Assembly: GCA_964407495.1 (NCBI GenBank) | Contig: CAYOVP010000001.1 | Coordinates: forward strand, 11,829-75,828 | Source: an uncultured Thermodesulfobacteriota bacterium | Lineage (GTDB): Bacteria; Desulfobacterota; GWC2-55-46; JADFVP01 | Direction: 5' to 3' | DNA length: 64,000 bases | Part shown: one piece after another, positions 1 through 64,000 of the stretch | How the letters are laid out: every line of letters begins with the position of its first letter | Position numbering within the stretch: the first letter of the stretch is position 1 | Position numbers and translations under genes: made by a program | Notes under the pieces: model-generated | The model's input: only the letters and a program-made list of their open reading frames with translations | What the model was told of the DNA's origin: nothing | The model's database searches: none

Positions 1-123
1 TCCGATCACCCTGTGGCCATGATAAAGGCCGTGCGCGAGGTGGTCCACAATAACCTCGACCCTGACAAGGCCTTTGACCTCTTCAATACCCTTGCCGGCG
101 AAAAACAGGCCGCCGGCGCCTGA
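1..123 (+). CDS. 3' end of an upstream gene running off the window start (product not identifiable from ~40 aa)
   Basis: Open frame from nt 1 to TGA at 121-123 (..NNLDPDKAFDLFNTLAGEKQAAGA*), co-directional with the following gene; not in ORF track because the start is outside the window. Confidence 0.3.
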   Translation, partial: SDHPVAMIKAVREVVHNNLDPDKAFDLFNTLAGEKQAAGA

Positions 124-260
124 GGCGTCTGAGACGCCGGCGCGTGACGCCGGCTGAGAGGCCTCGGCGTGAAGAAGGAGGGAGGGGGCATCGAGCGGGA
201 GTGAGAAGGCCGCCTGTGGGTTCGGTGGCAGGGGCCCTTTCGGGAAAGGATGAGCCTGGT

Positions 261-1283
261 TTGAAGGTAGCGGTATATTACAACAATAGCGACGTCCGTA
301 TCGAGGAGATGCCTCTGCCAGAAATCGGCCCTGACGAGATACTCGTCAGGGTAGAGGCCTCGGGCATCTGCGGTAGCGACGTCATGGAGTGGTACAGGAT
401 AAAAAAGGCCCCACTGGTGCTGGGCCATGAAGTGGCCGGCGTGGTGGAGAACGTCGGTAGGCTCGTTACGAAGTTTTGCCCCGGAGACCGCGTCTCCGTG
501 GCCCACCACGTACCATGCAATGCCTGCAGGTACTGCCTTCGTGGAGAGTTCTCTGTCTGCGATACGCTACGCACCACCAACTTCGACCCAGGCGGCTTTG
601 CCCAGTACATACGCGTGCCGGCCATTAACGTGGATAGAGGCGTCTTTATAATACCAGGTGATATGACCTTTGACGACGCCACCTTCATCGAGCCGCTCGG
701 GTGCGTAGTGAGGGGCATGAGAAGGGCCCGTTTCTCTGCAGGGCAGAGCGTACTCGTAATAGGGAGCGGCATATCCGGCCTGCTGCACGTGAAACTGGCC
801 CGCGCCCTTGGCGCTACCACCATCATAGCAACGGATGTAGTGGACGCAAGGCTCAAGATGGCCGAGACCGCTGGTGCTGATTTCGTCTTCAATGCCAGAC
901 TCGATATCCCAGAGAAGGTACGCGCCGCCCTTGGCCGTGGTGCGGACATGGTGGTCATAACAGCCGGAAGCGCCCCGGCCATAAGGCAGGCGCTGTCCTC
1001 TGTAGACCGGGGAGGCACCATCGTCTTCTTTGCCCCTGCCATGCCCGGCGAGACATTCCCAATGCCGCTCTTCGAACTCTGGCGAGATAATATTACTGTC
1101 ATCAATACCTATGCCTCGCCGCCTGTTGATACCGTCTCGGCCCTTGACCTCATTGGCAGCGGCGTAGTAGAGGTAGCGGACCTCATTACGCACAAACTCC
1201 CCATTGACGATGCGGCCCGGGGGTTTAGGCTCGTTGCCGAGGCCAATGAATCCATAAAGGTAATAATAGAGCCCAACGCTTAG
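261..1283 (+). CDS. Zn-dependent alcohol dehydrogenase (medium-chain dehydrogenase/reductase; threonine/sorbitol dehydrogenase-like)
   Basis: ORF 144-1283. Catalytic-Zn motif GICGSDVMEWY...GHEVAGVVENVG, structural-Zn Cys cluster CNACRYCLRGEFSVC, Rossmann motif VLVIGSGISGL. Likely real start is TTG 261 (M-KVAVYYNN...), about 10 nt after an AAAGGA SD; the upstream part of the ORF is Arg/Gly-rich read-through. Confidence 0.85.
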   Translation: MKVAVYYNNSDVRIEEMPLPEIGPDEILVRVEASGICGSDVMEWYRIKKAPLVLGHEVAGVVENVGRLVTKFCPGDRVSVAHHVPCNACRYCLRGEFSVCDTLRTTNFDPGGFAQYIRVPAINVDRGVFIIPGDMTFDDATFIEPLGCVVRGMRRARFSAGQSVLVIGSGISGLLHVKLARALGATTIIATDVVDARLKMAETAGADFVFNARLDIPEKVRAALGRGADMVVITAGSAPAIRQALSSVDRGGTIVFFAPAMPGETFPMPLFELWRDNITVINTYASPPVDTVSALDLIGSGVVEVADLITHKLPIDDAARGFRLVAEANESIKVIIEPNA

Positions 1284-1308
1284 GGTCTTTCTTTACGCTT
1301 CCTTCCCG

Positions 1309-2205
1309 TTGTCTTACCTTCGAGGGTGTCTTGTTGTGAAGAAGATTGGCATGATAGTCAATGAGTCCAACATGGGGGCCATTGATTTCGGCTCTGAACT
1401 CGCGGGCTGGATAAGAAAGTGCGGGGCCGAACTCTATGTTACCGAGGGGCTCGCAAGGTTCATAGACTCTTCTCTCGTGGCCGGAAGAGGCACGCCCTCT
1501 GAGATCTCCGAGCACGCCGATGCCATCGTGGTCCTCGGCGGAGACGGCACCATGCTCCGGGCCGCAAGGCTCATAGCGGGCCGCGACATACCCATCCTCG
1601 GCATCAACCTCGGGGGCCTGGGGTTTCTCACCTCTGTCACCGTGAGAGAGGCCAGAGAGATGGTGGAGAAGGTCATTGCAGGCGATGTCGCCATAGAGCA
1701 GAGGATGATGCTCTCCGTGGAGGTGAGGCGTGGTGGCGAGATCATCTCCACGCACAGGGTCCTCAACGAGGCGGTCGTAAAGGGGCTCACCGTGCGGCTC
1801 ATAAGGCTAGAGACGAGCATCAACCGAGAGTATGTCACCACCTACCGGGCCGACGGCCTCATAGTTGCCACGCCAACGGGCTCCACGGCCTACTCGCTCT
1901 CTGCCTCAGGTCCCATACTCTACCCTACTATACACTCCATAATCGTTGCGCCCATCTGTCCCTTCAACCTCATGAACCGCCCTGTTGTGATACCCGACTG
2001 GATGAGCGTGGATATAAGCGTCTGCCCTGGCCAGGACCGCATTGCCCTCGTACTCGACGGCGAGCAGGACGTATCGCTCGAGTGCGGCGATATCGTAACC
2101 ATCAGGAGGGCAGAGACGAGCGTGTACTTAATTAAGTATGAAGGGAAAAGTTATTTTGATATACTCAGGCAGAGACTCATGTGGGACGCAAGGGAAGAGG
2201 AATGA
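1309..2205 (+). CDS. nadK: NAD(+) kinase
   Basis: GGDGTMLRAARL motif, NLGGLGFLT, conserved NadK C-terminal region. Conserved nadK-recN synteny. Exact start uncertain (ATG 1309, or an internal ATG at 1351). Confidence 0.9.
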   Translation: MSYLRGCLVVKKIGMIVNESNMGAIDFGSELAGWIRKCGAELYVTEGLARFIDSSLVAGRGTPSEISEHADAIVVLGGDGTMLRAARLIAGRDIPILGINLGGLGFLTSVTVREAREMVEKVIAGDVAIEQRMMLSVEVRRGGEIISTHRVLNEAVVKGLTVRLIRLETSINREYVTTYRADGLIVATPTGSTAYSLSASGPILYPTIHSIIVAPICPFNLMNRPVVIPDWMSVDISVCPGQDRIALVLDGEQDVSLECGDIVTIRRAETSVYLIKYEGKSYFDILRQRLMWDAREEE

Positions 2206-2229
2206 GAAGACCTCAGAGGTCTCTTGGGT

Positions 2230-3975
2230 ATGCTTGTAGAACTGAGGATAAAGAACTTTGCCATAATAGAGAGCCTCGTTATTGAACTTGCAGGCGGGTT
2301 GAATGTCTTTACAGGCGAGACCGGCGCCGGCAAGAGCATCATAATGAACGCCATCTCCCTTGTGCTCGGAGACCGCGCCGCCGCTGACCTTGTGCGCACG
2401 GGAGCCCCTGGCGCCGAGGTAGAGGCCCTCTTCGATATCTCTGGCATGAGCGCCATCCGCCATGCCCTCGAGGAGGCCGGCATCGAGCCCTCCGATGACC
2501 TCGTCATAAAGCGCACCATAGCACGGGCCGGGAGGAACAGGATATACATAAACGGGAGCCTCGCCACCCTCGTAACCCTTACGGAGATTACGCGCAACCT
2601 TATCGACATTTACAGCCAGAGCGAGCATCAGAGCCTGACGCGCATGGAAGAGCACCTCGGTGTCCTCGATTCCTTCGGCGGCCTCGGGGAACTCAGGCGC
2701 CAGATGCAGGTGGCCTATGAAGACTACATCGCCATCTGTCGCGAGCGCGACTCACTCAAGGAGGACGACGGTGGCGCCACTGCCCGCAGGGAACTCCTTG
2801 CCTTTCAGGCCCGCGAAATAGAAGAAGCCGCCCTCACGCCTGGCGAGGAAGAGGAACTTAGGACACTGAGGCAGAGACTCCAGAACGCCGAGAAGATAAA
2901 GGGCGTTGCCGCACGGGCCGAAGAGGCGCTGTACTCGGCATCTGGTTCTGTCATAGAGCGCCTCGGCGCCGTGGTACGTGAACTCGGAGAGATATCTGCC
3001 TTTGACGATAAGGCCGCCTCGGCCCTCGAAGAGATAGAGTCCAGCCTTTACCAGATAGAGGACGCCGCGGCAACGCTCCGAGATATAGCCGGGGGCGTGG
3101 AGTTCGAGCCCGGAAGGCTCGAAGAGGTGGAGGACAGGCTCTACAGGATAGGTGCACTCAAGAAAAAATACGGCCCCACCATAGAGGCCATAGCAGAGTA
3201 CAAGAAAAAGATTGACGCCGAACTTGCCGGTCTTGACGACCTTGACGAGAGGCTCGCAGAGATAGAGGCAAGGCTCGAAGAAAAGGAAAAAATCGCGCGT
3301 GAGACCGCCGCGAGGCTCACGACGGCAAGGAGCAAGGCCGCAAGGGCGCTCAAGGCCAGGATGGAAGAAGAACTCGCCACCCTTGGGATGGAGGGGGCGG
3401 TCTTCGAGGTCCTCTTGAAGACAGAGGCGGACCAGGTCTCGGGCACTGCAAGGCTCACGGCCCGTGGTGCCGAGAGGGTGGCCTTTTATATCTCCACCAA
3501 TCCGGGTGAAGAGATAAAACCGCTGTCAAGGGTGGCCTCTGGCGGGGAACTCTCAAGGATAATGCTCGCCATAAAGAACATCAGCGCCGCTGGCAAGGTC
3601 CCCACGCTCATCTTCGACGAGATCGACACGGGCATAGGCGGTGCAATGGCCCACGTTGTGGGCGGTAAACTAAAGGCCCTCGCGAGAACTCACCAGGTGC
3701 TCTGCATAACGCACCTTCCACAGATAGCGGCCTTTGCGGACGAGCACTTTGTGGTCAAGAAGGAGACCATGGCCGCGGCAGGCGCAGGTGAGGACGCCAA
3801 GGACCTTTCAGAGAGGGAGGAGAGCACCAGGACGGTCACCACGGTACGGAGGCTCGAAGGCCGCGAGTGCTTAGAACAGATAGCATGGATGCTTGGCGGA
3901 ACCAATGTGACGGATACTACGCGGGAGCATGCAAGGGAACTCGTTGAGAGGGCGGTGCAGGGGAGTGTGGAGTAG
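2230..3975 (+). CDS. recN: DNA repair protein RecN
   Basis: N-terminal MLVELRIKNFAIIESL...FTGETGAGKSI (Walker A), long coiled-coil, C-terminal ABC signature/Walker B (PTLIFDEIDTGIGG). ATG at 2230 lies inside ORF 2224-3975. Confidence 0.93.
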   Translation: MLVELRIKNFAIIESLVIELAGGLNVFTGETGAGKSIIMNAISLVLGDRAAADLVRTGAPGAEVEALFDISGMSAIRHALEEAGIEPSDDLVIKRTIARAGRNRIYINGSLATLVTLTEITRNLIDIYSQSEHQSLTRMEEHLGVLDSFGGLGELRRQMQVAYEDYIAICRERDSLKEDDGGATARRELLAFQAREIEEAALTPGEEEELRTLRQRLQNAEKIKGVAARAEEALYSASGSVIERLGAVVRELGEISAFDDKAASALEEIESSLYQIEDAAATLRDIAGGVEFEPGRLEEVEDRLYRIGALKKKYGPTIEAIAEYKKKIDAELAGLDDLDERLAEIEARLEEKEKIARETAARLTTARSKAARALKARMEEELATLGMEGAVFEVLLKTEADQVSGTARLTARGAERVAFYISTNPGEEIKPLSRVASGGELSRIMLAIKNISAAGKVPTLIFDEIDTGIGGAMAHVVGGKLKALARTHQVLCITHLPQIAAFADEHFVVKKETMAAAGAGEDAKDLSEREESTRTVTTVRRLEGRECLEQIAWMLGGTNVTDTTREHARELVERAVQGSVE

Positions 3976-3984
3976 GAGGCGGCC

Positions 3985-4515
3985 ATGGACGAAGGGGCTG
4001 TGAATGAAGGCGCCATGAAGAGTGTTGCGAAGAGGGGGCCCCGGACTTTGCCTCTTGTCCAGAAGGCCAGGCTATCGGACGCCAGGGGGATACATGCCCT
4101 GGTGAGCGAGTCAGCGGCAAAGGAAGAGATGCTCGGGCGCTCTCTCGAAGAGATATGTTCGAGCATCAGGGATTTTTTTGTGGCAAGGCGGGGTAATGAG
4201 GTCCTTGGTATCGTCTCCCTCCATGTCTGGGACGAAGGACTTGCCGAGGTGCGCTCCCTGGCCGTAGGGGAGCCGTACAGGCGCCGCGGGCTTGGCAGGG
4301 CCCTTGTGGAGGCCGCCCTCGAAGAGGCCGGGGAACTTGGCATAAAGAGGGTCTTTGCCCTTACCTATGCAGTGGAGTTCTTCCTGGAAATGGGTTTTCA
4401 CGAGGTGGACAAGGCAGACCTTCCGCAGAAGATCTGGGGAGACTGCCTGGGATGCAGGAAGTTCCCGGGTTGTGACGAGAGAGCCGTGCTCCTGGACCTG
4501 AAGTGTGGTGGTTGA
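3985..4515 (+). CDS. GNAT-family N-acetyltransferase (possibly a short-form amino-acid N-acetyltransferase)
   Basis: Acetyl-CoA binding motif RRRGLGRALVEAALEEA, typical GNAT beta-strand pattern, ~150-170 aa. Confidence 0.75.
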   Translation: MDEGAVNEGAMKSVAKRGPRTLPLVQKARLSDARGIHALVSESAAKEEMLGRSLEEICSSIRDFFVARRGNEVLGIVSLHVWDEGLAEVRSLAVGEPYRRRGLGRALVEAALEEAGELGIKRVFALTYAVEFFLEMGFHEVDKADLPQKIWGDCLGCRKFPGCDERAVLLDLKCGG

Positions 4516-4578
4516 ACATAGCAGGCCAAGAGAAGAAGGTGCAGGCAGGTTGGTGTCTGAGTTTATGAGGGCTGGTGG

Positions 4579-5964
4579 ATGAAGAAGGATTCCGGTGCAG
4601 GAGGGGCAAAGGGGGCGGAGCATCGTTTTGACGAGGCCGCAGAGGCACTGCGGGGCATGCTCGAGGGACGGGGCTGCGCCTACGAGATTTTCTTCGAAGA
4701 GGATGAAGGACTTGGGGCAGAGGCAAAGGACGGCACTGTTGACGCGCTGAAGGTCAGGCACGGCAGCGGTGTGGGGGTACGCGTCATCAGGGGCCGAAGA
4801 CCGGGTTTTGCCTATGCAGGGGCTCTTGATATCGACGCACTTGCCGATACAGTAGAGAGGGCCCTCGATGCAAGCAACGGGGCCGATGAGGACGAGGCCC
4901 TGTCTTTTCCGGCCCCACCTGCAACCTATCCAGACGTCTGCGGGACCTGCGACGGGGCAGATTTTGCGGGGAAGACCGAGTCGGTCGTCGAGAGGGCCAT
5001 ACTCGTTGAAAAGGGAGCCCTCGAACGCTCGCCGGAGATAAGACGGGTGAGAAAGGCCTCTTTCGATGGCCGTCTCATAAGTACTCGCGTCATCAACTCC
5101 GAGGGGGTGGATGTCTCGCAGACCGCCACCTACTACACGGCTCAGGTAATGGCCGTGGCAGAGCGGGACGGTGAGGCCGAGATGGGCTGGGACATGGCCT
5201 TTTCGCATAGTGCCGGCGGCCTTGACCCCGGAAAGGTCGGGGCAGAGGCGGCTGAGCGGGCATTGAGGCTCCTTGGGGCAAGGTCCATGGAGACGGCCCG
5301 CCTCAGGGCGGTCCTCGAGAATACCGTTGTCTGCGAACTCCTCGAGGCGCTCTCAGGGTCTTTTCTAGGGAACAACCTCTTCAAGGGCAAGTCCATGCTC
5401 ATGGGTCGTCTCGGAGAAAAGGTCTTCTCAGATATAGTAAACATCTGGGACGACGGATTGCTCGAGGGGGGGTGGGGCACCTCCAGCGCAGACTCCGAGG
5501 GCATGCCCATGGAAAAGACCTGCCTCGTGGAGGCTGGCGTGGTAAGGGGTTTTCTCTTTGATTCGTACTGGGCCGGCAGGATGAAGGCAAGGCCCACAGG
5601 AAACGCCTCGCGCGCCGGGTACGCGGCAACGCCCGGCGTGGGTATCACAAACCTTTACATGGAGCCGGCCCAAGGTGCCGTCCCCCTTGAAGAACTCTTC
5701 GAAGAGGCCGGAAGCGGGATATTCATAACCGAACTCATGGGCGTTCATACCATAAATCCGGTAACAGGCGATTTTTCACTTGGCGCCTCAGGACTCCGCA
5801 TAGAGGGCGGGGCGCTCGCCACCCCGCTACGTGGTCTTGCCATAGCAGGCAACCTCATAGAACTATTCGAGAAAATCGTCGCCACAGCCGTGGACAGGAG
5901 GTTTCTTGGCCCTGTGGGCGCCCCGAGCATACTAATAAGCGAGTTAGAGGTTAGCGGATCATGA
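4579..5964 (+). CDS. TldD/PmbA-family metalloprotease (modulator of DNA gyrase family)
   Basis: 461 aa with characteristic PmbA/TldD layout and conserved C-terminal Gly-rich region (GVHTINPVTGDFSLGASGLRIEGG). Stop overlaps next start (ATGA at 5961-5964). Confidence 0.85.
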   Translation: MKKDSGAGGAKGAEHRFDEAAEALRGMLEGRGCAYEIFFEEDEGLGAEAKDGTVDALKVRHGSGVGVRVIRGRRPGFAYAGALDIDALADTVERALDASNGADEDEALSFPAPPATYPDVCGTCDGADFAGKTESVVERAILVEKGALERSPEIRRVRKASFDGRLISTRVINSEGVDVSQTATYYTAQVMAVAERDGEAEMGWDMAFSHSAGGLDPGKVGAEAAERALRLLGARSMETARLRAVLENTVVCELLEALSGSFLGNNLFKGKSMLMGRLGEKVFSDIVNIWDDGLLEGGWGTSSADSEGMPMEKTCLVEAGVVRGFLFDSYWAGRMKARPTGNASRAGYAATPGVGITNLYMEPAQGAVPLEELFEEAGSGIFITELMGVHTINPVTGDFSLGASGLRIEGGALATPLRGLAIAGNLIELFEKIVATAVDRRFLGPVGAPSILISELEVSGS

Positions 5965-6641
5965 TAAGAAAGATAGATGACGATGAGTTGGAGATGGTAA
6001 AGGAGGCGCTCGCGGCCAACCCCCTCTTCAGCGGGCTCGAGGAGTTTTACCTCGATGACCTCCTGGAAGTGGGAGAACTCAAGTACTGGCCCGGCGGGTC
6101 CCAGGTCATATGCGAGGGTGATATGGGAGAGGCCGTGTACTTCATAGTCTCGGGAAGGGCAAAGGTGACGCTGTACAGCGAACAGGGTCGCGAGATAGTG
6201 CTCTCTGTCCTTAAGAAGGGCGACATGTTCGGAGAGATGTCCATAATGGACGAGAAACCGCGCTCTGCGAACGTGGAGACCGTAAAGGAACTCAAGTGTC
6301 TCGTCGTAAGAAAGGATGCCTTTCTCAAGTACCTGGGCGTGCATCACCGCGTGTACCGAACCATGTTCGCCTATCTAACCACCAGGCTCCGAGAGGCCAC
6401 GCGAAAGATCGGAGGCCTTGCGCTCCTCGATGTCTGTGGCCGAATTGCCCATACGCTCATAGGAATGGCAAAGCCCTCGGAAGACGACCAGATAGTGACC
6501 ATAGAACGGCCAACACACGAGGAACTGGCGGCAATGATAGGGTCCTCGAGGGAGGTTGTGAGCAGGGCGCTGAAGAAGATGAGCAACGAGGGGTATATAA
6601 AGATAGAAAAGAAGCACATACTCCTCTTTCTGCACCAGTAA
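5961..6641 (+). CDS. Crp/Fnr-family transcriptional regulator (cNMP-binding domain plus C-terminal HTH)
   Basis: cNMP-binding beta-roll (GDMGEAVYFIVSGRAKV...GDMFGEMS) and C-terminal HTH (THEELAAMIGSSREVVSRALKKM). Confidence 0.88.
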   Translation: MIRKIDDDELEMVKEALAANPLFSGLEEFYLDDLLEVGELKYWPGGSQVICEGDMGEAVYFIVSGRAKVTLYSEQGREIVLSVLKKGDMFGEMSIMDEKPRSANVETVKELKCLVVRKDAFLKYLGVHHRVYRTMFAYLTTRLREATRKIGGLALLDVCGRIAHTLIGMAKPSEDDQIVTIERPTHEELAAMIGSSREVVSRALKKMSNEGYIKIEKKHILLFLHQ

Positions 6642-6929
6642 GGCCGGAGCGCTGTGACCTTTATCACTGTTTTTTCCGCAAATCGGCGTTGATAATCAGA
6701 GACCGGTTTAACCTTGACTTGAGGCGGCCACTGTGCTAATAATCAGAGAAAAAATGACGAGTTCCATGGCAAACAAACTCCAGAGGCGGAGGCTGTCTTG
6801 AGGTTAAAGTCACCCTTCAGGAGATCGGGCGAAGGCCTCTCGGGCGTAGGTGCGTCCCGCCCAAGGGGCAGTAGATACCTTACCCTATTCTTCCTCACCA
6901 ACGATAGCGCCGCGCCAAGGCGCCTGAAG

Positions 6930-7781
6930 ATGAGTATGGCCCTTGCCAAGGGGCTCGCCGTCCTCTCTGTATTATTCTTCCTGGGCGTCTCCTTCATGGC
7001 ATATGATTACCTGCGTCTTCGCGGCGATTCGCGCGAACTCTACCGATTGAAGAGCGAGAACGCCACACAGAAGATAGAACTGCAGGACTTCTCGTCGAGG
7101 ATCCGTGACCTCGAGGCAAAGATGGCCCGTCTCGAGATATTCGACAAGAAACTCCGCATCATCGCCCATATCGAGCCAGAGGGCAAGTTTGCCTCAAAGA
7201 CCACTCTCAAGGGCATAGGTGGGCCAGCCGCCGACAGCGCAGACTATCTCCTCACCCCGGGTGCGAGGGTCGACGAACTCGTGAGCCAGATACGCTCAGA
7301 CCTCGAGGGGCTCGAACTCAAGGCAGACCTTCAGGAGGCGAGTTTCTCCGATCTTCGCGAGGGCCTCATGAAAAAATCCCGGCTCCTCGCATCCACGCCA
7401 TCCATCTGGCCCGTTAAGGGTTGGGTGACGTCCACCTTTGGCTCGAGGATCTCTCCCTTTACAGGGCTCAAGCACGCCCACAATGGCATCGACATCGCCA
7501 ACCGCCTCGGTACGCCCGTAGTGGCCACTGCCAACGGCAGGGTGACCAAAGTAGGCCGTGACGCCAACCTCGGCAGGTTTATCACCGTCAGCCACGGCTA
7601 TGGCATAAAGACCGTCTATGGTCACCTCTCGCGCACCTATGTCAAGACCGGCCAGAGGGTCAAGAGGGGGCAGAAGATCGGGGCCCTCGGCAACACGGGC
7701 CGTTCCACAGGCTCACATCTGCACTATGCCGTTGCCGTAAACGGCGTCTACGTAAATCCCAGAAGGTATATCCTGAACTGA
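6930..7781 (+). CDS. M23-family peptidase (EnvC/NlpD-like murein endopeptidase) with N-terminal TM anchor and coiled coil
   Basis: C-terminal M23 motifs HNGIDIA...GRVTKVG...GNTGRSTGSHLHY. TM helix LAKGLAVLSVLFFLGVSF. ORF track gives 6798-7781; ATG 6930 (MSMALAKG) is the plausible start. Confidence 0.85.
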   Translation: MSMALAKGLAVLSVLFFLGVSFMAYDYLRLRGDSRELYRLKSENATQKIELQDFSSRIRDLEAKMARLEIFDKKLRIIAHIEPEGKFASKTTLKGIGGPAADSADYLLTPGARVDELVSQIRSDLEGLELKADLQEASFSDLREGLMKKSRLLASTPSIWPVKGWVTSTFGSRISPFTGLKHAHNGIDIANRLGTPVVATANGRVTKVGRDANLGRFITVSHGYGIKTVYGHLSRTYVKTGQRVKRGQKIGALGNTGRSTGSHLHYAVAVNGVYVNPRRYILN

Positions 7782-8132
7782 GAGTTCCGTCATAAGTGGT
7801 CTCGCCTGAACGCAGACAGGCCGGGGCTCAGGTGCGAAGTCCTTTGGCGGTCCTCCAGGCCTCCTTGGGGCAGGGACGGGAGATGGGGTGATAAGGAAAG
7901 CGGGGGGCTCTGACTGCGGCACCTGCCTTGGCGCTATGAGGTCTGTCTGGACGCTACAGCCCGGCTTGGGACTTGGAGGCCAGAAGGTGCCTGGCCCAGG
8001 CTTCCACGAGACAAACCCTCCTTCCTACGAATACCCTTTCTTTGGTCTGGAATCGGGAAACAAATAGTGTTATACTTTGATATTAAAGGAAATATACCAC
8101 CATATAAAATATAGACATACACAGGGAGCAAC

Positions 8133-10886
8133 ATGTTTGGCGGAATACTGAAGAAGGTTTTTGGCAGCAAGAACGAACGCGACATCAAGCGCATGCGTCC
8201 ACTTGTGGACAAGATAAACGCCCTTGAACCAGAGATGGAGAAAGTGGCGGACAACGGCTTCATCGCCCTTACGGAGAAGTTCAAGGAACGGATAGCAGGC
8301 GGGGCCACACTGGACGAGATACTGCCAGAAGCCTTTGCCGCTGTCCGCGAGGCCTCGAAGCGGGAACTCAGGATGCGCCACTTCGACACCCAGATCCTCG
8401 GCGGCATAGTCCTCCACGAGGGCAAGATAGCAGAGATGAAGACCGGTGAAGGTAAGACCCTTGCCGCCACACTCGCACTCTATCTCAACGCGCTTACAGG
8501 CAAGGGCGCCCATCTTGTCACTGTGAACGACTACCTCTCGCGCCGTGACGCTGTCTGGATGGGGCCACTGTACCACAAACTCGGCCTCACCGTGGGAGTC
8601 ATACAGCACGAGGTGAGTTTCATCTATGACCCCACCTTTACGGATGAGACGGGCGGGCACTATCACCTCCGTCCCGTGGAGCGGCGGGAGGCCTATTACG
8701 CGGACATCACCTACGGGACAAACAACGAGTTTGGTTTCGATTACCTGCGCGACAATATGAAGTTCTCCATAGATGAGTATGTTCAGCGCGAACTCAACTT
8801 CGCCATTGTCGACGAGGTGGACTCCATCCTCATCGACGAGGCCCGTACCCCTCTTATAATATCCGGCGCCCTCGAAGACTCCACGCAGAAGTACTATGAC
8901 ATAGACCGTGTCATACCAAACCTCGAAAAAGACAGGCATTATACTGTGGACGAGAAGGCCCGCCAGGTGCTCCTTACAGACGAGGGCGTGGAAAAGGTGG
9001 AGTCACTGCTCGGGATAAAGAACCTATACGACATCACCAACATAGAGACCCTTCATCACGTGAACCAGGCCCTCAAGGCCCATGTCCTCTTCCAGCGCGA
9101 TGTGGACTACGTGGTAAAGGACGGCTCGGTGGTCATAGTGGACGAGTTCACGGGCAGGCTCATGGAGGGCCGCCGCTGGTCTGACGGCCTTCACCAGGCC
9201 GTGGAGGCCAAGGAAGGGGTGAAGATAGAGAGCGAGAACCAGACGCTGGCCACCATTACCTTCCAGAACTACTTCAGGATGTATGACAAACTCTCGGGCA
9301 TGACCGGTACAGCCGACACAGAGGCCGCGGAGTTCAACTCCATATACAACCTCGAGGTGGTGGTAATCCCCACGAACAAGCCCATGATACGCATCGACCA
9401 CCGCGACCTCGTGTACAAGACCAAGGAAGAGAAGTTCCGCGCAGTAATAAAGGAAATAAAGGAACTCATAGAAAAGGGCAGGCCCGTACTCGTGGGTACC
9501 ATCTCCATAGAGGACTCGGAAAAACTCTCACGCATGCTGAAGGCCCAGGGCATACGCCACGATGTCCTCAATGCCAAGCACCACGAGCGCGAGGCAGAGA
9601 TAATAGCCCAGGCAGGCCGCCTCGGTGCAGTGACCCTGTCCACCAACATGGCTGGCCGTGGAACCGATATCATGCTCGGCGGCAACCCAGAACACATGGC
9701 CATGGCAGTTGCCGGCAAGGACGAGACAACGCCAGAATACAAGGCCGCCTACGAAGAGGCCTTGAGGATCTGCAATGAGGAGAAGAAGAAGGTCATAGAA
9801 CTGGGCGGCCTTCATATCCTTGGCACCGAACGCCACGAGTCGAGGCGTATAGACAACCAGCTCCGTGGCCGCGCGGGCCGCCAGGGAGACCCTGGATCGT
9901 CGCGCTTCTATCTCTCCTTCGAGGACGATCTCCTTCGTATCTTCGGGAGCGACCGCATCGCCTCCATTATGAACAAGATAGGCCTTGAAGAAGACGTGCC
10001 CATAGAGCACGGCCTCGTCTCCAGGGCCATTGAGAATGCCCAGAAAAAGGTCGAGGCCCATAACTTCGACATAAGAAAACACCTCCTCGAGTATGATGAT
10101 GTCATGAACCAGCAGAGGGAGGTGGTCTATGGGTACAGGCGTCAGATACTCGCCAAGGAGGGCCTTCGCGAGATGGTCAAGGAGTTTGCCGGCGAGATGG
10201 CAGAAGACCTTGTAAACACCCATATCGAGGACAAGGCGCATCCTGATGAGTGGGACATAAAGACCCTGAACGAGGCCGTAATGGCCCAGTTCGGGATAGT
10301 CCTCGATGAGGCCGAGGCCAGGGGTGTGGATAATGCCGAGGCACTCGCAAAACTCATAGTGGACAGAGCCTGGCCCGCCTACGAAGCAAAGGTCGAACTT
10401 GCCGGAGAGGAGAACTTCTCCGAGTTCGAGCGCATTATCACCATTACCACCCTAGACAACCTTTGGAAGGACCATCTCCTGTCCATGGACCACCTGAAGG
10501 GCGGCATAGGGCTCCGCGGTTTTGGACAGAAGGACCCGCTCCAGGAGTACAAGAAAGAAGGCTATGATCTCTTTGTGAACATGATCTATAACTTCAAGTC
10601 AGAGATAGTTGAGCGCCTCTTCAGGGTGGAGATTACCATAGACGAGGGTGAGGAGACTGCCCCTGCGCCCCCGCCGCCGGTGGCAGAGCCCGTGGCCGTG
10701 ACCTACGGGCGAGGCGAGGCCCCTGGCGTGGGAGTTGCAACCGCCGAACCAATGACCGAGGCCGTGGCCGAATCTGCCGAGGAAAAGCCGAGGCCCGTGG
10801 TGCGAAGCACCGAGAAGATAGGCAGAAACGACCCCTGCACCTGTGGTAGTGGCAAGAAGTATAAGAAGTGCTGCGGCGCTGCCTGA
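8133..10886 (+). CDS. secA: Preprotein translocase ATPase SecA
   Basis: 917 aa; N-terminal [25 protein letters not shown]-like motor motifs, C-terminal Zn-finger [22 protein letters not shown] before the ATG. Confidence 0.97.
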
Positions 10887-10984
10887 GGGGCCGATGGTCT
10901 CAGGGGGCGGCTGCCAGAACTGATACCGCTGTTCCTGTCATGCCTTTTGCTGTGGCATCATCGGGGCCCGGTGCATGGGCTGAT

Positions 10985-11069
10985 ACTGGTTTTCTTTGCT
11001 CCGCTTTCTTTTTTCCAAAAGAAAGCGGAAGGTTTTCTCTGTCTTACTTTCTTTTTCAAAAAAAGTAAG
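10985..11069. repeat. Intergenic palindromic element, copy A (two tandem stem-loops; the 5' 44 nt are nearly identical to 54581-54627)
   Basis: Hairpin 1 at 11001-11028: 12-bp stem CCGCTTTCTTTT/AAAAGAAAGCGG, loop TTCC. Hairpin 2 at 11043-11069: CTTACTTT...AAAGTAAG. Sits after the secA stop and upstream of argJ. Confidence 0.7.
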
Positions 11070-11113
11070 GAAATCTTTTCACCTCATATCTTTTCATCTC
11101 AGGGGTTTTTCTA

Positions 11114-12325
11114 ATGACAACCGAGAAGGCCGCAGGGCCTCTTTGCAGGCTCCGCGTTCCTGGCTTTAGGGCCTCTGGTACGAGCGCGGGCATAAAGAAA
11201 AAGGGCAGACCCGACATGGCCCTCATAGTGAGCGATGTGCCTGCAACCGTTGCAGGGCTCTATACCACCAACGTGGTGAAGGCCGCGCCGGTGCTCCTCG
11301 ACATGGAGCGGACCGCCTCGGACCGCCAGGTGCGCGCCGTGGTCATAAACAGCGGCAATGCCAACGCCTGTACCGGTGAGCAGGGCATGAGAGACGCCGC
11401 TGAGATGGTGACGCTGACCGAGAAGGCCCTGGGGCTCAATGCTGGCGAGGCCCTCGTGGCCTCGACAGGCGTAATAGGTGTACCCCTTCCTATGGAGAGG
11501 ATAAGGGCGGGTATCCAAGACCTCGCTGGTACGCTCCACAAGAGGGGGTTCTGCGCAGTATCCGAGGCCATGCTCACTACTGACGCCTTTACCAAGACAG
11601 CCCTCGTTAGGAAAAAGATTGGCTCCAAGACCGTCACCCTTCTTGGTCTTGCCAAGGGCGCAGGCATGATAAATCCTGATATGGCCACCATGCTGGCCTT
11701 TTTCATGACCGATGCCGCCATATCGAGGTCACTGCTCAAGGCCGCGCTGAGGTCTGCCTGTGTGCCGAGTTTCAACAGCATCATGGTGGACAATGATACC
11801 TCCACCAATGACACGGCCCTTGCCATGGCAAACGGCTTTAGCGGCGTACGCATCAGGCGTGGTACGGACGAATACTCTTGTTTCGTGGCGCTCCTCACCG
11901 ACGTTGCCACGCGCCTTGCAAAGATGATTGTCCGCGATGGTGAGGGGGCAACGCGTTTTGTGGAGATACGCATCACCGGGGCCTCCTCCAGGCGTGAGGC
12001 CAGAAAGGCCGCCCGTGTCGTTGCAGGGTCTTTTCTCGTAAAGACAGCCCTCTTCGGCGCTGATCCCAACTGGGGGCGTGTGGCCGCGGCACTGGGACGG
12101 GCAGGGATAAGGCTTGATGAGTCCAGGCTGGAGATTGCCTTCAACGGTGTGACCGTGGCACGGGGCGGGCTCGATACAGGAGAGGAAAAACGTGCGGCCA
12201 GGGCCATGAAAAGGAAGAATATCGTACTCGGCATAGGCCTGAACATCGGTGGCGCCTCGGCTACGTTCTGGACAACAGACCTCTCTTATGATTATGTAAG
12301 GATAAATTCCGAGTACAGGACCTGA
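11114..12325 (+). CDS. argJ: Bifunctional glutamate N-acetyltransferase / amino-acid acetyltransferase ArgJ
   Basis: Autoproteolytic site context PDMATMLAFFMTDA (A|TML), conserved ArgJ alpha/beta subunit blocks throughout. Confidence 0.93.
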   Translation: MTTEKAAGPLCRLRVPGFRASGTSAGIKKKGRPDMALIVSDVPATVAGLYTTNVVKAAPVLLDMERTASDRQVRAVVINSGNANACTGEQGMRDAAEMVTLTEKALGLNAGEALVASTGVIGVPLPMERIRAGIQDLAGTLHKRGFCAVSEAMLTTDAFTKTALVRKKIGSKTVTLLGLAKGAGMINPDMATMLAFFMTDAAISRSLLKAALRSACVPSFNSIMVDNDTSTNDTALAMANGFSGVRIRRGTDEYSCFVALLTDVATRLAKMIVRDGEGATRFVEIRITGASSRREARKAARVVAGSFLVKTALFGADPNWGRVAAALGRAGIRLDESRLEIAFNGVTVARGGLDTGEEKRAARAMKRKNIVLGIGLNIGGASATFWTTDLSYDYVRINSEYRT

Positions 12326-12376
12326 GGGGCAGCCCTCAGGGCCTCTGAACTTCAAACTCGACGGGGTGTTGATACC

Positions 12377-12799
12377 ATGGAGATACTTCTCAAAGAGGCG
12401 GCAAGGTGGCTCCGCCAGGCCGAGTACGACCTCAAGGTCTCGGAGTGGAACCAGCAGGGGGGCTTTCACGCGCCGGCCTGCTTCTGGGCCCAGCAGTCCG
12501 CGGCAAAGGCGCTCCGCGGCTTTCTCTTCCTCCAGAGAGAGGACGCCATGGAGACAAGGTCCGTGGCAGACCTCCTCGACAGGGCCATCACCTATGAAGA
12601 GTCCTTCAAGGACTTTGTGGGCGTATCCACCTCCCTTGACCTCTACTACAAGACATCGCGCTTTCCAGATGCCCTTCCCGGCGGCATACCTGCCGAGATA
12701 ATTACGGAGAAAGACTCGCGCGATGCCATAAAGCAGGCCACCAACATAGTAGGCATGGTGGAGAGGATAAGGAAGGACTACCTTCCAGAGACACTCTGA
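12377..12799 (+). CDS. HEPN-domain protein (orphan; no adjacent nucleotidyltransferase partner)
   Basis: Pattern ...AEYDL....GFHAPACFWAQQSAAKALRGFL... matches the HEPN (PF05168-like) helix pattern AxxDLxxA...CFHAQQAAEKALKAxL. No canonical Rx4-6H motif seen. Confidence 0.6.
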   Translation: MEILLKEAARWLRQAEYDLKVSEWNQQGGFHAPACFWAQQSAAKALRGFLFLQREDAMETRSVADLLDRAITYEESFKDFVGVSTSLDLYYKTSRFPDALPGGIPAEIITEKDSRDAIKQATNIVGMVERIRKDYLPETL

Positions 12800-12854
12800 G
12801 ACGTGGGGCGGGTGGCTGGCGCCGGTATGTCTGCCTTTTAGAGTTGGCCCGCCG

Positions 12855-13706
12855 TTGCGGGAAAGACCCTTGCCGGTCTTTGGCCCTTGCCGCACATCTC
12901 ATCCAAGAACCGGAGGTTACTTGATCCAGCAGAACTTGGTCCTCCTGCTCCCCTTTGTATTCGGGGCGGTCGTGGGCAGTTTTCTTAATGTCTGCATATA
13001 CCGCCTGCCCGAGGGCATGAGCATAGTCTCGCCTCCCTCGCGGTGTCCGGTCTGCAAGAGGCATATCCCCTTTTACTGTAATATCCCCATATTGAGTTAC
13101 ATCGTCCTCCGCGGGCGTTGCGGCCAGTGCAAGAGCCCCATTTCCATACAGTACCCCCTGGTGGAACTCCTAACAGGGCTCCTTGCAGTGGCGCTCTTCT
13201 ACCGTTACGGCCCTGACGTGAGGATCATCATACCCTTCTTCTTTGTCTGCGCCCTCGTGGTCAGCACCTTCATAGACCTTCGTCACAGGCTCATACTCGA
13301 TGTCATCACGCTCCCAGGCATAGTCATCGGCTTTGCGGCCTCTTTCTTTATGCCATCGCCTGGAGTAGTAGACTCCTTCACAGGCATAGTGGCCGGCGGG
13401 GGCATACTAATAGCCATTGCCATGACCTATCACTTCCTTACGGGAAAAGATGGCATGGGCGGTGGAGATATAAAGTTTCTCGCCATGATAGGGGCCTTCA
13501 TAGGTTGGAAGGGTGTCCTCTTCACACTGTTTACTGCCTCTGTCGTTGGGGCCTTCATAGGTGTCATAATGATGATCCTCTTCTCACGCACCAGCAAGCA
13601 CGCCTTGCCCTTTGGGCCCTATCTGGCCTTCGGGGCAGGCCTGTATCTTTTTTATGGTCCTGCCTTGATACAGTGGTATATCAAGAGCGTGGTCCAGGGA
13701 GTATAA
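12855..13706 (+). CDS. pilD: Type IV prepilin leader peptidase / N-methyltransferase (A24 family)
   Basis: Zn-binding tetracysteine CPVC...CGQC, GSFLNVCIYRLPEG, multiple TM helices. Start may be TTG near 12918. Confidence 0.92.
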   Translation: MRERPLPVFGPCRTSHPRTGGYLIQQNLVLLLPFVFGAVVGSFLNVCIYRLPEGMSIVSPPSRCPVCKRHIPFYCNIPILSYIVLRGRCGQCKSPISIQYPLVELLTGLLAVALFYRYGPDVRIIIPFFFVCALVVSTFIDLRHRLILDVITLPGIVIGFAASFFMPSPGVVDSFTGIVAGGGILIAIAMTYHFLTGKDGMGGGDIKFLAMIGAFIGWKGVLFTLFTASVVGAFIGVIMMILFSRTSKHALPFGPYLAFGAGLYLFYGPALIQWYIKSVVQGV

Positions 13707-13721
13707 GGCGGTTTTTTTCCG

Positions 13722-15260
13722 GTGAACCTGAAGTTAGGCATACGCGCGCAACTTGGGCTCGGTATAGCCCTCATCACCCTGGCCGGTGTGGGGTTCATAG
13801 GGCTTATGAGCATAAAGATAGTGGAGGACAAGGCCCTTTACTGGAAGACCCAGGAGGCTGAGCGCACGGCGCGCATGGTGCGTGCCTCCATGAAGAGGCT
13901 CGGTACATGGCTTGACGAGGAGAGGGCATTGAGGCTCCTTGGCGCCATGATGCGCGAGGCAGGCGTCAGGGACTATCGCCTTACTACCTCCACTGGCCGT
14001 GTTATTACGAAAAAGGGCGTATTGCCGCGGATAACTGCCAGGCCCCTCGTGCTTCTCGATGGTGTACGGGTAAGACGCATAGGAGGGGGCTGGCTGAGCG
14101 GGCCGGGGCGTTACCTGTACGTGAGCGCCGAACTGCGCGGTGCCGGCGTCCCTGACGGCAGGCTCGACTTCTCCGTACCGCTTACAGACATCAATACAGA
14201 ACTAAGCGGGGTAAAGAAGTTCCTTGTAGTGTACATAGTCCTTGACAGCGCCATTATAATTGCCTTTGGGTTCTTCTTTCTCTCCGGCTCCATAATAAAC
14301 CCCATAAGAAGGCTCACAGATGCCGCCTCACGCATAGCAGGCGGGTCCTTTGGCGAACGCGTCAATATAAAATCCGACAATGAGATAGGAGTAATGGCGG
14401 CCTCCTTCAACAAGATGGCAGGGAGGATAGAAGAAGAGATAAAGACATTGGAGAGGCTCAACAAGGAACTCGTGAGTGCCCAGGAAGAGGTTCTCCGTTC
14501 GTCCACGCTGGCAGCCGTAGGGAGGCTAGCCGCTGGCATTGCCCACGAGATAGGCAACCCCCTCGGCGCAGTGGGCGGGTATCTACAGATTCTCGAGCGT
14601 GGTTCTCTTGATAAGGCGGACGAGAAGGATATAATAGAGAGGGCCGGACGCGAGGTGGCCAGAATCGACGCCATACTCAGGGAGTTTCTCGAGTTCTCGC
14701 GGGCCGGCAAGAAGGCCATTGAGCCTGTGGACGTGAATGCCCTCATAGAAGAGAGCGTACGCGGGCTCGAAGGACACAGGGACTTCGAAGGGGTTCTGGT
14801 AAAGACCACCCTCGCAGGGGGCCTGCCGCCCGTCATGATGAACGAGGGTAAACTCCGCCAGGTCTTTGTGAACCTCCTCGTCAATGCCGCCCAGGCAATG
14901 AGCGGCATGGAGGGACGTAGAGTGATAAACGTCAAGACCGAGATAGGCAAACTACCGGTAAAGGATGCGAACCTTCGAAGGCGCAAGGACGACAAGCCCC
15001 TCAGGCCTGGCGAGACCATATACCGCGAGTACGTATTCGTAAGCATAAGCGACAGGGGTACGGGCATAAGCGAGGAAGACGCCAGACGTATCTTCGAGCC
15101 CTTCTTTACCACAAAGGAAGTAGGAAAGGGCACCGGGCTCGGGCTCTTTGTGTCCAAGAGCATACTGACGACCTATGGTGGAGAGATAGAGTTCGAGTCA
15201 AAGGTGGGCAAGGGCTCCACCTTTACTGTAAGATTGCCCTGCAGGAGGGGTGGAAGATGA
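13722..15260 (+). CDS. Sensor histidine kinase (TM - HAMP - HisKA - HATPase_c); PilS-like by context
   Basis: HAMP (IGVMAASFNKMAGRIEEE), H-box LAAGIAHEIGNPLGAV, N/G1/G2 boxes (NLLVNAAQAM, DRGTGIS, GTGLGLFVSKS). Directly precedes a sigma54 activator, downstream of pilD. Confidence 0.88.
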   Translation: MNLKLGIRAQLGLGIALITLAGVGFIGLMSIKIVEDKALYWKTQEAERTARMVRASMKRLGTWLDEERALRLLGAMMREAGVRDYRLTTSTGRVITKKGVLPRITARPLVLLDGVRVRRIGGGWLSGPGRYLYVSAELRGAGVPDGRLDFSVPLTDINTELSGVKKFLVVYIVLDSAIIIAFGFFFLSGSIINPIRRLTDAASRIAGGSFGERVNIKSDNEIGVMAASFNKMAGRIEEEIKTLERLNKELVSAQEEVLRSSTLAAVGRLAAGIAHEIGNPLGAVGGYLQILERGSLDKADEKDIIERAGREVARIDAILREFLEFSRAGKKAIEPVDVNALIEESVRGLEGHRDFEGVLVKTTLAGGLPPVMMNEGKLRQVFVNLLVNAAQAMSGMEGRRVINVKTEIGKLPVKDANLRRRKDDKPLRPGETIYREYVFVSISDRGTGISEEDARRIFEPFFTTKEVGKGTGLGLFVSKSILTTYGGEIEFESKVGKGSTFTVRLPCRRGGR

Positions 15261-16606
15261 AGGTAATGATTATCGACGACGAGGAGAGCCTTAGACACAT
15301 GCTCTCCGTCATACTCAAGATGGAGGGCTTTGAGGCCACTGCCTACGAGGACGCTGAGAAAGCGCTCTTGGCGCTCGACAAAGAGGACTACGACTTCATA
15401 CTCTGCGATATCCGCATGCCGGGTATGGATGGTCTGGCCTTTCTGAGGGCCCTTTCCGAGCGCGGTGATGAGCACACGGTCATCATGATGAGCGCCTATG
15501 GCACCATTGATACGGCCATAGAGTGTATGAAACTTGGGGCCTATGACTATGTCTCCAAGCCCTTCAAGTCTGATGAGATAATCCTCACGCTCCGGAAGGC
15601 CGAGGAGCGCGAAAAACTCAAGCGCGAGAACAGGCGTCTCAAGGAAGAGGTCGCAGGCCGCTTCAGTATCGAGAAGATAATAACCGTGGACCCAAGGATG
15701 ATCGAGGTCCTGGAACTCGTTAAAAAGGTTGCCAGTTACAACACCACGGTGCTCATACGCGGCGAGAGCGGCACTGGCAAGGAACTCATAGCCCGTGCCC
15801 TCCATACCGCAGGCTCCAGGGCCTCCGGGCCCTTCGTGGCCGTGAACTGCGCGGCCATCCCCGGCCCTCTCCTCGAGAGTGAACTCTTCGGCCACGTAAA
15901 GGGCGCTTTCACGGACGCAAGGCGCGACAAGGCCGGGCTCTTCGAGGAGGCCAGCGGCGGGACGATCTTCCTCGACGAAGTGGGAGAACTCCCCATGGAA
16001 CTCCAGGTCAAACTCCTGCGCGTCCTCCAGGAGGGTGAGATAAGGAGGGTTGGCGGAACCAAGGACATAAAGATAGATACGCGCGTGGTGGCGGCAACCC
16101 TCAAGGACCTGGCAAGGGAGATAGGCGAGGGAAGGTTTAGGGAAGACCTCTACTACAGGCTGAATGTGATAGAGATAACCCTTCCGCCGCTTCGCGAGAG
16201 GCCCGCAGATATAGAGAGGCTCGCAGAGCACTTTACCGGCCTATATGCCGCTAAGTTCGGAAAAAAGGTGAAGGGCCTCTCAAAGGATGCGCTCACAGCG
16301 CTTCTCAAGTACGGCTGGCCTGGCAATGTCCGCGAACTGGAGAACGTCATAGAACGCGCCATGATCCTGGAGGACGGTGATGTTATAAAGAAGTCGTCAC
16401 TCCCCATAGGGGTCTCTGCCCCGGCGCCGGGCCCCTCCTCTGCCCCGGCCACGGGGCTCTCCATCAAGAAGGCCCAGGAGGCCATGGAACGCGACCTCAT
16501 AAGGCGGGCCCTCGAGGCCACGAAGAACAACAAGACGCGGGCCGCAGAACTCCTGGAGATAAGCCAGAGGGCCCTCCTGTACAAGATAAAGACCTATGGG
16601 CTTTAG
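15257..16606 (+). CDS. Sigma54-dependent response regulator (REC - AAA+ sigma54 activator - Fis-type HTH), NtrC family; PilR-like by context
   Basis: REC (DDEESLRHML...DIRMPGMDG), Walker A GESGTGKE, GAFTGA motif (KGAFTDARR), sigma54-interaction ESELFGH, C-terminal HTH AAELLEISQRALLYKIKTYGL. Confidence 0.92.
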   Translation: MKVMIIDDEESLRHMLSVILKMEGFEATAYEDAEKALLALDKEDYDFILCDIRMPGMDGLAFLRALSERGDEHTVIMMSAYGTIDTAIECMKLGAYDYVSKPFKSDEIILTLRKAEEREKLKRENRRLKEEVAGRFSIEKIITVDPRMIEVLELVKKVASYNTTVLIRGESGTGKELIARALHTAGSRASGPFVAVNCAAIPGPLLESELFGHVKGAFTDARRDKAGLFEEASGGTIFLDEVGELPMELQVKLLRVLQEGEIRRVGGTKDIKIDTRVVAATLKDLAREIGEGRFREDLYYRLNVIEITLPPLRERPADIERLAEHFTGLYAAKFGKKVKGLSKDALTALLKYGWPGNVRELENVIERAMILEDGDVIKKSSLPIGVSAPAPGPSSAPATGLSIKKAQEAMERDLIRRALEATKNNKTRAAELLEISQRALLYKIKTYGL

Positions 16607-16872
16607 TTGACAGGCCTGATGGGCGCGCCTGCCTGAATCAAGTAACCGCATACCTCCCACTGCCGCACTATCTGGCCATAACCCTTTGATTGTAAAGGGG
16701 TTCTGGATACAGAGAGAGGTGACACATCTCGTCTCCATGGCCGCTTGGCCATGGCAGGTCTCTTGCCTCGCAAGACGCTTTCCTTATAAAAAGTAGGCAT
16801 ACTATGAAAAGTTTGCGGAGTTTTCTCTCCATGTCGGAGTGAAAACTTTTTTGTTTTCAGGGGGTTACCTCT

Positions 16873-16888
16873 TGGCATGGCTGTTGCT
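16873..16888 (+). promoter_or_regulatory. Sigma54 (RpoN) -24/-12 promoter, TGGCAT-N5-TTGCT, upstream of the minor-pilin operon
   Basis: cTTGGCATggctgTTGCTt: GG and GC elements at canonical 12-nt spacing, 38 nt upstream of ORF 16926. Adjacent upstream gene encodes a sigma54-dependent regulator. Confidence 0.7.
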
Positions 16889-16925
16889 TAATAATTGGTC
16901 GGATTCATAGTCCAGAAACCCGGGG

Positions 16926-17516
16926 GTGATAAGTAAGGCCATGAGTATAGGTGAAGAAATAAGAGAGAATTCAGGCCTGTTCCAGGTGGAGAGAAAACTG
17001 TCCAGAGCGCAAGGCCGGTCCCAGCGCGGGTTCAGCCTTGTAGAGATTCTCGTGGTCCTGGCCATATTCGGCACGCTACTTGCCATAGCGGCGCCCAATT
17101 TCCTCTCCACCACCTTCCCGCACATGAAACTAAAGAGCGCCTCGCGGGATATATTCTCCATCCTCCAGTACGCAAGGAGCAAGGCCGTGAACTCCACGCA
17201 GAAGTACGGCGTGCGTTTTGAACTCGACACATCTCCAAAGCAGTACATGGTGGTTACGAGGGCATCGGATACAGACCCCTGGACCAACGATACGAGTATC
17301 AGCCCGAGGGACCTCGAGGATGGCGCGGATATCTTCAGCGTAACCGTGGGAGCCGTAACCTACACCACGGGCACCACGGCGGTAATCGCCTTCGACCCCT
17401 TTGGGTCGGCCACCTCTGCTGAGATAAAACTCTACTCCACGGCAAAGGCCACGGACAGGTACAAGATAACGGTCTCGTCCGCCAGCGGGCGGGTGAAGAT
17501 ATCAACCACATGGTGA
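16926..17516 (+). CDS. Type IV minor pilin, GspH/FimT-like
   Basis: Class III signal/prepilin motif QRG|FSLVEILVVLAIFGTLLAIAAPNF (Gly-1, Phe+1, Glu+5). True start possibly GTG near 16986, giving a ~15-aa leader. Confidence 0.85.
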   Translation: MISKAMSIGEEIRENSGLFQVERKLSRAQGRSQRGFSLVEILVVLAIFGTLLAIAAPNFLSTTFPHMKLKSASRDIFSILQYARSKAVNSTQKYGVRFELDTSPKQYMVVTRASDTDPWTNDTSISPRDLEDGADIFSVTVGAVTYTTGTTAVIAFDPFGSATSAEIKLYSTAKATDRYKITVSSASGRVKISTTW

Positions 17517-17959
17517 GAAGAATGAAGGAAAAACTCTTTGAAGGTCAGGACGGCTTTACCTTGCTGGAGATAATGATCAGCATTTTCATCCTAACAGTGG
17601 CCCTCTTGACGCTCTCGGGCCTCATGACGAGCAGCATACGAAGTACGGACTTCGGGAGAAAGACGACAGAGGCCGCCAACCTTGCTCGCGAGACCCTTGA
17701 GCAGATAGAGCGCCAGGCCGCAGTCAACTTTGACAGCGTCCAGGACTCTGTGGCCGGAAGCGACCCTGTGGCCGGAGTGAACCCGGACCAGGTGGAGGAC
17801 TACGGCACCATATCAGGCCACCCGTCCTTCAGGCGCGAGACCTACATAACCGACGGCGCGGCGCCTGTAAACTCCAAGGACGTTGCAGTAAAGGTCATCT
17901 GGGACGACACCATAGGATCTGGCCACAACGTCATCTTCAGGACAGTCATCGCGAGATAG
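17510..17959 (+). CDS. pilV: Type IV minor pilin, PilV-like
   Basis: Prepilin motif G|FTLLEIMISIFILTVALLTLSGL followed by a small periplasmic domain. Confidence 0.8.
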   Translation: MVRRMKEKLFEGQDGFTLLEIMISIFILTVALLTLSGLMTSSIRSTDFGRKTTEAANLARETLEQIERQAAVNFDSVQDSVAGSDPVAGVNPDQVEDYGTISGHPSFRRETYITDGAAPVNSKDVAVKVIWDDTIGSGHNVIFRTVIAR

Positions 17960-17963
17960 AAAC

Positions 17964-20900
17964 ATGCGTTTAACTCGAATACTGCATAAAGAGCGCGGAT
18001 TCACCCTTGTAGAACTCCTCGTGGCCATGGCCATCGGGGTGCTCGTCATAGGCTCGGTGTACGCGCTCTACAATTATTATCTGCGTGCCTCCACGGGCCA
18101 GGACAACCTCCTCCAGATACAGCAGGAGACGAGGGTGACCATGGAGAAACTGGTGAAAGAGGTACGCGCCGCAGGGTGTTACTACAAGGATACGCCCATC
18201 ATAACCGCTGATGTGAGTACCTTTGAGTTCGAGTCTGATACAGACCCAGACCCCAATCTCGGCCCATGGAAGATAAAATACGAACTCGATACAACCACCA
18301 ATGAACTCAAGAGGAGCACGGCCACATGGAATGGTTCGGCCTATGGCGCATATGGAACGCCCGTGGTCCTTGCAGGCGATATTACGGCCCTTACCTTCAG
18401 TTATTATGACGAGAACGATACCCTGATCCCTGCGCCGGTCCAGTCACAGGCCAATAGAGACCGCATCCGGCGGGTAGGCATAGCCATGACGGCATCTACG
18501 CCATACCCCAACCCCTCTACCAACAAGATAGACACCATTGACCTCGAGACCAGCATATCCCTTCGGTGCATGGGTGTACAGCAGTCCACGGACACTACTG
18601 AATGTGCACTGCCAACTAATATACAGTCCACAGACCCAGGTGTATGCGGAAGGCTGAACATCACCTGGACCAAGAGTTCCAGTTCCGATGCCGCGGGATA
18701 CAAGTTGTATTACCGTCCCACCGGGACGGCCTTTTACACAGGCCTCATAGACGTACCCGGAGGGGCTACCGAGTCTTACACCCTTACGGGTCTTACCGAT
18801 GGACAACAGTATGATATTGCCATGAAGTGTTATGATACATCTGGCAATATCAATGAATCCTTTACAACTCCAATATCAGGTACGAGCGGAACTACGGACA
18901 CGAAGCCCGATGATTCCACGGCGCCGGAACTTCCGGCCAATACGGACGCCACGGCAGGGGACGGTGTGGTTACGCTCACATGGGACGCCAGTACCTCTGT
19001 GGACGCAGGCGGCTACCACGTGTACAGGAGTGATAATGGCGGCTCTACCTACTCGCAGATAGCGGAACTCGACTCCACCTATCTGACCTATTCCGACACT
19101 ACGGTCGCAAACTGCCCTTCAACCCCCTATTATTACAAGGTAGTCACTTGGGACTGCGCTGGTAACGAGAAGAATACTGCCTTACAGAGCGCCGTATACG
19201 GTGACGGCTCGGACACTGGAGCCGACCAGCCCACTGCAGGTGTAACGAGTACTGATCCCTACGAGACCGTGGCCCCGGCAGACCCTACGCCCTTCATTGC
19301 TGTGCCTGCGGCTGACAAGATATACATGAGCGATACTACGCCGGCAGATACGGACCTCGCTGGTGTACGTATCCTTCGAAGGACGGACCAGTACCCCAGC
19401 GGCCCCACAGATACTTCTGCCATAGGCCCCAACAACAGGCCGGATTACGGCGCGCTCCAGCCCTCGCAGACATATTCGCTCGTTGACAGTTATGGCATAA
19501 ATATCGGCACTACGTACTATTACAGGGCCTTTGCCTATGACAGGTGTGGCAACTTCAGCCCAGGGGCCTCATCCCTTGCCACTGCCGCCCCATGCGGTGA
19601 CGGAAGCCCCGGGTCCAAGCACTATGGCCCACCGTCTGCCCCTTCGTCGCTCTCAACATCCACCTGCTCTACATCTACGGTCTCATGGACAGACTCGGCG
19701 GGGAGTGAGAACGGTAACCTCTTCAACCCGGCTTCTGAGAGTGATGTGGTGGGTTACTACGTATACAGGAGCGATGTACAGGGAGGGCCCTATACAAAAC
19801 TCAATAGTACGCCTGTAACGGCAACGAGTTATGCCGACAGCACAGTAACCCCTGGCACCACCTATTACTACACCGTTACTGCCGTCGACTGCGCACTCAA
19901 CGAGAGCACGGTCATGTCTCCTGAGGTCACGGTCATGCCCACGGACATTGCCTGGGACCCTGCCATCACTGTAATTACCTCGGGGACCGCCTCGCTGAGC
20001 GGGAGCCAGCACAACGTGGTGACCATAGGCATAAAGAACACGGGTAACAGTTCAGTCACCATAAACTCTGCTACCTTTGTCTGGGGCGTTGCCACTGCCA
20101 AACTCCGCAAGGTGGTGCTCGAGCCCTTTGGGGGGAGCAGTAATACTCTCTGGGACGGCACGGACGTGGCCTCTGGATATGTGGTGGACTTTGCCTCCTA
20201 TGAGCCGGACGGTTCTCTCCGGAGGCTCTCCGGGTCAACGGGTCTGAACAAGTTCGTACTGGACTTCAGGGACTCGGCGGGCACAGGCTTTGTGGACATG
20301 AGAGGCGCCAGCATCGTAGTCACTCTCAACTACACGAACGACCTTGACGGCGCCTCCTGCAACTCGAGCACATTTACAGTGCCCGTGACCGTGGGCCCCA
20401 CCATCACGGCCAGTGTGCAGGACAGGCCCGTAACCCCGACTACGTCAAACGTAAATGCCGCTAACATAACGGTAAAGACGGGTACCCAGGATACGAATTA
20501 TAACTGGACTTCCTATGACGTGAACGTCAGCGACACTGTGAGCCCTGACACTGGCACCACCATAACCTCAGCAAAACTCTATTACAACACAACGGACAAG
20601 ACCACTGCCTCTGCCCCTGCCACGGATTATTCCTCTACGCCATCGGGATGGACAGCCATAGACATGTGCCAGGTGGGCACTACCAATACATACCAGACAG
20701 AGTCCTCTGGAACGTGTACATCGAGCCATGTGCCAGACCTTACGGGCAAGAGGGTCTGGTACTACATCGTCATGACAGACAGCGACGGCAATTATGATAT
20801 CCAGCCAGAGCCTTCGGTGGGTGTGTATACCTATGACCAGGACTCGAGGTTCGACATATATATGGTCGTAAATAGGAGCGGCAGTGGTGGTCAGGACGTG

Positions 20901-29743: not shown

Positions 29744-30120
29744 GAGAGCAAGTGGCACCGGTTTTCTTTGGGTCTACGGTGGCAGGCGTTGGAGTCGCAG
29801 GCCCGGAACCAGAGGTGTATCGAAGCCAAGGCAAATAGATGCCTTTTGAGATCTTGCCTGACCTGCGTAGTAGTAGGAATCTCTTTCGAAGGGGAGAGTA
29901 TCTCCAGGGATTCGAGCCTTAAGAAAGGGAAGAAAACTTCTTCTTGGGGCCTTGCCCTTTTCTCATCTGCTGAGTGCCGTCTTTACCCCCCCCCTCCTTT
30001 TTTTTCAGACAGCGGGACATGCTCTCTTGAGACCAAGAGGGCCTCGTCTTAGTCCCTTGCCGTCAGGAGGAGGGGGCGCAGTGCCAGGGGTTACCCCTCA
30101 ATGAGAAGGGGCCTCAAGGT

Positions 30121-31809
30121 TCAATTACCCTTAATCGGTGCCAGCGCCTTGTCCGTATACTTGGTGGCCCCTGGATCGGCCTTTATGCGCCTTCGCGTGA
30201 GGCCGCACCTCAAGAGGAGCGGCAGGAGCCTCAGGTGGCTGGAGGCGATTTTCCATGCCCACCTGGGGTAGAAGACAAGCGGGTTCTCCACTTGGAGGCC
30301 CGGTCTCCTGTCGAGGCGGCGCCTGATGCGGAGATACCCTCCCTCCAGCGGGTGTATGCCCTCGTACCTTATACAGTAATAGAACCAGATGAGGAGGAAC
30401 ATCACCTTCCCAATGCTCATGCCGCTGGCCCTTGCGCGCTTCAGCACGGTCTCCATGTGCTCGGGTGTATAGTAGGTCTCCCAAGCGGCGCGGTAGACTT
30501 CCTCCCACTCTTTCCGCGTCATACGCGGGTGGTCTGTGGTGGCATGGTTCAGGTCGTAGTTGTTCATGTCCGGGTCCATCCACTTGCCGCTCTCATAGAG
30601 GAGTCTGTGGTCTTCAGAGCCGGGTAGGGGCGTGAGAAAGAAAAACTCCAGGAGGTCTACCGGTAGTTCCCTCTGTATGGTCCTTATGTCATCGAGTATC
30701 CTCTCCGGCGTGTCCGATGGAAAACCAAGGATATAGCCTGCGCAGGTAATGACGCCTACGCTTCGCCAGGCCTGGAGCATCCGCCTGTACTCGGCCATCT
30801 TGTTCTGCCTCTTGCCTGCGGCCTCGAGGTTCTCGCTGTTTATGTTCTCAAGACCAATGAATACACGGGCCACCCCTGCCTTCCTCGCCTTTTCTATGAA
30901 GTGGGGTATACGATGGCACATGGTGTCCACCTGTATGGTGAGCCGTATGCTGGTCTTTTCCTCTTCCTGAATCTCTATGAGACGGTCGAATATGGCCTCC
31001 CAGTTCCTGTTTCGTGCAAAGTTGTCGTCTGTTATGAAGAACCGAGATATACCTTGATCCAGGTTCTCGCGGACGATCTGCTCCACGTCCTCTACGGAGC
31101 GGTGACGGGAGAGCCTGCCCTGGACGTTTATTATGGTGCAGAAACTGCACTTGAAGGGACAGCCCCTGCCAGCATCGAAACTCGTGAACTGGCCCATGGA
31201 GCGCGACAACAGCGACGCAGGAAGAAAGGGCCCTGGCTGGGACTCCACATCGGGGAGTTTCCCGAGGTAGTTGTACAGGGGCTTGAGCCTTCCGGCGTAG
31301 GCGTCTCTGAGGACTTCTTCGAGCCTGCCCTCGGCCTCGCCGGCAAAGAGCGTCACGCCCATCTCCTTGGCACGCCTTATGTCCTCTGGCCACTCCTTGA
31401 GCATGGCAAGGCACCCGCTCACGTGAAACCCCCCGATACAGACCTGGATGCCGGCAGAGCGAAAACGCTCGGCAAGGTCCATGGCGCGCGGAAACTGGTT
31501 GGACTGCACACCAGTAAAGCCCACTAGCCCGCCGCCGCTACTGGAGCGTATCTGGTCTATGATTTTATTTACCGGTATGCGCGTATTTGTCTCGTCATAG
31601 GCGCTTATGACGATTTCCACGTCCTCGCCGAGGACTTTCTTGCGTGCCAGGTCCCGCGTGAGGCCGTAGAGTACGGCAAGGGTGTTAGAGGGCACGGCAG
31701 AGCGGTACCACTGGATGACATAGCCGTCATCGTCATAATGAGAGGGTTTTATGAGGACTACATGGAATTCTTTCTTCCGCGGTTCTACGGTCATTGTCCC
31801 CTTTCTCAT
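30121..31809 (-). CDS. B12-binding-domain radical SAM protein (class B rSAM, DUF4070-like C-terminal region)
   Basis: N-terminal cobalamin-binding Rossmann fold, radical SAM CxxxCxxC (CPFKCSFC), elongated C-terminal domain typical of B12-rSAM. Confidence 0.85.
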   Translation of the reverse strand: MRKGTMTVEPRKKEFHVVLIKPSHYDDDGYVIQWYRSAVPSNTLAVLYGLTRDLARKKVLGEDVEIVISAYDETNTRIPVNKIIDQIRSSSGGGLVGFTGVQSNQFPRAMDLAERFRSAGIQVCIGGFHVSGCLAMLKEWPEDIRRAKEMGVTLFAGEAEGRLEEVLRDAYAGRLKPLYNYLGKLPDVESQPGPFLPASLLSRSMGQFTSFDAGRGCPFKCSFCTIINVQGRLSRHRSVEDVEQIVRENLDQGISRFFITDDNFARNRNWEAIFDRLIEIQEEEKTSIRLTIQVDTMCHRIPHFIEKARKAGVARVFIGLENINSENLEAAGKRQNKMAEYRRMLQAWRSVGVITCAGYILGFPSDTPERILDDIRTIQRELPVDLLEFFFLTPLPGSEDHRLLYESGKWMDPDMNNYDLNHATTDHPRMTRKEWEEVYRAAWETYYTPEHMETVLKRARASGMSIGKVMFLLIWFYYCIRYEGIHPLEGGYLRIRRRLDRRPGLQVENPLVFYPRWAWKIASSHLRLLPLLLRCGLTRRRIKADPGATKYTDKALAPIKGN

Positions 31810-32106
31810 GGCAGGGCCTGGCCCTTAACTTCTTTATGAGGTATATGGACTCTAATCACGGCATTTTCCATGGTCTCGAGAATAGGCACTTAGCGCTACA
31901 CCCTCCGAGAAGCACCGTGAGATTGGTAGAGGATGAATCGGGCCCGAGGTGGCGTCTTGCAAGCAAGGACGGCCTTTCATGGTTTTTGCATGACATGGTC
32001 TTGTTCTGGGAGGGGCCATGAAGACGCCATGGCGCCATACTATACGTATCATATAATAACAAAGGTGCGCGCATTGAAAAAGGAATTTATGGTGTCGCCA
32101 CCTCTT

Positions 32107-32122
32107 CCTTGCCATGGCAAGG
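32107..32122. promoter_or_regulatory. Perfect 16-bp palindrome CCTTGCCATGGCAAGG in the divergent promoter region between the rSAM and GGDEF-EAL genes
   Basis: Self-complementary 16-mer read directly. Located ~40-110 bp upstream of the candidate GGDEF-EAL starts (32161/32233), in an AT-rich stretch. Confidence 0.4.
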
Positions 32123-32160
32123 GCTGAAACTTTCAAATTTTTCTTTATTTTTTAAGACGA

Positions 32161-34227
32161 GTGTACTATATTTTATTTATAGTACCTCATGTGAGCACGC
32201 CTTTCTGCCTCTGGCAAAGGAGCCGCCCTGCCATGGCACCTTCCGAGTGTAAAGATACGACCTCCTTGCAGGGAAAACCCTTTATTCCCTTCCTCACCTT
32301 CATCGGTGTAATATTCATAGTCGAATTCTTTGTGATGTTGCTTCTCAAGTACCTCAGCGTGGAGGAGACGGTACTCGAGTTCGTGGGCGACTCTATCATG
32401 TTGTCCATAATTAGCGCTCCCTTCCTCTATGTCTTGGTAATAAGGGTCTTCGTCAAGCGCATCGAGGCCGAGAGCGAGAAGGCGAGGGTAGCCTTGGCCA
32501 ATGAGATAAAGGCCAGGGCCTCTGCCGAGAAACTGGCCCTCAAGGCATATGCAGATGATATCGTAAAGAGTGTACCCGCGGGCCTTCTCTCTGTCTCTAA
32601 AGACCTGAAGGTCGTCTCGGCCAATCCTGCCTTTTGCAAGATGTTTTCCCTCAAATCTGTTCCTGTGGGCAGACCCGTCTCAGAGTTGGAGTCCCTCGCA
32701 AAATGCATGGAAATGATACGCTCGGCCCTTGGTGAGAATGCGACCAAGGGAGAAAAGATAATCAAACGGGGAGAGGGAGCGGCTACGGAGTACTTCAAGG
32801 TAAATGTTACACCCATCGTTCACGCTGAAGAGTCGGGGGCGGGTGTCCTCCTCGTGGCCGAGAACATCACCAAGAGATGGGCTACGGAAAAGAAGATATT
32901 CCACATGGCCTACCACGACCCCCTTACAGGGCTGCCCAACAGGCGTCTTCTCCTCAACAGGCTTAAGCATGCCCTGGCGGGCATGGAACGGGAGGGCTTG
33001 ATGGTTGCCGTACTGCTGCTTGACCTCGACCGCTTCAAGTTCATAAACGACAGCCTGGGTCACGAGTCTGGAGACGAACTCCTAAGAGAGGTTGCCAGGA
33101 GGCTCCTCCTCTCGCTCCGTAGAGCCGATACGGTGGCGCGTTTCGGGGGTGACGAGTTTGTCATACTTCTTACGAGAATCAAGGAAGAAAGAGATGTCTT
33201 GCGGGTAGTAAGGCGCCTCACAGCCACCTTTGACGCCCCGGTGAAACTCAAGCATCACGAACTGCATGTAACAACGAGCATAGGAGTAAGTGTTTATCCT
33301 GCAAGCGGAAGCACAGCAGAGATACTTGTCAAGAACGCTGATATCGCCATGTACGAGGCCAAGAAGGAAGGGGGCAACAACTTCAAGTTTTACAGGTCTG
33401 AGATGGAGGCCATTGGTGCGGAGTGGATAAAACTTGAGAGCAAACTCCGGATGGCCCTGGAGCACGAGGAGTTCGTCCTCTATTACCAGCCCCAGGTCAG
33501 CGTGGCGAGCGGTGAACTCGTTGGCCTCGAGTCGCTCATACGCTGGCAGGACCCTTCTGCAGGCCTTATAAGCCCCGGTGAGTTCATATACATGGCAGAG
33601 GAAATAGGGCTCATCATACCCATAGGTGAGTGGGTGTTTCGCAGGGCCTGCGCCCAGTTAAGGGCCTGGCAGGATAAGAGTCTAAAGGCGCCACGCGTCA
33701 GCGCCAATATCTCCATGCTTCAGTTCAGGCAGGAGGGCTTCCTGAATTTCGTCATAGACGTCCTCGATGAGACGGGGATAGACCCCTCCATGCTGGAGAT
33801 AGAACTTACAGAGAGCATGGTCATGAAGAACGCGCAAGAGACTATCAAGAGGCTCCAAGCCCTGAAGGACCTGGGGCTCAGGCTTGCCATAGATGACTTT
33901 GGAACAGGGTACTCATCGCTCTCATACCTTAAACAGATGCCCATAGATGTATTGAAGATAGACCAGAGTTTTGTAAGGGATATTACCCTCCACCCAGGTG
34001 ATGAGGCGATTATCAAGGCCATCATACAAATAGGAGAGAATCTCGGTATAGAGACCATAGCAGAGGGCGTGGAGACAGAAGAACAACTCGCCTTTTTGAG
34101 GCATCATAACTGCGTAAATTTTCAGGGATACTATGTGTCGAGGCCCGTGCCCGCCGTAGACGTGGAGGTCTTTCTCGTTCCGGACTGGCGTTTCAGGCCC
34201 CCCCGCACCACCCCGCCGGAGCATTGA
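32161..34227 (+). CDS. Membrane-anchored PAS-GGDEF-EAL protein (diguanylate cyclase/phosphodiesterase)
   Basis: TM segments at N-terminus, GGDEF motif RFGGDEF, EAL-domain motifs ([23 protein letters not shown]). Start may be ATG 32233. Confidence 0.9.
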
Positions 34228-34932
34228 GCCCCCATGCGCCCGAAGTTGCCATGCTGAGAGGCCCATGGTCTTTTTCCCAACCGCTCCTTCACCAGCGGCC
34301 CCTCTACGAGTAGCCTCCCGTCCCCCTCTTCGCCTTCTCCTTTGACGCTCCGGACGCTCCCATAAAGAAGAAATGTCACAACCCATGAGCCAGACGCCGG
34401 CCAATTCACATTTTTTTTATTTTAATTCTAATATCTCGGCGTGAAAACCGCTTTAGCCCTACTTCGGTGAAAATACTATGTTTAATGTCTCCTTGCCAAG
34501 GTTATAAGATCTCCTATTTTTCACAACCTGTGTGTAGGAGGTCTTTTTTTTGCTTGCGCTTTAACTTTTTTTGGTATATTCTCAAATGGACAGCGTAAAA
34601 GACCTGTTCTGGCAACCCTGTTCTTTGACCCTTGCGCGCGTATTTTCCGAGGTATATAGAGCCTATGTAACATCCTTGAATCATGAAAGGTTTAGCAATG
34701 GCTTCGGAACCTCAGGCTTCACCAGGACATAGAGGGCCCAGAGAAAGACAACGAACATACGCAACGCCGCAAACGTACCCTTACTCCAGATCCAAGGGTC
34801 TATACATATCCCGAGGCACCCTGCTCCACTGGTACACCCCCATACCTGGCAATAACATTTTACAAGACGCCGCCCTCCATGAGACCTTCGCGCCTCACGC
34901 CTTCTCATTGCGCCTCTCTGACGAAAAGAAAG

Positions 34933-36915
34933 ATGTACCTCTCTTTTGGAAAGAAGATCTTCCTGGCACTCCTGGCCGTTGCCCTGCTCCCGCTCCTCTC
35001 GGCCGGGATAGTTGTCTACCGCCTGGCAGATAGTGCCATGAAAAAAGAGGTGCTCGATGGCCTCTCTGCCCTCTCTGTGAGCACCTTCGAGCACTTTGTG
35101 GATTATGTCGATGAGAAGGAAGACATTGTCAACCTCCTTGCAAGGACCCAGGTGGCGAAGAAGGCCCTGGAAGACCTTGAGAGGGCATATAAAGACGGCG
35201 CAAAGGACAGAGCCTCTTTCAGGACACTCATGGAGAGGTACAGAGAGATCTTCACCCCCTTTCTCCGTGCCGACTTCTCTAATATCTATCTTCTTTCAAG
35301 GGAAGGGGATGTACTTTTCTCTCTCGAAGGGAGAGAAGACCTTGGCCGGAACCTTGTCTCCGAGACCTACAAGGGTACGGAACTTGCCAATGTCTTCAGG
35401 AAGGTACGCGCGAGTTCGAGAATGAATATCTCAGAGTTACGGATCTTTCCCCCCACGGGGAAGCCGGCGGCCTTCATAGCCGCGCCGATAATGAAGGGCG
35501 GTAAGGCAAGGGGCGTCATTGCCTTCAAACTCGATACCAAGGGCCTGTACAGGCATCTGACCGATTACACGGGCCTTGGGATGACGGGCGAGATCTGCCT
35601 CGGTACGCGCCTTAACGGCAAGATAGTCTTCGCAGGCCCCCTGAGGCACGACCCTGCCGCCGCCTTCAGGAGAACGGTTACCCTTGGTTCTCCGCTTGCA
35701 AGACCTCTTCAGTATGCAGTTGCCAGGAAAAGAGGCTCGGGTATCGTCCTCGACTACAGGGGCAAGAAGACGGTTGCGGTCTGGCGGTACTTCGAACCCC
35801 TTCATCTCGGTTTTGTAGTGAAGCAGGACGTGGACGAGGCCTTTGCTCCGGTTGCGGCCATCCGGCGGTGGGCCCTCATAATAGGCGGCATTACTGTCAT
35901 CTTTGTCATGTTCGTCTCCGCTGTAGTTGCAAAGTCTGTCTCCAGGCCCATCAAGAGACTGCAGGATGGCGTAGAGAGGGTAGGCAGGGGAGACCTATCG
36001 CACAGGGTGGGAACTGATACCATGGACGAGATAGGACAACTCTCCAGAGCAGTGGACGCCATGACAGAGAACCTCAGCCGGATTACCGCCTCGCGCGACG
36101 AACTGGACAGGGAAATAGCCGTCCGCAAGAAGGCCGAGCGGGATATGCGAAAGAGCGAGGAGCGGCTCCGCGAGTACTCGAGAAACCTCGAGGTAATGGT
36201 GGACAGGCGCACTGCCGCGCTGAGAGACATGCAACGCCAACTCATACAGAAGGAGCGTCTTGCCGCCATAGGCCAACTTGCCAGCAGTATCGGGCATGAA
36301 CTCCGTAACCCCCTCGGCGTCATCGGCAACTCTGTCTATTACCTAAGGATGAAACTCAAGGCCCCTGAGGAGAACATCGAAAAGCACCTCGATATCATGG
36401 ACCGCGAGATAAGAAGGACCAACAGGATAATCTCCGATCTTCTCGATTTTTCCAAGGCCCGCGTACCGCAACTCCAGAAGGGTGACATCAACGACCTCGT
36501 ACGAGAGACGCTCCTCGACTTGCAAGCCCCACTAGAGGTACGGGTGAAGACAGACCTTGGAAAAGACCTGCCCCTGTTCCTCTTCGACCCCGACCAGGTA
36601 CGCCAACTCCTCGTAAACCTCATAAACAACGCCTACCAGGCCATGGACTCTGGAGGAAGGCTCCTTGTAAGGACGGCCCTTACCCATGGTTTTGTGGAGA
36701 TAACGGTACAGGACACGGGCCCCGGCATACCCGAGAAGGAACTTCCAAGGATATTCGAGCCCCTTTACTCTACACGGGCCAAGGGCACTGGTCTTGGGCT
36801 CTCCATAGTAAAGGGCATTGTAGAGAGACACGGCGGGTTCATAACCGTTGAGAGCAGGACGGGCGAGGGGGCTACCTTCAGGGTAAGGCTCCCCATTGCC
36901 CAGGAAGGTATCTGA
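34933..36915 (+). CDS. Sensor histidine kinase with periplasmic Cache-like domain, HAMP, HisKA, HATPase_c
   Basis: TM helix FLALLAVALLPLLSAGIVVY, second TM then HAMP, H-box LASSIGHELRNPLGVI, N/G boxes (NLINNAYQAM, DTGPGIP, GTGLGLSIVKG). ATG 34933 inside ORF 34879-36915. Confidence 0.9.
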   Translation: MYLSFGKKIFLALLAVALLPLLSAGIVVYRLADSAMKKEVLDGLSALSVSTFEHFVDYVDEKEDIVNLLARTQVAKKALEDLERAYKDGAKDRASFRTLMERYREIFTPFLRADFSNIYLLSREGDVLFSLEGREDLGRNLVSETYKGTELANVFRKVRASSRMNISELRIFPPTGKPAAFIAAPIMKGGKARGVIAFKLDTKGLYRHLTDYTGLGMTGEICLGTRLNGKIVFAGPLRHDPAAAFRRTVTLGSPLARPLQYAVARKRGSGIVLDYRGKKTVAVWRYFEPLHLGFVVKQDVDEAFAPVAAIRRWALIIGGITVIFVMFVSAVVAKSVSRPIKRLQDGVERVGRGDLSHRVGTDTMDEIGQLSRAVDAMTENLSRITASRDELDREIAVRKKAERDMRKSEERLREYSRNLEVMVDRRTAALRDMQRQLIQKERLAAIGQLASSIGHELRNPLGVIGNSVYYLRMKLKAPEENIEKHLDIMDREIRRTNRIISDLLDFSKARVPQLQKGDINDLVRETLLDLQAPLEVRVKTDLGKDLPLFLFDPDQVRQLLVNLINNAYQAMDSGGRLLVRTALTHGFVEITVQDTGPGIPEKELPRIFEPLYSTRAKGTGLGLSIVKGIVERHGGFITVESRTGEGATFRVRLPIAQEGI

Positions 36916-36916
36916 G

Positions 36917-37282
36917 ATGTATGGAAAAAAGATAAGGGTCCTCGTAGTGGACGACGACCACGGCATGAGAGAGACGCTCAGGGATATCCTCGGTGAGATG
37001 GGCCATGATGTGAGCCTTGCCGGAAACGGGCATGAGGCACTGGAACTTGTGCAGAGGCAGGACTTTGATATCGCCTTCATTGACATAAAGATGCCGGGTA
37101 TCAACGGCGTTGAGACCTTTAGGCGCATAAAAAAGATACAACCCGGCCTCAGGGTGGTCATGATGACGGCCTTTGCACTTGGCGAACTCATAGACGAGGC
37201 TCGTAGAGAGGGGGCCGTGGACATACTTTACAAACCACTGCAGATAGACAAGATGAAGCCGCTCCTTGCCTGCTCTGGTTGA
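36917..37282 (+). CDS. Stand-alone response-regulator receiver (CheY-like)
   Basis: KIRVLVVDDDHGMRE...DIAFIDIKMPGINGVE...VVMMTA. ATG 36917 after a GGAAGG SD; immediately follows the HK stop. Confidence 0.85.
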   Translation: MYGKKIRVLVVDDDHGMRETLRDILGEMGHDVSLAGNGHEALELVQRQDFDIAFIDIKMPGINGVETFRRIKKIQPGLRVVMMTAFALGELIDEARREGAVDILYKPLQIDKMKPLLACSG

Positions 37283-37368
37283 GGGGCCGGGGCGGTGCTG
37301 GGGCCGCCCTCTCTATGCTGTGGCTACGTAGTTGGACAGGGCGCAGTTCAAAAAAAACGGTAGAAAAA

Positions 37369-40300
37369 ATGGAGGAGACGAGAATTCTCATAATAGATGA
37401 CAACGCAGGCGCGCGTGAGACCCTCTCGGACATCTTGACGGAGAAGGGCTACAGCGTCACCGCCGTCGGTAGGGGTGTAGAGGCCCTGGACCTGGCGGCA
37501 AGGGAGAACTTCGCCCTGGCCCTCATTGACATATGCCTACCTGACATGGACGGTATCACCCTCCTTAGGGGGCTCAAGAAACTCAACCCCTCTATGCTCG
37601 CCTTCATCATCACAGGGCATTCCTCGCGCGATAATGCCATAGAGGCCCTCAAGGCAGGCGCAGACGATTACTTCATAAAACCCCTTAATATTGACGAGGT
37701 AATGAGGCGTGCGGAGCAGGGTCTTCGAGAGATGGAGTTGAGGGAGCGTCTTCGGCAGAGCGAGGAGAAGTTCCGTGGCCTCTTCGAGTCTTCCAATGAC
37801 GCCATAATGCTTCTTGACGAGAAGTCCTTTATTGACTGCAACGAGGCCACGCTCCGTGTCTTCAGGATGAAGACCAAGGAGGAGTTTCTTGGTTGTCACC
37901 CGGGCGAACTCTCGCCCCCCAGGCAGGAAGACGGTAGGGACTCTATTAGTGCCGCTAACGAGAAGATAAAAGTGGCGCTGCGCGAGGGCAGGAACTTCTT
38001 CGAGTGGACGCACATGCGCGCCGATGGCACCACCTTCCCGGCAGAGGTCCTGCTATCTGCCTTGACCATGGAGGGCAGGCGCGTACTCCAGGCCACTGTG
38101 CGCGATATTACGGAGAGAAAACGGGCCATACAGGACCTTGACAGGCTCTTCAACCTCTCAGGCTCCATGGCCTGTATCATCGACTTCAAGGGATTTTTCC
38201 GGCGCGTGAGCCCGGCCTTTACCGAGACCCTGGGATACACCACCGAAGAACTCCTCGCAAGGCCTGTCCTTGACTTCATACATCCCGAGGACAGGGCGAG
38301 GACCCTCGAGGCGCGTGAGTCCAAACTAATGAAGGGCACGGAGATAACGGACTTCGAGAACCGCTATGTATGCAAGGACGGCAGAGTAAAGTGGCTCTCA
38401 TGGACATCCCGCCCCATACCAGAAGACGGTATAATCCTTGCCATTGCCTATGACATAACAAGGCGCAAGGAGGACGAGGACGCCTTCGGTGCCCTCGTGA
38501 GGGCCACTGCCGCAAGCACGGGCCAGGAGTTCTTCGACGGCCTTGTAAGCGAACTCTCGAAGTGGCTCGGCGTGGACTGTTGTGCGATAGCGGACATCAG
38601 GGATGGCAAGGTGGTCTGCCTTTCCATGATTTGCGATGGCGATTATCTAAAGGATGTAGAGTATGACCTCGTTGGCTCGCCATGTGAGAAGGTCGTTTCC
38701 AGTGGCTACTGCGAATTTCCAAGGGATGTAAGGAAACTCTTTCCAGAGTATTTGCCCCTACAAGAGATGGGCGCCGAGGGTTACGTGGGTTCCGTTCTCA
38801 GGGACAGGCACTGCCGGCCCATCGGTGTATTGAGTTGCTTCTCCAGGTCGCCTCTTACCCTGCCCAAGAAGGCGAAGGAGGTCTTCTCCATAATGGCCGC
38901 AAGGGCCTCTGCCGAACTTGAGCGCATAAGGGCAGAGGAGGCGATGAGGGAGAGCGAGGAGAAGATGCGTGCCATCTCCGAGACGGCCCAGGACGCCATT
39001 ATTATTATAGATGACCTTGGGACCGTGGTTTACTGGAACCCCGCGGCAGTGAGGATATTCGGCTATGAAGAGGAAGAGGCCGTTGGAAGGGATTTCCCAG
39101 ATTTGCTGGGTTCGGAGAAGTCAAGAGAAGCCTTTATAAAGAGGTTTGGCGCCTTCAGGGATACGGGCAAGTGTCCCATGGTTGGCAGGGCCATTGAAAT
39201 GAAGGCAACAAGAAAGGACGGGTCGGTCTTTCCCATTGAGCATGCCATCTCTACAGTGAGGATCAAGGACAGGCTCTACGCCATCGGTATGATACGCGAT
39301 ATCAGCGAGCGCAAGGCCGCGGAGGAGAATATCAAGAAGGAGATGGAGATTACGCTCAACCTCCTCAAGATTACGGAGGCCATAGCCCACACCGACAACC
39401 TCGATGAACTCCTCGACCGCATAGTAGAGAGCACGGGGCCGGTTACTGGTTCGGACGTAACGCTATGTTATCTCGTTGAGAATGGCCGCGGCCAGCGCAT
39501 CGTGCCTACGAGTTCCGCGGGGCTTTCGCGCGACCAGGTCCCTCTTTTCAAGACAGAGTTTCTCGACCTCCACGGCTCCGCGCTCCGCGAGGCCTTTGCA
39601 AGAGGGCCGCAGGTAGTCCCTTCGGGCGACGTTGCCAGGCACTTTGGCTGGCTCCATGAGATCAAGACCCTCGCCATCATCCCCCTCAAGGGAAAGACCT
39701 CGGAGATAGGCGTACTCGTCCTTGGGTACAGGCAGGCGCGGGACGGTCTGGATGAGCGGGAGATGGCCCTCCTAAGGGGCATCGGCCACCATGTATCCAT
39801 TGCCGTTGAAAAGGCGCGCCATGCCAAGGACGCCATAGACCGGGCCATGGAACTCTCACACGAGATAGAGACCCTGGAGGTAATGCACGAGATAGACAAG
39901 ACCATACTCTCGACCCTCGATGCCTCGGAGATACGCCTCATCGCAGTGAATATGATAGGAAGGGTGGTGGCCTGCGACATGTGCACACTAAGGCTCGTGG
40001 ACAATAAAGGGGGCGGTCTCGTATATGCCGCAGGGTTCCAGTCACGCGGTGTCGATGAAGCGGAATTCGTCCCCCTTGGCGAGACGAGCGCCATCGAGGT
40101 GCTGGCCACGCAACGGCCCCAGTACATCTCTGACCTCAGAAAATTACACGAACGCCTCCCCTTTGAGGAGAGACTCCTCGAGGCAGGCTATCTCTCCCTC
40201 ATAAGGCTCCCCCTCATCGTAAAGAGCGAGATAACGGGCATAATGAGCCTCGCCTCGCGAAGGCCTGCGGCCTTTGGACCGGCAGACCTGGCCACCCTCG

Positions 40301-40962
40301 AGAAACTCTCTGCCCAGATAGTGGTGGCCCTCGAGAACTCGCGCCTCGTGGGAGACCTGGAGAACCTCCTCATCTCCACCATAAAGACCCTCTCCGATAC
40401 CATTGATGCAAAGAGCCCCTGGACGCGCGGTCATTCAGAACGGGTTACGGCCCTTGCGCTGAAACTTGCGAGAAAATTCGGGATAGACGGCGACAGGCTC
40501 AAGGACTTTGAGATAGGCGGGCTCCTCCATGACATAGGCAAGATAGGCACCTATGAGGACATACTCAACAAGCCCGGCAAACTCACGCCCGAGGAGACAG
40601 AGCAACTCCAGAAACACCCCCTCAAGGGCGCAGAGATACTCTCCAATATTCGTCAACTCGAGCACATCGTTCCCATCGTCCGCCACCACCACGAGTTCTA
40701 CGACGGAAGGGGGTATCCCGACGGCCTCAAGGGCGAACTCATCCCCTTTGAGGCGCGCATACTCTCAGTGGCAGACACGGTGGATGCCATGGCATCGGAC
40801 AGGCCCTACAGAAAGGGCCTTCCCATGAAGTTCATCTTCGAGGAACTCAAGAGATGCTCTGGCAAGCAGTTCGACCCAAAGGTCGTGAGTGCCTTCTTCG
40901 GACTTGTCCGCTCCTCGGATGGAGACTTCATGGAGGGCCTGACCCTCAACGGATCGCTATAG
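37369..40962 (+). CDS. Multidomain response regulator: REC - PAS/PAC x3 - GAF x2-3 - HD-GYP (c-di-GMP phosphodiesterase type)
   Basis: REC (ILIIDDNAGARE..DICLPDMDG), several PAS/PAC and GAF segments, C-terminal HD domain with HD..GK and HHEFYDGRGYPDGL (HD-GYP signature). Confidence 0.88.
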   Translation: MEETRILIIDDNAGARETLSDILTEKGYSVTAVGRGVEALDLAARENFALALIDICLPDMDGITLLRGLKKLNPSMLAFIITGHSSRDNAIEALKAGADDYFIKPLNIDEVMRRAEQGLREMELRERLRQSEEKFRGLFESSNDAIMLLDEKSFIDCNEATLRVFRMKTKEEFLGCHPGELSPPRQEDGRDSISAANEKIKVALREGRNFFEWTHMRADGTTFPAEVLLSALTMEGRRVLQATVRDITERKRAIQDLDRLFNLSGSMACIIDFKGFFRRVSPAFTETLGYTTEELLARPVLDFIHPEDRARTLEARESKLMKGTEITDFENRYVCKDGRVKWLSWTSRPIPEDGIILAIAYDITRRKEDEDAFGALVRATAASTGQEFFDGLVSELSKWLGVDCCAIADIRDGKVVCLSMICDGDYLKDVEYDLVGSPCEKVVSSGYCEFPRDVRKLFPEYLPLQEMGAEGYVGSVLRDRHCRPIGVLSCFSRSPLTLPKKAKEVFSIMAARASAELERIRAEEAMRESEEKMRAISETAQDAIIIIDDLGTVVYWNPAAVRIFGYEEEEAVGRDFPDLLGSEKSREAFIKRFGAFRDTGKCPMVGRAIEMKATRKDGSVFPIEHAISTVRIKDRLYAIGMIRDISERKAAEENIKKEMEITLNLLKITEAIAHTDNLDELLDRIVESTGPVTGSDVTLCYLVENGRGQRIVPTSSAGLSRDQVPLFKTEFLDLHGSALREAFARGPQVVPSGDVARHFGWLHEIKTLAIIPLKGKTSEIGVLVLGYRQARDGLDEREMALLRGIGHHVSIAVEKARHAKDAIDRAMELSHEIETLEVMHEIDKTILSTLDASEIRLIAVNMIGRVVACDMCTLRLVDNKGGGLVYAAGFQSRGVDEAEFVPLGETSAIEVLATQRPQYISDLRKLHERLPFEERLLEAGYLSLIRLPLIVKSEITGIMSLASRRPAAFGPADLATLEKLSAQIVVALENSRLVGDLENLLISTIKTLSDTIDAKSPWTRGHSERVTALALKLARKFGIDGDRLKDFEIGGLLHDIGKIGTYEDILNKPGKLTPEETEQLQKHPLKGAEILSNIRQLEHIVPIVRHHHEFYDGRGYPDGLKGELIPFEARILSVADTVDAMASDRPYRKGLPMKFIFEELKRCSGKQFDPKVVSAFFGLVRSSDGDFMEGLTLNGSL

Positions 40963-41112
40963 CCCCGGAAAGACCAGGTCATTACCATCTCTTTAGGCCC
41001 GGCCCTCCCCGTAAACCCGGCACCTTCCCGGTTCCCCACTTCCCTTCCCCCATCATCAGGGCCTTTTCCTGTAGGATCTCTTCAGGATAAAAAAAGCCCC
41101 TGGCGCGGGCCT

Positions 41113-41709
41113 TCAACCGGCGAGGTTCGCCTTAACAAAGTCCCAGTTTATGAGGTTCTCTACAAAGGCCGCAAGGTAGTCGGGGCGGCGGTTCTGGTAA
41201 TCGAGGTAATAGGCGTGCTCCCAGACATCTACTGTAAGGAGCGGCTTGAGGCCCTGGGCAAGGGGGGTATCGGCATTGGCGGTCTTGATTATCTCCAGTT
41301 TCTCGTTACGAAGCACCAGCCAGGCCCAGCCGCTCCCGAACTGCGTTGCCCCTGCATTCTTCAGGGCCTCGGCGAACTTTTCGTACCCACCGAGGTCGGT
41401 GTTGATCTTCGCGAGTACAGCACCCGTGGGCTCGCCCCCTCCGCCGGGCTTCATGCACTGCCAGTAGAAGGCATGGTTCCAGGCCTGGGCCGCATTATTG
41501 AAGAGGCCGGTCTGGTCGGCCTTGCCAGCGGTCTTTTGTATTATGGTCTCGAGGTCTGCGCCCTCGAGGTCTGTACCCCCTATCATGGCCTTGGTCTTGT
41601 CTACATAGGCCTTGTGGTGCTTGCCATAATGAAACTCCAGAGTGCGTTCGCTGATGTAAGGGGCAAGGGCGTCTTTTGCGTATGGAAGGTCGGGCAGTGT
41701 TATGGCCAT
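41113..41709 (-). CDS. Fe/Mn superoxide dismutase
   Basis: MAITLPDLPY..LEFHYGKHH.. and the C-terminal metal-ligand motif DVWEHAYYL. Confidence 0.95.
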   Translation of the reverse strand: MAITLPDLPYAKDALAPYISERTLEFHYGKHHKAYVDKTKAMIGGTDLEGADLETIIQKTAGKADQTGLFNNAAQAWNHAFYWQCMKPGGGGEPTGAVLAKINTDLGGYEKFAEALKNAGATQFGSGWAWLVLRNEKLEIIKTANADTPLAQGLKPLLTVDVWEHAYYLDYQNRRPDYLAAFVENLINWDFVKANLAG

Positions 41710-41983
41710 TTTCAGTCCTCCTTGGTAAGAGAGAGTTACGCAGTGCGCGGTCTCAGTGCTGGCGGAAGGGCCGGTGCGGGTCTCTCTCAGGCACTCTCCT
41801 TTATCCGCCTCTCATGCTCGATATATATGAAGCATACTTCAAAAACAGGCCCTGTCAAGGACCAGCGCCACGCTGGTCTGGGCAGACGGTGCCGCGCGCA
41901 GATGGAAAGGGGCAGGAGGGATGGTCCTCCCTTGGAAGTGCCGATAGGGGGAGGTATCGGAACTCTTGTCTATTGCCAGATGA

Positions 41984-42421
41984 TTATCTTCTCTTCTTTT
42001 TCCGCATTGGCACGCACTGGCACGTTGCCGAGAGGTCGGAGCAGATGATGTACCAGGGTGCGATTATATCCGTATCGTCTGTAGTCAGGGGTACGCGTTT
42101 ACAGAGGGGTCTGCCGTGGTCCTGGTTCATGGAGACCCCCATGCAGGACTTTATATGGTCTTTCTCTGAGACCCTCTGGCAGTAGGCCCTGCAGTCGAGG
42201 GCCCATCTTATCTGTAGATCTGCCACGGCAGGCGTCTCATCGGAGCAGACCCCTACGTCCCATATCGCTGTCATGCATGCCTCGATGGTGGGATAGGTGT
42301 CTCCATTGGCAACCCAGGGGTCGTGGTAATGCTTTGGCGGTGAGCAGGCGTAGTGTGTGCAACCGGCGATTACGAGGAGCGCGGCAAGGACAAGGGGGAG
42401 TATGGCTCTCTCTGTCATCAT
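41984..42421 (-). CDS. Cysteine-rich putative lipoprotein (11 Cys in 145 aa), hypothetical
   Basis: Signal peptide with lipobox LVIAGC, many Cys, basic KKKRR C-terminus. No recognisable domain. Confidence 0.5.
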   Translation of the reverse strand: MMTERAILPLVLAALLVIAGCTHYACSPPKHYHDPWVANGDTYPTIEACMTAIWDVGVCSDETPAVADLQIRWALDCRAYCQRVSEKDHIKSCMGVSMNQDHGRPLCKRVPLTTDDTDIIAPWYIICSDLSATCQCVPMRKKKRR

Positions 42422-42803
42422 ATCCTCTCTCTACCGGCTGGTCGGCACTGGCTCCTCTGCCGAGGGTTTGCCTGTACGGGTAAGGTGGGGCCCCTATCTT
42501 CGTGGGGTCCCGTTGCGTATCAGTTTAACAGAAGGCGGGCCTTTCTTCAATGACGATGGACAGGTGCTGCCCTGCCCATTTGCCATGCCTTTGTGGGACC
42601 GCTCCCTCTTGCAAACCCTGAGAAGGGGGGGCGCTTTCGAAGTGGGGGGCGGTCTTTTTGTCCTTCTGCTGGGAAGGGTCGGCAATTTTCTTCGGATAAT
42701 GCGACTAAAGACTTTTAATTTTCAGATAAATCAGGTATCTTGTCTCTTAATCCGTACAATCTATAAGGCAAGGTCAGGGAGAAGTCTAAAGGAGACCCTG
42801 CAG

Positions 42804-43187
42804 ATGGTAAACCACAAACTTGTCCTGCCAGAGCACCTCAATCACTACGGGTATCTCTTTGGCGGTTATCTACTTCGCTGGGTGGACGAGTATGCATATA
42901 TTACGGCCAACCTGGACTTTCCGGGCCACAGGTTCGTTACCATAGGCCTTGAGAACGTGGTCTTCAAGAAGGCCATACGCATGGGCTCTGTCCTGAGGTT
43001 CGAGATAGACCTTGCCAGGCGGGGACGCACGTCTGTTACGTACAATGTGCGCGTGTTCTGCGATTCCATCGAGTCTGGCGAGAAGACCCTTGTCTTCGAG
43101 AACCGCATAACATTTGTAAATATCGACAAGGAGGGCAAAAAGGAGCCCATCGAGGCGCAAGATACGAGAGGGGTCGTCAGGACCTGA
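42804..43187 (+). CDS. Hotdog-fold acyl-CoA thioesterase (YciA/4HBT-like)
   Basis: KLVLPEHLNHYGYLFGGYLLRWVDEYAY... matches the hotdog thioesterase N-terminus. ATG 42804 preceded by an AAAGGAG SD. The longer ORF 42357-43187 upstream part is non-coding read-through. Confidence 0.8.
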   Translation: MVNHKLVLPEHLNHYGYLFGGYLLRWVDEYAYITANLDFPGHRFVTIGLENVVFKKAIRMGSVLRFEIDLARRGRTSVTYNVRVFCDSIESGEKTLVFENRITFVNIDKEGKKEPIEAQDTRGVVRT

Positions 43188-43252
43188 CCGCCCACTGCCA
43201 AGGGTATGCCCCTTGTGCAAGACTACTACGAAGAAGCAGAGGAGGAAGAGAG

Positions 43253-43879
43253 ATGCAGTTGAAGGAACTCCTTGAGAGGAACAAGCACTGGGCCAAAAAG
43301 ATAACGGGTATCAACCCGACTTTTTTCTCCGACCTTGCCAGGGAACAGAAACCAGGCCTCCTCTGGATAGGTTGCTCTGACAGCAGGGCCCCTGCGATCG
43401 AGGTCGTAGACCTCCTGCCTGGTTCCATCTTCGTACACCGCAACATCGCGAACCTCGTGGTACATACAGACCTCAACTGCCTCTCTGTCATCCAGTACGC
43501 GGTACAGGTACTTAACATAAATGACATAATCGTCTGCGGACACTACGGCTGTGGAGGTGTGAAGGCCGCCATGGACGGTAAGGAGCACGGCCTCATAGAC
43601 AACTGGCTCCGTCACATAAAGGACATATACCGCTATCACCAGGAGAAGATAGACGCGGTGAAGGACTTCAGGGAGCGGTGGAACCTCCTCTCTGAACTCA
43701 ATACAATCGAGCAGGTCTATAATGTCTGCCACACCACCATCGTACAGAACGCCTGGAAGGCTGGCAGGCCCCTCAGCGTACATGGCTGGGTGTACAATAT
43801 CGAGACAGGCCGCCTCAAGGACCTCGGTGTCTCCATATCAGATGCAGAGGGGATTTCGCGTCAACACAGGATGGGCTGA
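43253..43879 (+). CDS. Beta-class carbonic anhydrase
   Basis: Zn ligands in CSDSR and HxxCGG motifs (GCSDSRAPA..., CGHYGCGGV). Confidence 0.92.
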   Translation: MQLKELLERNKHWAKKITGINPTFFSDLAREQKPGLLWIGCSDSRAPAIEVVDLLPGSIFVHRNIANLVVHTDLNCLSVIQYAVQVLNINDIIVCGHYGCGGVKAAMDGKEHGLIDNWLRHIKDIYRYHQEKIDAVKDFRERWNLLSELNTIEQVYNVCHTTIVQNAWKAGRPLSVHGWVYNIETGRLKDLGVSISDAEGISRQHRMG

Positions 43880-44142
43880 ACATGCTTCTACACCTGCAGT
43901 TGGGTTTGTGTAGCCCAGGCCCCTGTGCCAAGTTTTCCTCATGTCGTGGGGCAGAGGGGCGCCTACCCTAATTCACCTCATACGAGTTTTTTCCATTTCT
44001 TAACAACCCCTCAAGGCCCGGGTTTACCCTGGTGAGGACTCCCAGGTGGCAGTGCAGACCGTATGGCCGCCTGGCCCTGTATCTTCCGTCCTCCATGCTG
44101 GTTTGTCGCCTTGGGGTATACCCTCTGCCTAAAAAAAAAGAC

Positions 44143-44174
44143 TTGACTCTGGAGCCTACTCCAGGGTTTATACT
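44143..44174 (+). promoter_or_regulatory. MerR-type promoter/operator: TTGACT -35, 19-nt spacer with dyad CTGGAG-N4-CTCCAG, then -10 (TTATACT)
   Basis: TTGACT (44143-44148) + ctggagcctactccagggt (19 nt) + ttatact. The over-long 19-bp spacer with an embedded inverted repeat is the hallmark of MerR-family activated promoters. ATG of merR is at 44181. Confidence 0.75.
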
Positions 44175-44180
44175 CGGGGT

Positions 44181-44573
44181 ATGAAGATAGGCGAGTTCTC
44201 CAGACTGGCCGGCGTCTCTGTTGATACTGTGCGCTACTACGAAGGCAGGGGACTGCTGGAAAAACCGGCCCGCAGGGAGTCCGGTTACAGGGTGTACTCT
44301 GGCAAGGACCTCAGGCGTCTCAGGTTTATCATCCATGCCAAGGAACTGGGTTTCACCCTCCATGAGATAGGGCAACTTCTCTCCATACGCTCTGATGGGA
44401 GTGAGTGCGAGAGCGTCAAGGCCCTGGCAGAGCAGAAGGCGGAGGAAATGGAGGAGCGGATGAGAAAGATGGCCCGCATGAGGGACGTGCTCCTTGAACT
44501 TGCAGAAAAGTGCGGCGAGAGGGGAGGCCTTGACCCCTGTCCCATCCTGAAGGCCCTGGAGGAAGAAGGATGA
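44181..44573 (+). CDS. merR: Hg(II)-responsive transcriptional regulator MerR
   Basis: N-terminal HTH MKIGEFSRLAGVSVDTVRYYEGRGLL. Cys76/Cys111/Cys120 spaced 35 and 9 residues apart, the same spacing I recall for the Hg-coordinating Cys82/117/126 of Tn501 MerR, with C-x8-CP. Confidence 0.9.
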   Translation: MKIGEFSRLAGVSVDTVRYYEGRGLLEKPARRESGYRVYSGKDLRRLRFIIHAKELGFTLHEIGQLLSIRSDGSECESVKALAEQKAEEMEERMRKMARMRDVLLELAEKCGERGGLDPCPILKALEEEG

Positions 44574-44905
44574 ACGTGCCGGGCCCAAAGGGAGAGAAGA
44601 CGAGCCTCATTGGCGCGGTCATCGCAGGAGGGCTTGCCTCGGCCTGCTGCGTGGGGCCTCTTCTGGTGGTCCTCCTGGGCCTCGGCTCGGCAGGGGTTTT
44701 TGTGAAGATGGAACCACTGAGGCCCCTATTCGCCCTTATTACCCTTTCGCTAATCGGCATCGCGGGCTTCAGACACGTAAGGGGCAGAAGGGCGTGCGCC
44801 GCGGGCGGCTGCGCACCCCGTAGGCCTGTAATGCTCTTTATCCTCGGCGGACTCGCGCTCCTCCTGCTCCTTCTTCCCTCGGTCCTGCCCTATATTATCG
44901 AGTAA
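44570..44905 (+). CDS. merT: Mercuric transport protein MerT
   Basis: TM1 vicinal Cys pair in GGLASACCVGPLLVVLLGLG, ~111 aa with 3 TM helices, overlaps the merR stop. Confidence 0.88.
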   Translation: MNVPGPKGEKTSLIGAVIAGGLASACCVGPLLVVLLGLGSAGVFVKMEPLRPLFALITLSLIGIAGFRHVRGRRACAAGGCAPRRPVMLFILGGLALLLLLLPSVLPYIIE

Positions 44906-44917
44906 GGAGAACTTATC

Positions 44918-45214
44918 ATGGGAAAATTATTAATAGTCGTCATGCTCGCCGTCCTTGCGGCCATACCGGCAAGATACGCATCTTCAAAGGAGGCGACGGC
45001 TGTAATCCACGTATCCGGCATGACCTGCAACATGTGCCCCATAACCATACGCCGCCGCGTCCTCAAGATGGAGGGCGTACTGGAGGCACAAGTGGACCGA
45101 AAGGCCGGGAGAGCGAACGTGACGTATGACGACAGCCTGCTCTCTGCCGAGGCTATTGCCAGGGCCGTAACGGAACTTGGATATCCGGCGGAGTTGGAGG
45201 AAGAAAAGAAATGA
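44918..45214 (+). CDS. merP: Periplasmic mercury-binding protein MerP (HMA domain)
   Basis: Signal peptide plus GMTCNMCP metal-binding motif (GMTCxxC). Confidence 0.9.
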   Translation: MGKLLIVVMLAVLAAIPARYASSKEATAVIHVSGMTCNMCPITIRRRVLKMEGVLEAQVDRKAGRANVTYDDSLLSAEAIARAVTELGYPAELEEEKK

Positions 45215-45318
45215 AGAAGACAGAGAACAGGAAGGCGGGCTGGGCGGGGTTTATAATCTTTGCTGTAATACTCGTGGGCATCGTATATCTTATGACCAGG
45301 TGCGGCGGCACCTGTTAG
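45211..45318 (+). CDS. 35-aa single-TM peptide with C-terminal CxxxC (MKKTENRKAGWAGFIIFAVILVGIVYLMTRCGGTC), translationally coupled to merP
   Basis: ATG overlaps the merP stop (ATGA). GGAGG SD 10 nt upstream. Basic N-terminus, one hydrophobic helix, C-terminal CGGTC. Below the ORF-track size cutoff; coding status is an inference. Confidence 0.45.
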   Translation: MKKTENRKAGWAGFIIFAVILVGIVYLMTRCGGTC

Positions 45319-45322
45319 TGCC

Positions 45323-46991
<1,669 letters not shown>

Positions 46992-47063
46992 GGCCATGAG
47001 GCAGGACCCATCCCCTCCTTACACATTGACAAGCCAGAGGTAAAGATTGTAAGATATTGCCGT

Positions 47064-47136
47064 CTTTTCCAGCGCCCTCTGGGCCGCTGGAAAAGGTTTA
47101 CCCTGTCTTACTTTCTCTTTTCAAAGAGAGAGTAAG
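47064..47136. repeat. Two tandem intergenic stem-loops downstream of merA; the second shares the CTGTCTTACTTTCT...AGTAAGG core with the hairpin at 11039-11070
   Basis: Hairpin 47064-47095 (11-bp stem CTTTTCCAGCG/CGCTGGAAAAG). Hairpin 47107-47136 (12-bp stem CTTACTTTCTCT/AGAGAGAGTAAG with one G-T pair) followed by a T-rich tract. Confidence 0.65.
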
Positions 47137-47181
47137 GTCTTTTAATATTCGGGCCTTTCTCGTTTCTTGTAAGGAGGTAGC

Positions 47182-48957
47182 ATGTTTCTCGATAAAAAAC
47201 GGGGCCTTGGCGCCCTGTTGGTATTTTTTGTTCTGAGTCTTTTCGTTCTGGCCGGGTGCTCGAAGGGTCCTCAGAAGCCGGCTGGCAAGGCCTCCGTTGA
47301 GAAGGAGGCGACAGATGCGGCAAGGCCCGCCTCTGCCGAGAAGGCCGCAGCCGCTACGGAAAAGGCCGCCAAAGGTGGGGCCAGTACCCGGGCAGATGTA
47401 AAAACCGGCAAAAAGGTCTGGATAGAAAAGTGGATATATGCCCGCCCCATGCAGAAAAAGCGCGCAGGAGTGGCCGCCGTGGCCATAGGCAGGCGTATCT
47501 ACGCCATAGGAGGCGGCGAGTTCAGCAAGAAGGGGCTCAAGATCTTCAAGAGCGTTGAGTATGCCGATGTCCGGCCCGACGGTACGCTAAGCCCCTGGAA
47601 GTATTCCTCGCCCCTTACCATGCCCCGTGTCTACCCAGTTGCTGTTATTCACGATGGCTATATCTATGTCATGGGGGGCGAGTCCCTTGACGAGGTCTAC
47701 ACTGGCGCCGAGGACCAGAAGCCGCCGCGCCTTCTTAAATCCGTGGAGCGTGCACGGATTAACCCGGATGGTACCATCGGAAAGTGGACTCTCGAGAAGG
47801 TAAAGATGCACTTCCCACGCCGTGGTGGAGAGGTCTTCGCCGTGGACGGCTGGCTCTATGCCGGAGGGGGCTTTGGCGGAGACTTCCTGAACGACGTAGA
47901 GCGAGCCAGGATAAACACTGACGGCAGTCTCGGCACCTGGGAGGACGATAGTTTCTATAACCACGATAGGTACATCTCTGGTTTTGCCAGAAAGGGCCGC
48001 AGGCTCTATGTCATCGGCGGACACGTGAACAGCCCGGAGAGGGCCATGGAGTCCGTGGAGACTGCGGTGGCAAACCCTGACGGCACACTCACAGAGTGGG
48101 CAGAGACGAGCCCCCTGTATACGAGGCGTTTTCTGAATACGGCCTTAGTGGCGGGAGACACGCTCTATACCTTTGCAGGTCATAATACCATAAACCTGAC
48201 GAGCGTGGAGAGGGCAAGGATCCTTGAGGACGGGACCCTCGGGAAATGGGAGCCCGATACCTCTCTTAATGTGCCGCGCCGCGCCGCCTCCTCGGTTCTG
48301 GTGGGAGACAGGATCTACGTCATAGGCGGGATGATAAAGCCTATGGGGTTCTCCGACTCAGTGGACGTTGTGGAGACCGCCCAGATAGTGGAGGGAAAGA
48401 AACTCGGTAATTATGTTGCCCCTGACTCTGAGGATGCCAGGGAGTACGAGGTCCTTAAGGACACGGTGCCAACTGATGCGCGTAACCATATTTCGCACGG
48501 CAAGGCCTACTTCAAGAGAAGGGCATACAAGAGCGTACTCTTTGATGCCAAGGAGGCCCTAAAGGAGGCCCCCGGCCTGCCAGAGGCATACAACCTGATG
48601 GCTGACGCATACTTTGCCCTTGGACAGAAGAAGAAGGCAGAGAAGGCCCTCGAGGACTCGCTGCACTCAAAGGAGAACTTCTACGCCCTCATGGGCCTTG
48701 CATATGTTGCCTTTGACAGGGAAGACTTCGAGAAATCAATAGGTTATTACGAGCGTGCCGCGGCCCTGAAGCCCGATAACGTCACCGCGCGTTTCAACCT
48801 CGGCGAGGCATACCTCAATGCCGGGAGGTATGAAGACGCCGAGAAGGAGTTCAAGTGGGTCCTCGGCGTGCGGCCAGACCTCGAGGAAGCCAAACTATAC
48901 CTCAATATGAGCCGCAGGCACGTGGGGGGCAGAGCGGGCAAGAAGGGCCAAAAGTAG
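47182..48957 (+). CDS. Lipoprotein with Kelch-type beta-propeller repeats and C-terminal TPR repeats
   Basis: Lipobox LAGC. Six repeats with the Kelch-like hallmark (RIYAIGG, YIYVMGG, WLYAGGG, RLYVIGG, TLYTFAG, RIYVIGG). C-terminal TPR-like helices (..AYNLMADAYFALGQKKKAEKALE.., ..ARFNLGEAYLNAGRYEDAE..). Confidence 0.8.
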   Translation: MFLDKKRGLGALLVFFVLSLFVLAGCSKGPQKPAGKASVEKEATDAARPASAEKAAAATEKAAKGGASTRADVKTGKKVWIEKWIYARPMQKKRAGVAAVAIGRRIYAIGGGEFSKKGLKIFKSVEYADVRPDGTLSPWKYSSPLTMPRVYPVAVIHDGYIYVMGGESLDEVYTGAEDQKPPRLLKSVERARINPDGTIGKWTLEKVKMHFPRRGGEVFAVDGWLYAGGGFGGDFLNDVERARINTDGSLGTWEDDSFYNHDRYISGFARKGRRLYVIGGHVNSPERAMESVETAVANPDGTLTEWAETSPLYTRRFLNTALVAGDTLYTFAGHNTINLTSVERARILEDGTLGKWEPDTSLNVPRRAASSVLVGDRIYVIGGMIKPMGFSDSVDVVETAQIVEGKKLGNYVAPDSEDAREYEVLKDTVPTDARNHISHGKAYFKRRAYKSVLFDAKEALKEAPGLPEAYNLMADAYFALGQKKKAEKALEDSLHSKENFYALMGLAYVAFDREDFEKSIGYYERAAALKPDNVTARFNLGEAYLNAGRYEDAEKEFKWVLGVRPDLEEAKLYLNMSRRHVGGRAGKKGQK

Positions 48958-49185
48958 GAGAGATGGAGAAAGGGGAGTCAGTGGCCGAGGGCACGAAGGG
49001 CCCTTTTGTCTCCTTGATCCAGGGACGAATTATTCAGAGATTTTAGCATACAAGTAACCCCCGTCTTTTAGGGGAGAAACTATTCACCGGAAAGTGCCTT
49101 GGCCGGTGCAGGGCGCAGGGGTGTAGAAGGGAAAAACTCTTCCACCGGCCTTCTGGCCGGTGGAACAATAATGGACGGGACGAGG

Positions 49186-49227
49186 GGAATCAAGTAAAAA
49201 AAACGGTGGGCCTGGAGAGATGGCACA
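49186..49227. terminator. Bidirectional terminator between convergent genes (A8 - interrupted 9-bp stem - T7); additional perfect hairpin at 49142-49163
   Basis: aaaaaaaaCGGTGGGCCtggagagatGGCACACCGttttttt. Also CCACCGGCC-ttct-GGCCGGTGG at 49142-49163. Confidence 0.6.
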
Positions 49228-49241
49228 CCGTTTTTTTGTAT

Positions 49242-49610
49242 TCACTTTGCCGAGCACTTGCAGAGTTGGCGCAGGTAGTCTTTTAGTTCGCTTATCTCTT
49301 TCTTCGTGAGGGTATCGCCAAAGGGCGGCATCATGCGTGACCTGTTCGTAGCGGCCCCGCCTTCTCTTATGACGTTGATGAGGTCCTCGTCGCTGAGTTG
49401 GCTCATCTTCGCGGCATTGGTGTGGTTTCGCGGCCTGACAGGCTGTGTGGGGGTGTTGTTGGGGCCGTCACCCTTGCCATAGAGGCCGTGGCATGCCGCG
49501 CAGTAGAAGCGGTAGACTTCCTTGGCCGTTCCGGCACTGGCCGGGCCCATGGTAAGGGCACTGAGAAAGACGATGAGTGCCGCTGTCTTTAGAAGGATCC
49601 TGAAACTCAT
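49242..49610 (-). CDS. Monoheme c-type cytochrome (class I, secreted)
   Basis: Signal peptide, single CAACHG heme-binding motif, Met ligand region (MMPPFG). Confidence 0.85.
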   Translation of the reverse strand: MSFRILLKTAALIVFLSALTMGPASAGTAKEVYRFYCAACHGLYGKGDGPNNTPTQPVRPRNHTNAAKMSQLSDEDLINVIREGGAATNRSRMMPPFGDTLTKKEISELKDYLRQLCKCSAK

Positions 49611-49627
49611 GCCCTTTTCCAGTAGGT

Positions 49628-50383
49628 TTATTCCTGCGCCGCAACGTACTCCACAAGGGCCCTGAGTTTGACCTCTGAGAGCATCTTGGAGTACCTTGGC
49701 ATGGGGCTCGTGGGTGTGAAGGCCCCTGGGTTTTTTATGTAAGAGTAAATCCAGTCAGGGTTCAGCCTCTTTGCCGTCCCAATAAGGGTAGGGCCCGTGA
49801 GACCGCCCACAACCTTGGAGCCCCGCCTGATGGTGTGACACCCGTAGCACCCGAGTTTTTTCTGGAATATGAACCTGCCTCGCACCGTTGCCCGGGGCTT
49901 GATGTTGGCCTCCATTACATCAGGTGACTTGAGACCCCGGAGGTAGGCCGCTACCTCCACCGCCTCTCTTGCCGGGAGGGCCATATGATTGCCGTCGTTT
50001 TTCTCTGTAAGGGAGTTGTACTTCATCCCGCGTATGGGTGTTGGGTGGCGGAGCCAGGCCTCGATGAAGCCTTCTCTGAACTTGCTCCCTGCATACCAGA
50101 GCGCAGGCCCCTTCTCGCTGAGCCTCTCCTCTATGGTGGGCTTCTTTCCTGGTCTCTTTACGCTGTGGCAGGAGGCGCACTTGGCCCTGAAGATGGCCCT
50201 GCCGCTACCGGGCCCGGCCATTACCGTTGTAGCCATGAGCAACATGGCCGTAAAGAACGAGAGGACAAGAAGGAACTCGGTGCCCCTCCTGGGGATGCGA
50301 GGGTCTCTTGGGCCAGTTGGCCGGGCCTCCCTGGCAGGAGATTGCCATATTCCGCCCCTTCTCTGTTCTGCGTGCATTGCCAT
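49628..50383 (-). CDS. Diheme c-type cytochrome
   Basis: Two CxxCH motifs (CASCHS, CYGCHT), N-terminal TM/signal (FLLVLSFFTAMLLMATTVMA). Start may be an internal Met (~50287). Confidence 0.8.
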   Translation of the reverse strand: MAMHAEQRRGGIWQSPAREARPTGPRDPRIPRRGTEFLLVLSFFTAMLLMATTVMAGPGSGRAIFRAKCASCHSVKRPGKKPTIEERLSEKGPALWYAGSKFREGFIEAWLRHPTPIRGMKYNSLTEKNDGNHMALPAREAVEVAAYLRGLKSPDVMEANIKPRATVRGRFIFQKKLGCYGCHTIRRGSKVVGGLTGPTLIGTAKRLNPDWIYSYIKNPGAFTPTSPMPRYSKMLSEVKLRALVEYVAAQE

Positions 50384-50930
50384 ATTCTCTCTGTATATAG
50401 AAGAGATGGCCTTTTGTCAAGAATTATGAGGCAAGAAAGGCCACCTGGTGTCTCGGTCTTGCGACGTTGCGGTCTGAATGATCTCTCCGCCCGGCCTTCT
50501 CATGGCTCATGGCAGTATTATTCATGTGGAAGAAGAAGTACGAGTTGAGATTTATTAATATCTGGTGTATAATGACGAAGTTTGGAGAGATGAAGACAAT
50601 CGGCAAACCATTGGCAAGGGCACAGGGGCATCTGGGGGGAGGTGGGGTTTGTATCGCCTCACTCTGCATCCAAGGCCTGGTAGGTACTGTCAGTGGATCT
50701 GGGAAAACGGCGTATGGGGGGCAGGGTGAGAGGGGTATATGAAAGAGACCGGTCTTCATGGCACGGAAGGGCAGGAAAGGGTACATGCCCGTAGATGTAG
50801 GGCCCTGGCAGAGGGGCATCTCTTGACGAGTTTTGTAGCGAAGGTGCAACCTATTCAGATGTCATGATTTTTCATGCAGAAGAGGGTAGATCAGAAGAGG
50901 GTAGATTAACAAATCTTAATACTAAAATCC

Positions 50931-50959
50931 TTGACATTCTACAGAGCGTAGAATATAAT
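50931..50959 (+). promoter_or_regulatory. Consensus sigma70 promoter (TTGACA-17-TATAAT) with a palindromic operator ATTCTAC-N5-GTAGAAT filling the spacer; transcript predicted to be leaderless
   Basis: -35 TTGACA 50931-36, -10 TATAAT 50954-59, dyad 50936-50954. The ATG of the downstream repressor gene is at 50967 (~7 nt after the -10) with no SD. Confidence 0.7.
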
Positions 50960-50966
50960 TTTTATT

Positions 50967-51371
50967 ATGACTGGTAATACACAAAAAGGCATGCTCGGAA
51001 GCCTTGAGCAGGAAATCATGGACACCTTCTGGGACCTCGGTGGCATGAGCGGCAAGGCCGTCCACGAGCATATAAACAGATCGCGCCCCACGGCCCTTAC
51101 AACAGTACTAACTGTAATGGAGAGGCTCAGGAAAAAGGGCCTCCTGAAGAAAGAAAAGAGGGGCGGCGTCTTTATCTTCGAGGCCACCCTCACAAGAGAG
51201 GAGTTTGCCCGCAGGGTCTCTGCCAGGATCTTCAAGGATATCTTCGATCTCTCCACGGGTTCGGCGGCGGCGTCTTTTGTGGACACCCTGGCCGAGGTAG
51301 ACCCAGAAGAACTGAAAAGGCTCGATGAGTTGATTCAGAAGAAAAAAAAGGAACTGGAGAAAAAGTCCTGA
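50967..51371 (+). CDS. BlaI/MecI/CopY-family (penicillinase repressor family) transcriptional repressor; cysteine-free
   Basis: Winged-helix N-domain pattern LGSLEQEIMDTFWDLGGMSGKAVHEHI...PTALTTVLTVMERLRKKGLLKKEKRGGVFIFEA typical of BlaI/CopY. No C-terminal CxC metal motif, no adjacent BlaR1/M56 gene. Confidence 0.75.
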   Translation: MTGNTQKGMLGSLEQEIMDTFWDLGGMSGKAVHEHINRSRPTALTTVLTVMERLRKKGLLKKEKRGGVFIFEATLTREEFARRVSARIFKDIFDLSTGSAAASFVDTLAEVDPEELKRLDELIQKKKKELEKKS

Positions 51372-51646
51372 ACAAGCCCTGTATCCCGGGGCTGTGAGGC
51401 AGGGCGCAGGTGCAGGCGCACTCTGAGTTGTGGGCGATTTTTCGTGAGGGGGGAGGATAGGGACAGAGACCTGCCACTTGGCCCTGGCAAAGGATTGTTC
51501 TAAAGGATCTACAGGGTTGTCTTGGTATCATAGGCGGTCCCTCTTCCGGGGTAGAGGGCAGGGGCCAGGAGTTTTATAGAGTTATGGCCGTTCCAGGCCT
51601 GTGGTATGGTTGCAAATGGTCTGGAGACGGCGATGGCTTTTTTTTA

Positions 51647-51679
51647 CCCATCTTTTCTACTATTGGTAGAAAAGATGGG
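51647..51679 (+). promoter_or_regulatory. Perfect 14-bp-arm inverted repeat CCCATCTTTTCTAC-tattg-GTAGAAAAGATGGG upstream of cusC; the core TTCTAC-N5-GTAGAA is identical to the operator at 50936-50954
   Basis: Read directly; lies 22-54 nt upstream of the cusC ATG (51701) and downstream of a T8 tract. Confidence 0.65.
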
Positions 51680-51700
51680 CTGAGTAAAGAGGGGGCATTC

Positions 51701-53149
51701 ATGTTGAGCCTTGAGAAAAAAAGGATCGGTTGGGCCGTGGCCCCTGCTCCAAGGAGAGGGGGGCTCAGGGTTGGGACCATCTTTTCCGCGCTAATGCTCC
51801 TGGTCTTCCTGGTGCCCTTGGAGGCATCTGGCGCAGGCACTGCGATGGAGACTCCTTCTCGTGCCATGGTCACTTCACAACGCGAAGGGCTGGAGGTAGA
51901 CCGGGCCCCAAGGTCCGAGCCAGAGGACCCTCAGGCGCCCGAGAAGAAGGCAGGGCCGGCCAGGCGCAGTCTTGCCTATTTTATCGGCCTTGCAAGGGAG
52001 CGAAACCCCAGGCTCAGGGCCGCCTTTCGTCGCTGGAAGATGAGCGAGGAGAGGCCGGCCCAGGCAAGGGCCCTTGAGAACCCGGTTCTCAGGTACACCG
52101 AGCCCGCGCGCGAGATAGAGACACGCCTTGGCCCCGTGGACCGCGCCTTCTCGCTGAGCCAGAAACTGCCCTTTCCGGGCAAACTCGGCCTCAAGGGGGA
52201 CATAGCGTCCAAAGAAGCCGAAATAGCGCGCCTTGAGTATGAAAAACTCCTCCGTGACCTTACCGCAGAGGTCAAGAAGACCTACTATGAACTCTACTTC
52301 GTGGACAAGGCCATTGAACTTCAGAAAGAGAACGAGGCCGTTCTCGAGTACTTCGCTGAGATAAGCAGGCGCAACTATGGTCTCGATGTCTCGGAACTCG
52401 ACGAACTCGTCCGGGCCCAGAAGTCCTCGGCAGGCGCCACCTTCGCCCTGCTCAAGGCCAGGGACATGCGAAAGACCGTTACGGCGCGGCTCAATACCCT
52501 CCTTGACAGGCCGCCGGATACAGAAGTGGGCCCAATAGAAGAGCCAGACTTTCTGGACGTGGACCTCACGGTAGAAAAGATGTTTGACCTTGCAAGAAAG
52601 TACAACGAGAACATAAGGCTCGCTGGCCTTGGAGTGGAAAAGAGCGAACTGGAGAGGAAACTCGCGCGCTTCAGTTACCTTCCGGACTTCAGCGTTGGGG
52701 TGAATTACTCACAGATAGGCCAGCCTCCTTCCATGACGAGGAACGCAGGCGACGACGCCCTGTCTTTTACCCTCGGAGTGAGCATACCTATCTGGTTCAG
52801 AAAGAACAGGGCCTCTCTCGATGAGAAGAAGGAAGGGGCCCTTGCCTCGCGGTTCGAGAAGAGGGCCGAACTCCAGGAGATAAGCGGGCTTGTGAAAGAG
52901 GTTTACTACAACATGAGTACATCGAGAAGGATAGCCCTTCTTTACAAGAAACGCTTCATACCAGAGGCCAAGGACTCCATGGATTTTGCAGAGGCGAGGT
53001 ACAAGACAGGCAAGGAGTCGCTGGGAAGGCTCCTCGAGACCCAGTCCATGTGGATAGACTTCAGGCTCATCTATTACCGGTCATTTGCGGACTACCTGAA
53101 GGATATAGCCGAGCTCGAGAGGCTTACGGCCACGGAATTCACAAAGTGA
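51701..53149 (+). CDS. cusC: Outer-membrane efflux protein, TolC/CusC/CzcC family
   Basis: Signal sequence, two tandem OEP repeats with coiled-coil character. First gene of a three-gene RND efflux set. ATG 51701 after an AAAGAGGGGG SD (ORF track starts at 51584). Confidence 0.85.
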   Translation: MLSLEKKRIGWAVAPAPRRGGLRVGTIFSALMLLVFLVPLEASGAGTAMETPSRAMVTSQREGLEVDRAPRSEPEDPQAPEKKAGPARRSLAYFIGLARERNPRLRAAFRRWKMSEERPAQARALENPVLRYTEPAREIETRLGPVDRAFSLSQKLPFPGKLGLKGDIASKEAEIARLEYEKLLRDLTAEVKKTYYELYFVDKAIELQKENEAVLEYFAEISRRNYGLDVSELDELVRAQKSSAGATFALLKARDMRKTVTARLNTLLDRPPDTEVGPIEEPDFLDVDLTVEKMFDLARKYNENIRLAGLGVEKSELERKLARFSYLPDFSVGVNYSQIGQPPSMTRNAGDDALSFTLGVSIPIWFRKNRASLDEKKEGALASRFEKRAELQEISGLVKEVYYNMSTSRRIALLYKKRFIPEAKDSMDFAEARYKTGKESLGRLLETQSMWIDFRLIYYRSFADYLKDIAELERLTATEFTK

Positions 53150-53162
53150 GAGGTCTACATAA

Positions 53163-54554
53163 ATGAAAAAAGTCTTCTTGATATTACTGCTCCTCCTTCT
53201 GGGGGGCATAATGGGGGCAGGGGGGCTGTACATGACCTCCCGACACGGCAGGGAAGCGTCCGCACCGGCAGAGGGGGGGGCAGGGAAGAAGGGCAGGAAG
53301 ATACTGTACTACAAGGCCCCCATGGACCCGTCCTATATCTCCGAAAAGCCGGGGAAGTCGCCCATGGGCATGGACCTCATACCAGTATACGAGGGTGAGG
53401 AAGATACCATGGAGCCGGGTACGGTTAAAATAGACCCCGTGACCATACAGAACATGGGTGTGCGCACGGCCAAGGTGCGCCGCATGAGGTTAGAGAAGAC
53501 CATAAGGACCGTTGGCCGTATCACCTATGACGAGAAGAAGGTCTATCACATACACACCAAGATAGACGGCTGGGTGGAGAAACTCTATTTCGACTTTACG
53601 GGTCAGAAGGTGAATAGAGGTGATACGCTCCTCGAGTTCTACAGCCCCAAACTCATATCCGCCGAGGAAGAACTCCTCCTTGCCAGGAAGATGGCCGCGA
53701 GGATGAAAGAGGTGCGCAGGACCTCCCTCGTTGACCTCAGCAGGCGGAGGCTCGAACTCTGGGATGTGCCCGAGGACCAGATAAGGGAGATAGAGGAGAC
53801 TGGCAAGGCAAAGCGTACACTCCGTATCCTCTCGCCTGTAACAGGAATCATTGTGGATAAGCCCGTGGTCGAGGGCATGTACGTCCAGCCTGGAAGAAAC
53901 CTCTTCACCATAGCGGATATCTCCACGGTCTGGGCCTATGCCGATATCTACGAGTACGAACTCCCCTGGGTGAGGCTCGGCCAGGGCGTGGATATGACCC
54001 TTGCGTCCTACCCTGGGAAGGTCTTTCACGGCCATGTCTCGTTCATATACCCCTTTGTGGAGCCAAAGACAAGGACCATACGCGTCAGGGTGGAGTTCGA
54101 TAACCCGGATTTCAGACTCAAGCCCGATATGTACGCTGATATGACACTGAGGGCGGTAGTAAGCCGAAGGGCCGTGGCAGTACCCAAGGAGGCGGTCCTC
54201 CTCTCGGGTAAGCGGAGCGTCGTCATACTCTCGCGCGGCAACGGAAAGTTCAGACCCCAGGACGTGGTCCTCGGCGCAGAGACCGACGATTACTATGAGG
54301 TGCGCTCTGGCCTCAAACCCGGCGACACGGTGGTGACATCTGCGCAGTTCCTCATAGACTCGGAGAGTAGCCTCAAGGAGGCGGTCTCCAAGATGCTCGA
54401 GGCAAAGAAGATGAAGGGCTCGAAGAAGAAGGGCGGGGCCATGAAGGGTATGAAGATGCCCGGCATGAAGAAAGATATGCCCATGAAGGGCATGAAGATG
54501 GAAGGTATGAAGAAAGATATGCCCATGAAGATGCCCATGAAGGGTATGAAGTAG
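53163..54554 (+). CDS. cusB: RND efflux membrane-fusion protein (CusB/CzcB family) with Met-rich C-terminal repeat tail
   Basis: N-terminal TM, CusB-like N-terminal metal-site region (..KAPMDPSYISEKPGKSPMGMDL..), beta-barrel/lipoyl/alpha-hairpin MFP pattern. C-terminus GAMKGMKMPGMKKDMPMKGMKMEGMKKDMPMKMPMKGMK. Confidence 0.88.
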   Translation: MKKVFLILLLLLLGGIMGAGGLYMTSRHGREASAPAEGGAGKKGRKILYYKAPMDPSYISEKPGKSPMGMDLIPVYEGEEDTMEPGTVKIDPVTIQNMGVRTAKVRRMRLEKTIRTVGRITYDEKKVYHIHTKIDGWVEKLYFDFTGQKVNRGDTLLEFYSPKLISAEEELLLARKMAARMKEVRRTSLVDLSRRRLELWDVPEDQIREIEETGKAKRTLRILSPVTGIIVDKPVVEGMYVQPGRNLFTIADISTVWAYADIYEYELPWVRLGQGVDMTLASYPGKVFHGHVSFIYPFVEPKTRTIRVRVEFDNPDFRLKPDMYADMTLRAVVSRRAVAVPKEAVLLSGKRSVVILSRGNGKFRPQDVVLGAETDDYYEVRSGLKPGDTVVTSAQFLIDSESSLKEAVSKMLEAKKMKGSKKKGGAMKGMKMPGMKKDMPMKGMKMEGMKKDMPMKMPMKGMK

Positions 54555-54555
54555 C

Positions 54556-54672
54556 CCAGGCCGCGAAAAGCGCGGCCTGGAACTGGTTTTCTTTGCCCCG
54601 CTTTCTTTTTTCCAAAAGAAAGCGGGAAATAAAAGTTCTTTTCTTCAACTTTCTTTTTGAAAAAGAAAGTTG
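54556..54672. repeat. Structured cusB-cusA intergenic spacer: terminator-like hairpin, then palindromic element copy B (near-identical to 10985-11028), then a third 13-bp-stem hairpin
   Basis: 54556-54580 CCAGGCCGCG-aaaag-CGCGGCCTGG. 54581-54626 ACTGGTTTTCTTTGCCCCGCTTTCTTTTTTCCAAAAGAAAGCGGG. 54646-54672 CAACTTTCTTTTT-g-AAAAAGAAAGTTG. Confidence 0.7.
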
Positions 54673-54756
54673 CAAAGAAAACAATGCCAGCGGCCCAAGG
54701 GCCGGGGGGGCTATGGCACACTTACGAGGTATCAGGCCCTCGCAGGGAAGGTATAG

Positions 54757-57700
54757 ATGCTCAAGAAGATAATAGAATTCTCCGTAAACAACAGGTTTCT
54801 CGTAATTCTGGGAACCCTCTTCATCATAGCCTTTGGTGCCTACACCATGGGCCGTACGCCCCTCGATGCCATTCCAGATCTATCGGACGTGCAGGTCATC
54901 ATCTACACGCCCTATGAGGGACAGGCCCCGCAGGTGGTGGAAGAGCAGGTCACCTATCCCCTTACGACGGCCATGTTGTCTGTGCCCCATGCAAAGGTCG
55001 TTCGCGGGTACTCCTTCTTCGGCTTCTCCTTCGTATACGTTATCTTCGAGGACGGAACCGACATGTACTGGGCCAGGAGCAGGGTCCTTGAGTATCTCAA
55101 CTTCGTGGCGGGCCGTCTCCCAAAGGGCGTGAACCCCTCCCTCGGCCCAGACGCCACTGGAGTGGGCTGGGTCTTCGAGTATGCCCTCGTGGACAGAACG
55201 GGAAAGCACGACCTTGCAGAACTGAGGAGCCTCCAGGACTGGTACATGAGGTATGAACTCCAGACAGTGCCAGGGGTATCCGAGGTGGCGAGCATCGGAG
55301 GGTATGTAAAGCAGTATCAGGTGGAGGTAGACCCCAACAAACTCGCGGCCTTCGATATCCCCCTTGCCAAGGTGAAGCACGCCATCAAGAGGAGCAACAA
55401 CGATGTGGGCGGCAAACTCCTCGAGATGAGCGAGCGGGAGTTCATGGTGAGGGGCCTGGGTTATATAAAATCTGCCGAGGACATAAGGAACATAGCCATA
55501 GGTGTTGACAAGAACGGAACCCCCATAACCGTGCGTGACGTTGCCACCGTACACCTTGGGCCCGAACTCCGCCGCGGGGCCGCGGACCTCGACGGAGAGG
55601 GCGAGGTGGCCGGAGGCGTGGTCATAATGCGCTACGGCGGCAATGCCCTCGATGTCATCAAGAATGTCAAGAAGAAGATAGAGACGCTGAAGAAGGGCCT
55701 GCCCGGGGGCGTGGAGATAGTCCCTGTCTATGACCGCTCCGGCCTCATAGAGCGGGCCATAGAGACGCTTCGCGGCAAACTCGTGGAAGAGAGCATAGTC
55801 GTGGCTGTCATCTGCGTCCTCTTTCTCCTCCATGTGAGGAGCGCCCTTGTGGCCATCTTCACGTTGCCAGTTGGCATACTCATGGCCTTCATAATCATGT
55901 ACTACCAAGGCATCAACGCGAATATCATGAGCCTTGGCGGTATCGCCATCGCCATAGGCGCCATGATAGACGGCGCCATAGTCATGATAGAGAACGCCCA
56001 TAAGCATATAGAGGAAGCGCCACAAGGAAAGGACCACTGGCAGATAATCATGGACTCGGCAAAGGAGGTTGGGCCGGCCCTATTCTTCTCGCTTCTCATC
56101 ATCACCTTCTCCTTTGTGCCAGTCTTCACCCTCGAGGCACAGGAGGGCCGTCTCTTCAGCCCCCTTGCCTTTACAAAGACATACTCCATGGCCGCCTCGG
56201 CCATCCTTGCCGTAACCATTGTTCCCATACTCATGGGCTACTTTATCCGCGGCAAGATTCTGCCCGAGAAGAAGAACCCCATAAACAGGCTTCTTCTCTT
56301 CGTATACAGGCCTGTGGTGGGCTTTGTCCTGCGCTACAAGAAGACCTTCATACTCATCTCTCTTCTGGCCCTGGTCGCGACCTTGGTTCCGCTCAAGAAA
56401 CTCGGCGGGGAGTTCATGCCGCCACTCAACGAAGGCGATATCCTCTATATGCCTACAACTCTTCCGGGGATCTCCATCACCAAGGCAAAGGAACTCCTGC
56501 AGCAGACGGACAGGATACTGAAGACCTTTCCAGAGGTGAAGAGGGTATTTGGCAAGGTGGGACGAGCCGAGACAGCAACGGACCCTGCGCCCCTCTCCAT
56601 GATGGAGACGACCATAATGCTAAGGCCCCAGGAGGAGTGGCGACCTGGAATGACCATCTATAAACTCATGGACGAGATGAACAGGGCCATAAAGTTCCCT
56701 GGCGTGACCAACGCCTGGACCATGCCCATAAAGACGCGTGTCGACATGCTCAGCACGGGTATCAAGACACCAGTGGGCCTCAAGGTGGCGGGCGATGACC
56801 TCAAGACCCTCGAAGGCCTCGGCAAGGAGATAGAGGCCGTTCTGAGGGACGTGCCCGGCACCCTCTCCGTGTACTCGGAGCGCGTCGTGGGGGGCAACTA
56901 TCTGGACTTCGAGATCGACAGGAAGAAGGCCGCGCGATATGGTCTTACGGTGGGCGACGTGCAGGACGTGATACAGTCGGCCATAGGCGGAATGAACATT
57001 ACCACCACTGTGGAGGGCCTCGAACGTTACCCCGTGAATCTTCGCTATGGCCGGGAACTGAGGAGCGATATCCCGTCGCTGAGGCGTGTCCTAATCGCCA
57101 CACCCACTGGTGCCCATATACCCATAGCCCAGGTGGCCGAGATCCGCATAAGGAAAGGCCCGCCTGCAATAAAGAGCGAGAACGCGAGGCTCAATGCATG
57201 GATCTACGTGGACCTAAGGGGTGTGGACGTGGGTACATATGTGGCGAGGGCGCAGAAGATAGTCAACGATGCCGTGAAACTCCCGCCAGGCTATACCCTT
57301 ACCTGGAGCGGACAGTTCGAGTACATGCAGAGGGCCAAGGCACGGCTAAAGGTCGTGGTGCCTCTTACGCTTCTTATCATCTTCCTCCTCCTGTACCTCA
57401 ACTTCAAGAAGGTGGGCGAGAGCGTAATCGTCATGCTCTCGCTGCCCTTTGCCCTCGTGGGCGGCGTCTGGACTCTCTATATGCTCTCCTATAACATGAG
57501 CGTTGCCGTGGGCGTTGGGTTCATCGCCCTTGCCGGGGTCTCGGCGGAGATTGGTGTCATAATGATAATATACCTTAACATGGCCTGCAGGGAGAGGTTC
57601 CTGAAGGGAACTCTCAAGACGAGGGCAGACCTGGAGGAGGCCGTAAAGGAAGGGGCCTCGCGCCGTATCCGCCCGATCATGATGACAGTATTCGCCATTA

Positions 57701-57879
57701 TCGGCGGGCTACTTCCCATAATGTGGGGCTCTGGCACTGGCTCGGCAGTGATGAAGAGGATAGCGGCGCCCATGGTGGGCGGCATGATCTCGGCAACAAT
57801 CCTCACGCTTCTCGTCATACCTGCCATCTATACCCTCTGGAGAGAGAGGGAGTTCAGGAGAGAGGGAGGAGGGAAATGA
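54757..57879 (+). CDS. cusA: Heavy-metal-efflux RND transporter (CusA/CzcA family)
   Basis: 1040 aa, 12 TM with two large periplasmic loops, HME-RND signature region ..AIGAMIDGAIVMIENA.., conserved proton-relay TM4 region. Confidence 0.93.
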   Translation: MLKKIIEFSVNNRFLVILGTLFIIAFGAYTMGRTPLDAIPDLSDVQVIIYTPYEGQAPQVVEEQVTYPLTTAMLSVPHAKVVRGYSFFGFSFVYVIFEDGTDMYWARSRVLEYLNFVAGRLPKGVNPSLGPDATGVGWVFEYALVDRTGKHDLAELRSLQDWYMRYELQTVPGVSEVASIGGYVKQYQVEVDPNKLAAFDIPLAKVKHAIKRSNNDVGGKLLEMSEREFMVRGLGYIKSAEDIRNIAIGVDKNGTPITVRDVATVHLGPELRRGAADLDGEGEVAGGVVIMRYGGNALDVIKNVKKKIETLKKGLPGGVEIVPVYDRSGLIERAIETLRGKLVEESIVVAVICVLFLLHVRSALVAIFTLPVGILMAFIIMYYQGINANIMSLGGIAIAIGAMIDGAIVMIENAHKHIEEAPQGKDHWQIIMDSAKEVGPALFFSLLIITFSFVPVFTLEAQEGRLFSPLAFTKTYSMAASAILAVTIVPILMGYFIRGKILPEKKNPINRLLLFVYRPVVGFVLRYKKTFILISLLALVATLVPLKKLGGEFMPPLNEGDILYMPTTLPGISITKAKELLQQTDRILKTFPEVKRVFGKVGRAETATDPAPLSMMETTIMLRPQEEWRPGMTIYKLMDEMNRAIKFPGVTNAWTMPIKTRVDMLSTGIKTPVGLKVAGDDLKTLEGLGKEIEAVLRDVPGTLSVYSERVVGGNYLDFEIDRKKAARYGLTVGDVQDVIQSAIGGMNITTTVEGLERYPVNLRYGRELRSDIPSLRRVLIATPTGAHIPIAQVAEIRIRKGPPAIKSENARLNAWIYVDLRGVDVGTYVARAQKIVNDAVKLPPGYTLTWSGQFEYMQRAKARLKVVVPLTLLIIFLLLYLNFKKVGESVIVMLSLPFALVGGVWTLYMLSYNMSVAVGVGFIALAGVSAEIGVIMIIYLNMACRERFLKGTLKTRADLEEAVKEGASRRIRPIMMTVFAIIGGLLPIMWGSGTGSAVMKRIAAPMVGGMISATILTLLVIPAIYTLWREREFRREGGGK

Positions 57880-58238
57880 GAGAGATAAAGGCCTATATGA
57901 GGCGGGATAAGGCAGAGGAAGTGATAGACGCACTCATGGAAGGCGGGGTGGCCGGCTTTACACTCATAGATGTCTGTGGACTCGGTGCCGCCGCATCAGA
58001 GGAGAAGAAGTGGTCCATAGAGTACTGCAAGAAGTACTCCTCAGTAGTCAAAGTGGAGATTGTCTGTCATAATAAAGACGTGGAGCGCATTACAGGTATC
58101 ATAAAGGAGCACGCCTGGACAGGTCACAGTGGTGACGGCATGATCTTTGTCGCTCCCATAATAGAGGCCATAAGGATACGAACGGGCGAGCGAGGGTATG
58201 AGGCCATAGAGCCCTGTGCCAAGAAACCAGCATCCTGA
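57876..58238 (+). CDS. P-II (GlnB)-like family protein encoded within the metal-efflux operon
   Basis: MREIKAYMRRDKAEEVIDALMEGGVAGFTLIDVCG...GDGMIFVAPIIEAIRIRTGERG matches the PII fold signature (GDGKIFV..VIRIRTGE). ATG overlaps the cusA stop (ATGA). Confidence 0.75.
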   Translation: MREIKAYMRRDKAEEVIDALMEGGVAGFTLIDVCGLGAAASEEKKWSIEYCKKYSSVVKVEIVCHNKDVERITGIIKEHAWTGHSGDGMIFVAPIIEAIRIRTGERGYEAIEPCAKKPAS

Positions 58239-58291
58239 TAACTTGGCGTGTCAGGCTCAGCCGGAATTTTCACTCAGATGGAGGTCTCGAG

Positions 58292-58696
58292 ATGTCTACG
58301 ATAGAAGCGCGAAAGAGGGTTATATACAGGGTACTGGTCTTTTTGGCCGTCTTTTCCATGATGATGGGCAGTGGGTGGTTTATGGGCCTCTCCCATGCCC
58401 AGGACACTGTGGAGGGATATAAGGTTGACCATGGCATAGTCTGCATGGTAACTGATAAGGTAATGGGCAGGCCCCAGATACCCGTAGTGGTAGGGGGCAA
58501 GACCTATTATGGTTGTTGCAAGAACTGTGTCGGCAAGTTAAAGGGCAATCCTGCCATACGGTATGCAAAGGACCCGGTCACAGGCGCCCAGGTGGACAAG
58601 GCAAGGGCCTTTATCATGGAAGGACCCAACGGCGATGCCCTGTACTTCGAGTCTGCCCTCACGGCAAGGCGCTTTGTCGAGTCCATGAAGAGGTGA
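58292..58696 (+). CDS. Membrane-anchored/periplasmic YHS(TRASH)-type metal-binding domain protein
   Basis: N-terminal hydrophobic anchor, then ..GIVCMVTDKV......KTYYGCCKNC.. paralleling the YHS motif at the CopA N-terminus (DPVCGMTVD...[10 protein letters not shown]). Confidence 0.65.
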   Translation: MSTIEARKRVIYRVLVFLAVFSMMMGSGWFMGLSHAQDTVEGYKVDHGIVCMVTDKVMGRPQIPVVVGGKTYYGCCKNCVGKLKGNPAIRYAKDPVTGAQVDKARAFIMEGPNGDALYFESALTARRFVESMKR

Positions 58697-58725
58697 CCGG
58701 GACACTCATTTAAGGAGGCGTCCTC

Positions 58726-59313
58726 ATGATCTTGAGCCTGTTTTCATTCCTTCCCGGCATGGCGGCCATGGACAATGTCCATCCACTCTTTGTCCATTAT
58801 CCCATTGCGCTCTTCACGACATTTCTCCTGGCAGAGTTTCTCGGCGTAGTCACGAAGAACGAGAACTTCCGGTGTGCCGCTTCTTTCACCCTCTATCTCG
58901 GCAACATAGCCGCCCTCGTTACCGTTGCCGCAGGGTACTATGCCGCGGCCACGGTGGAACACAGCGAAGAGGTGCATGCCATCATGGAGAACCATGAGCA
59001 CTTCGGAGTAACGGTTCTCATAATAGCCACTATCCTCTCTCTCTGGAGGCTGTACGTGAGGAGACGCTTCTCGCCAAAGGCCCAGTTCCTTCACCTCGCA
59101 CTGGCCTTTATCCTATGCGTCATTATCGCCCTTGGCGCAGATCTGGGGGGGCTCATGGTCTACAAGTACGGCGTTGGCGGCGAGGCCGTGAGGATAGAGA
59201 GGGCCCGTATAAGTAGTGATATGGAGGCCCATGAAGAGGACTCTTCCGCCACTGGATCTGTGGCAGAACATAACGGCCAGCACCATCATCATCACCATCA
59301 CCAGGGTGGATAA
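58726..59313 (+). CDS. Four-TM membrane protein with natural C-terminal poly-His tail (QHHHHHHHQGG)
   Basis: Four hydrophobic helices with conserved His residues (HPLFVHYP, HSEEVHAIMENHEHF). Eight consecutive His codons at 59281-59304. Confidence 0.6.
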   Translation: MILSLFSFLPGMAAMDNVHPLFVHYPIALFTTFLLAEFLGVVTKNENFRCAASFTLYLGNIAALVTVAAGYYAAATVEHSEEVHAIMENHEHFGVTVLIIATILSLWRLYVRRRFSPKAQFLHLALAFILCVIIALGADLGGLMVYKYGVGGEAVRIERARISSDMEAHEEDSSATGSVAEHNGQHHHHHHHQGG

Positions 59314-59353
59314 GCCTGTTGAGTCCTTAATTCAGGCAAGGGGCTGAGGCTCT

Positions 59354-62074
59354 ATGGGGGTTGCAATGGAAAGAGATCCTGTCTGTGGCATGACCGTCGA
59401 CCCCGCCAAGGCCGCAGGCTCATTCGTCTACAAGGGTACTACCTACTACTTCTGCAACGTGAAGTGCAGGGAGAGGTTTGCGGCCTCGCCCCGGGATTTT
59501 CTCCACGCAGAGCCTGCGAGCATCTCAGGCCCGAGGGGGGGTGAGGGAGGAGGCGCGGCCAGGAAAGGGCCGCCTGCGCCTACGAGGAAAGGTATCGTGC
59601 CTGGCAAGGAAGGCCCCAAGGCTCAGGCCCTGACGCTCCCCCTTACGGGCATGAACTGCGCCTCCTGCGCCGCGAAGATAGAAAAGGCCCTTGCCGGGGT
59701 TCCCGGTGTCCTCAAGGCCTCGGTGAATTTTGCCGCAGAAAAGGCCTCTCTGGAGTATGACCCATCGGTCGTAGACGGAAAGGACCTCGTCTCTGTTGTA
59801 GAGGGCCTTGGCTACGGCGTACTTGCCTCGCGGATCACACTGCAGATAGGCGGCATGAACTGCGCCTCCTGCGCAGCAAAGATAGAAAAGGCCCTTGCCA
59901 GGGTCCCCGGTGTCCTCAAGGCCTCGGTGAACTTTGCGGCAGAGGAGGCGAGTGTGGAGTTCATGCCAGGTGAGGCAGGCATCGAGGCCATGAAGGCCGC
60001 GGTGACTGGCATAGGCTACAAGGTCATAGATACAGGTGGCGGGCAGGATGCCCTTCAGAAGAAGGAAGAAGCCCGCCTCAGGGAATACAGGGACCTTAGG
60101 CGCAAGATCGTAGTAGGCGCCCTCCTCTCCATCTCCATCCTCCTAATGACCCATCCGGGTCTTACGGGCCTCGACCGCGCCTTTGGTCTTAAGCGCGGCA
60201 CCTGGTTCTTCATCCAATTTCTCTTCGCACTACCCGTGCAGTTCTGGTGCGGCTGGCAGTTCTATGCCGGCGCAATCGCCTCAGCGCGTCACAGGACTAC
60301 GGACATGAACACCCTCATCGCCCTGGGTACGTCCTCGGCCTTCATATACAGCATGGCCGCCACCTTTGCCCCCTGGCTGTTTACCTCCAGCGGCTTTACA
60401 CCAGAGGTCTACTACGATACTTCGGCCATCATCATAGTCCTCATACTCACGGGGCGTCTTCTCGAGGCACGTGCAAAGGGCAGGACCGGCGCGGCCATAA
60501 AAAAACTCATGGGCATGCGCGCAAGGACGGCCCGCGTGGTACGCGCGGGAGTGGAGCAGGAGGTCCCTGTGGAGGAGGTCGTGCCCGGAGACATAGTCCT
60601 CGTGAGGCCGGGCGAGAAGATACCCGTGGACGGCAAGGTAATAGAGGGGCACTCCACTGTGGACGAGTCCATGATAAGCGGCGAGTCCATGCCAGTGGAA
60701 AAGAAAGAAGGTGATACTGTTATAGGCGCTACTCTGAACGGCAACGGGTCTTTCAGGTTCCGTGCCGAGAAGGTGGGTAAAGACACGGCACTTGCCCAGA
60801 TAATCCGCATGGTGGAGGAGGCCCAGGGCTCCAAGCCCCCCATAGCACGGCTTGCCGACCAGATAGCCTCGTACTTTGTCCCAGTGGTCATCGGTATCGC
60901 GGTCCTGACCTTCATCGTCTGGTACTTCTTTGGGCCCCAGCCCTCTCTTACATACGCAATGCTCAACTTCGTGGCAGTGCTCATAATAGCCTGTCCCTGC
61001 GCACTGGGGCTCGCCACCCCTACGTCCATCATGGTGGGTACGGGCCGCGGCGCCGAGAACGGTATACTGATAAAAGGGGGCGAGGCCCTGGAGACGGCCC
61101 ATAAACTCACGGCCATAGTCCTCGACAAGACAGGCACACTCACAGAGGGCAGACCCTCTGTGACAGACGTCATCGCCTCGGAGGGCTTTACAGAGGACGA
61201 TGTTCTCATGTACTCGGCCTCTTCCGAGAAGGCCTCGGAACACCCCCTTGGCGAGGCCATTGTGCGCGGGGCCGAGGAAAGGGGCCTTGATCTCGTGAGG
61301 CCGGAAAAGTTTGTTGCAGTGCCTGGCCGGGGCATACGGGCCACCCTGAGGGGCAGGGAAGTGCTCCTTGGCAACGAGGCCTTCATGAGAGATGAGGGCC
61401 TGGAACCGTCCAGTCTCCTTGAGAGCGCAAAGAGGCTTGCAGGCGAGGGAAAGACGCCCATGTTCGTGGCAGTCGATGGCCGCACCGCAGGCCTGGTGGC
61501 AGTTGCGGACAAACTCAAGCCTCACTCCAAGGAGGCAGTTGCCGAACTAAGGAAAATGGGCCTCGAGGTCGTCATGATAACGGGAGACAACAGGAGGACA
61601 GCCGAGGCCATTGGCAGGCAGATAGGGCTTACGAGGGTGCTGGCCGAGGTCCTACCAGGGGACAAGGCCCATGAGGTGAGGAAACTCCAGAGAGAGGGCA
61701 GGATTGTGGCCATGGTGGGCGACGGGATCAACGACGCCCCTGCCCTTGCGCAGGCAGACGTGGGCATAGCCATAGGAACAGGTACGGACGTTGCCATGGA
61801 GGCCTCGGATATTACACTCATAGGCGGAGACCTGCGCGCCATCGTTACAGCCATTGCCCTCAGCAGGGCTACTATCCGCAATATACGCCAGAACCTCTTC
61901 TGGGCCTTTTTCTACAATACAATACTAATACCCCTTGCCGCTGGTGCGCTCTATCCGTCCTTCGGCATACTCCTGAGCCCCATATTCGCCGCCGCGGCCA
62001 TGGGACTCTCTTCCGTGACCGTGGTCTCCAATGCCCTTCGCCTGCGGTGGTTCAGCCCACCGGCCATTACTTGA
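59354..62074 (+). CDS. copA: Copper-translocating P1B-type ATPase CopA with N-terminal YHS domain and two HMA domains
   Basis: [21 protein letters not shown]. Two [18 protein letters not shown] motifs. CPC ion-channel motif ([12 protein letters not shown]), DKTGTLT phosphorylation site, [10 protein letters not shown] motif (SEHPLGEAI). Confidence 0.95.
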
Positions 62075-62101
62075 AAATGATATGAAAGGAAAGGAGGTCT
62101 C

Positions 62102-62446
62102 ATGGACAACATAAGACATCACAGCATCAAGTTCAGGGAGTACGGCGACAAACTCAAGGACCCCGCCGGCGCCATCAAGAGGCTCAATGGGGTGCGGAGA
62201 GTTGAGATAGACCCCGAGAAGAAAGAGGTCTTCGTGGAGTACGACCTCCTCAAGTGCACTGAGGCCGATATAGAGAAAAAGATGATAGACGAGGGGTTTG
62301 TACTCGATAGTAGCCTTGGCGAGAGGCTCAAGAGGGGCTGGCTTCATTATAGCGAGGAGAACGAACGCGAGGCCATGCGCGCCGAGCCCAGGCCCTGTTG
62401 CACAGTGGATGAAAAAAAAGAGACCCACGACGAGCCCATGGATTAG
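62102..62446 (+). CDS. Small hypothetical protein (114 aa), possibly a ferredoxin-like/HMA-like fold lacking the canonical CxxC
   Basis: AGGAGG SD before the ATG; follows copA by 27 nt. Segment ..AIKRLNGVRRVEIDPEKKEVFVEYD.. resembles the HMA beta-alpha-beta pattern but without GMxCxxC. Single CC near the C-terminus. Confidence 0.45.
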   Translation: MDNIRHHSIKFREYGDKLKDPAGAIKRLNGVRRVEIDPEKKEVFVEYDLLKCTEADIEKKMIDEGFVLDSSLGERLKRGWLHYSEENEREAMRAEPRPCCTVDEKKETHDEPMD

Positions 62447-62611
62447 CGGCCCGCCGAGGTATGGTGGAAGATAGAACGGACGCCCTTATGATCTTTAAAC
62501 CAGATGGTCATGGTCCGCCTTCCTTTGTGGGCCTTTTATGAGTAACTATGCCTGAGATGGCGAGAAAAGCCAACCCTTTTACTTTAATGTAACAGAAAGT
62601 TTTTCAATTGG

Positions 62612-62640
62612 TTGACTATTGTTCAGCAACATAGTAGAAT
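62612..62640 (+). promoter_or_regulatory. Near-consensus sigma70 promoter TTGACT-17-TAGAAT preceding a ~160-nt leader
   Basis: Read directly; located in an AT-rich stretch upstream of the partial gene at 62803. Confidence 0.55.
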
Positions 62641-62802
62641 CTAAAAAAATTCAATAAATTGTCCCACATTTTGTCTTTTTGTGGTTCTTCCTCGTGGGAA
62701 TTCCGATCATATGGCGGTCTCAGTCCTCTCGACAGGTGGCAAGATGGAGGGCCTCTTTTTTCATTCCTAAAAGGTTGATCAGCAGTACCAAAGAGGTTTT
62801 TT

Positions 62803-64000
62803 GATGGGCAATGGATACTCCGTAGACCCTGAGAAGGTGGATCCCGAACATGCCGTGGAGATAGCGCCACGCATCTGGTGGGTGGGTCAGGAACTCCAGG
62901 ACGACGAGTTCCAGTGCCACGTATATCTCATCGAGCATGGTGACCAGTCCGTTCTCATAGACCCTGGCTCGGTTCTCACCTTCAAGGATACGCTACGTAA
63001 GGTAGAGGAGATAATCCCCTTCTCCAGTATACGCTACTTCATCTGTCACCACCAGGACCCTGATATCACCGGTGCCCTTGGCCTCATAGAAGACCTCGTG
63101 ACACGTGATGACGCCTGCATCATTACTCACTGGCGGGCGAACGTCCTCCTAAAGCATTACGACCTCCGCCTCCCTATCTGGCTCATTGACGCACATGACT
63201 GGTGCCTCGACCTCGGAGGCCGTGAACTCAAGTTCATCTTCACCCCCTATCTTCACTTCCCAGGCGCCTTCTGCACCCTCGACAAGAAGAGCGGAATCCT
63301 ATTCTCCAGCGACCTCTTCGGCGGTTTTGGCGGGGAGTTCTCCCTCTTCGCAAGGGATGTGGAGACCTGTTTTGACCCCATCAAGACCTTTCACGAACAT
63401 TACATGCCTGGAAAGGACATCCTCAGGCATTCGCTCCAGATCCTCGAGAAAGAACCCATACGCATGATAGCACCGCAACATGGCTCCATCATACCAGGCC
63501 CCCTCGTGAGGCCCATTATCGAGCGCCTGAAAGGACTGGAGTGCGGTCTATACCTCATGGCAAGGTCTGACACAGACTTACAACGCCTCATCCACCTGAA
63601 CCACATACTCAAGAGGTTCATGAAGTCCATGGTCCTGTACCGGGACTTCGGGGACATGGCCAGAAACCTCATCTCTCTGGCAAGAGAGGTCCTCCCTGTG
63701 GAGGATATAGAGTTCTTCGTCCAGGGAGATGAAGATGAGGGTGTCATGCATTTTCATGCCAGGAACCGCTACCACGGAGAGCCCGTGGACCCACCCTCTT
63801 TTTTCAGTGACCTCGATGGCCGCGTGCTTGGAGGCCAAGGCCAGGAAAAGACCGGGCAGGCAAGGGACTATGAGTGGTTGAGGGTGGAGCGTGATGGAGA
63901 GGAGAAACTGGCGCTGCTGCTGCCGCTGCGCACAAAGAGGCCGGGTATCACGAAGGCGGCCTCGCTCCTCATATTATCGCGCCCAACGGAGATAAGCGAC
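62803..64000 (+). CDS. Metallo-beta-lactamase-fold protein, flavodiiron/ODP-like N-terminal domain plus additional C-terminal domain (3' end outside window)
   Basis: Open frame from ATG 62803 to the window end (absent from the ORF track only because no stop falls in the window). ..RIWWVGQELQDDEFQCHVYLIEHGDQSVLIDPG...FICHHQDPDITGAL.. resembles the FDP/ODP-type MBL core (VYWVG..YLI.....LIDT; HxHxDH-like block). Confidence 0.6.

What the first reader, a model, noticed from the sequence alone, without database searches (positions are those of the whole stretch)
10985..11069. Family of near-identical palindromic intergenic elements (REP/MITE-like) at three or more loci
A ~46-nt segment ACTGGTTTTCTTTGCYCCGCTTTCTTTTTTCCAAAAGAAAGCGGR is present after secA (10985-11028) and between cusB and cusA (54581-54626). 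There are only two substitutions between the copies, and they are compensatory: T...A versus C...G at the base of the 12-13-bp stem. So selection is on the hairpin, not the sequence. A second motif, CTGTCTTACTTTCT...AGTAAGG, also forming a hairpin, is shared between 11039-11070 and 47103-47137 (after merA). The 11-mer GGTTTTCTTTG additionally occurs at 29757-29767 after pilQ. All copies lie in intergenic gaps after gene ends and each carries a T-rich tail. They look like a dispersed family of small palindromic elements doubling as terminators or mRNA-stabilising stem-loops. Such families are lineage-specific and often undescribed.
Basis: seen in the sequence. Interest (0 to 1): 0.6.

Follow-up and report, generated by a model that had tools for sequence, protein, structure and literature searches.

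The report
Dispersed triplex-capable intergenic hairpin repeat
The repeated intergenic hairpins are real and belong to one family found by the dozen in related uncultured sulfate-reducer-like bacteria, and a T-rich stretch in front of each hairpin is built so that it could lie in the hairpin's groove as a third strand.

Summary
The 45-mer occurs at 10985-11029 and 54582-54626 with two compensatory differences. The 11-mer after pilQ is chance.

One unit is YAYT-GGTTTTCTTTG, one nucleotide, then a 13-bp A/U-rich hairpin. A covariance model finds five units at three window loci. It finds 131 units in 683 kb of eight related Thermodesulfobacteriota MAGs, and more in other metagenome contigs.

The four basal pairs covary freely. 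The apical 9 bp, the loop and the flank are almost invariant. Units avoid divergent spacers, occur in both orientations, usually follow a GC-clamped hairpin, and often abut the next gene's Shine-Dalgarno site. Some orthologous spacers keep them and others lack them.

The family is not a canonical REP: it has no GTAG, and the one RAYT gene found is flanked by different repeats.

The flank is the parallel (Hoogsteen) complement of the purine arm. In hairpins chosen without regard to flank, three different cores each carry their own cognate flank (17, 4 and 13 cases, one off-diagonal). This fits a pyrimidine-motif intrastrand triplex of the BoxC/PIT kind. Function is inferred, not shown.

The parts
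10966..10980 (+). H1a: small GC-clamped hairpin (GCCC-GGTGCAT-GGGC) directly upstream of unit A1. With the following TGATACT-GGTTTTCTTTG it has the shape of an intrinsic terminator after secA.
   Evidence: Sequence. A hairpin ending within 9 nt of the 11-mer is predicted in 87 of 121 units against 59 of 116 control segments.
10984..10998 (+). Flank of unit A1: TACT + GGTTTTCTTTG. This is the proposed Hoogsteen (third-strand) domain. UUUUCUUU is parallel-complementary to AAAAGAAA at 11017-11024.
11000..11029 (+). Hairpin of unit A1: perfect 13-bp stem (TCCGCTTTCTTTT / AAAAGAAAGCGGA), loop TTCC.
   Evidence: I14. CM hit 10980-11041, 74.8 bits. Fold.
11031..11069 (+). Unit A2, in direct tandem with A1 (43-nt period). 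Flank GGTTTTCTCTG plus hairpin CTTACTTTCTTTTT / AAAAAAAGTAAG with one bulge. It is a degenerate copy whose flank no longer matches the purine arm.
   Evidence: (23.6 bits).
47064..47095 (+). H1b: GC-rich hairpin CTTTTCCAGCGCCC-TCTG-GGCCGCTGGAAAAG after the merA-like gene. It resembles the CCAGCGGCC..GGCCGCTGG repeat of the related MAG CAYYJQ01.
   Evidence: I17.
47095..47136 (+). Unit B: diverged flank GGTTTACCCTG, then T, then hairpin CTTACTTTCTCTTT-TC-AAAGAGAGAGTAAG (one U-G). It lies 45 nt upstream of the ATG at 47182.
   Evidence: CM hit 47087-47148, 53.9 bits.
54556..54580 (+). H1c: GC-rich hairpin CCAGGCCGCG-AAAA-GCGCGGCCTGG straight after the cusB-like stop codon. The terminator scan picks it up with AACTGGTTTT as its tail.
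54582..54626 (+). Unit C1: ACT + GGTTTTCTTTG + C + hairpin CCCGCTTTCTTTT-TTCC-AAAAGAAAGCGGG.
   Evidence: I15. CM hit 54577-54638, 75.6 bits.
54646..54683 (-). Unit C2, inverted relative to C1. Hairpin CAACTTTCTTTTT-G-AAAAAGAAAGTTG at 54646-54672. Its flank TGTTTTCTTTG lies on the minus strand at 54673-54683. The two flanks pair in the predicted fold of the whole cusB-cusA spacer.
   Evidence: CM hit 54633-54690 on the minus strand, 37.6 bits.

Best explanation
All five window copies belong to one dispersed intergenic repeat family of the REP/BoxC kind.

A unit is built as follows:
- A T-rich flank, YAYT-GGTTTTCTTTG.
- A 0-1 nt linker.
- A hairpin whose basal 4-5 bp are free to vary as long as they pair.
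- An apical 9 bp that is a fixed homopyrimidine/homopurine helix, CTTTCTTTT/AAAAGAAAG.

The flank is the parallel, non-reversed complement of the purine arm. On the strand that carries the flank, the unit can therefore fold into an intramolecular pyrimidine-motif triple helix. That helix would have seven U.A-U (T.A-T) triples and one C+.G-C triple, sitting on a short spacer helix. This is 'class IV' of the intrastrand triplex motifs described for bacteria. The complementary strand would be class II.

In the window the units sit on the sense strand, between a GC-rich terminator-like hairpin that ends the upstream gene and the ribosome-binding region of the next gene (secA|argJ, merA|next gene, cusB|cusA).

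My committed mechanism is that read-through transcripts fold into this unusually stable, nuclease- and helicase-resistant structure. The structure marks the boundary between cistrons, attenuates read-through, and shields the neighbouring mRNA ends, as REP stem-loops do in enteric operons. The family is kept and multiplied in the genome as a repeat through tandem duplication and an unknown mobilising activity.

Shown here:
- The architecture of the unit.
- Two-way and three-way covariation.
- Copy number, placement, and retention or loss at orthologous sites.

Inferred:
- That the triplex forms in vivo.
- That RNA rather than DNA is the active form.
- The effect on transcripts.
- How copies spread.
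For: 1. Multi-copy and extragenic.
- 117 exact matches turned up in a truncated scan of one genome per species, nearly all in eight Thermodesulfobacteriota MAGs.
- 131 CM hits with E <= 1e-6 lie in 683 kb, plus 38 in other contigs.
- 11 of the 131 units sit at contig ends, and a Logan contig breaks inside the A1 loop.

2. Hairpin under selection.
- 95% of cells are paired.
- The four basal pairs show 17, 28, 31 and 12 double changes, and 0 of 500 shuffles reach this.
- Orthologous copies upstream of argH in two MAGs differ by two compensatory changes.

3. Sequence constraint beyond pairing.
- The apical 9 bp are identical in 128-131 of 131 copies.
- In the flank, the outer G1, G2 and G11 vary, but the eight predicted triplex positions almost never do.

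4. Three-way covariation.
- Variant units in L013 (GAAAGAAAAG with flank CTTTCTTTTG) and L138 (AAAAAGAG with flank TTTTTCTG) follow the parallel rule and not the direct-repeat rule.
- In viral contigs, hairpins were selected with no condition on the flank. There AAAAGAAAG goes with TTTTCTTTG 17 times, GAAAGAAAAG with (C)TTTCTTTTG 4 times, and AAGAAAAAG with TTCTTTTTG 13 times, with a single off-diagonal case.
- In those sets the spacer is a constant 3-4 nt. Fisher p = 1.7e-6 by copies, roughly 0.003 by lineages.

5. Placement.
- Units fall in 74 co-directional, 20 convergent and 3 divergent spacers. The background is 195, 46 and 48.
- A GC-clamped hairpin ends within 9 nt of the flank in 72% of units against 51% of controls.
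- In about 17-20 units the 3' arm runs straight into GGAGG followed by ATG.

6. Precedent.
- Dispersed intrastrand triplex motifs (BoxC/PIT/TM_ECO) and the class I-IV scheme are described in PMC4666352.
- Parallel pyrimidine-motif RNA triplexes, including a C+.G-C triple among U.A-U triples, are reviewed in PMC7583470.
Against: - Nothing here shows that a triplex forms. No biophysics or structure probing was possible.
- About 30% of units in co-directional spacers (29 against 45) lie antisense. Their transcript carries the purine flank, and a purine-motif triplex is reported not to form in RNA (PMC4666352). An RNA-only function cannot cover those copies.
- Two window copies, A2 and B, have flanks that no longer match their purine arms.
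- The flank always ends in G opposite the last G of the purine arm, which is not a canonical pyrimidine-motif triple.
- Copies within a genome are not independent, and the first two collection scans fixed the flank and the spacing by design.
- BoxC/PIT elements, the closest precedent, showed no promoter or terminator activity in earlier work cited in PMC4666352.
- Gene context rests on a crude longest-ORF caller.
Confidence: 0.5

Rival explanations
1. It is a plain REP-like stem-loop or tandem terminator. The GC hairpin plus the T-rich 11-mer forms an intrinsic terminator. The A/U hairpin is a second terminator or 3'-exonuclease block. The mirror relation between flank and arm is a by-product of T-rich low-complexity sequence or of recognition by a protein.
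For: - The terminator scan flags A1, B and the GC hairpin of locus C.
- Divergent spacers are avoided.
- Hairpins lie 22-29 nt after stop codons in antisense and convergent cases.
- T-rich 3' flanks are common.
- The invariant flank and apical stem could equally be the footprint of a protein.
Against: - Three different hairpin cores each carry their own mirror-matched flank at a fixed 3-4 nt distance, with almost no cross-matches. Low complexity or a single protein does not predict this, and a direct-repeat origin predicts the opposite.
- In the antisense orientation the hairpin is always followed by CAAAGAAAACC, so there is no U tract.
- Locus C lies inside a cusB-cusA gene pair that presumably must be read through.
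Confidence: 0.25
2. It is a DNA-level element. As proposed for BoxC/PIT, it would form an intrastrand triplex, H-DNA or cruciform in single-stranded or supercoiled DNA. It would then affect replication, recombination or genome stability rather than transcripts.
For: - Both orientations relative to genes occur (45 sense, 29 antisense).
- The complementary strand is a class II purine-motif design, which forms in DNA at neutral pH (PMC4666352).
- Units come in tandem arrays, half-units and presence/absence differences.
- Units associate with other repeats and with a RAYT locus in the nearest relative.
Against: - Placement is tied to gene ends and ribosome-binding sites, with the hairpin side always next to the gene.
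- Units are retained at orthologous sites across genera with compensatory changes. That argues for a conserved function rather than an instability hotspot.
- H-DNA needs only the mirror repeat and not the inverted repeat. The single-strand three-block design is what is conserved.
Confidence: 0.2
3. It is a genuine REP/REPIN mobilised by a RAYT (Y1/HUH transposase). The T-rich flank would play the role of the GTAG guide.
For: - A bona fide RAYT (NCBIfam REP_Tyr_transpos, 198 bits) lies in the closest relative, at L174:2699-3241, with two units about 60 and 430 nt upstream.
- A second, weaker RAYT-like ORF lies in L167.
- Sub-families defined by stem base are shared within and between genomes.
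Against: - The unit has no GTAG.
- The RAYT is bracketed by inverted copies of a different, canonical repeat, GTAGGTTGGGTAGAGCGAAGCGAAACCCAAC.
- Those GC-rich REPs are absent from the window and rarely adjoin units outside CAYYJQ01.
- Neighbouring units are mostly direct (10) rather than inverted (3).
- The design is shared across phyla and viruses, unlike species-specific REPs.
Confidence: 0.1
4. It is a promoter or operator module for the downstream gene. Examples would be a -35/-10 pair, TTCAAT-N18-19-CATATT, just upstream of the flank, or a palindromic operator for a dimeric regulator.
For: - In sense orientation the hairpin is 5-60 nt upstream of the next start codon.
- Several MAGs conserve TTCAAT and CCCC(T/A)ATT upstream.
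- Some phage copies sit right after a TATAAT box.
Against: - Units are nearly absent from divergent, promoter-only spacers (3 observed against about 16 expected).
- A third of units point away from any downstream gene.
- Covariation in the basal stem is not explained by a duplex operator.
- No sigma-70-like match was found at locus A, and only weak ones elsewhere.
Confidence: 0.05

Closest known systems
BoxC / PIT / TM_ECO intrastrand triplex motifs of E. coli and other bacteria (Hoyne et al. 2000; Holder et al. 2015, PMC4666352)
   Same: - Short, dispersed, intergenic repeats present in many copies.
- Three consecutive blocks on one strand that can fold into an intramolecular triplex.
- Stems conserved more than loops.
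- Also found as tandem or inverted pairs.
- Variable presence between related genomes.
   Different: - BoxC is G/C-rich (CCCTCNCCC..GGGNGAGGG..GGGNGAGGG) and is a class II purine-motif design.
- The present family is A/T-rich and class IV (5' Hoogsteen domain, pyrimidine domain, purine domain). That type can in principle also form in RNA.
- It carries an extra covarying 4-5-bp helix between the Hoogsteen and Watson-Crick domains.
- It has no sequence similarity to BoxC.
- It lives in a different phylum.
- Triplex formation was shown in vitro for TM_ECO and has not been shown here.
REP / BIME / REPIN elements with RAYT transposases (PMC3479197, PMC3337134, PMC3116915)
   Same: - Extragenic imperfect palindromes of about 30-40 nt at high copy number.
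- A conserved single-stranded 5' flank next to the hairpin foot.
- Found between co-directional and convergent genes.
- Occur in mosaics with other motifs.
- A RAYT is present in the nearest relative.
- Plausible roles as mRNA stabilisers or attenuators between cistrons.
   Different: - No GTAG.
- Not the repeat that brackets the RAYT.
- Doublets are mostly direct rather than inverted.
- The core sequence is conserved across genera and beyond, whereas REPs are species-specific.
RNA triple-helix stability elements (PAN ENE, MALAT1/MEN-beta) and U.A-U triples in H-type pseudoknot riboswitches (PMC7583470)
   Same: - A U-rich strand lies parallel to an A-rich strand of a U-A helix.
- A run of U.A-U triples is interrupted by one C+.G-C, as in MALAT1.
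- The order third strand, Watson-Crick strand, purine strand is that of loop 1 and stem 2 of H-type pseudoknots.
   Different: - ENEs clamp a 3'-terminal A tract within a U-rich internal loop. Here the A-rich strand is the 3' arm of a simple hairpin and no 3' end is sequestered.
- The known bacterial cases are ligand-binding riboswitches with about two U.A-U triples, not dispersed repeats.
- No experimental evidence exists for this element.
Intrinsic (Rho-independent) terminators
   Same: A GC-rich hairpin followed by a U-rich tract (H1 plus the 11-mer). The location is after stop codons.
   Different: - The conserved A/U hairpin lies downstream of that U tract.
- In antisense copies no U tract follows any hairpin.
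- Ordinary terminators do not show sequence conservation and multi-copy identity.

Membership tests
REP sensu stricto (RAYT-associated) | High-copy extragenic palindrome of about 20-40 nt | tested here: met
   131 units in 683 kb of related MAGs and 5 in the window. Almost all lie outside long ORFs.
REP sensu stricto (RAYT-associated) | Conserved GTAG tetranucleotide 5' of the hairpin foot (PMC3479197) | tested here: not met
   The consensus 5' flank is YAYT-GGTTTTCTTTG-N. No GTAG lies on either side.
REP sensu stricto (RAYT-associated) | The cognate RAYT gene is flanked by the repeats in inverted orientation | tested here: not met
   The RAYT at L174:2699-3241 is bracketed by inverted copies of GTAGGTTGGGTAGAGCGAAGCGAAACCCAAC. 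The A/T unit lies only upstream, as part of a duplicated mosaic. No RAYT lies in the 64-kb window. Whole genomes could not be searched.
REPIN | Two units in inverted orientation form the replicating doublet | tested here: not met
   Neighbouring units within 400 nt are direct in 10 cases and inverted in 3. Window locus C is an inverted doublet, but locus A is a direct tandem.
BIME-like mosaic | Repeats combined with other conserved motifs in variable mosaics | tested here: met
   - In CAYYJQ01 units lie between GC-rich REPs.
- In other MAGs units follow a module of about 50 nt, ATCGYGGGGCGC..TTCAAT..CCCCTATT, and come in arrays with half-units.
- In the window each locus has its own GC hairpin upstream.
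Intrastrand triplex motif (ITxF class IV; PMC4666352) | Three consecutive blocks on one strand, 5' Hoogsteen pyrimidine block, pyrimidine block, purine block, with at least 8 matched triads and at most one mismatch | tested here: met
   - A1, C1 and C2 pair UUUUCUUU with AAAAGAAA-UUUCUUUU, giving 8 triads.
- The flank follows the purine arm in parallel register across four different cores.
- A2 and B do not meet the criterion.
Intrastrand triplex motif (ITxF class IV; PMC4666352) | Loops of 1-6 nt between blocks | tested here: inconclusive
   Loop 2 is 4-5 nt. The connector between the Hoogsteen and pyrimidine blocks is 6-7 nt in this family, but 4-5 of those nucleotides pair with the 3' side as a spacer helix. 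In the viral sets the connector is 3-4 nt.
Intrastrand triplex motif (ITxF class IV; PMC4666352) | Triplex actually forms (CD, NMR, footprinting) | not testable with these tools
   ViennaRNA predicts only the hairpins. There is no triplex energy model and no experiment.
BoxC / TM_ECO | Sequence pattern CCCTCNCCC-N3-6-GGGNGAGGG-N3-GGGNGAGGG | tested here: not met
   The sequence is entirely different: A/T-rich and of the opposite motif class.
MITE | Terminal inverted repeats flanked by target-site duplications, related to an autonomous IS | tested here: not met
   - The left flank is a conserved motif rather than a variable duplication.
- The right flank only sometimes begins with GGTTTT, which is the start of a further unit.
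- No related IS was found.
- Empty and filled sites close enough for exact boundaries were not available.
Intrinsic terminator | GC-rich stem-loop immediately followed by a U tract | tested here: inconclusive
   - The pattern scan flags H1c plus flank, and also A1 and B.
- An upstream hairpin is present in 72% of units against 51% of controls.
- Antisense copies have no U tract.
- Termination itself cannot be tested here.
Any Rfam family | Score at or above the gathering threshold | tested here: not met
   There were no hits at gathering thresholds in the whole window. Only chance-level hits appeared at E <= 10 around locus A.

The most novel reading that the evidence does not exclude
These units, and the cognate flank-plus-hairpin designs found in phage and giant-virus contigs, would be a widespread class of genetically encoded U.A-U/C+.G-C RNA triple-helix hairpins with about eight triples. 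They would be the first prokaryotic and viral counterpart of ENE/MALAT1-type stability elements. They would serve as modular boundary or stabiliser elements between cistrons and would have multiplied as a dispersed repeat in a clade of Thermodesulfobacteriota.
Probability: 0.3. Interest if true: 0.85.

Novelty: new variant of a known kind. Interest (0 to 1): 0.6.

Why it matters
Dispersed palindromic repeats are common and are usually filed as REP-like or as terminators without further thought. In this family the conservation pattern gives a specific, testable structural hypothesis.

- The stem base covaries.
- The homopurine/homopyrimidine top of the stem is invariant.
- The 5' flank tracks the purine arm in parallel register across several independent cores.

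Together these point to an intramolecular triple helix. If the triplex forms in RNA, it would extend long major-groove RNA triplexes to bacterial, phage and giant-virus transcripts. So far they are known from a few eukaryotic and viral lncRNA stability elements and from short riboswitch pseudoknots. It would also supply a compact natural part for insulating or stabilising cistrons.

If the triplex forms only in DNA, the family adds an A/T-rich, class IV/II counterpart to BoxC, with unusually clear comparative support.

Either way the family explains assembly breaks and mosaic spacers in these uncultured genomes. It also offers a simple rule (flank = complement of the purine arm, not reversed) that can be searched for genome-wide.

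Tried and rejected
- **Rfam.** Gathering thresholds on the whole window and E <= 10 around locus A gave nothing meaningful.
- **Sigma-70, sigma-54 and sigma-32 readings of the flank.** The GG..GC spacing is two short for sigma-54. No sigma-70 match occurs at locus A. CCCCATAT resembles a sigma-32 -10 box, but no consistent -35 box accompanies it. I did not pursue these further.
- **Operator for a dimeric regulator, DNA-uptake sequence and integron attC.** I rejected these on basal-stem covariation, avoidance of divergent spacers, copy density, and absence of the attC R-box. These rejections rest on inference.
- **First version of the triplex idea.** I dismissed it on a naive linker-length argument (note). 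I revived it on recognising the loop 1 / stem 2 topology of H-type pseudoknots (own knowledge) and then tested it by covariation.
- **G-U versus A-C asymmetry to identify the folded strand.** There were 7 T-G against 2 C-A in the apical pairs, too few to use.
- **RNAalifold on the extended element.** It recovered only the A/U hairpin. The upstream module aligns too poorly.
- **Literature search for the 11-mer string.** It returned only unrelated primers. A search for RAYT together with Deltaproteobacteria returned nothing.
- **Viral scan with core AAAAAGAAG.** It returned many multi-copy hairpins but almost no flanks of either kind, so it was uninformative for the mirror test.
- **Search for closely related filled and empty sites.** All-against-all BLAST of the loci found no pair close enough to define insertion boundaries.
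- **First brute-force hairpin scan.** It timed out and I rewrote it.
Full report
**1. The observation**

The 45-mer ACTGGTTTTCTTTGCYCCGCTTTCTTTTTTCCAAAAGAAAGCGGR occurs at 10985-11029 and at 54582-54626. No dinucleotide shuffle produced a match. The two differences form the outermost pair of a perfect 13-bp stem.

The hairpins at 11043-11069 and 47107-47136 are real. A further hairpin sits at 54646-54672. The 11-mer GGTTTTCTTTG at 29760-29770 has no hairpin behind it.

**2. One family, and its anatomy**

Laying the copies side by side shows a common unit. A T-rich 11-mer comes first, then one or two nucleotides, then a hairpin with a pyrimidine 5' arm and a purine 3' arm.

I aligned 61 distinct units from the window and from public contigs.
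- 95% of cells are paired.
- The four basal pairs carry 17, 28, 31 and 12 double (compensatory) changes.
- 0 of 500 shuffles reach the observed covariation.

I built a covariance model from this alignment. With filters off it finds these units in the window:

| Unit | Position | Strand | Bits |
|---|---|---|---|
| C1 | 54577-54638 | + | 75.6 |
| A1 | 10980-11041 | + | 74.8 |
| B | 47087-47148 | + | 53.9 |
| C2 | 54633-54690 | - | 37.6 |
| A2 | 11043-11079 | + | 23.6 |

The pilQ 11-mer (E = 1.7) and a look-alike hairpin at 51646-51679 (E = 1.3) are not members. Locus C is an inverted doublet that folds as one structure, -64.2 kcal/mol, z = -8.

**3. Where the window comes from, and how widespread the family is**

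The window is identical to JGI metagenome contig Ga0257019_1000020. Its ArgJ places it among uncultured Thermodesulfobacteriota.

A pattern scan of metagenome contigs gave 92 matches. About a third of them have the full architecture, on contigs with GC 0.36-0.64.

- Almost all matches lie in eight Thermodesulfobacteriota MAGs. More than 40 of them are in pieces of CAYYJQ01 alone.
- Single loci came from Nitrospirota, Saccharibacteria and Clostridia MAGs.

The model finds 131 units (E <= 1e-6) in 683 kb of these loci and 38 more in the other loci.

Eleven units lie at contig ends. A Logan assembly of the same strain breaks inside the A1 loop. Both are expected of a repeat.

Both collection patterns fixed the flank and its spacing. 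Those two features are therefore ascertained in these sets.

**4. Conservation pattern**

In the 131 aligned units the nine apical pairs are identical in 128-131 copies, while the basal four pairs vary and covary. One CAZSAY01 sub-family (CCAAG/CGGAA) has an unpaired base.

Within the flank, the deviations fall mostly on G1, G2 and G11. The inner TTTTCTTT is changed in only a handful of clearly decayed copies.

**5. Genomic context**

I used a crude longest-ORF gene call.

| Spacer type | Units | Background spacers >= 60 nt |
|---|---|---|
| Co-directional | 74 (45 sense, 29 antisense) | 195 |
| Convergent | 20 | 46 |
| Divergent | 3 | 48 |

The hairpin side always faces the nearer gene.
- In sense units the next start is a median of 58 nt away.
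- In antisense and convergent units a stop codon on the other strand lies 22-29 nt away.
- The flank side is 130-180 nt from the next gene.

In roughly 17-20 units the 3' arm runs directly into GGAGG-like sequence, with an ATG 5-25 nt on.

A GC-clamped hairpin usually lies upstream of the flank. In the window these are 10966-10980, 47064-47095 and 54556-54580. In CAYYJQ01 it is CCAGCGGCC..GGCCGCTGG. In the other MAGs it is a module of about 50 nt, ATCGYGGGGCGC..TTCAAT..CCCC(T/A)ATT.

A predicted structure ends within 9 nt of the flank in 87 of 121 units, against 59 of 116 controls. The GC hairpin plus the flank thus has the form of an intrinsic terminator. The conserved A/U hairpin lies beyond it.

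**6. Gain, loss and retention**

The 21-kb secA-argJ neighbourhood is perfectly syntenic in four relatives. The secA-argJ spacer compares as follows.
- The window has two units.
- CAYYJQ01 has one unit, with a different stem base.
- Two Ga0256747 genomes and JAJRZX01 have none.

Elsewhere units are retained at orthologous positions across MAGs that are 75-83% identical in DNA.
- L102 and L190 share a unit upstream of argH, with two compensatory changes in the stem base.
- L104/L173 and L145/L148 also retain units.
- L096 and L187 each carry a unit in the same spacer.

Tandem arrays and half-units are common. A half-unit has the flank, the 5' arm and the loop, but no 3' arm. Neighbouring full units are direct in 10 cases and inverted in 3.

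**7. Relation to REP and RAYT**

A search with remembered transposase sequences found an ORF in L174 (CAYYJQ01). NCBIfam calls it a REP-associated tyrosine transposase (198 bits) and Pfam calls it Y1_Tnp.

The ORF is bracketed by inverted copies of a canonical GTAG-type REP. A second GTAG-type REP (GTAGGGCGGGC..GCCCGCC) is abundant in that MAG. Both are absent from the window.

The A/T unit adjoins such REPs mainly in CAYYJQ01. It has no GTAG and it is not the repeat that brackets the RAYT. By the definitions in PMC3479197 and PMC3337134 it is not a REP or a REPIN.

**8. The flank mirrors the arm**

The flank 5'-TTTTCTTT-3' is the non-reversed complement of the purine arm 5'-AAAAGAAA-3'. Equivalently, it is the mirror image of the 5' arm. 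That is the geometry of a parallel, pyrimidine-motif third strand: U.A-U triples plus one C+.G-C.

The block order is third strand, Watson-Crick pyrimidine strand, purine strand. Holder et al. call this class IV (PMC4666352). From my own knowledge, it is also the order found for loop 1 and stem 2 of H-type pseudoknots, where one or two nucleotides can cross the deep groove over several base pairs. I infer that the variable basal helix would be that spacer.

TTTCTTT is mirror-symmetric, so the canonical family alone cannot separate a mirror repeat from a direct repeat. Variants can.
- In L013 a unit with arms CTTTTCTTTC/GAAAGAAAAG has flank GGCTTTCTTTTG.
- In L138 a unit with arms CTCTTTTT/AAAAAGAG has flank GTTTTTCTG.
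- An array in L121 with AAAAGAAAAG has flank TGTTTTCTTTTG.

To remove ascertainment, I scanned viral contigs for hairpins only, with no condition on the flank. The table counts cognate flanks found 3-4 nt before the apical stem.

| Purine arm of hairpin | Flank that follows the parallel rule | Cases |
|---|---|---|
| AAAAGAAAG | TTTTCTTTG | 17 |
| GAAAGAAAAG | (C)TTTCTTTTG | 4 |
| AAGAAAAAG | TTCTTTTTG | 13 |

There was one off-diagonal case in total. No case followed the direct-repeat rule. For the first two hairpin types, Fisher's test gives p = 1.7e-6 by copies. By my count of independent lineages, about 7 against 4, p is about 0.003.

The fourth core, AAAAAGAAG, has essentially no flank of either kind. 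Many of the canonical hairpins in viruses also have none, so the flank is a feature of a subset.

A giant-virus MAG (GVMAG-M-3300023184-110) carries at least 15 copies of flank plus hairpin.

This is three-way covariation. I know of no mutational process or rotationally symmetric protein complex that generates mirror repeats, although this is inference.

**9. What is known**

Dispersed potential intrastrand triplex elements have been described in bacteria (PMC4666352).
- They are known as BoxC, PIT or TM_ECO. A database lists nearly a million candidates.
- TM_ECO is G/C-rich and class II, and it forms a triplex in vitro.
- It showed no promoter or terminator activity and was linked to genomic variability.
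- That paper also states that pyrimidine-type intrastrand triplexes can form in RNA, whereas purine-motif ones cannot.

Long parallel RNA triplexes are known from PAN/MALAT1-type stability elements (nine U.A-U plus one C+.G-C). In bacteria they are known only as short triplexes in riboswitch pseudoknots (PMC7583470).

The present family is therefore a new A/T-rich class IV/II variant of a known kind, with unusually direct comparative support. It differs from BoxC in sequence, motif class, the spacer helix and host range.

**10. Mechanism and its limits**

I commit to the following reading.

On the strand bearing the flank, the unit folds into a triplex-capped hairpin. In the window that strand is the mRNA strand at all three loci. 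The structure acts on read-through transcripts as a boundary, attenuator or stabiliser. It lies between the upstream gene's terminator-like hairpin and the next gene's ribosome-binding site. The cusB-cusA spacer is a natural place for such differential control, although this is inference.

Points against this reading:
- 29 of 74 units in co-directional spacers are antisense. In those the RNA could form only the plain hairpin.
- A2 and B have lost the flank match.
- Nothing here shows that a triplex forms.

A DNA-level role, as proposed for BoxC, and a plain REP-like or terminator role both remain open. I give them about 0.2 and 0.25. How copies spread is unknown. Tandem duplication is evident, and RAYT involvement is unsupported.

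**11. Verdict**

Noticed in passing
window 51636-51685: A perfect 14-bp hairpin (CCCATCTTTTCTAC-TATTG-GTAGAAAAGATGGG) is preceded by GGCTTTTTTTT. It lies 22 nt upstream of the likely true start (ATG at 51702) of the cusC/TolC-like gene. The design resembles the family, but the covariance model does not accept it as a member (11 bits, E = 1.3), and its flank matches the purine arm only 6 of 8. The ORF call starting at 51584 probably begins too far upstream.
   Followed up: partly
L174:2150-3400 (CAYYJQ010000017, nearest relative): A REP-associated tyrosine transposase gene (2699-3241) is bracketed by inverted canonical REPs, GTAGGTTGGGTAGAGCGAAGCGAAACCCAAC. A second REP (GTAGGGCGGGC..GCCCGCC) lies nearby, and a mosaic of about 370 nt that contains the A/T unit is duplicated upstream. 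Neither GC-rich REP occurs in the window.
   Followed up: yes
L102:4990-5330, L147, L162, L096, L145 and others: Related MAGs carry tandem arrays with a period of about 100-110 nt. Each repeat contains a module of about 50 nt, ATCGYGGGGCGC..(A/T)TTCAAT..CCCC(T/A)ATT, ahead of the flank. Half-units lacking the 3' arm are common. The module has a GGGG/CCCC-closed stem and a conserved loop motif, UUCAAKGG. What it is remains unexplained.
   Followed up: partly
L200, L204, L224, L236, L241, L261-L263, L269 (IMG/VR GVMAG-M-3300023184-110): A giant-virus MAG carries at least 15 copies of TTTTTCTTTG(T/C)CTC-CTTTCTTTT-N3-AAAAGAAAG. This is the same flank-plus-hairpin design as the bacterial family, with a largely unpaired 4-nt spacer.
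   Followed up: partly
L418, L425, L444, L469, L475 (IMG/VR phage contigs): The AAGAAAAAG-type element sits immediately after a TATAAT box on the strand that carries the purine flank (..GATATAATATGTA-hairpin-TAC-CAAAAAGAAC..). In these phages the hairpin may therefore be the 5' end of a transcript.
   Followed up: no
L287, L308, L334, L338, L340 and others (IMG/VR 3300047xxx): The hairpin CTTCTTTTT-N3-6-AAAAAGAAG occurs 4-5 times per contig of about 10 kb in a group of viral contigs. It has no matching flank, so it is a separate multi-copy hairpin family.
   Followed up: no
L121:1337-1720 (Eubacteriales MAG JAZOMG01): A tandem array of four to five repeats of about 77 nt follows a complete triplex-type hairpin unit. 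Each repeat carries AAAAGAAAAGTAAG-CAAAAGAAAACA.
   Followed up: no
L033 and L090 (metagenome contigs): The unit abuts the 3' end of a tRNA gene on the opposite strand. In L090 it lies between two tRNA genes of one apparent operon.
   Followed up: no
window 54450-54554: The cusB-like protein ends in a methionine-rich repeat, MKMPGMKKDMPMKGMKMEGMKKDMPMKMPMKGMK. It is plausibly a metal-binding tail.
   Followed up: no
window 29709-29745: A textbook intrinsic terminator lies after the pilQ-like gene: GCGCGCCTTC-TGTAAG-GAAGGCGCG followed by T9. The organism therefore also uses ordinary terminators without the A/T unit.
   Followed up: no
L167:2118-2837 (CAZSAY010000013): A second, divergent Y1-transposase-like ORF of 239 aa scores 76 bits against REP_Tyr_transpos, just under the cutoff of 80. 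It lies about 900 nt from a unit and is not flanked by units.
   Followed up: partly

Follow-up and report, generated by a model that had tools for sequence, protein, structure and literature searches.

A conserved histidine kinase, stand-alone receiver and HD-GYP gene unit in a Thermodesulfobacteriota bacterium, with predicted branched control of c-di-GMP hydrolysis

The window, a stretch of 64,000 nucleotides from an uncultured Thermodesulfobacteriota bacterium, carries four plus-strand genes, here termed G1, HK, G3 and G4 (Table 1). The first-pass annotation had described them as consecutive members of a c-di-GMP/two-component signalling cluster. Pfam domains, motifs (HHEFYDGRGYPDGL among them) and the list of longest open reading frames (32161-34227, 34879-36915, 36896-37282 and 37279-40962) supported both this gene content and the cluster type, and a check of catalytic residues demonstrated that the GGDEF, EAL and HD-GYP domains are all intact (0/3 degenerate). 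The protein lengths read from these frames were too long and were replaced by those in Table 1, with starts set by ortholog alignments and public gene calls. The frame of G1 opens at GTG 32161, with a likely start at ATG 32233 just after AAGGAG (664 aa also in the public gene call), and that of HK opens at ATG 34879, used by some callers (678 aa), with ortholog alignment placing the start at ATG 34933. G4, previously given as 1227 aa from TTG 37279, begins at ATG 37369 by ortholog alignment and public gene call, and its start is conserved in orthologs as M-x-x-x-[ILV]-L-I-[IV]-DD.

Table 1. Coordinates of the genes, domains and sequence elements discussed (positions in the window).
Feature	Position	Strand	Description
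Palindrome CCTTGCCATGGCAAGG	32107..32122	.	16-bp, perfect; divergent intergenic region between a radical-SAM gene (minus strand) and G1
G1	32233..34227	+	664 aa; 2 TM - coiled linker - weak PAS - GGDEF - EAL
Sigma-70-like promoter block TTGCGCTTTAAC-N6-TGGTATATT	34554..34580	+	extended -10; upstream of the kinase operon
Leader	34581..34932	+	~350 nt, promoter to HK start; length conserved, sequence poorly conserved
HK (histidine kinase)	34933..36915	+	660 aa; TM - dCache-like (~285 aa) - TM - HAMP - coiled coil - HisKA - HATPase_c
G3 (stand-alone receiver)	36917..37282	+	121 aa; REC only; ATG 1 nt after kinase TGA
G4	37369..40962	+	1197 aa; REC - PAS - PAS - GAF (weak) - PAS - GAF - GAF - HD-GYP
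G4 receiver domain	37384..37710	+	phospho-acceptor Asp in LALIDICLPDMDG; Pfam 8e-26
G4 HD-GYP phosphodiesterase domain (predicted)	40387..40884	+	HD_5 5e-37
Fe/Mn superoxide dismutase gene	41113..41709	-	Pfam Sod_Fe_N, Sod_Fe_C; convergent with G4

G1 has two transmembrane helices (residues ~20-38 and ~55-73 in a hydropathy scan) and clear GGDEF (3e-52) and EAL (4.5e-75) matches in Pfam, its PAS domain falling below threshold. The GG[DE]EF site, the RxxD I-site (RRAD) five residues upstream and the guanine-binding Asn/Asp are present and conserved in six orthologs, as are E-S-L, DDFGTG, EGVE and QGY; the EAL catalytic set is complete (E of ExL, N, ExxE, DDFGTG, KxD, EGVE, Q), with LESLIRW at the EAL motif where orthologs read EAL or ETL. 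The top matches among solved structures are 5M3C ('Diguanylate cyclase') and 4RNH ('Motility regulator'), with E-values of 1e-125 to 1e-128. G1, in which the synthase, I-site and hydrolase residues are all intact, would be a membrane enzyme of the GGDEF-EAL type transcribed on its own, probably acting on the same nucleotide pool as G4. It is a frequent neighbour of the HK-G3-G4 module and no obligate part of it. Other genes take its place in two related loci: a P-type ATPase gene in L022 and toxin-antitoxin-like genes in L024. The picture of a compact four-gene cluster had to be given up on this ground and because 705 bp, containing a conserved sigma-70-like promoter of their own, separate G1 from HK. 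Proximity to a pilus island, also pointed out earlier, is a feature of the window's own lineage only: L006 and L008, the two further loci whose sequence extends beyond G1 on its upstream side, carry different genes there.

HK shows the orthodox HisKA-type arrangement, with two transmembrane helices (residues 9-27 and 314-332 by hydropathy scan) flanking a periplasmic sensor, followed by HAMP, an H-box histidine and HATPase_c. Pfam returned dCache_1, HAMP, HisKA and HATPase_c, the dCache_1 match lying just under the cut-off of 45 bits (43.2 on the 660-aa reading, 1.8 short; 41.2 on the 678-aa frame, 3.8 short); precomputed annotations list dCache_1 for the window's 678-aa product and for most orthologs. 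The H-box SSIGHELRNPL and the next helix are invariant in eight orthologs, and the kinase core is nearest to AtoS/ZraS models.

Two receivers follow the kinase. G3, whose start had been described as overlapping the HK stop codon, instead begins immediately behind it, with a ribosome-binding site in the junction (AGGAAGG-N7-ATG), and this one-nucleotide spacing suggests that G3 is probably translationally coupled to HK. Its only Pfam match is Response_reg (1e-28), and seven orthologs keep the DD pair, the phospho-acceptor D of FIDIKMPG, the T of MMTAF and the K of KPL. Segment-wise Pfam searches of G4 returned REC, three PAS, two clear GAF and one weak GAF (E 2e-4) and HD_5/HD, and no NCBIfam equivalog reached its cut-off. 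The G4 receiver contains IIDDN, LIDICLPD, IITGH and IKP, and G4 combines, like RpfG/RpfX, a receiver with an HD-GYP output. G4 has 11 full-length ortholog clusters of 62-100% identity; orthologs retain the DD, D, T and K residues of the receiver, the one deviation being P0003, where Glu replaces the phospho-acceptor Asp.

The term phosphorelay, used in the first-pass annotation, does not fit these proteins: neither an Hpt domain nor a kinase-fused REC was found in the four proteins (Pfam) or among the called genes of related loci. Since an Hpt domain is missing, the layout is, by its domain content, a branched one in which a single HK would serve two receivers, and not a His-Asp-His-Asp phosphorelay. 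Both receivers are nearest to ZraR/AtoC receivers, and their alpha-1 segments share 10/15 positions with each other, as opposed to 5-6/15 with a PilR-like receiver of the window. Overall identity between G3 and the G4 receiver is 39%, no higher than the 38% that the latter shares with the PilR-like receiver, an unrelated protein, so the proposal of a shared kinase rests on synteny and this one helix.

A role of G3 as a phosphate sink is plausible: it consists of a REC domain alone, its phosphorylation site is intact, and its gene accompanies that of a kinase. Sequence neither supports nor refutes the idea, and sink and effector are not separable by it. We see a real, if lesser, chance that G3 is instead an active regulator or second output, which in phosphorylated form binds the kinase and shifts its kinase/phosphatase balance, or binds a target further downstream (a motor, a pilus or an enzyme, for example). 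DivK acts in the former way on DivJ/PleC, CheY, CpdR and other single-domain receivers bind downstream targets, and receivers of this kind with protein targets are well documented. A pure sink requires little besides the phosphorylation site, whereas G3 equals the other genes in conservation (62-70% identity) and keeps all its phosphorylation residues; against an active role, no conserved candidate target gene adjoins the operon, its upstream side being variable and its downstream neighbour being the superoxide dismutase gene.

The promoter block upstream of HK is the most conserved part of the gap in 8/8 related loci, including the kinase-less L012, and is unique within the window. Its -35 element is weak or oddly spaced, and the transcription start is a predicted one. 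The distance from the -10 block to the kinase ATG is 320-384 nt in relatives. Searches of the leader for known RNA elements, cyclic-dinucleotide riboswitches among them, gave no Rfam match at gathering or relaxed threshold, and RNAalifold gave zero conserved pairs across eight leaders; the window's leader folds no better than shuffled sequences (z-score +1.5), and a search of the leader for a conserved uORF peptide found none.

The clustering of HK, G3 and G4 was confirmed by comparison of seven related loci, where they form a conserved block without interruption: the three genes adjoin one another in the window and in L006, L007, L008/L009, L022, L023 and L024, at 56-76% amino acid identity, the relatives being Thermodesulfobacteriota MAGs. 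In the L012 MAG, the kinase and most of G3 are lost through a deletion that brings the promoter and leader up to the tail of G3, with G4 intact behind it; a single transcript covering all of these would account for this outcome. The convergent superoxide dismutase gene adjoins G4 in every related locus reaching that far, and we claim no functional link; synteny with these relatives extends over the whole 15-kb downstream block (superoxide dismutase, hypothetical, thioesterase, mer operon, Kelch-TPR). This synteny indicates that closeness of the genomes accounts for part of the conservation, and the grouping could be mostly inherited gene order without shared function, with G1, the pilus island and superoxide dismutase as unrelated neighbours and with G4 run mainly by PAS/GAF ligands, its receiver being minor or vestigial. 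The dispensability of G1 as a neighbour, the intact G4 beside a lost kinase and G3 in L012, and the Glu at the G4 phospho-acceptor in P0003 are consistent with such a reading, which we nevertheless judge unlikely: three changes in the upstream flank have left HK, G3 and G4 contiguous, the kinase and G3 appear translationally coupled, the receiver residues are otherwise invariant, and a similar layout (HK, stand-alone REC and REC-PAS-HD-GYP) recurs in the unrelated contig L147. The L012 and P0003 cases do suggest that G4 may work without phosphorylation in some lineages.

The 16-bp palindrome upstream of G1 lies exactly where it had been reported, and its symmetry is perfect; a significance as a regulatory site was not supported. 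That it is the operator of a dimeric transcription factor controlling G1 and/or the divergent radical-SAM gene is improbable, even though the dyad is perfect and lies between divergent promoters in an intergenic region of 423 bp, ~27 bp past the -35 hexamer predicted on the minus strand and 110 bp ahead of the ATG of G1. It is the sole perfect palindrome of at least 16 bp in the window, where chance alone predicts about one per 64 kb, and it is absent upstream of G1 in all five orthologous promoter regions compared (0/5; L006, L007, L008, L012 and L023). The suggested search for further copies yielded no second non-coding one in the window, where the TGCCATGGCA core recurs three more times, each time as in-frame Ala-Met-Ala codons. 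A metagenome-wide scan matched scattered contigs only, and neither the sample of the window itself (3300023507) nor the two sister samples contributed any.

The HD-GYP domain of G4 contains the HD dyad (LLHDIGK) and the HHExxDGxGYP signature (HHHEFYDGRGYPD) that mark class II cyclic-dinucleotide phosphodiesterases, both being invariant or conservatively varied in 11 orthologs. Its PDB matches are V-cGAP3 (5Z7C, 2.9e-38) and PmGH (4MCW, 2.1e-32). Residue-by-residue alignment to 4MCW, read against the ligand list in PMC4159591, demonstrated equivalents of the seven PmGH metal ligands common to both HD-GYP subgroups (H189, H221, D222, H250, H276, H277 and D305) and of the catalytic Lys K225, together with GYP, all invariant in the 11 orthologs. 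These two subgroups are described in the literature, and E185 has been linked to full hydrolysis to GMP (PMC4159591; bioRxiv 10.1101/2021.11.05.467447). Trp (SPWTRGH) occupies the E185 position in G4 and all orthologs, which departs from the trinuclear E/D-T-G pattern and thus places G4 in the aromatic subgroup, with a predicted binuclear centre.

The predicted substrate of G4 is c-di-GMP, yet the best solved match of its HD-GYP domain is annotated as a 3'3'-cGAMP-specific phosphodiesterase. Signalling by cGAMP through Hypr-GGDEF enzymes, which have Ser at a GGDEF position that is Asp in canonical enzymes, is known in Geobacter, of the same phylum, and G4 shares the local motif DAKSP[Y/W]T.GHSERV with V-cGAP3. 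If G4 acted on 3'3'-cGAMP, in place of c-di-GMP or besides it, the cyclic dinucleotide under control of the operon would differ from the G1 product. We consider this unlikely: the difference between the two E-values is small and specificity-determining residues have not been established, the GGDEF domain of G1 has the canonical Asp (GHESGD) as do all six G1 orthologs, no cGAMP synthase or cGAMP riboswitch was seen in the window, and characterised Desulfovibrio REC-(PAS)-HD-GYP proteins act on c-di-GMP and yield pGpG (PMC4114195).

Taken together, these features lead us to favour, with reasonable though not high confidence, an HK-G3-G4 operon in which branched phosphotransfer gates c-di-GMP hydrolysis by the HD-GYP domain. 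The three genes would form one operon, read from the sigma-70-type promoter ~350 nt upstream of the kinase. HK would sense an extracytoplasmic ligand via its dCache-like domain, autophosphorylate at the H-box histidine and pass the phosphoryl group directly, without Hpt, to two NtrC/ZraR-type receivers, G3 and the N-terminal receiver of G4. Phosphorylation of the latter, together with ligands of the three PAS and three GAF domains, would gate the C-terminal HD-GYP domain. With seven of the eight PmGH metal ligands kept and Trp in place of the third-metal Glu, a binuclear Fe/Mn centre is expected, which would open c-di-GMP mainly to pGpG. G3 would draw on the same phosphoryl flux as a possible sink, feedback or side output, and thereby shape the strength and duration of G4 activation. 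A bolder version, which we regard as a long shot, makes G3 a dedicated sink or feedback element setting the gain of a kinase-gated six-sensor HD-GYP protein, in a module being rewired in nature: it is suggested by the L012 deletion, which keeps promoter, leader and G4, and by the lineage with Glu at the acceptor, and would have the ~350-nt unstructured leader add a layer of control and cGAMP as a further twist.

REC-PAS/GAF-HD-GYP regulators form a known class, of which G4 is another member: like the RpfG/'RpfX' regulators (REC-HD-GYP and REC-PAS/GAF-HD-GYP), it has an N-terminal receiver, a complete C-terminal HD-GYP domain and sensors between them. DVU2933 of Desulfovibrio vulgaris, from the same phylum, is encoded together with a kinase and the regulator DVU2934 in an operon of five genes, and pGpG is the product of its HD-GYP domain (PMC4114195). 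The G4 gene likewise stands in an operon-like arrangement beside those of a histidine kinase and another response regulator; G4 has six intervening sensor domains (three PAS and three GAF) in contrast to one PAS there, and its partner G3 is a stand-alone receiver whereas the second Desulfovibrio regulator is DNA-binding. G4 resembles PmGH of Persephonella marina in its GAF-HD-GYP junction and in its ligand, Lys and GYP residues, and differs in having the W-T-R of the aromatic 'Y/F' subgroup where PmGH, of the E/D-T-G subgroup, has its third-metal ligand E185. V-cGAP3 of Vibrio cholerae is the closest solved HD-GYP protein and shares the aromatic residue at the E185 position as well as the local motif given above; it matches the G4 query in two separate stretches, the first weak (27 bits), and was named cGAMP-specific by its depositors, whereas G4 has a single HD-GYP domain behind REC, PAS and GAF domains. 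The G1 GGDEF-EAL tandem aligns over ~430 residues, with all catalytic motifs, to the Pseudomonas aeruginosa proteins 4RNH and 5M3C, which we take to be MorA and RmcA; G1 differs from them in its N-terminus, only a two-TM hairpin and one weak PAS, and in ESL in place of the usual EAL. A related circuit layout is that of the DivJ/PleC-DivK-PleD system of Caulobacter, where the gene of a single-domain receiver precedes that of a receiver-coupled c-di-GMP enzyme in the same operon under the same kinases, and where DivK, the small receiver, modulates the kinase; there, however, the output is a diguanylate cyclase and not an HD-GYP protein, the kinases are encoded elsewhere and the circuitry belongs to the alphaproteobacterial cell cycle. 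HnoK-HnoB-HnoD (Shewanella/Vibrio) and VieS-VieA-VieB (V. cholerae) similarly couple one kinase to a phosphodiesterase regulator and an auxiliary tuning receiver protein, although their phosphodiesterases are of the EAL type and their auxiliary regulators are more than receivers, HnoD having a degenerate HD-GYP and VieB a C-terminal domain in addition.

All four forward-strand reading frames described in the first-pass annotation are present in the window, and their domain content is as it described (see table). Hydropathy scans place two transmembrane helices in G1, the membrane GGDEF-EAL protein, with a loop of about 16 residues between them, and two in HK, the dCache-HAMP histidine kinase, with about 285 periplasmic residues between them. 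Public gene calls on the JGI metagenome contig Ga0257019_1000020, identical in sequence to the window, give products of 664, 678, 121 and 1197 aa for G1, HK, G3 (the stand-alone receiver) and G4 (the REC-PAS/GAF-HD-GYP protein), respectively. Ortholog alignments set the HK start at ATG 34933 (M-x-L-S-[FIM]-G-K-K, 660 aa), the G3 start at ATG 36917 and the G4 start at ATG 37369. A length of 1227 aa for G4 and a G3 start overlapping the HK stop had been reported because the longest possible reading frame was taken; G4 is 1197 aa by the public call, and the G3 ATG lies one base past the kinase TGA. This one-base spacing, with AGGAAGG ahead of the ATG, is a layout typical of genes predicted to be translationally coupled.

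Features of the signalling cluster and its surroundings, in window coordinates
Feature	Position	Strand	Content
Type IV pilus island	13722-29679		PilS/PilR-like pair (kinase and sigma-54 activator), minor pilins, PilMNOPQ
Large protein in pilus island	17964-21179		1071 aa; N-terminal pilin methylation motif and fn3
Palindrome	32107-32122		CCTTGCCATGGCAAGG, exact; within the 423-bp divergent radical-SAM/G1 region
G1	32233-34227	+	GGDEF (3e-52), EAL (4.5e-75), sub-threshold PAS ahead of both (Pfam)
Promoter-like block	34554-34580		TTGCGCTTTAAC-N6-TGGTATATT (extended -10)
Promoter-like block plus leader	34554-34932
Open frame in leader	34683-35033		116 aa
HK	34933-36915	+	dCache_1-like periplasmic domain (43 bits, cut-off 45), HAMP, HisKA, HATPase_c
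G3	36917-37282	+	Receiver domain alone
G4	37369-40962	+	REC, PAS, PAS, weak GAF (E 2e-4), PAS, GAF, GAF, HD-GYP (HD_5 5e-37)
145-aa reading frame	41984-42421	-	No Pfam match
Mercury-resistance operon	44181-46991		MerR, MerT, MerP-like HMA, 35-aa reading frame, MerF, MerA

The catalytic motifs are intact, rather than degenerate, in all three c-di-GMP domains. The G1 GGDEF domain carries RRAD-x5-GGDEF and the guanine-binding N...D pair, and its EAL domain has the full set (ESL, N, ExxE, DDFGTG, KxD, EGVE and Q); these motifs are kept in six orthologs, where the ESL position reads EAL or ETL. Among solved structures, G1 is closest to two GGDEF-EAL tandems from Pseudomonas aeruginosa, 5M3C and 4RNH (E about 1e-125). 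The G4 HD-GYP domain matches the solved structure PmGH (4MCW) at H189, H221/D222, K225, H250, H276/H277, D305 and GYP, and all of these are invariant in 11 orthologs. At the position of PmGH E185, the third-iron ligand, G4 and all its orthologs instead carry Trp. HD-GYP domains divide into an E/D-T-G group, which is trinuclear, and an aromatic group, predicted to be binuclear, and E185 has been linked to complete hydrolysis to GMP (PMC4159591; bioRxiv 10.1101/2021.11.05.467447). Because Trp occupies this position, the G4 domain falls in the aromatic, predicted binuclear group, and hydrolysis is expected to end mainly at pGpG. Among solved sequences the domain matches V-cGAP3 best, a protein annotated as cGAMP-specific, so c-di-GMP is a presumed substrate of G4.

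A search of 5.8 billion proteins returned only 11 full-length ortholog clusters of G4 (62-100% identity), all of metagenomic or MAG origin and labelled Thermodesulfobacteriota or Deltaproteobacteria; outside these clusters, only individual domains match G4. Gene order was compared across the window and seven independent related loci. The HK-G3-G4 order is retained in the related loci wherever the kinase is present, with HK and G3 abutting or overlapping (mostly 1 nt apart), 70-90 nt between G3 and G4, and a convergent Fe/Mn superoxide dismutase gene after G4. The window, L006, L007, L008, L023 and L012 have G1 as the upstream gene; a P-type ATPase takes its place in L022 and a nucleotidyltransferase/HepT pair in L024. 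A long gap (523-901 bp) precedes the kinase in every case; across all eight loci, conservation within it peaks in the promoter-like block, 320-384 nt upstream of the kinase ATG. Synteny and this conserved block together argue that the conserved unit is a putative three-gene operon, HK-G3-G4, with its own promoter, and that G1 is a frequent but dispensable neighbour, probably transcribed separately. The description of a compact cluster with G1 as a member was thus overstated, given the gene replacements in L022 and L024 and the long promoter-bearing gap. Two distant matches, L016 and L019, were rejected as instances of the same architecture since their gene sets differ.

Natural variants bear on this arrangement. 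In L012 (MAG contig JBHHUW010000054.1, 3171-3992), a deletion of about 2.2 kb has removed the kinase gene together with ~80 codons from the 5' end of G3. G1 there precedes the conserved promoter and leader, which run into the final ~40 codons of G3 (ending in MTAFALDELIEEARSQGVLDVLFKPLEIEKLEPFFSMV and the stop) and then an intact G4. This deletion fits a predicted single HK-G3-G4 transcript from the conserved promoter, and it shows that G4 is able to persist without a neighbouring kinase. In P0003, a G4 ortholog of 75% identity, Glu replaces the phospho-acceptor Asp of the receiver (LALIEVRLPDMDG), which may make this receiver a phosphorylation-independent or constitutive variant. An additional PAS-sized insertion is present in three G4 orthologs of about 1330 aa.

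Searched against Rfam at the gathering and at a relaxed threshold, neither the 705-bp gap nor the 350-nt leader matched a riboswitch or structured RNA, in the window or in the seven related loci. RNAalifold gave zero conserved base pairs in the leader, the window leader folds worse than shuffled controls (z-score +1.5), and no fold beating shuffles, as a hairpin or attenuator, was found in the G3-G4 spacer of seven loci. Long open frames occur in the leader of several loci, including the window; a conserved upstream reading frame was rejected, as frames differ, peptides are unrelated between lineages and none matches Pfam. The length from promoter block to ATG is conserved and the leader sequence is not.

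The layout is that of one orthodox kinase with two receivers. Pfam detects no Hpt domain and no kinase-borne receiver in the four proteins, and the proposed multi-step phosphorelay is therefore unsupported. AtoS/ZraS models give the kinase core its best score, and ZraR/AtoC receivers do so for both G3 and the G4 receiver. The alpha-1 helices of the G3 and G4 receivers have 10 of 15 residues in common (xG.RETLxDILxExG), compared with 5-6 of 15 against the window's PilR-like receiver; their overall identity, 39%, is not distinctive. Adjacency, subfamily scores and alpha-1 likeness are indirect indications that both receivers are HK partners. The kinase DHp helix is invariant in 8 orthologs, which leaves no variation to pair with that of receiver alpha-1. 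For G3, roles as a sink, in feedback or as a second output are all conceivable. The initial interpretation holds in its core, a two-receiver c-di-GMP module under predicted kinase control; its compactness, G1 membership, phosphorelay, pilus link and palindrome were overstated.

The palindrome itself is real, and no other perfect one of at least 16 bp occurs in the 64 kb, a length for which chance predicts about one. Its 10-bp core, TGCCATGGCA, occurs four times in the window (11821, 32110, 32229 and 40785) against 0.14 expected. The three other copies read in frame as GCC-ATG-GCA (Ala-Met-Ala): one belongs to ArgJ, one is at the start codon of G1 and one is in the DAMAS motif of G4. Codon usage, not a motif, thus seems to account for the surplus. 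The palindrome is missing from the region ahead of G1 in five related loci, and a 16-mer scan of metagenome contigs gave 120 unrelated contigs. A repeated regulatory motif was rejected on these three grounds, and a sigma-54 promoter through the TGGCA of the palindrome was rejected for GG/GC spacing unsuitable on both strands. Nothing supports a regulatory role, although a lineage-specific one may remain.

The pilus island upstream is genuine; it adjoins the cluster only in the window's own lineage, and the upstream flank is DksA, GalT, a receiver and tRNA-Ala in L006 and an integrase in L008. Within the island, the PilQ secretin is 1145 aa long with three AMIN domains, and, for a pilin-like protein, the 1071-aa product is unusually long. 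A tRNA-like 3' end (T-arm GGTTCGATCC, then ...CCCTCCACCA) lies upstream of G1 in L007 (about 985-1020) and L008 (about 2665-2700), just downstream of a phage-type integrase in the latter; a degenerate copy occurs in L006 (about 4890-4930), and the window has none. A tmRNA or tRNA gene here was rejected, only a 3' fragment being present and ARAGORN and Rfam finding no gene; the remnant suggests an old integration site. Downstream, every related locus keeps a counterpart of the 145-aa reading frame (143-173 aa), flanked by the superoxide dismutase and thioesterase genes, and the mercury-resistance operon, 3 kb away, recurs in most of these loci.

Response regulators in which PAS or GAF domains separate REC from HD-GYP form a recognised class, RpfX, whose only assayed member is Desulfovibrio vulgaris DVU2933 (Galperin and Chou). 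The operon of DVU2933 likewise includes genes for a kinase and another regulator; with Mn2+, the DVU2933 HD-GYP domain yields pGpG (PMC4114195). Such multi-sensor regulators, REC-PAS/GAF-HD-GYP, occur commonly in genomes and are almost unstudied; the present operon and its natural variants, one without the kinase and one with Glu for Asp, might be compared to ask how receiver phosphorylation is integrated with PAS/GAF ligands. Three unrelated sampled REC-...-HD-GYP loci indicate that the design is recurrent: in L147 (JGI Ga0495363_000490, 684-11690), which comes from an unrelated lineage, genes for a PAS-rich kinase and a stand-alone receiver stand in one row with three successive REC-PAS-HD-GYP genes (490, 1263 and 607 aa); L146 is a chemotaxis-like cluster, CheA-CheB-REC-GAF-PAS-GAF-HD-GYP; and in L145 the gene upstream encodes a large multi-sensor protein and the one downstream a GGDEF protein. 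The operon holds no new component type and raises no new question; it is one more case, from an uncultured hydrothermal or sediment Thermodesulfobacteriota lineage, of a kinase predicted to feed two receivers, one of them fused to HD-GYP. DivK/PleD, HnoK-HnoB-HnoD and VieSAB are functionally analogous circuits.

What the first reader, a model, noticed from the sequence alone, without database searches (positions are those of the whole stretch)
45211..45318. Unannotated 35-codon ORF with CxxxC tail, translationally coupled between merP and merF
An ATG overlapping the merP stop codon (ATGA at 45211-45214) sits 10 nt downstream of a GGAGG SD. It opens a frame encoding MKKTENRKAGWAGFIIFAVILVGIVYLMTRCGGTC, which stops just 4 nt before the merF ATG. 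The peptide has a basic cytoplasmic N-terminus, one TM helix and a C-terminal Cys-x3-Cys. This is the architecture expected for a small Hg(II)-relay or transporter-accessory peptide. The Cys pair would face the periplasm if positive-inside holds. I do not recognise it as any named mer gene (merE and merG are different), so it may be a new small accessory component of mer operons.
Basis: partly seen in the sequence, partly recalled or inferred. Interest (0 to 1): 0.6.

Follow-up and report, generated by a model that had tools for sequence, protein, structure and literature searches.

The report
Conserved small cysteine-tailed mer operon peptide
The 35-codon reading frame between merP and merF is a real, conserved small membrane-protein gene with an invariant C-terminal cysteine pair. 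It belongs to no named family and occurs only in a narrow group of mercury-resistance operons from uncultured bacteria, and its role in mercury handling is inferred, not shown.

Summary
ORF 45211-45318 (+) encodes MKKTENRKAGWAGFIIFAVILVGIVYLMTRCGGTC. Its ATG overlaps the merP stop (ATGA), and a GGAGG lies 10 nt upstream. It sits inside a merR-merT-merP-[ORF]-merF-merA operon.

It is more than a chance ORF. Four other diverged operons (MerP 52-54%, MerA 65-71% identical) carry a 38-41 codon homologue in the same slot. In every one the start codon overlaps the merP stop, and the tail R-C-G-x-T-C-stop is invariant. Indels are multiples of three, substitutions follow codon periodicity (0.38/0.24/0.50), and pN is below pS in every pair.

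The product is one transmembrane helix with a basic N-terminus (K+R 2-5 against 1), which favours N-in/C-out. It matches nothing in Pfam, NCBIfam or PDB, and is not homologous to MerF or MerT.

The family is tiny. A full profile search of 1.84 billion representative proteins found only its own two clusters, and 79 other merF loci and 72,556 plasmids lack it.

Best reading: a lineage-specific accessory membrane peptide whose thiol pair handles Hg(II) at the membrane surface next to MerP, MerF and MerT. That function is inferred.

Corrections: merF most likely starts at 45335, not 45323, and public pipelines already call this ORF as an unnamed gene.

The parts
44181..44573 (+). merR (130 aa), first gene of the co-directional operon
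   Evidence: Pfam MerR_1, MerR-DNA-bind and MerR; NCBIfam TIGR02051 E=9e-38, which is below the curated cut-off
44570..44905 (+). merT (111 aa): CC in TM1 and a C-x4-C loop
   Evidence: Pfam PF02411 MerT, 50.7 bits against a cut-off of 32.9; alignment A7
44918..45214 (+). merP (98 aa): signal peptide and GMTCxxC HMA domain. Its TGA stop overlaps the peptide's ATG
   Evidence: Pfam HMA and NCBIfam TIGR02052 E=9e-19; sequence
45196..45200 (+). GGAGG Shine-Dalgarno-like motif, 10 nt upstream of the peptide's ATG, inside the merP 3' end
   Evidence: Direct reading. G-rich SD-like stretches occur in the same place in L025, L129 and L133
45211..45318 (+). The small gene: 35 aa, basic N-terminus, one TM helix (about residues 9-29), invariant tail R30-C31-G32-x-T34-C35
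   Evidence: ORF; orthologues in L025, L129, L132 and L133; codon-level constraint; AF2 single helix 4-34, pLDDT 77; hydropathy and charge
45335..45583 (+). merF (82 aa from the likely start 45335; an upstream in-frame ATG at 45323 lacks an SD): CC in TM1 and C-x2-C at the C-terminus
   Evidence: NCBIfam NF033565 103.8 bits, Pfam PF11431; start inferred from alignment A6 and from gene calls
45576..46991 (+). merA core enzyme (471 aa) without the N-terminal NmerA/HMA domain, ending in ...SCCAG
   Evidence: NCBIfam TIGR02053 547 bits; the match to NF010311 starts at model position 88 of 560; gene call

Best explanation
The ORF is a genuine protein-coding gene of the mer operon. Its translation is coupled to merP through the ATGA stop/start overlap. 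It makes a 35-aa single-pass inner-membrane peptide, most likely with the basic N-terminus in the cytoplasm. The last six residues, R-C-G-x-T-C-COOH, would then sit at the periplasmic membrane surface. The two invariant cysteines lie one helical turn apart. They would form a membrane-anchored dithiol site that binds Hg(II) and takes part in the hand-off from periplasmic MerP to the membrane transporters, most plausibly MerF, whose gene it always immediately precedes. Shown here: the gene is real, it is under purifying selection at the amino-acid level, it is strictly syntenic and start-overlapped with merP, it has a one-TM architecture and an invariant Cys pair, and it is not homologous to known mer proteins. 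Inferred: the topology, Hg(II) binding, and the partner.
For: The same slot, strand and stop-overlapping start (ATGA four times, GTGA once) are found in five diverged operons. The neighbouring proteins are only 52-77% identical to those of the window. Pairwise pS is 0.45-0.80 in all pairs but the nearly identical L132/L133 (0.19), too high for a distance correction in four pairs, against pN 0.19-0.44 (0.08 in L132/L133). A frame-blind nucleotide alignment gives indels of 18 and 9 nt and a pairwise difference by codon position of 0.38/0.24/0.50. The invariant residues are K8, F14, G23, L27, R30, C31, G32, T34 and C35, and the Arg is encoded by AGG, AGA or CGC and the Gly by GGC or GGT. The operon occurs in at least two different genomic neighbourhoods (against 12, 57), so the peptide travels with the operon. 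The uncharged span is 19-24 aa, with K+R of 2-5 on the N side and 1 on the C side in all five. AF2 gives one continuous helix. No conserved RNA structure explains the conservation. From established knowledge, every Hg(II)-handling Mer protein uses cysteine pairs, and the MerF cysteine pairs are reported as exposed to the cytoplasm (statement in PMC5500634). A periplasm-side thiol pair would therefore fill a plausible gap.
Against: There are no experimental data on expression, topology, metal binding or phenotype. The charge bias is weak in two members (2 against 1). MerF alone is reported to be sufficient for Hg(II) transport (PMC5500634), and most merP-merF operons have no such gene, so the peptide is dispensable for the general mechanism. 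The closest relative by MerP (73% identity, L125) has an unrelated 103-aa soluble ORF in the slot. There are only five distinct sequences, from one related group of operons. C-x3-C at a free C-terminus is not a documented Hg(II) site in Mer proteins.
Confidence: 0.5

Rival explanations
1. Same real peptide, opposite topology (N-out/C-in). The Cys pair sits on the cytoplasmic face and passes Hg(II) from MerT or MerF to MerA. It would substitute for the missing NmerA domain or for the weak C-terminal Cys motif of MerF.
For: MerA here is the 471-aa core without NmerA. The MerF C-terminal motif is variable in these operons: CxxC, CC, or only a single Cys in L132 and L133. The charge bias is only 2 against 1 in L132 and L133.
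Against: K+R is higher on the N side in all five members, 4-5 against 1 in two of them. Moving a 10-16 residue charged N-tail across the membrane is less favourable than moving a 6-residue C-tail (general knowledge). Many NmerA-less MerA operons work without such a peptide.
Confidence: 0.15
2. A real small membrane protein that acts as a structural, assembly or regulatory subunit of MerF or MerT, in the way KdpF, CydX or AcrZ serve their partners. The cysteines would serve dimerisation or stability rather than Hg(II) transfer.
For: It has the single-TM small-protein architecture. There is an invariant Gly (G23) with small residues nearby, typical of helix-helix packing. Its position is fixed immediately upstream of merF.
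Against: The most strictly conserved element is the terminal RCGxTC, not the helix. In a mer operon an invariant Cys pair is most simply read as a mercury ligand.
Confidence: 0.2
3. The product is irrelevant. The ORF is kept only so that ribosomes pass from merP to merF (a translational-coupling spacer), or it is a chance ORF in GC-rich DNA.
For: Short ORFs are abundant in this window. The antisense frame -1 is also stop-free in all five sequences. Gene callers skipped the ORF in L129 and L132.
Against: Conservation is at the amino-acid level. Synonymous differences are high to saturating, pN is below pS, and variation follows a 3>1>2 codon periodicity in this frame. Indels are in multiples of 3. 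The C-terminal motif is invariant while its codons vary. In other lineages merP is followed directly by merF with no spacer ORF, so coupling does not need one.
Confidence: 0.05

Closest known systems
MerE (about 78 aa) and MerF (about 81 aa), the small Cys-pair Hg(II) transporters of mer operons
   Same: They are small inner-membrane proteins encoded inside mer operons, downstream of merP/merT. Their function depends on a cysteine pair.
   Different: MerE and MerF have two TM helices with the key pair (CPC or CC) inside TM1 (PMC3466566). This peptide has one TM helix and a C-x3-C at the extreme C-terminus. There is no HMM match to PF11431, NF033565 or NF010310, and hhalign against a MerF alignment gives a probability of 0.8%.
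MerT (PF02411)
   Same: It is an Hg(II)-handling membrane protein of the same operon, and it has a second Cys pair in a loop next to a TM helix.
   Different: MerT has three TM helices and 106-116 aa. hhalign gives a probability of 1.2%, and there is no HMM hit.
FeoB-associated Cys-rich membrane protein (PF12669). The resemblance is recalled from memory.
   Same: It is a very small protein with one TM helix followed by a short Cys-containing C-terminal tail, encoded next to a metal transporter gene.
   Different: No Pfam hit was found even at E<=10. The tail motif differs: a single C-x3-C rather than a Cys-rich run. The context is mer, not feo.
Small single-TM accessory subunits of transporters and oxidases (KdpF, CydX, AcrZ). 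This is a general-knowledge analogy.
   Same: They are 30-50 aa, have one TM helix, are co-transcribed with the partner membrane protein, and are often missed by annotation.
   Different: Those proteins lack a conserved thiol pair. No homology was tested or expected, and partner binding is not shown here.

Membership tests
MerF (PF11431 / NF033565) | Match to the family HMM; two TM helices; vicinal CC in TM1 | tested here: not met
   There is no hit at E<=10 for any of the five members. hhalign against the MerF alignment gives a probability of 0.8%. The peptide has one TM helix and no CC.
MerT (PF02411) | Match to the family HMM; three TM helices; CC in TM1 plus a cytoplasmic loop Cys pair | tested here: not met
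   No HMM hit. hhalign probability is 1.2%.
MerE (NF010310) / MerC (PF03203, NF010318) | Match to the family HMM; two (MerE) or four (MerC) TM helices | tested here: not met
   No hit in NCBIfam or Pfam at E<=10.
FeoB-associated Cys-rich membrane protein (PF12669) | Match to the Pfam HMM | tested here: not met
   PF12669 is absent from the Pfam hit lists at E<=10 for all five members.
mer operon gene (operational definition) | Same strand and transcription unit as merR/T/P/F/A, with no promoter or terminator in between | tested here: met
   The start overlaps the merP stop, and the stop lies 16 nt before merF. No promoter-like or terminator-like site lies between 44918 and 45583.
mer operon gene (operational definition) | Conserved synteny with mer genes across diverged genomes | tested here: met
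   All five distinct operons have merP-[peptide]-merF-merA.
mer operon gene (operational definition) | Hg(II)-inducible expression and a contribution to the Hg phenotype | not testable with these tools
   This needs expression and genetics. The hosts are uncultured MAGs or metagenome contigs.
Protein-coding small ORF (as opposed to a spacer or RNA element) | Purifying selection in this frame; no conserved RNA structure | tested here: met
   pN is below pS, variation follows codon periodicity, and indels are in multiples of 3. Rfam finds nothing, the fold z-score is 0.38, and RNAalifold shows no covariation.

The most novel reading that the evidence does not exclude
The peptide is an obligate third partner. 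It would supply the only periplasm-facing thiol pair of a two-component MerF-type Hg(II) importer, receiving Hg(II) from MerP and passing it to the cytoplasm-exposed cysteines of MerF. If so, very small, caller-invisible, lineage-specific thiol peptides would be a general and overlooked layer of mer transport. The variable merP-merF slot fits this idea: other lineages carry an unnamed 83-87 aa CC protein or a 103-aa ORF there.
Probability: 0.15. Interest if true: 0.6.

Novelty: new variant of a known kind. Interest (0 to 1): 0.42.

Why it matters
The mer operon is a textbook metal-detoxification system. Its component list (MerR/D, P, T, C, E, F, G, H, A, B) is treated as essentially complete in the reviews I read (PMC3466566, PMC8261052). 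A conserved single-pass peptide of 35-41 aa with a terminal Cys pair would add a new and architecturally distinct accessory element. It would also show that small genes are systematically missed in these operons, since it was not called in 2 of 5 lineages. The impact is limited by the very narrow distribution: five sequences, all from uncultured bacteria. The function is also untested, and Hg(II) transport by MerF or MerT is known to work without such a peptide.

Tried and rejected
A tandem-duplicated query found nothing.
- A profile headed by the 41-aa member recovered only P0001, P0002 and a new member, P0007.
- A full HMMER profile search of 1.84 billion representatives returned only the family's own two clusters. 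Only 3 of the 5 sequences could be submitted.
- A metagenome scan with a MerP alignment gave 41 distant MerP loci (at most 44% identity), none with the peptide.
- tblastn of both peptide subtypes against 72,556 plasmids gave nothing below E=1.
- A viral-contig scan gave nothing.
- Searches of Pfam, NCBIfam and PDB sequences gave only TM-noise hits.
- Homology to a MerF or MerT helix is rejected by hhalign.
- An RNA-element reading is rejected: no Rfam hit, fold z=0.38, no covariation. The CAGGTGC-GGCG-GCACCTG hairpin over the Cys codons is specific to the window.
- A programmed frameshift fusing MerP to the peptide is rejected, because no conserved slippery site exists at the five junctions.
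- A type I toxin, RiPP precursor or C-terminal sorting signal was considered and rejected on context and architecture alone. There are no modifying enzymes nearby, and the motif order differs.
- Four literature searches found no description of such a peptide.

Full report
**1. The observation**

Reading the window and listing ORFs confirm a 35-codon frame at 45211-45318 (+). Its ATG (45211-45213) overlaps the merP TGA (45212-45214). GGAGG lies at 45196-45200, 10 nt upstream. The product is MKKTENRKAGWAGFIIFAVILVGIVYLMTRCGGTC, and the stop is TAG at 45316-45318.

Pfam and NCBIfam confirm the flanking genes:
- merR, 44181-44573
- merT, 44570-44905
- merP, 44918-45214
- merF, NF033565, 104 bits
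- merA, TIGR02053, 547 bits. It is 471 aa and lacks the NmerA domain.

Two details need correcting:
- The merF ATG 4 nt after the stop (45323) has no SD. Four orthologous MerF proteins begin M-[KR]-[KR]-S, which aligns with the ATG at 45335. That ATG has GAGG 6 nt upstream and is the one public gene callers use. The spacer is therefore probably 16 nt.
- The ORF is not wholly unannotated. The exact peptide is gene-called, without a name, in JGI, NCBI and Logan assemblies.

**2. Is it more than chance?**

A 35-codon open frame alone means little here. There are 112 ORFs of at least 25 aa in 8 kb. The decisive evidence is comparative.

I fetched 80 merF loci from one-genome-per-species contigs. 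One of them, L025, a Thermodesulfobacteriota MAG, has a 38-codon ORF in the same slot: MSESVVKKGLRGDVLFFVGGIVVIAGVLWLFARCGLTC.

I then looked up the contigs that encode the closest MerP relatives and read their merP-merF gaps. This gave two more copies, neither of which had been gene-called:
- L129: VREGSEVREGRKEKISWTGFLVFALIAAGIIWLMTRCGVTC
- L132: MTETTAKKALWPGLLFVVGAVAIIAGVIWLFARCGLTC

A profile word search added a fifth, P0007 on locus L133: MNEATVKKALWPDVLFVVGAVAIIAGVIWLLARCGLTC.

In all five the start codon overlaps the merP stop (ATGA four times, GTGA once). All five frames end in R-C-G-x-T-C-stop, 12-18 nt before merF.

The operons are well diverged from the window: MerP 52-54%, MerF 60-77%, MerA 65-71% identical. 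The peptide gene is 51-59% identical at the nucleotide level between the main subtypes.

Evidence for coding constraint in this frame:
- The proportion of synonymous differences is 0.45-0.80 (0.19 only between the near-identical L132 and L133), too high for a distance correction in four pairs. The non-synonymous proportion is 0.19-0.44 (0.08 for L132/L133). Where it can be computed, dN/dS is 0.22-0.75.
- A nucleotide alignment made without any frame information places indels of 18 and 9 nt. It shows a pairwise difference of 0.38/0.24/0.50 at codon positions 1/2/3 (the same pattern appears).
- The invariant Arg is encoded by AGG, AGA or CGC, and the invariant Gly by GGC or GGT.
- The sense frame has no stop in any of the five. 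Of the other frames, only the antisense -1 frame is also stop-free in all five, a pattern I recall as common opposite real genes; it shows none of the other coding signals.

There is no Rfam match. The region does not fold better than shuffles (z=0.38). RNAalifold finds no covariation. This is therefore a protein-coding gene under purifying selection, not a spacer and not an RNA element.

**3. Anatomy**

Each member has three parts:
- a short charged N-terminus (K+R 2-5)
- an uncharged span of 19-24 residues (mean Kyte-Doolittle value 2.2-2.9 over the best 18)
- a six-residue tail, R-C-G-x-T-C, carrying the only C-side positive charge

AF2 models one continuous helix from residue 4 to 34, with pLDDT about 90 in the core. 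If the helix runs to the end, C31 and C35 are one turn apart on the same face.

The invariant positions are K8, F14, G23, L27, R30, C31, G32, T34 and C35.

Counting K+R favours N-in/C-out in all five. The bias is strong in the window and in L129 (4-5 against 1) and weak in L132 and L133 (2 against 1).

**4. Distribution**

The family is very narrow:
- A full HMMER profile search of 1.84 billion 50%-identity representatives found only its own two clusters.
- The word-indexed search of 5.8 billion clusters found three.
- Both peptide subtypes find nothing in 72,556 plasmids, and nothing in viral contigs.
- Of the 80 merF loci, 79 lack it. In most of those, merP abuts merF directly.
- The 41 distant MerP loci from metagenomes also lack it.

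The window, L125 and L133 share a chromosomal neighbourhood: Fe-SOD, a 4HBT thioesterase, the mer operon, then a Kelch/TPR protein. L025 and its copies L134-L136 sit in a different neighbourhood, so the peptide travels with the operon.

Gene callers missed the peptide in 2 of 5 lineages. Protein-database counts therefore underestimate its frequency.

**5. Comparison with known families**

There is no hit above noise in Pfam, NCBIfam or PDB sequences for any member. Profile-profile comparison with the operons' own MerF and MerT alignments gives probabilities of 0.8% and 1.2%.

Reviews list the mer membrane components as MerT (3 TM), MerC and MerH (4 TM), and MerF and MerE (2 TM), together with MerG (PMC3466566; PMC8261052). 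A single-pass peptide of 35-41 aa is not among them. Four full-text literature searches found no description of one.

The architecture recalls FeoB-associated Cys-rich membrane proteins (PF12669), but that HMM does not match.

**6. Mechanism**

Shown:
- a conserved small membrane-protein gene
- translation coupled to merP
- a position that is always immediately upstream of merF
- an invariant terminal Cys pair

Inferred:
- Every Hg(II)-handling Mer protein works through cysteine pairs.
- The MerF pairs are reported to be exposed to the cytoplasm (PMC5500634).
- The most economical reading is therefore a membrane-anchored dithiol at the periplasmic surface that joins the MerP-to-transporter hand-off.

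Rivals:
- The opposite topology, feeding the NmerA-less MerA. This is made slightly attractive by the variable MerF C-terminal motif: CxxC, CC, or a single Cys in L132 and L133.
- A structural or assembly subunit with no role in metal transfer.
- A product-irrelevant coupling spacer. The codon evidence disfavours this.

Points against any essential role:
- MerF alone is reported to be sufficient for transport.
- Most operons lack the peptide.
- In the closest MerP relative (L125) the slot holds an unrelated 103-aa ORF.

**7. Verdict**

The Hg(II)-relay function is plausible but untested (about 0.5 for the combined statement).

It is a new, non-homologous small component in a known system, restricted to a narrow lineage of uncultured bacteria. 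I rate it a new variant of a known kind, of moderate interest.

Noticed in passing
L125 3318-3629 (also L126-L128): In the operon whose MerP is closest to the window's (73% identity, same SOD/4HBT/Kelch-TPR neighbourhood), the merP-merF slot holds an unrelated 103-aa soluble ORF. It also starts on an ATGA overlap with merP. Its only match is a sub-threshold hit to NCBIfam 'DF family (seleno)protein' (37.8 bits against a cut-off of 70). In that operon MerF ends before its C-terminal Cys motif and merA is absent.
   Followed up: partly
L062 2726-2977; L014 about 2757-3017 (similar ORFs in L002, L016, L017, L020, L080): Rhodobacteraceae-type and Competibacteraceae-type operons carry a different, unnamed 83-87 aa two-TM protein between merP and merF. 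It has a CC pair in TM1, and in L062, L080 and L002 also a Cys or CC near the C-terminus. It has no NCBIfam match. The merP-merF slot appears to be a hotspot for lineage-specific small thiol membrane proteins.
   Followed up: partly
window 45323 vs 45335: merF has two in-frame ATGs. Orthologue alignment, an SD (GAGG, 6 nt upstream) and public gene calls all favour 45335, giving an 82-aa MerF.
   Followed up: yes
window 45335-45583; L025, L129, L132, L133 MerF C-termini (alignment A6): The second (C-terminal) cysteine motif of MerF varies among the peptide-bearing operons: C-x2-C (window, L129), CC (L025), or a single Cys (L132, L133).
   Followed up: partly
window 45576-46991: MerA is the 471-aa catalytic core without the N-terminal NmerA (HMA) domain. 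Its start overlaps the end of merF by 8 nt.
   Followed up: partly
L129 1884-2009; L132 643-759: The peptide gene was not called by the pipelines that annotated these two contigs. Protein-database searches therefore under-count the family.
   Followed up: yes
window 44890-45402 (-): A 170-aa antisense ORF runs opposite merP, the peptide and the merF start. The corresponding antisense frame is stop-free across the peptide gene in all five loci. In L025 the longest antisense ORF across the peptide gene is only 43 aa, so the 170-aa ORF is probably a by-product of the sense genes.
   Followed up: partly
window 45297-45314: A perfect 7-bp inverted repeat, CAGGTGC-GGCG-GCACCTG, spans the R-C-G-G-T-C codons. 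It is not conserved in the other four loci (only a 4-pair stem is predicted, with no covariation).
   Followed up: yes
window 43253-43879, 47182-48957, 49242-50383: The operon is flanked by a beta-carbonic anhydrase (Pro_CA), a 591-aa Kelch/TPR protein and two c-type cytochrome genes on the minus strand. The neighbourhood is shared with L125 and L133, which suggests a chromosomal rather than plasmid or transposon location.
   Followed up: no

What the first reader, a model, noticed from the sequence alone, without database searches (positions are those of the whole stretch)
50931..51701. Orphan, cysteine-free BlaI/CopY-family repressor with its dyad operator duplicated upstream of cusCBA
The gene at 50967-51371 encodes a BlaI/MecI/CopY-type winged-helix repressor with no Cys. 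It therefore has no CopY-type C-terminal metal-binding site, and there is no BlaR1/M56 sensor-protease gene nearby. Its promoter is textbook sigma70 (TTGACA-17-TATAAT), and the 17-nt spacer is occupied by a palindrome ATTCTAC-agagc-GTAGAAT. The ATG sits ~7 nt after the -10 with no SD, so the mRNA is predicted to be leaderless. The same core, TTCTAC-N5-GTAGAA, reappears inside a perfect 14-bp-arm inverted repeat (51647-51679) that ends 22 nt before the cusC start codon. Two identical dyads, one in the regulator's own promoter and one directly upstream of the efflux genes, argue that this repressor autoregulates and also gates the cusC-cusB-cusA-PII module. How a Cys-free BlaI-type repressor without a cognate protease would sense metal is not obvious. 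It could be an undescribed regulatory arrangement for an HME-RND pump.
Basis: partly seen in the sequence, partly recalled or inferred. Interest (0 to 1): 0.72.

Follow-up and report, generated by a model that had tools for sequence, protein, structure and literature searches.

The report
Protease-less BlaI-type repressor of copper pump
A small BlaI/PetR-type repressor gene with two copies of its DNA binding site sits in front of a copper/silver efflux operon, and comparison with about 60 related genomes shows it comes from a previously uncharacterised metal-sensing repressor/membrane-protease pair whose protease gene has been lost from this locus.

Summary
Window 50967-51371 encodes a Cys-free BlaI/MecI-fold repressor. 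TTCTAC-N5-GTAGAA fills the 17-nt spacer of a perfect TTGACA/TATAAT promoter, and the ATG lies 7 nt after the -10. The same dyad recurs upstream of a true CusCBA operon (Met triad conserved), followed by P-II, a YHS-like protein, DUF2231 and CopA.

Both dyads keep all 12 specified bases in about 50 species-level loci of Thermodesulfobacteriota/'Deltaproteobacteria' MAGs, while the N5 spacer and flanks drift. They are therefore real operators.

In most relatives blaI is followed by a short M56 (BlaR1-like) protease. This protease has a conserved Cys4/His-rich tail that is predicted to be periplasmic. That layout parallels the copper-dependent PetR/PetP system of cyanobacteria.

The window belongs to a monophyletic clade in which the protease gene is absent but the repressor (dN/dS about 0.1) and both operators are maintained. 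No M56 gene occurs in the window or in about 8.7 kb beyond its end.

Best reading: a repressor that autoregulates and gates the cus/copA operon. How it is inactivated is unresolved. An unlinked protease is the most likely route, and I could not test it.

I found no paper describing BlaI/M56 control of an HME-RND pump. I rate this a new variant of a known kind.

The parts
50931..50936 (+). -35 hexamer TTGACA of the blaI-like promoter
   Evidence: Read. The promoter scan scores it 12/12. cTTGACA is conserved in 49 related loci.
50936..50954 (.). Operator O1: dyad ATTCTAC-N5-GTAGAAT, which fills the 17-nt promoter spacer
   Evidence: One of only two exact matches in the window, against 0.01 expected. 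All 12 core bases are conserved in the relatives while the N5 spacer varies freely.
50954..50959 (+). -10 hexamer TATAAT
   Evidence: The consensus in relatives is TAT.aT.
50967..51371 (+). blaI/petR-like repressor gene: 134 aa, Cys-free, predicted leaderless mRNA starting at the A of the ATG
   Evidence: PF03965 at E 4e-26. PDB sequence hits to Rv1846c, MecI and BlaI. AF2 model with pLDDT 82.7, with MecI/BlaI as the top 14 Foldseek hits. No Cys. The N-terminal residues 1-8 and the 6-7 nt distance from -10 to ATG are conserved. dN/dS is 0.08-0.19.
51578..51645 (+). Long hairpin followed by a run of eight T: probable intrinsic terminator of the blaI transcript. The T-run also lies upstream of the cusC promoter.
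   Evidence: RNA fold of -34.3 kcal/mol, z = -4.7, with 0 of 200 shuffles folding as well. The T-run is conserved at a fixed distance from O2 in 48 loci, but the hairpin is not clearly conserved. The simple terminator scan missed it.
51643..51672 (+). Inferred cusC promoter, TTTACC-18-TAGAAA, whose -10 overlaps the right half of O2
   Evidence: This is an inference. In relatives the conserved T7-G block, an 8-nt gap and the dyad can be read as TTGnnn-17-TAGAAT. The window and L103 have TTTACC in place of TTGnnn. No transcription start site data are available.
51655..51671 (.). Operator O2: dyad TTCTAC-N5-GTAGAA upstream of cusC, embedded in the inverted repeat 51647-51679 with 14-nt arms
   Evidence: The core is conserved upstream of the OEP or first efflux gene in 48 loci. 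The extended arms are not conserved in the nearest species, L103.
51701..53149 (+). cusC-like outer-membrane factor
   Evidence: PF02321 OEP at E 6e-38. The start ATGTTGAGC is conserved in relatives.
53163..54554 (+). cusB-like membrane-fusion protein with an N-terminal heavy-metal-binding domain (HMBD)
   Evidence: PF16576 at E 2e-83 and PF19335 HMBD. NCBIfam CusB model at E 1.6e-65, below its cut-off.
54757..57879 (+). cusA, the Cu(I)/Ag(I) HME-RND pump
   Evidence: TIGR00914 at 1296 bits. 1360 bits to E. coli CusA against 588 to ZneA, with Met573/623/672 aligned to Met.
57876..58238 (+). P-II-like small protein (120 aa); its start overlaps the cusA stop codon
   Evidence: NCBIfam P-II models at E 3e-16, below their cut-offs. 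PF00543 is recorded for the called gene.
58292..58696 (+). Exported or membrane-anchored protein with a YYGCC-x2-C motif (YHS/TRASH-like)
   Evidence: Weak TRASH hit at E 2e-4, below the cut-off. Sequence read. Homologues sit directly behind their own TTGACA-dyad promoter in several metagenome contigs.
58726..59313 (+). DUF2231 membrane protein with a C-terminal His8 tail
   Evidence: PF09990 at E 8e-28. Sequence read.
59354..62074 (+). copA, a P1B-type Cu ATPase with a YHS domain and two HMA domains
   Evidence: It is syntenic with the cus genes in the close relatives.

Best explanation
The gene encodes a dimeric BlaI/MecI-fold repressor that works like PetR. It binds two operators with the core TTCTAC-N5-GTAGAA.

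O1 fills the spacer of the repressor's own strong, leaderless promoter, which gives negative autoregulation. O2 overlaps the -10 region of a weaker promoter in front of cusC. Through O2 the repressor keeps the operon off: cusCBA, the P-II-like gene, the YHS-like gene, DUF2231 and probably copA.

In the ancestral and still predominant form of this family, a short M56 membrane protease is encoded directly after blaI. It carries a Cys4/His-rich C-terminal tail predicted to face the periplasm. I infer that this tail senses Cu/Ag there and that the protease then cleaves the repressor, as BlaR1 does to BlaI and PetP does to PetR.

The window belongs to a clade that lost the adjacent protease gene but kept the repressor, its putative scissile region (A-S-F-V-D, aligned with MecI N101-F102) and both operators under strong constraint. 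The most likely route of induction here is therefore still proteolytic inactivation, by an M56-type or other protease encoded elsewhere in the genome.

Shown: the fold and family, the operator conservation and architecture, the pump type, the absence of the protease from about 73 kb, and the loss pattern on the tree.

Inferred: DNA binding, repression, metal responsiveness, and the identity of the inactivating factor.
For: Family and fold:
-.

Operators:
- Only two exact dyads occur in the window, against 0.01 expected.
- Both are conserved, with a freely varying N5 spacer, in close relatives and in about 50 species-level loci.
- They are kept although synonymous sites are saturated, with dS of at least 0.8.
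- A dyad lying between -35 and -10 is the geometry by which PetR represses petE, at GAC-N5-GTC.

Ancestral protease partner:
- About 40 of 57 loci carry blaI-M56 followed by OEP-CusB-CusA.
- The M56 proteins have HExxH and a conserved tail C-x3-C-x-H ... C-x2-H-C ... H-x-H after the last transmembrane segment.
- The Lys/Arg-rich loop that carries HExxH is predicted to be cytoplasmic, which places the tail in the periplasm.

Orphan clade:
- It is monophyletic on the NJ tree.
- dN/dS is about 0.1.
- A102-S/C103-F104-V105-D106 is as invariant in orphans as in M56-linked members.
- This motif aligns with MecI N101-F102.

Unlinked partners are plausible:
- MAGs SJ296 and GWA2_55_10 each hold one orphan locus and one complete locus with the same operator.
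- L099 keeps an M56 gene behind the family promoter with only a remnant of blaI.

Metal theme of the regulon:
- CusA Met triad.
- HMBD, YHS and HMA domains in neighbouring genes.
- The same promoter-operator precedes YHS-like, HMBD and efflux genes in metagenomes.
Against: - No M56 gene was found in the 64-kb window or in 8.7 kb beyond its end.
- No remnant of an M56 gene lies in the blaI-cusC spacer.
- The species-representative genome scan, keyed on a BlaI-family peptide, returned only one family locus for each of the eight clade-A MAGs among its best 80 hits. These MAGs therefore show no second paired blaI-M56 locus of this family. The assemblies are incomplete, and an M56 gene on its own would not have been detected.
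- Three look-ups of M56 homologues did not lead to the samples that hold the window's organism.
- The A-S-F-V-D motif lies in a helix of the dimerisation domain, so its conservation may be structural rather than a sign of cleavage.
- The predicted cusC promoter in this window is weak (TTTACC / TAGAAA), and no transcription data exist.
- No experiment of any kind exists for this family.
Confidence: 0.55

Rival explanations
1. The orphan repressor senses metal directly. Cu(I)/Ag(I), or another ligand, binds the Cys-free protein through His, Met or Glu side chains and lowers its affinity for DNA, so no protease is needed.
For: - The orphan state is stable across a whole clade.
- His33 is present in 12 of 13 orphan-clade members against 7 of 40 M56-linked members.
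- His35 is present in 7 of 13 orphan-clade members and is not among the four commonest residues at that position in M56-linked members.
- CopY, from the same superfamily, does bind metal directly.
Against: - No clade-specific set of two or three conserved ligands exists. The only position that is at least 85% conserved in orphans and at most 15% in the others is Leu60 versus Val.
- His33 aligns with a hydrophobic position of helix 2 in MecI. His33 and His35 are at i and i+2 on a helix.
- The protein has no Cys.
- Copper did not change DNA binding by PetR in vitro.
Confidence: 0.12
2. The repressor is inactivated by something other than an M56 protease. Candidates are a general or stress protease (Lon, FtsH, HtpX-type M48), or an anti-repressor protein encoded in the operon, such as the P-II-like protein or the HMA-like 114-aa protein at 62102-62446. 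The latter would be analogous to MecR2 acting on MecI.
For: - No M56 gene lies within about 73 kb.
- Small cytoplasmic proteins of unknown role are conserved in the operon.
- An HtpX-like M48 gene follows a dyad-controlled YHS-like gene in one metagenome locus family.
- A copper-activated, still unidentified protease has been proposed to act in CopY-dependent copper sensing in E. hirae.
- That MecR2 acts as an anti-repressor is from my own knowledge; I did not check it here.
Against: Nothing links any of these proteins to the repressor directly. I did not test whether the P-II-like gene is confined to the orphan clade, because most M56-linked loci are cut off before the end of cusA. The idea rests only on circumstantial evidence.
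Confidence: 0.2
3. The repressor is not inducible. It only sets a fixed low level of expression by tight negative autoregulation, and another regulator that I did not identify provides the metal induction of cus/copA.
For: - All 15 orphan loci have a perfectly symmetric O1, whereas about two thirds of M56-linked loci have the weakened half-site GTCGAA.
- A terminator-like hairpin separates blaI from cusC in the window.
Against: - No other metal regulator gene lies next to the cus genes. The only MerR-type gene nearby belongs to the mer operon.
- O2 is conserved exactly where the efflux promoter is expected, in both orphan and paired loci. This argues for the same switch logic in both.
- Permanent repression of a large operon is hard to reconcile with strong purifying selection on it.
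Confidence: 0.1
4. The two dyads are not operators of this protein. They are either chance palindromes or sites for an unrelated factor.
For: The same 20-specified-base string (promoter plus dyad) also occurs in front of an unrelated 73-aa XRE/Cro-like gene in about 17 contigs, several from gut metagenomes. The motif is therefore not exclusive to this family.
Against: - Chance expectation is 0.01 per window.
- The dyad co-occurs with the blaI-like gene at both positions in about 50 species-level genomes.
- It sits in the regulator's own promoter.
- Its xAC-N5-GTx geometry matches the PetR site.
- A 31%-identical BlaI-M56-RND locus on a P. aeruginosa plasmid shows the same two-site layout with a different dyad.
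Confidence: 0.03

Closest known systems
PetR/PetP of Synechocystis sp. PCC 6803 (Garcia-Canas et al. 2021; bioRxiv 10.1101/2020.07.31.226407; commentary PMC7896320)
   Same: - PetR is a BlaI/CopY-family factor without the CopY Cys motif.
- Its partner in relatives of the window gene, as in Synechocystis, is a short M48/M56 membrane protease lacking the penicillin-binding sensor domain.
- The response is to copper, through protease-dependent loss of the repressor.
- The operator is an inverted repeat with a 5-bp spacer (GAC-N5-GTC against TAC-N5-GTA here), placed between -35 and -10 at the repressed promoter.
   Different: - The targets here are a CusCBA/CopA detoxification operon, not the plastocyanin / cytochrome c6 switch.
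- The half-site sequence differs.
- The family's protease has a Cys4/His-rich C-terminal tail, whereas PetP is proposed to use two Met residues in a loop.
- The window's locus has no protease gene at all.
- Sequence orthology to PetR was not tested.
BlaI/BlaR1 and MecI/MecR1 of Staphylococcus and Bacillus
   Same: - Same Pfam family and same fold.
- An autoregulated promoter with a dyad operator.
- The scissile N101-F102 of MecI aligns with S103-F104.
- Relatives of the window gene have the blaI-then-M56 gene order. In a survey, 96% of M56 proteins lie within five genes of a BlaI homologue.
   Different: - The signal is not a beta-lactam, because the family's M56 has no transpeptidase domain.
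- The core spacing is TAC-N5-GTA, not TACA-N2-TGTA.
- The regulated genes are metal efflux genes.
- No protease gene is adjacent in the window.
CopY/TcrY copper repressors of Firmicutes
   Same: Same superfamily. They also regulate copper export genes.
   Different: - The window protein has no C-terminal CxCx4CxC or CxC motif.
- It scores 54.9 bits against TIGR02698, whose cut-off is 121.95.
- It has no cop box.
- CopY is reported only in a few Firmicutes and regulates CopA, not an RND pump.
Annotated but uncharacterised BlaI-M56-TolC-MFP-CusA/CzcA cluster on P. aeruginosa conjugative plasmid CP109756.1
   Same: - Same gene order as the predominant form of the family.
- The regulator is Cys-free and ends its putative scissile region in ...SAFVD.
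- Two copies of one dyad are present, one before blaI and one before the outer-membrane factor gene.
   Different: - Only 31% identical.
- The dyad is different: AACCGATTGACGnTCGGT.
- The M56 has no Cys/His tail.
- It retains its protease gene.
CusRS two-component control of cusCFBA in E. coli
   Same: It controls an orthologous Cu/Ag RND pump. By my inference, the M56 tail of this family would also sense metal in the periplasm, as CusS does. The CusRS mechanism is stated from established knowledge, not tested here.
   Different: The signalling chemistry is entirely different: phosphorelay activation in CusRS, against proteolytic derepression here. No cusRS genes lie next to the pump in the window.

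Membership tests
BlaI/MecI/CopY superfamily (Pfam PF03965 Penicillinase_R) | Full-length match to the family profile: an N-terminal winged helix plus C-terminal dimerisation helices | tested here: met
   E 4.1e-26, 92 bits against a cut-off of 22.6, covering profile positions 1-114 of 115. AF2 model with helices H12-24, H29-39 and H44-56, a beta-hairpin at 60-73, and three C-terminal helices. The top 14 PDB fold hits are MecI, BlaI and Rv1846c over 115-126 aligned columns.
BlaI/MecI/CopY superfamily (Pfam PF03965 Penicillinase_R) | A dyad operator in the regulator's own promoter (autoregulation) | tested here: met
   This was tested by comparative sequence only. The dyad fills the spacer of the gene's own promoter and is conserved in 49 loci. 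Binding itself cannot be tested with these tools.
BlaI/BlaR1-type two-gene module | An adjacent M56 (BlaR1-like) membrane metalloprotease gene | tested here: not met
   There is none in the window (tblastn; family HMM best 4.9 bits), none in 8.7 kb beyond the window end, and no remnant in the spacer. The feature is met in about 40 of 57 related loci.
BlaI/BlaR1-type two-gene module | A scissile Asn-Phe bond in the second C-terminal helix | tested here: inconclusive
   S103-F104 aligns with MecI N101-F102. A-[SC]-F-V-D is nearly invariant in both orphan and paired members. Cleavage cannot be tested here. The position of the scissile bond is taken from my knowledge of the BlaI/MecI literature.
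CopY/TcrY copper repressors (NCBIfam TIGR02698) | Score above the equivalog cut-off | tested here: not met
   54.9 bits against a cut-off of 121.95.
CopY/TcrY copper repressors (NCBIfam TIGR02698) | A C-terminal CxCx4CxC (or CxC) metal-binding motif | tested here: not met
   The protein has no cysteine. The motif definition is taken from PMC11672702.
CopY/TcrY copper repressors (NCBIfam TIGR02698) | A cop box, TACAnnTGTA, in the operator | tested here: not met
   The operators are TTCTAC-N5-GTAGAA, that is TAC-N5-GTA rather than TAC-N4-GTA.
PetR/PetP-type copper-responsive BlaI/M56 systems | A BlaI-family factor lacking the CopY Cys site, paired with a short M48/M56 protease that has no sensor domain | tested here: inconclusive
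   The regulator part is met. The protease part is met in relatives, where the M56 proteins are mostly 286-310 aa, carry HExxH and have no transpeptidase domain. It is not met in the window.
PetR/PetP-type copper-responsive BlaI/M56 systems | An inverted-repeat operator with a 5-bp spacer between -35 and -10 at repressed promoters | tested here: met
   O1 has this geometry. The PetR site is GAC-N5-GTC. The half-site sequences differ.
PetR/PetP-type copper-responsive BlaI/M56 systems | Copper- and protease-dependent degradation of the repressor | not testable with these tools
   This needs in vivo or extract assays such as those.
PetR/PetP-type copper-responsive BlaI/M56 systems | Sequence orthology to Synechocystis PetR (Slr0240) | not tested
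CusCBA Cu(I)/Ag(I) HME-RND pump (the regulated target) | CusA-type permease with the Met573/Met623/Met672 binding triad | tested here: met
   1360 bits to E. coli CusA (3k07, 3t51) against 588 bits to ZneA. All three Met residues align with Met. TIGR00914 gives 1296 bits.

The most novel reading that the evidence does not exclude
In the orphan clade, which includes this window, a BlaI-fold repressor controls a Cu/Ag RND-plus-P-type-ATPase operon without any M56 partner in the genome. It is switched off by a mechanism new for this family. This could be direct binding of Cu/Ag or another ligand by a Cys-free protein. It could instead be an operon-encoded anti-repressor such as the P-II-like or HMA-like protein. 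More broadly, the whole family would be a previously undescribed periplasmic metal sensor for HME-RND pumps: an M56 protease with a Cys4/His tail.
Probability: 0.25. Interest if true: 0.78.

Novelty: new variant of a known kind. Interest (0 to 1): 0.62.

Why it matters
Cus-type copper/silver pumps are usually described as controlled by CusRS-type two-component systems, and CopA by MerR-, CsoR- or CopY-type sensors. This locus and about 60 relatives point to a different control circuit for HME-RND pumps. The circuit is a BlaI-fold repressor with a two-operator layout, ancestrally coupled to a BlaR1-like protease.

In this family the usual beta-lactam sensor domain of BlaR1 is replaced by a short Cys/His-rich tail, predicted to be periplasmic. 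This would extend the recently discovered PetR/PetP principle (copper sensing by regulated proteolysis) from a cofactor switch in cyanobacteria to metal detoxification in anaerobic Thermodesulfobacteriota. A related layout occurs on a conjugative plasmid of P. aeruginosa.

The orphan clade is a natural experiment. It asks what inactivates a BlaI-type repressor when its protease gene is not next door. The operator is short, exact and portable, and the promoter is a perfect sigma-70 consensus. The parts are therefore easy to test in E. coli, and they could be useful as a metal-responsive switch.

Tried and rejected
1. I looked for an M56 gene in the window by tblastn with two family proteases (best E 0.3) and with an HMM built from 44 family M56 proteins on all six frames (best 4.9 bits). 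Nothing was found.
2. I looked for a decayed M56 gene or a second blaI copy in the 329-nt blaI-cusC spacer and the 583-nt upstream spacer. HMM scores were negative and only scattered short tblastn hits appeared. Short direct repeats between the blaI coding sequence and the spacer are not collinear, so I dismissed them.
3. I walked beyond the window end using CopA. The next genes are a GGDEF protein, TerB, malic enzyme, pentose-phosphate enzymes and MscS, with no protease.
4. I tried to find an M56 in the same samples or assemblies as the orphan clade by looking up the best M56 homologues (P0069, P0078, P0050). They came from other samples. All look-ups are now used.
5. I searched for a clade-specific metal-ligand set in the orphan repressors and found none.
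6. Rfam search of 50300-51800 gave no match.
7. The simple terminator scan found nothing, but folding showed a strong hairpin followed by a U-run in the window only.
8. 'M56-only' hits behind the family promoter in metagenomes turned out to be HtpX-type M48 genes downstream of a YHS-like gene.
9. Literature searches for BlaI/BlaR1/M56 together with heavy-metal, RND, czc or cus terms gave no relevant paper. Two apparent hits were false matches to the author name 'Blair' or were absent from the main text. One search was wasted because 'CopY' matched 'copy'.
10. I considered the ORF at 50424-50849 (- strand, 141 aa). It has no family hit, its sequence is low-complexity, and gene callers did not call it, so I rejected it as a gene.

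Full report

Yes. Reading the sequence gives TTGACA at 50931-50936 and TATAAT at 50954-50959, separated by 17 nt. That spacer is exactly TTCTAC-agagc-GTAGAA, which becomes ATTCTAC/GTAGAAT with the flanking bases. The ATG at 50967 follows the -10 by 7 nt and has no Shine-Dalgarno sequence. The consensus scan scores the promoter 12/12.

TTCTAC-N5-GTAGAA occurs exactly twice in the 64-kb window, at 50937-50953 and 51655-51671. Shuffles predict 0.01 matches, and none of 100 shuffles had two. Allowing two mismatches adds only one unrelated site.

The second copy lies in a perfect inverted repeat with 14-nt arms, 51647-51679. There are 21 nt between this repeat and the cusC ATG at 51701.

The protein has no cysteine. 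It matches Penicillinase_R end to end at E 4e-26. It falls far below the CopY/TcrY equivalog cut-off, at 54.9 against 121.95 bits. Its best solved relatives are M. tuberculosis BlaI (Rv1846c), MecI and BlaI. An AlphaFold model (pLDDT 82.7) retrieves MecI, BlaI and Rv1846c as its top 14 PDB matches over the full length.

**2. What surrounds it?**

The downstream genes are listed below.
- An outer-membrane factor, 51701-53149.
- A CusB-type adaptor with a heavy-metal-binding domain, 53163-54554.
- CusA, 54757-57879.
- A P-II-like protein, 57876-58238.
- An exported protein with a YYGCC-x2-C motif (YHS/TRASH-like), 58292-58696.
- A DUF2231 membrane protein with a His8 tail, 58726-59313.
- A CopA ATPase with a YHS domain and two HMA domains, 59354-62074.
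- An HMA-like 114-aa protein, 62102-62446.

The pump is a true CusA. It scores 1360 bits to E. coli CusA against 588 to ZneA, and Met573, Met623 and Met672 all align with Met.

Upstream lie two c-type cytochrome genes on the other strand, a Kelch/TPR protein and a merR-T-P-F-A operon. The locus is therefore part of a metal-resistance island.

There is no M56/BlaR1-like gene in the window or in 8.7 kb beyond its end. The flanking spacers hold no detectable remnant of one.

**3. Comparative evidence for the operators**

The closest homologues (68-83% identity) come from Thermodesulfobacteriota/'Deltaproteobacteria' MAGs and metagenomes. In every close relative the gene order is the same and both dyads are present. 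The five central bases and the flanks differ freely.

A scan of one genome per species returned 57 loci of this family. Site 1 there has the consensus cTTGACA-TTCTAC-N5-GT[A/C]GAA-TAT.aT. Site 2 has the consensus aaaTTTTTTTg-N8-aTTCTAC-N5-GTAGAA and always lies just upstream of the first efflux gene.

Synonymous sites of the repressor gene are saturated among the orphan-clade members (dS of at least 0.8), while dN/dS is 0.08-0.19. Perfect retention of the 12 operator bases at two sites is therefore strong evidence of constraint.

The nearest other species (L103, 83% identical protein) keeps O1, the distance from -10 to ATG, the T-run and the O2 core. It does not keep the 14-nt arms, the 15-nt tandem repeat at 50877-50906, or about 140 nt of the spacer.

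**4. The leaderless start**

The ATG lies 6-7 nt after the -10 in all nine other clade-A loci examined (L018-L025 and L103), and in roughly half of the wider family. Residues 1-8 (M-x-x-K-x-Y-K-G) are conserved as protein in clade A.

Some gene callers began at Met9. The only purine-rich stretch before Met9 ends 1 nt from it, too close to serve as a ribosome binding site. A leaderless mRNA starting at the A of ATG 50967 is the best reading. It has not been confirmed experimentally.

**5. What the family is**

In about 40 of the 57 loci the repressor gene is followed, within a few bases, by a short Peptidase_M56/M48 gene, mostly 286-310 aa. After it come, optionally, a small periplasmic Met-rich protein, and then OEP-CusB-CusA.

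These proteases have the HExxH motif in a large Lys/Arg-rich loop, which the positive-inside rule places in the cytoplasm. After the last transmembrane segment they carry a conserved tail of 33-46 residues. The tail reads C-x3-C-x-H ... C-x2-H-C ... H-x-H.

By homology with BlaR1 topology, this tail sits where the extracellular penicillin sensor sits in BlaR1. I infer that it is a periplasmic soft-metal sensor.

The closest characterised system is PetR/PetP of Synechocystis. PetR is a BlaI/CopY-family factor without the CopY cysteines. PetP is an M48/M56 protease without a sensor domain. PetR is degraded only when both PetP and copper are present. Copper does not change PetR binding to DNA in vitro. 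The operator is GAC-N5-GTC and lies between -35 and -10 at the repressed petE promoter.

The present operator, TAC-N5-GTA, sits in the same position and has the same geometry.

A 2026 survey found that only about 6% of M56 proteins carry a penicillin-binding domain, and that 96% lie within five genes of a BlaI homologue. A 2023 review states that the role of BlaR homologues in heterotrophs 'remains to be elucidated'. A 2024 review confines CopY to a few Firmicutes.

I found no paper linking BlaI/M56 to an HME-RND pump.

The arrangement is nevertheless not confined to MAGs. A P. aeruginosa conjugative plasmid carries BlaI-M56-TolC-MFP-CusA/CzcA, with a different dyad present once before blaI and once before tolC. 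This shows the same two-operator logic in a 31%-identical system.

Most are blaI-M56-efflux loci. The same promoter-operator also directly precedes several other genes:
- efflux genes;
- the periplasmic Met-rich protein;
- homologues of the window's YHS-like gene;
- an HMBD protein.

This gives a coherent metal regulon.

**6. The orphan state**

On a neighbour-joining tree, the window groups with L018-L025, L027, L028 and L038. These form one clade in which no member has the protease gene. Other losses occurred in L062/L064, L055 and probably L060.

The loss is therefore old and stable, not an assembly artefact or a recent deletion. Orphan repressors keep the region aligned with the MecI N101-F102 scissile bond, A102-S/C103-F104-V105-D106, as strictly as paired ones do.

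They show no new set of potential metal ligands. His33 is enriched, but it aligns with a buried hydrophobic position.

All 15 orphan loci have a perfectly symmetric O1, whereas about two thirds of protease-linked loci have GTCGAA in the right half-site. This may be phylogenetic. It may also reflect the need for basal expression of the sensor when it shares the repressor's transcript.

Two MAGs hold both an orphan locus and a complete one with the same operator (SJ296: L057 and L062; GWA2_55_10: L026 and L064). One contig keeps the protease behind the family promoter with only a stump of blaI (L099). Unlinked partners are thus plausible.

For the eight clade-A MAGs, however, the genome scan was keyed on the repressor and showed no second family locus. 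I could not search those assemblies for a lone M56.

**7. Mechanism, with shown and inferred steps marked**

Shown:
- a BlaI-fold protein under purifying selection;
- two conserved copies of one dyad at promoter positions;
- a Cu/Ag pump and accessory metal proteins downstream;
- an ancestral protease partner with a Cys/His tail;
- the absence of that partner here.

Inferred:
- The dimer binds O1 and blocks its own leaderless promoter.
- It binds O2, whose right half (GTAGAA) overlaps the -10 of a promoter whose -35 is formed by the end of the conserved T-run. In relatives this reads TTGnnn-17-TAGAAT. In the window it reads TTTACC-18-TAGAAA, which is weak.
- In the window, a hairpin of -34 kcal/mol followed by U8 (51578-51645, z = -4.7) probably ends the blaI transcript, so that cusC depends on the O2 promoter.
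- Induction requires removal of the repressor. The most economical route is cleavage by a protease encoded elsewhere.

My confidence in the repressor/operator part is about 0.85. For the trans-protease part it is about 0.4-0.5. For the statement as a whole it is 0.55.

**8. Rivals**

The four rival explanations are set out in their own section: direct metal sensing, a different protease or an anti-repressor, a non-inducible set-point repressor, and dyads that are not operators. The last is essentially excluded. One caveat remains: the same promoter-dyad string occurs in front of an unrelated XRE/Cro-like gene in about 17 contigs, several from gut metagenomes.

**9. Verdict**

The finding is real and well observed. 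The puzzle is narrower than stated, for two reasons. A Cys-free BlaI-type copper switch with a protease partner is already known (PetRP). The family here normally has such a partner.

What is new is:
- the target, cus/copA;
- the Cys/His-tailed M56 sensor;
- the conserved two-operator layout;
- a whole clade that works without a linked protease.

I rate this a new variant of a known kind, with interest about 0.6.

Noticed in passing
window 50877-50906 (degenerate third copy at 50772-50786): A perfect tandem duplication of the 15-mer CAGAAGAGGGTAGAT lies 25-55 nt upstream of the -35. Each copy contains GTAGAT, one mismatch from the operator half-site GTAGAA. The 15-bp period equals that of the direct repeats TTTGAC-N9-TTTGAC at PetR-activated promoters. 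The duplication is not conserved in the nearest species, L103.
   Followed up: partly
window 50384-50966: The intergenic region upstream of the repressor gene is unusually long, at 583 nt. It holds a second near-consensus promoter-like site (TTGAGA-17-TATAAT, 50545-50573, + strand) with no called gene behind it. It has no Rfam match between 50300 and 51800. Its length varies from 163 to about 600 nt in relatives.
   Followed up: partly
window 44181-46991: A complete merR-merT-merP-merF-merA operon lies about 4 kb upstream. It is followed by a Kelch/TPR protein (47182-48957) and two c-type cytochrome genes on the minus strand (49242-50383). This block is syntenic with the repressor/cus block in several relatives.
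   Followed up: no
L023:5350-5850: A third complete TTGACA-dyad-TATTCT promoter sits about 80 nt upstream of a mono-haem cytochrome c gene. This gene is the homologue of the cytochrome that is divergently oriented in the window. The cytochrome may therefore belong to the regulon in some species.
   Followed up: partly
L008:8001-9011, L009:7162-8172, L018:6001-6975: Two blaI-like genes lie in tandem before the cus genes. The promoter of the second copy has a degenerate dyad, TTATAT-N5-GTGGAA.
   Followed up: no
L099:5840-6948: This locus is the reciprocal orphan. An M56 gene sits behind an intact family promoter (TTGACA-TTCTAC-N5-GTCGAA-TATCAT) with only a remnant of about 35 codons of blaI and no RND genes. 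It lies at the tmk/atp position where other genomes carry the full cluster.
   Followed up: partly
L101 (P. aeruginosa plasmid CP109756.1, 400204-407362): An annotated BlaI-M56-TolC-MFP-CusA/CzcA cluster lies next to a relaxase gene on a 530-kb conjugative plasmid. The dyad AACCGATTGACGnTCGGT occurs once before blaI and once before tolC. This M56 has no Cys/His tail.
   Followed up: partly
L106, L108, L112, L119, L128, L130, L140, L168 and others (about 17 loci): The exact string TTGACATTCTAC-N5-GTAGAATA also precedes a 73-aa XRE/Cro-like HTH gene in a set of near-identical contigs, several from human-gut metagenomes. This is an unrelated use of the same promoter-dyad sequence.
   Followed up: no
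L155, L192, L219: A homologue of the window's YHS/TRASH-like gene sits behind its own family promoter-operator. About 300 nt downstream it is followed by an HtpX-type M48 protease gene.
   Followed up: no
window 62102-62446: This 114-aa protein shows weak similarity to HMA/CopZ but lacks the N-terminal CxxC. It has a C-terminal P-C-C motif and lies directly after copA.
   Followed up: no
L018-L078, site 1: All 15 loci without an adjacent M56 gene have a perfectly symmetric O1 (GTAGAA). About two thirds of the M56-linked loci carry GTCGAA in the right half-site of O1 but a perfect O2.
   Followed up: partly
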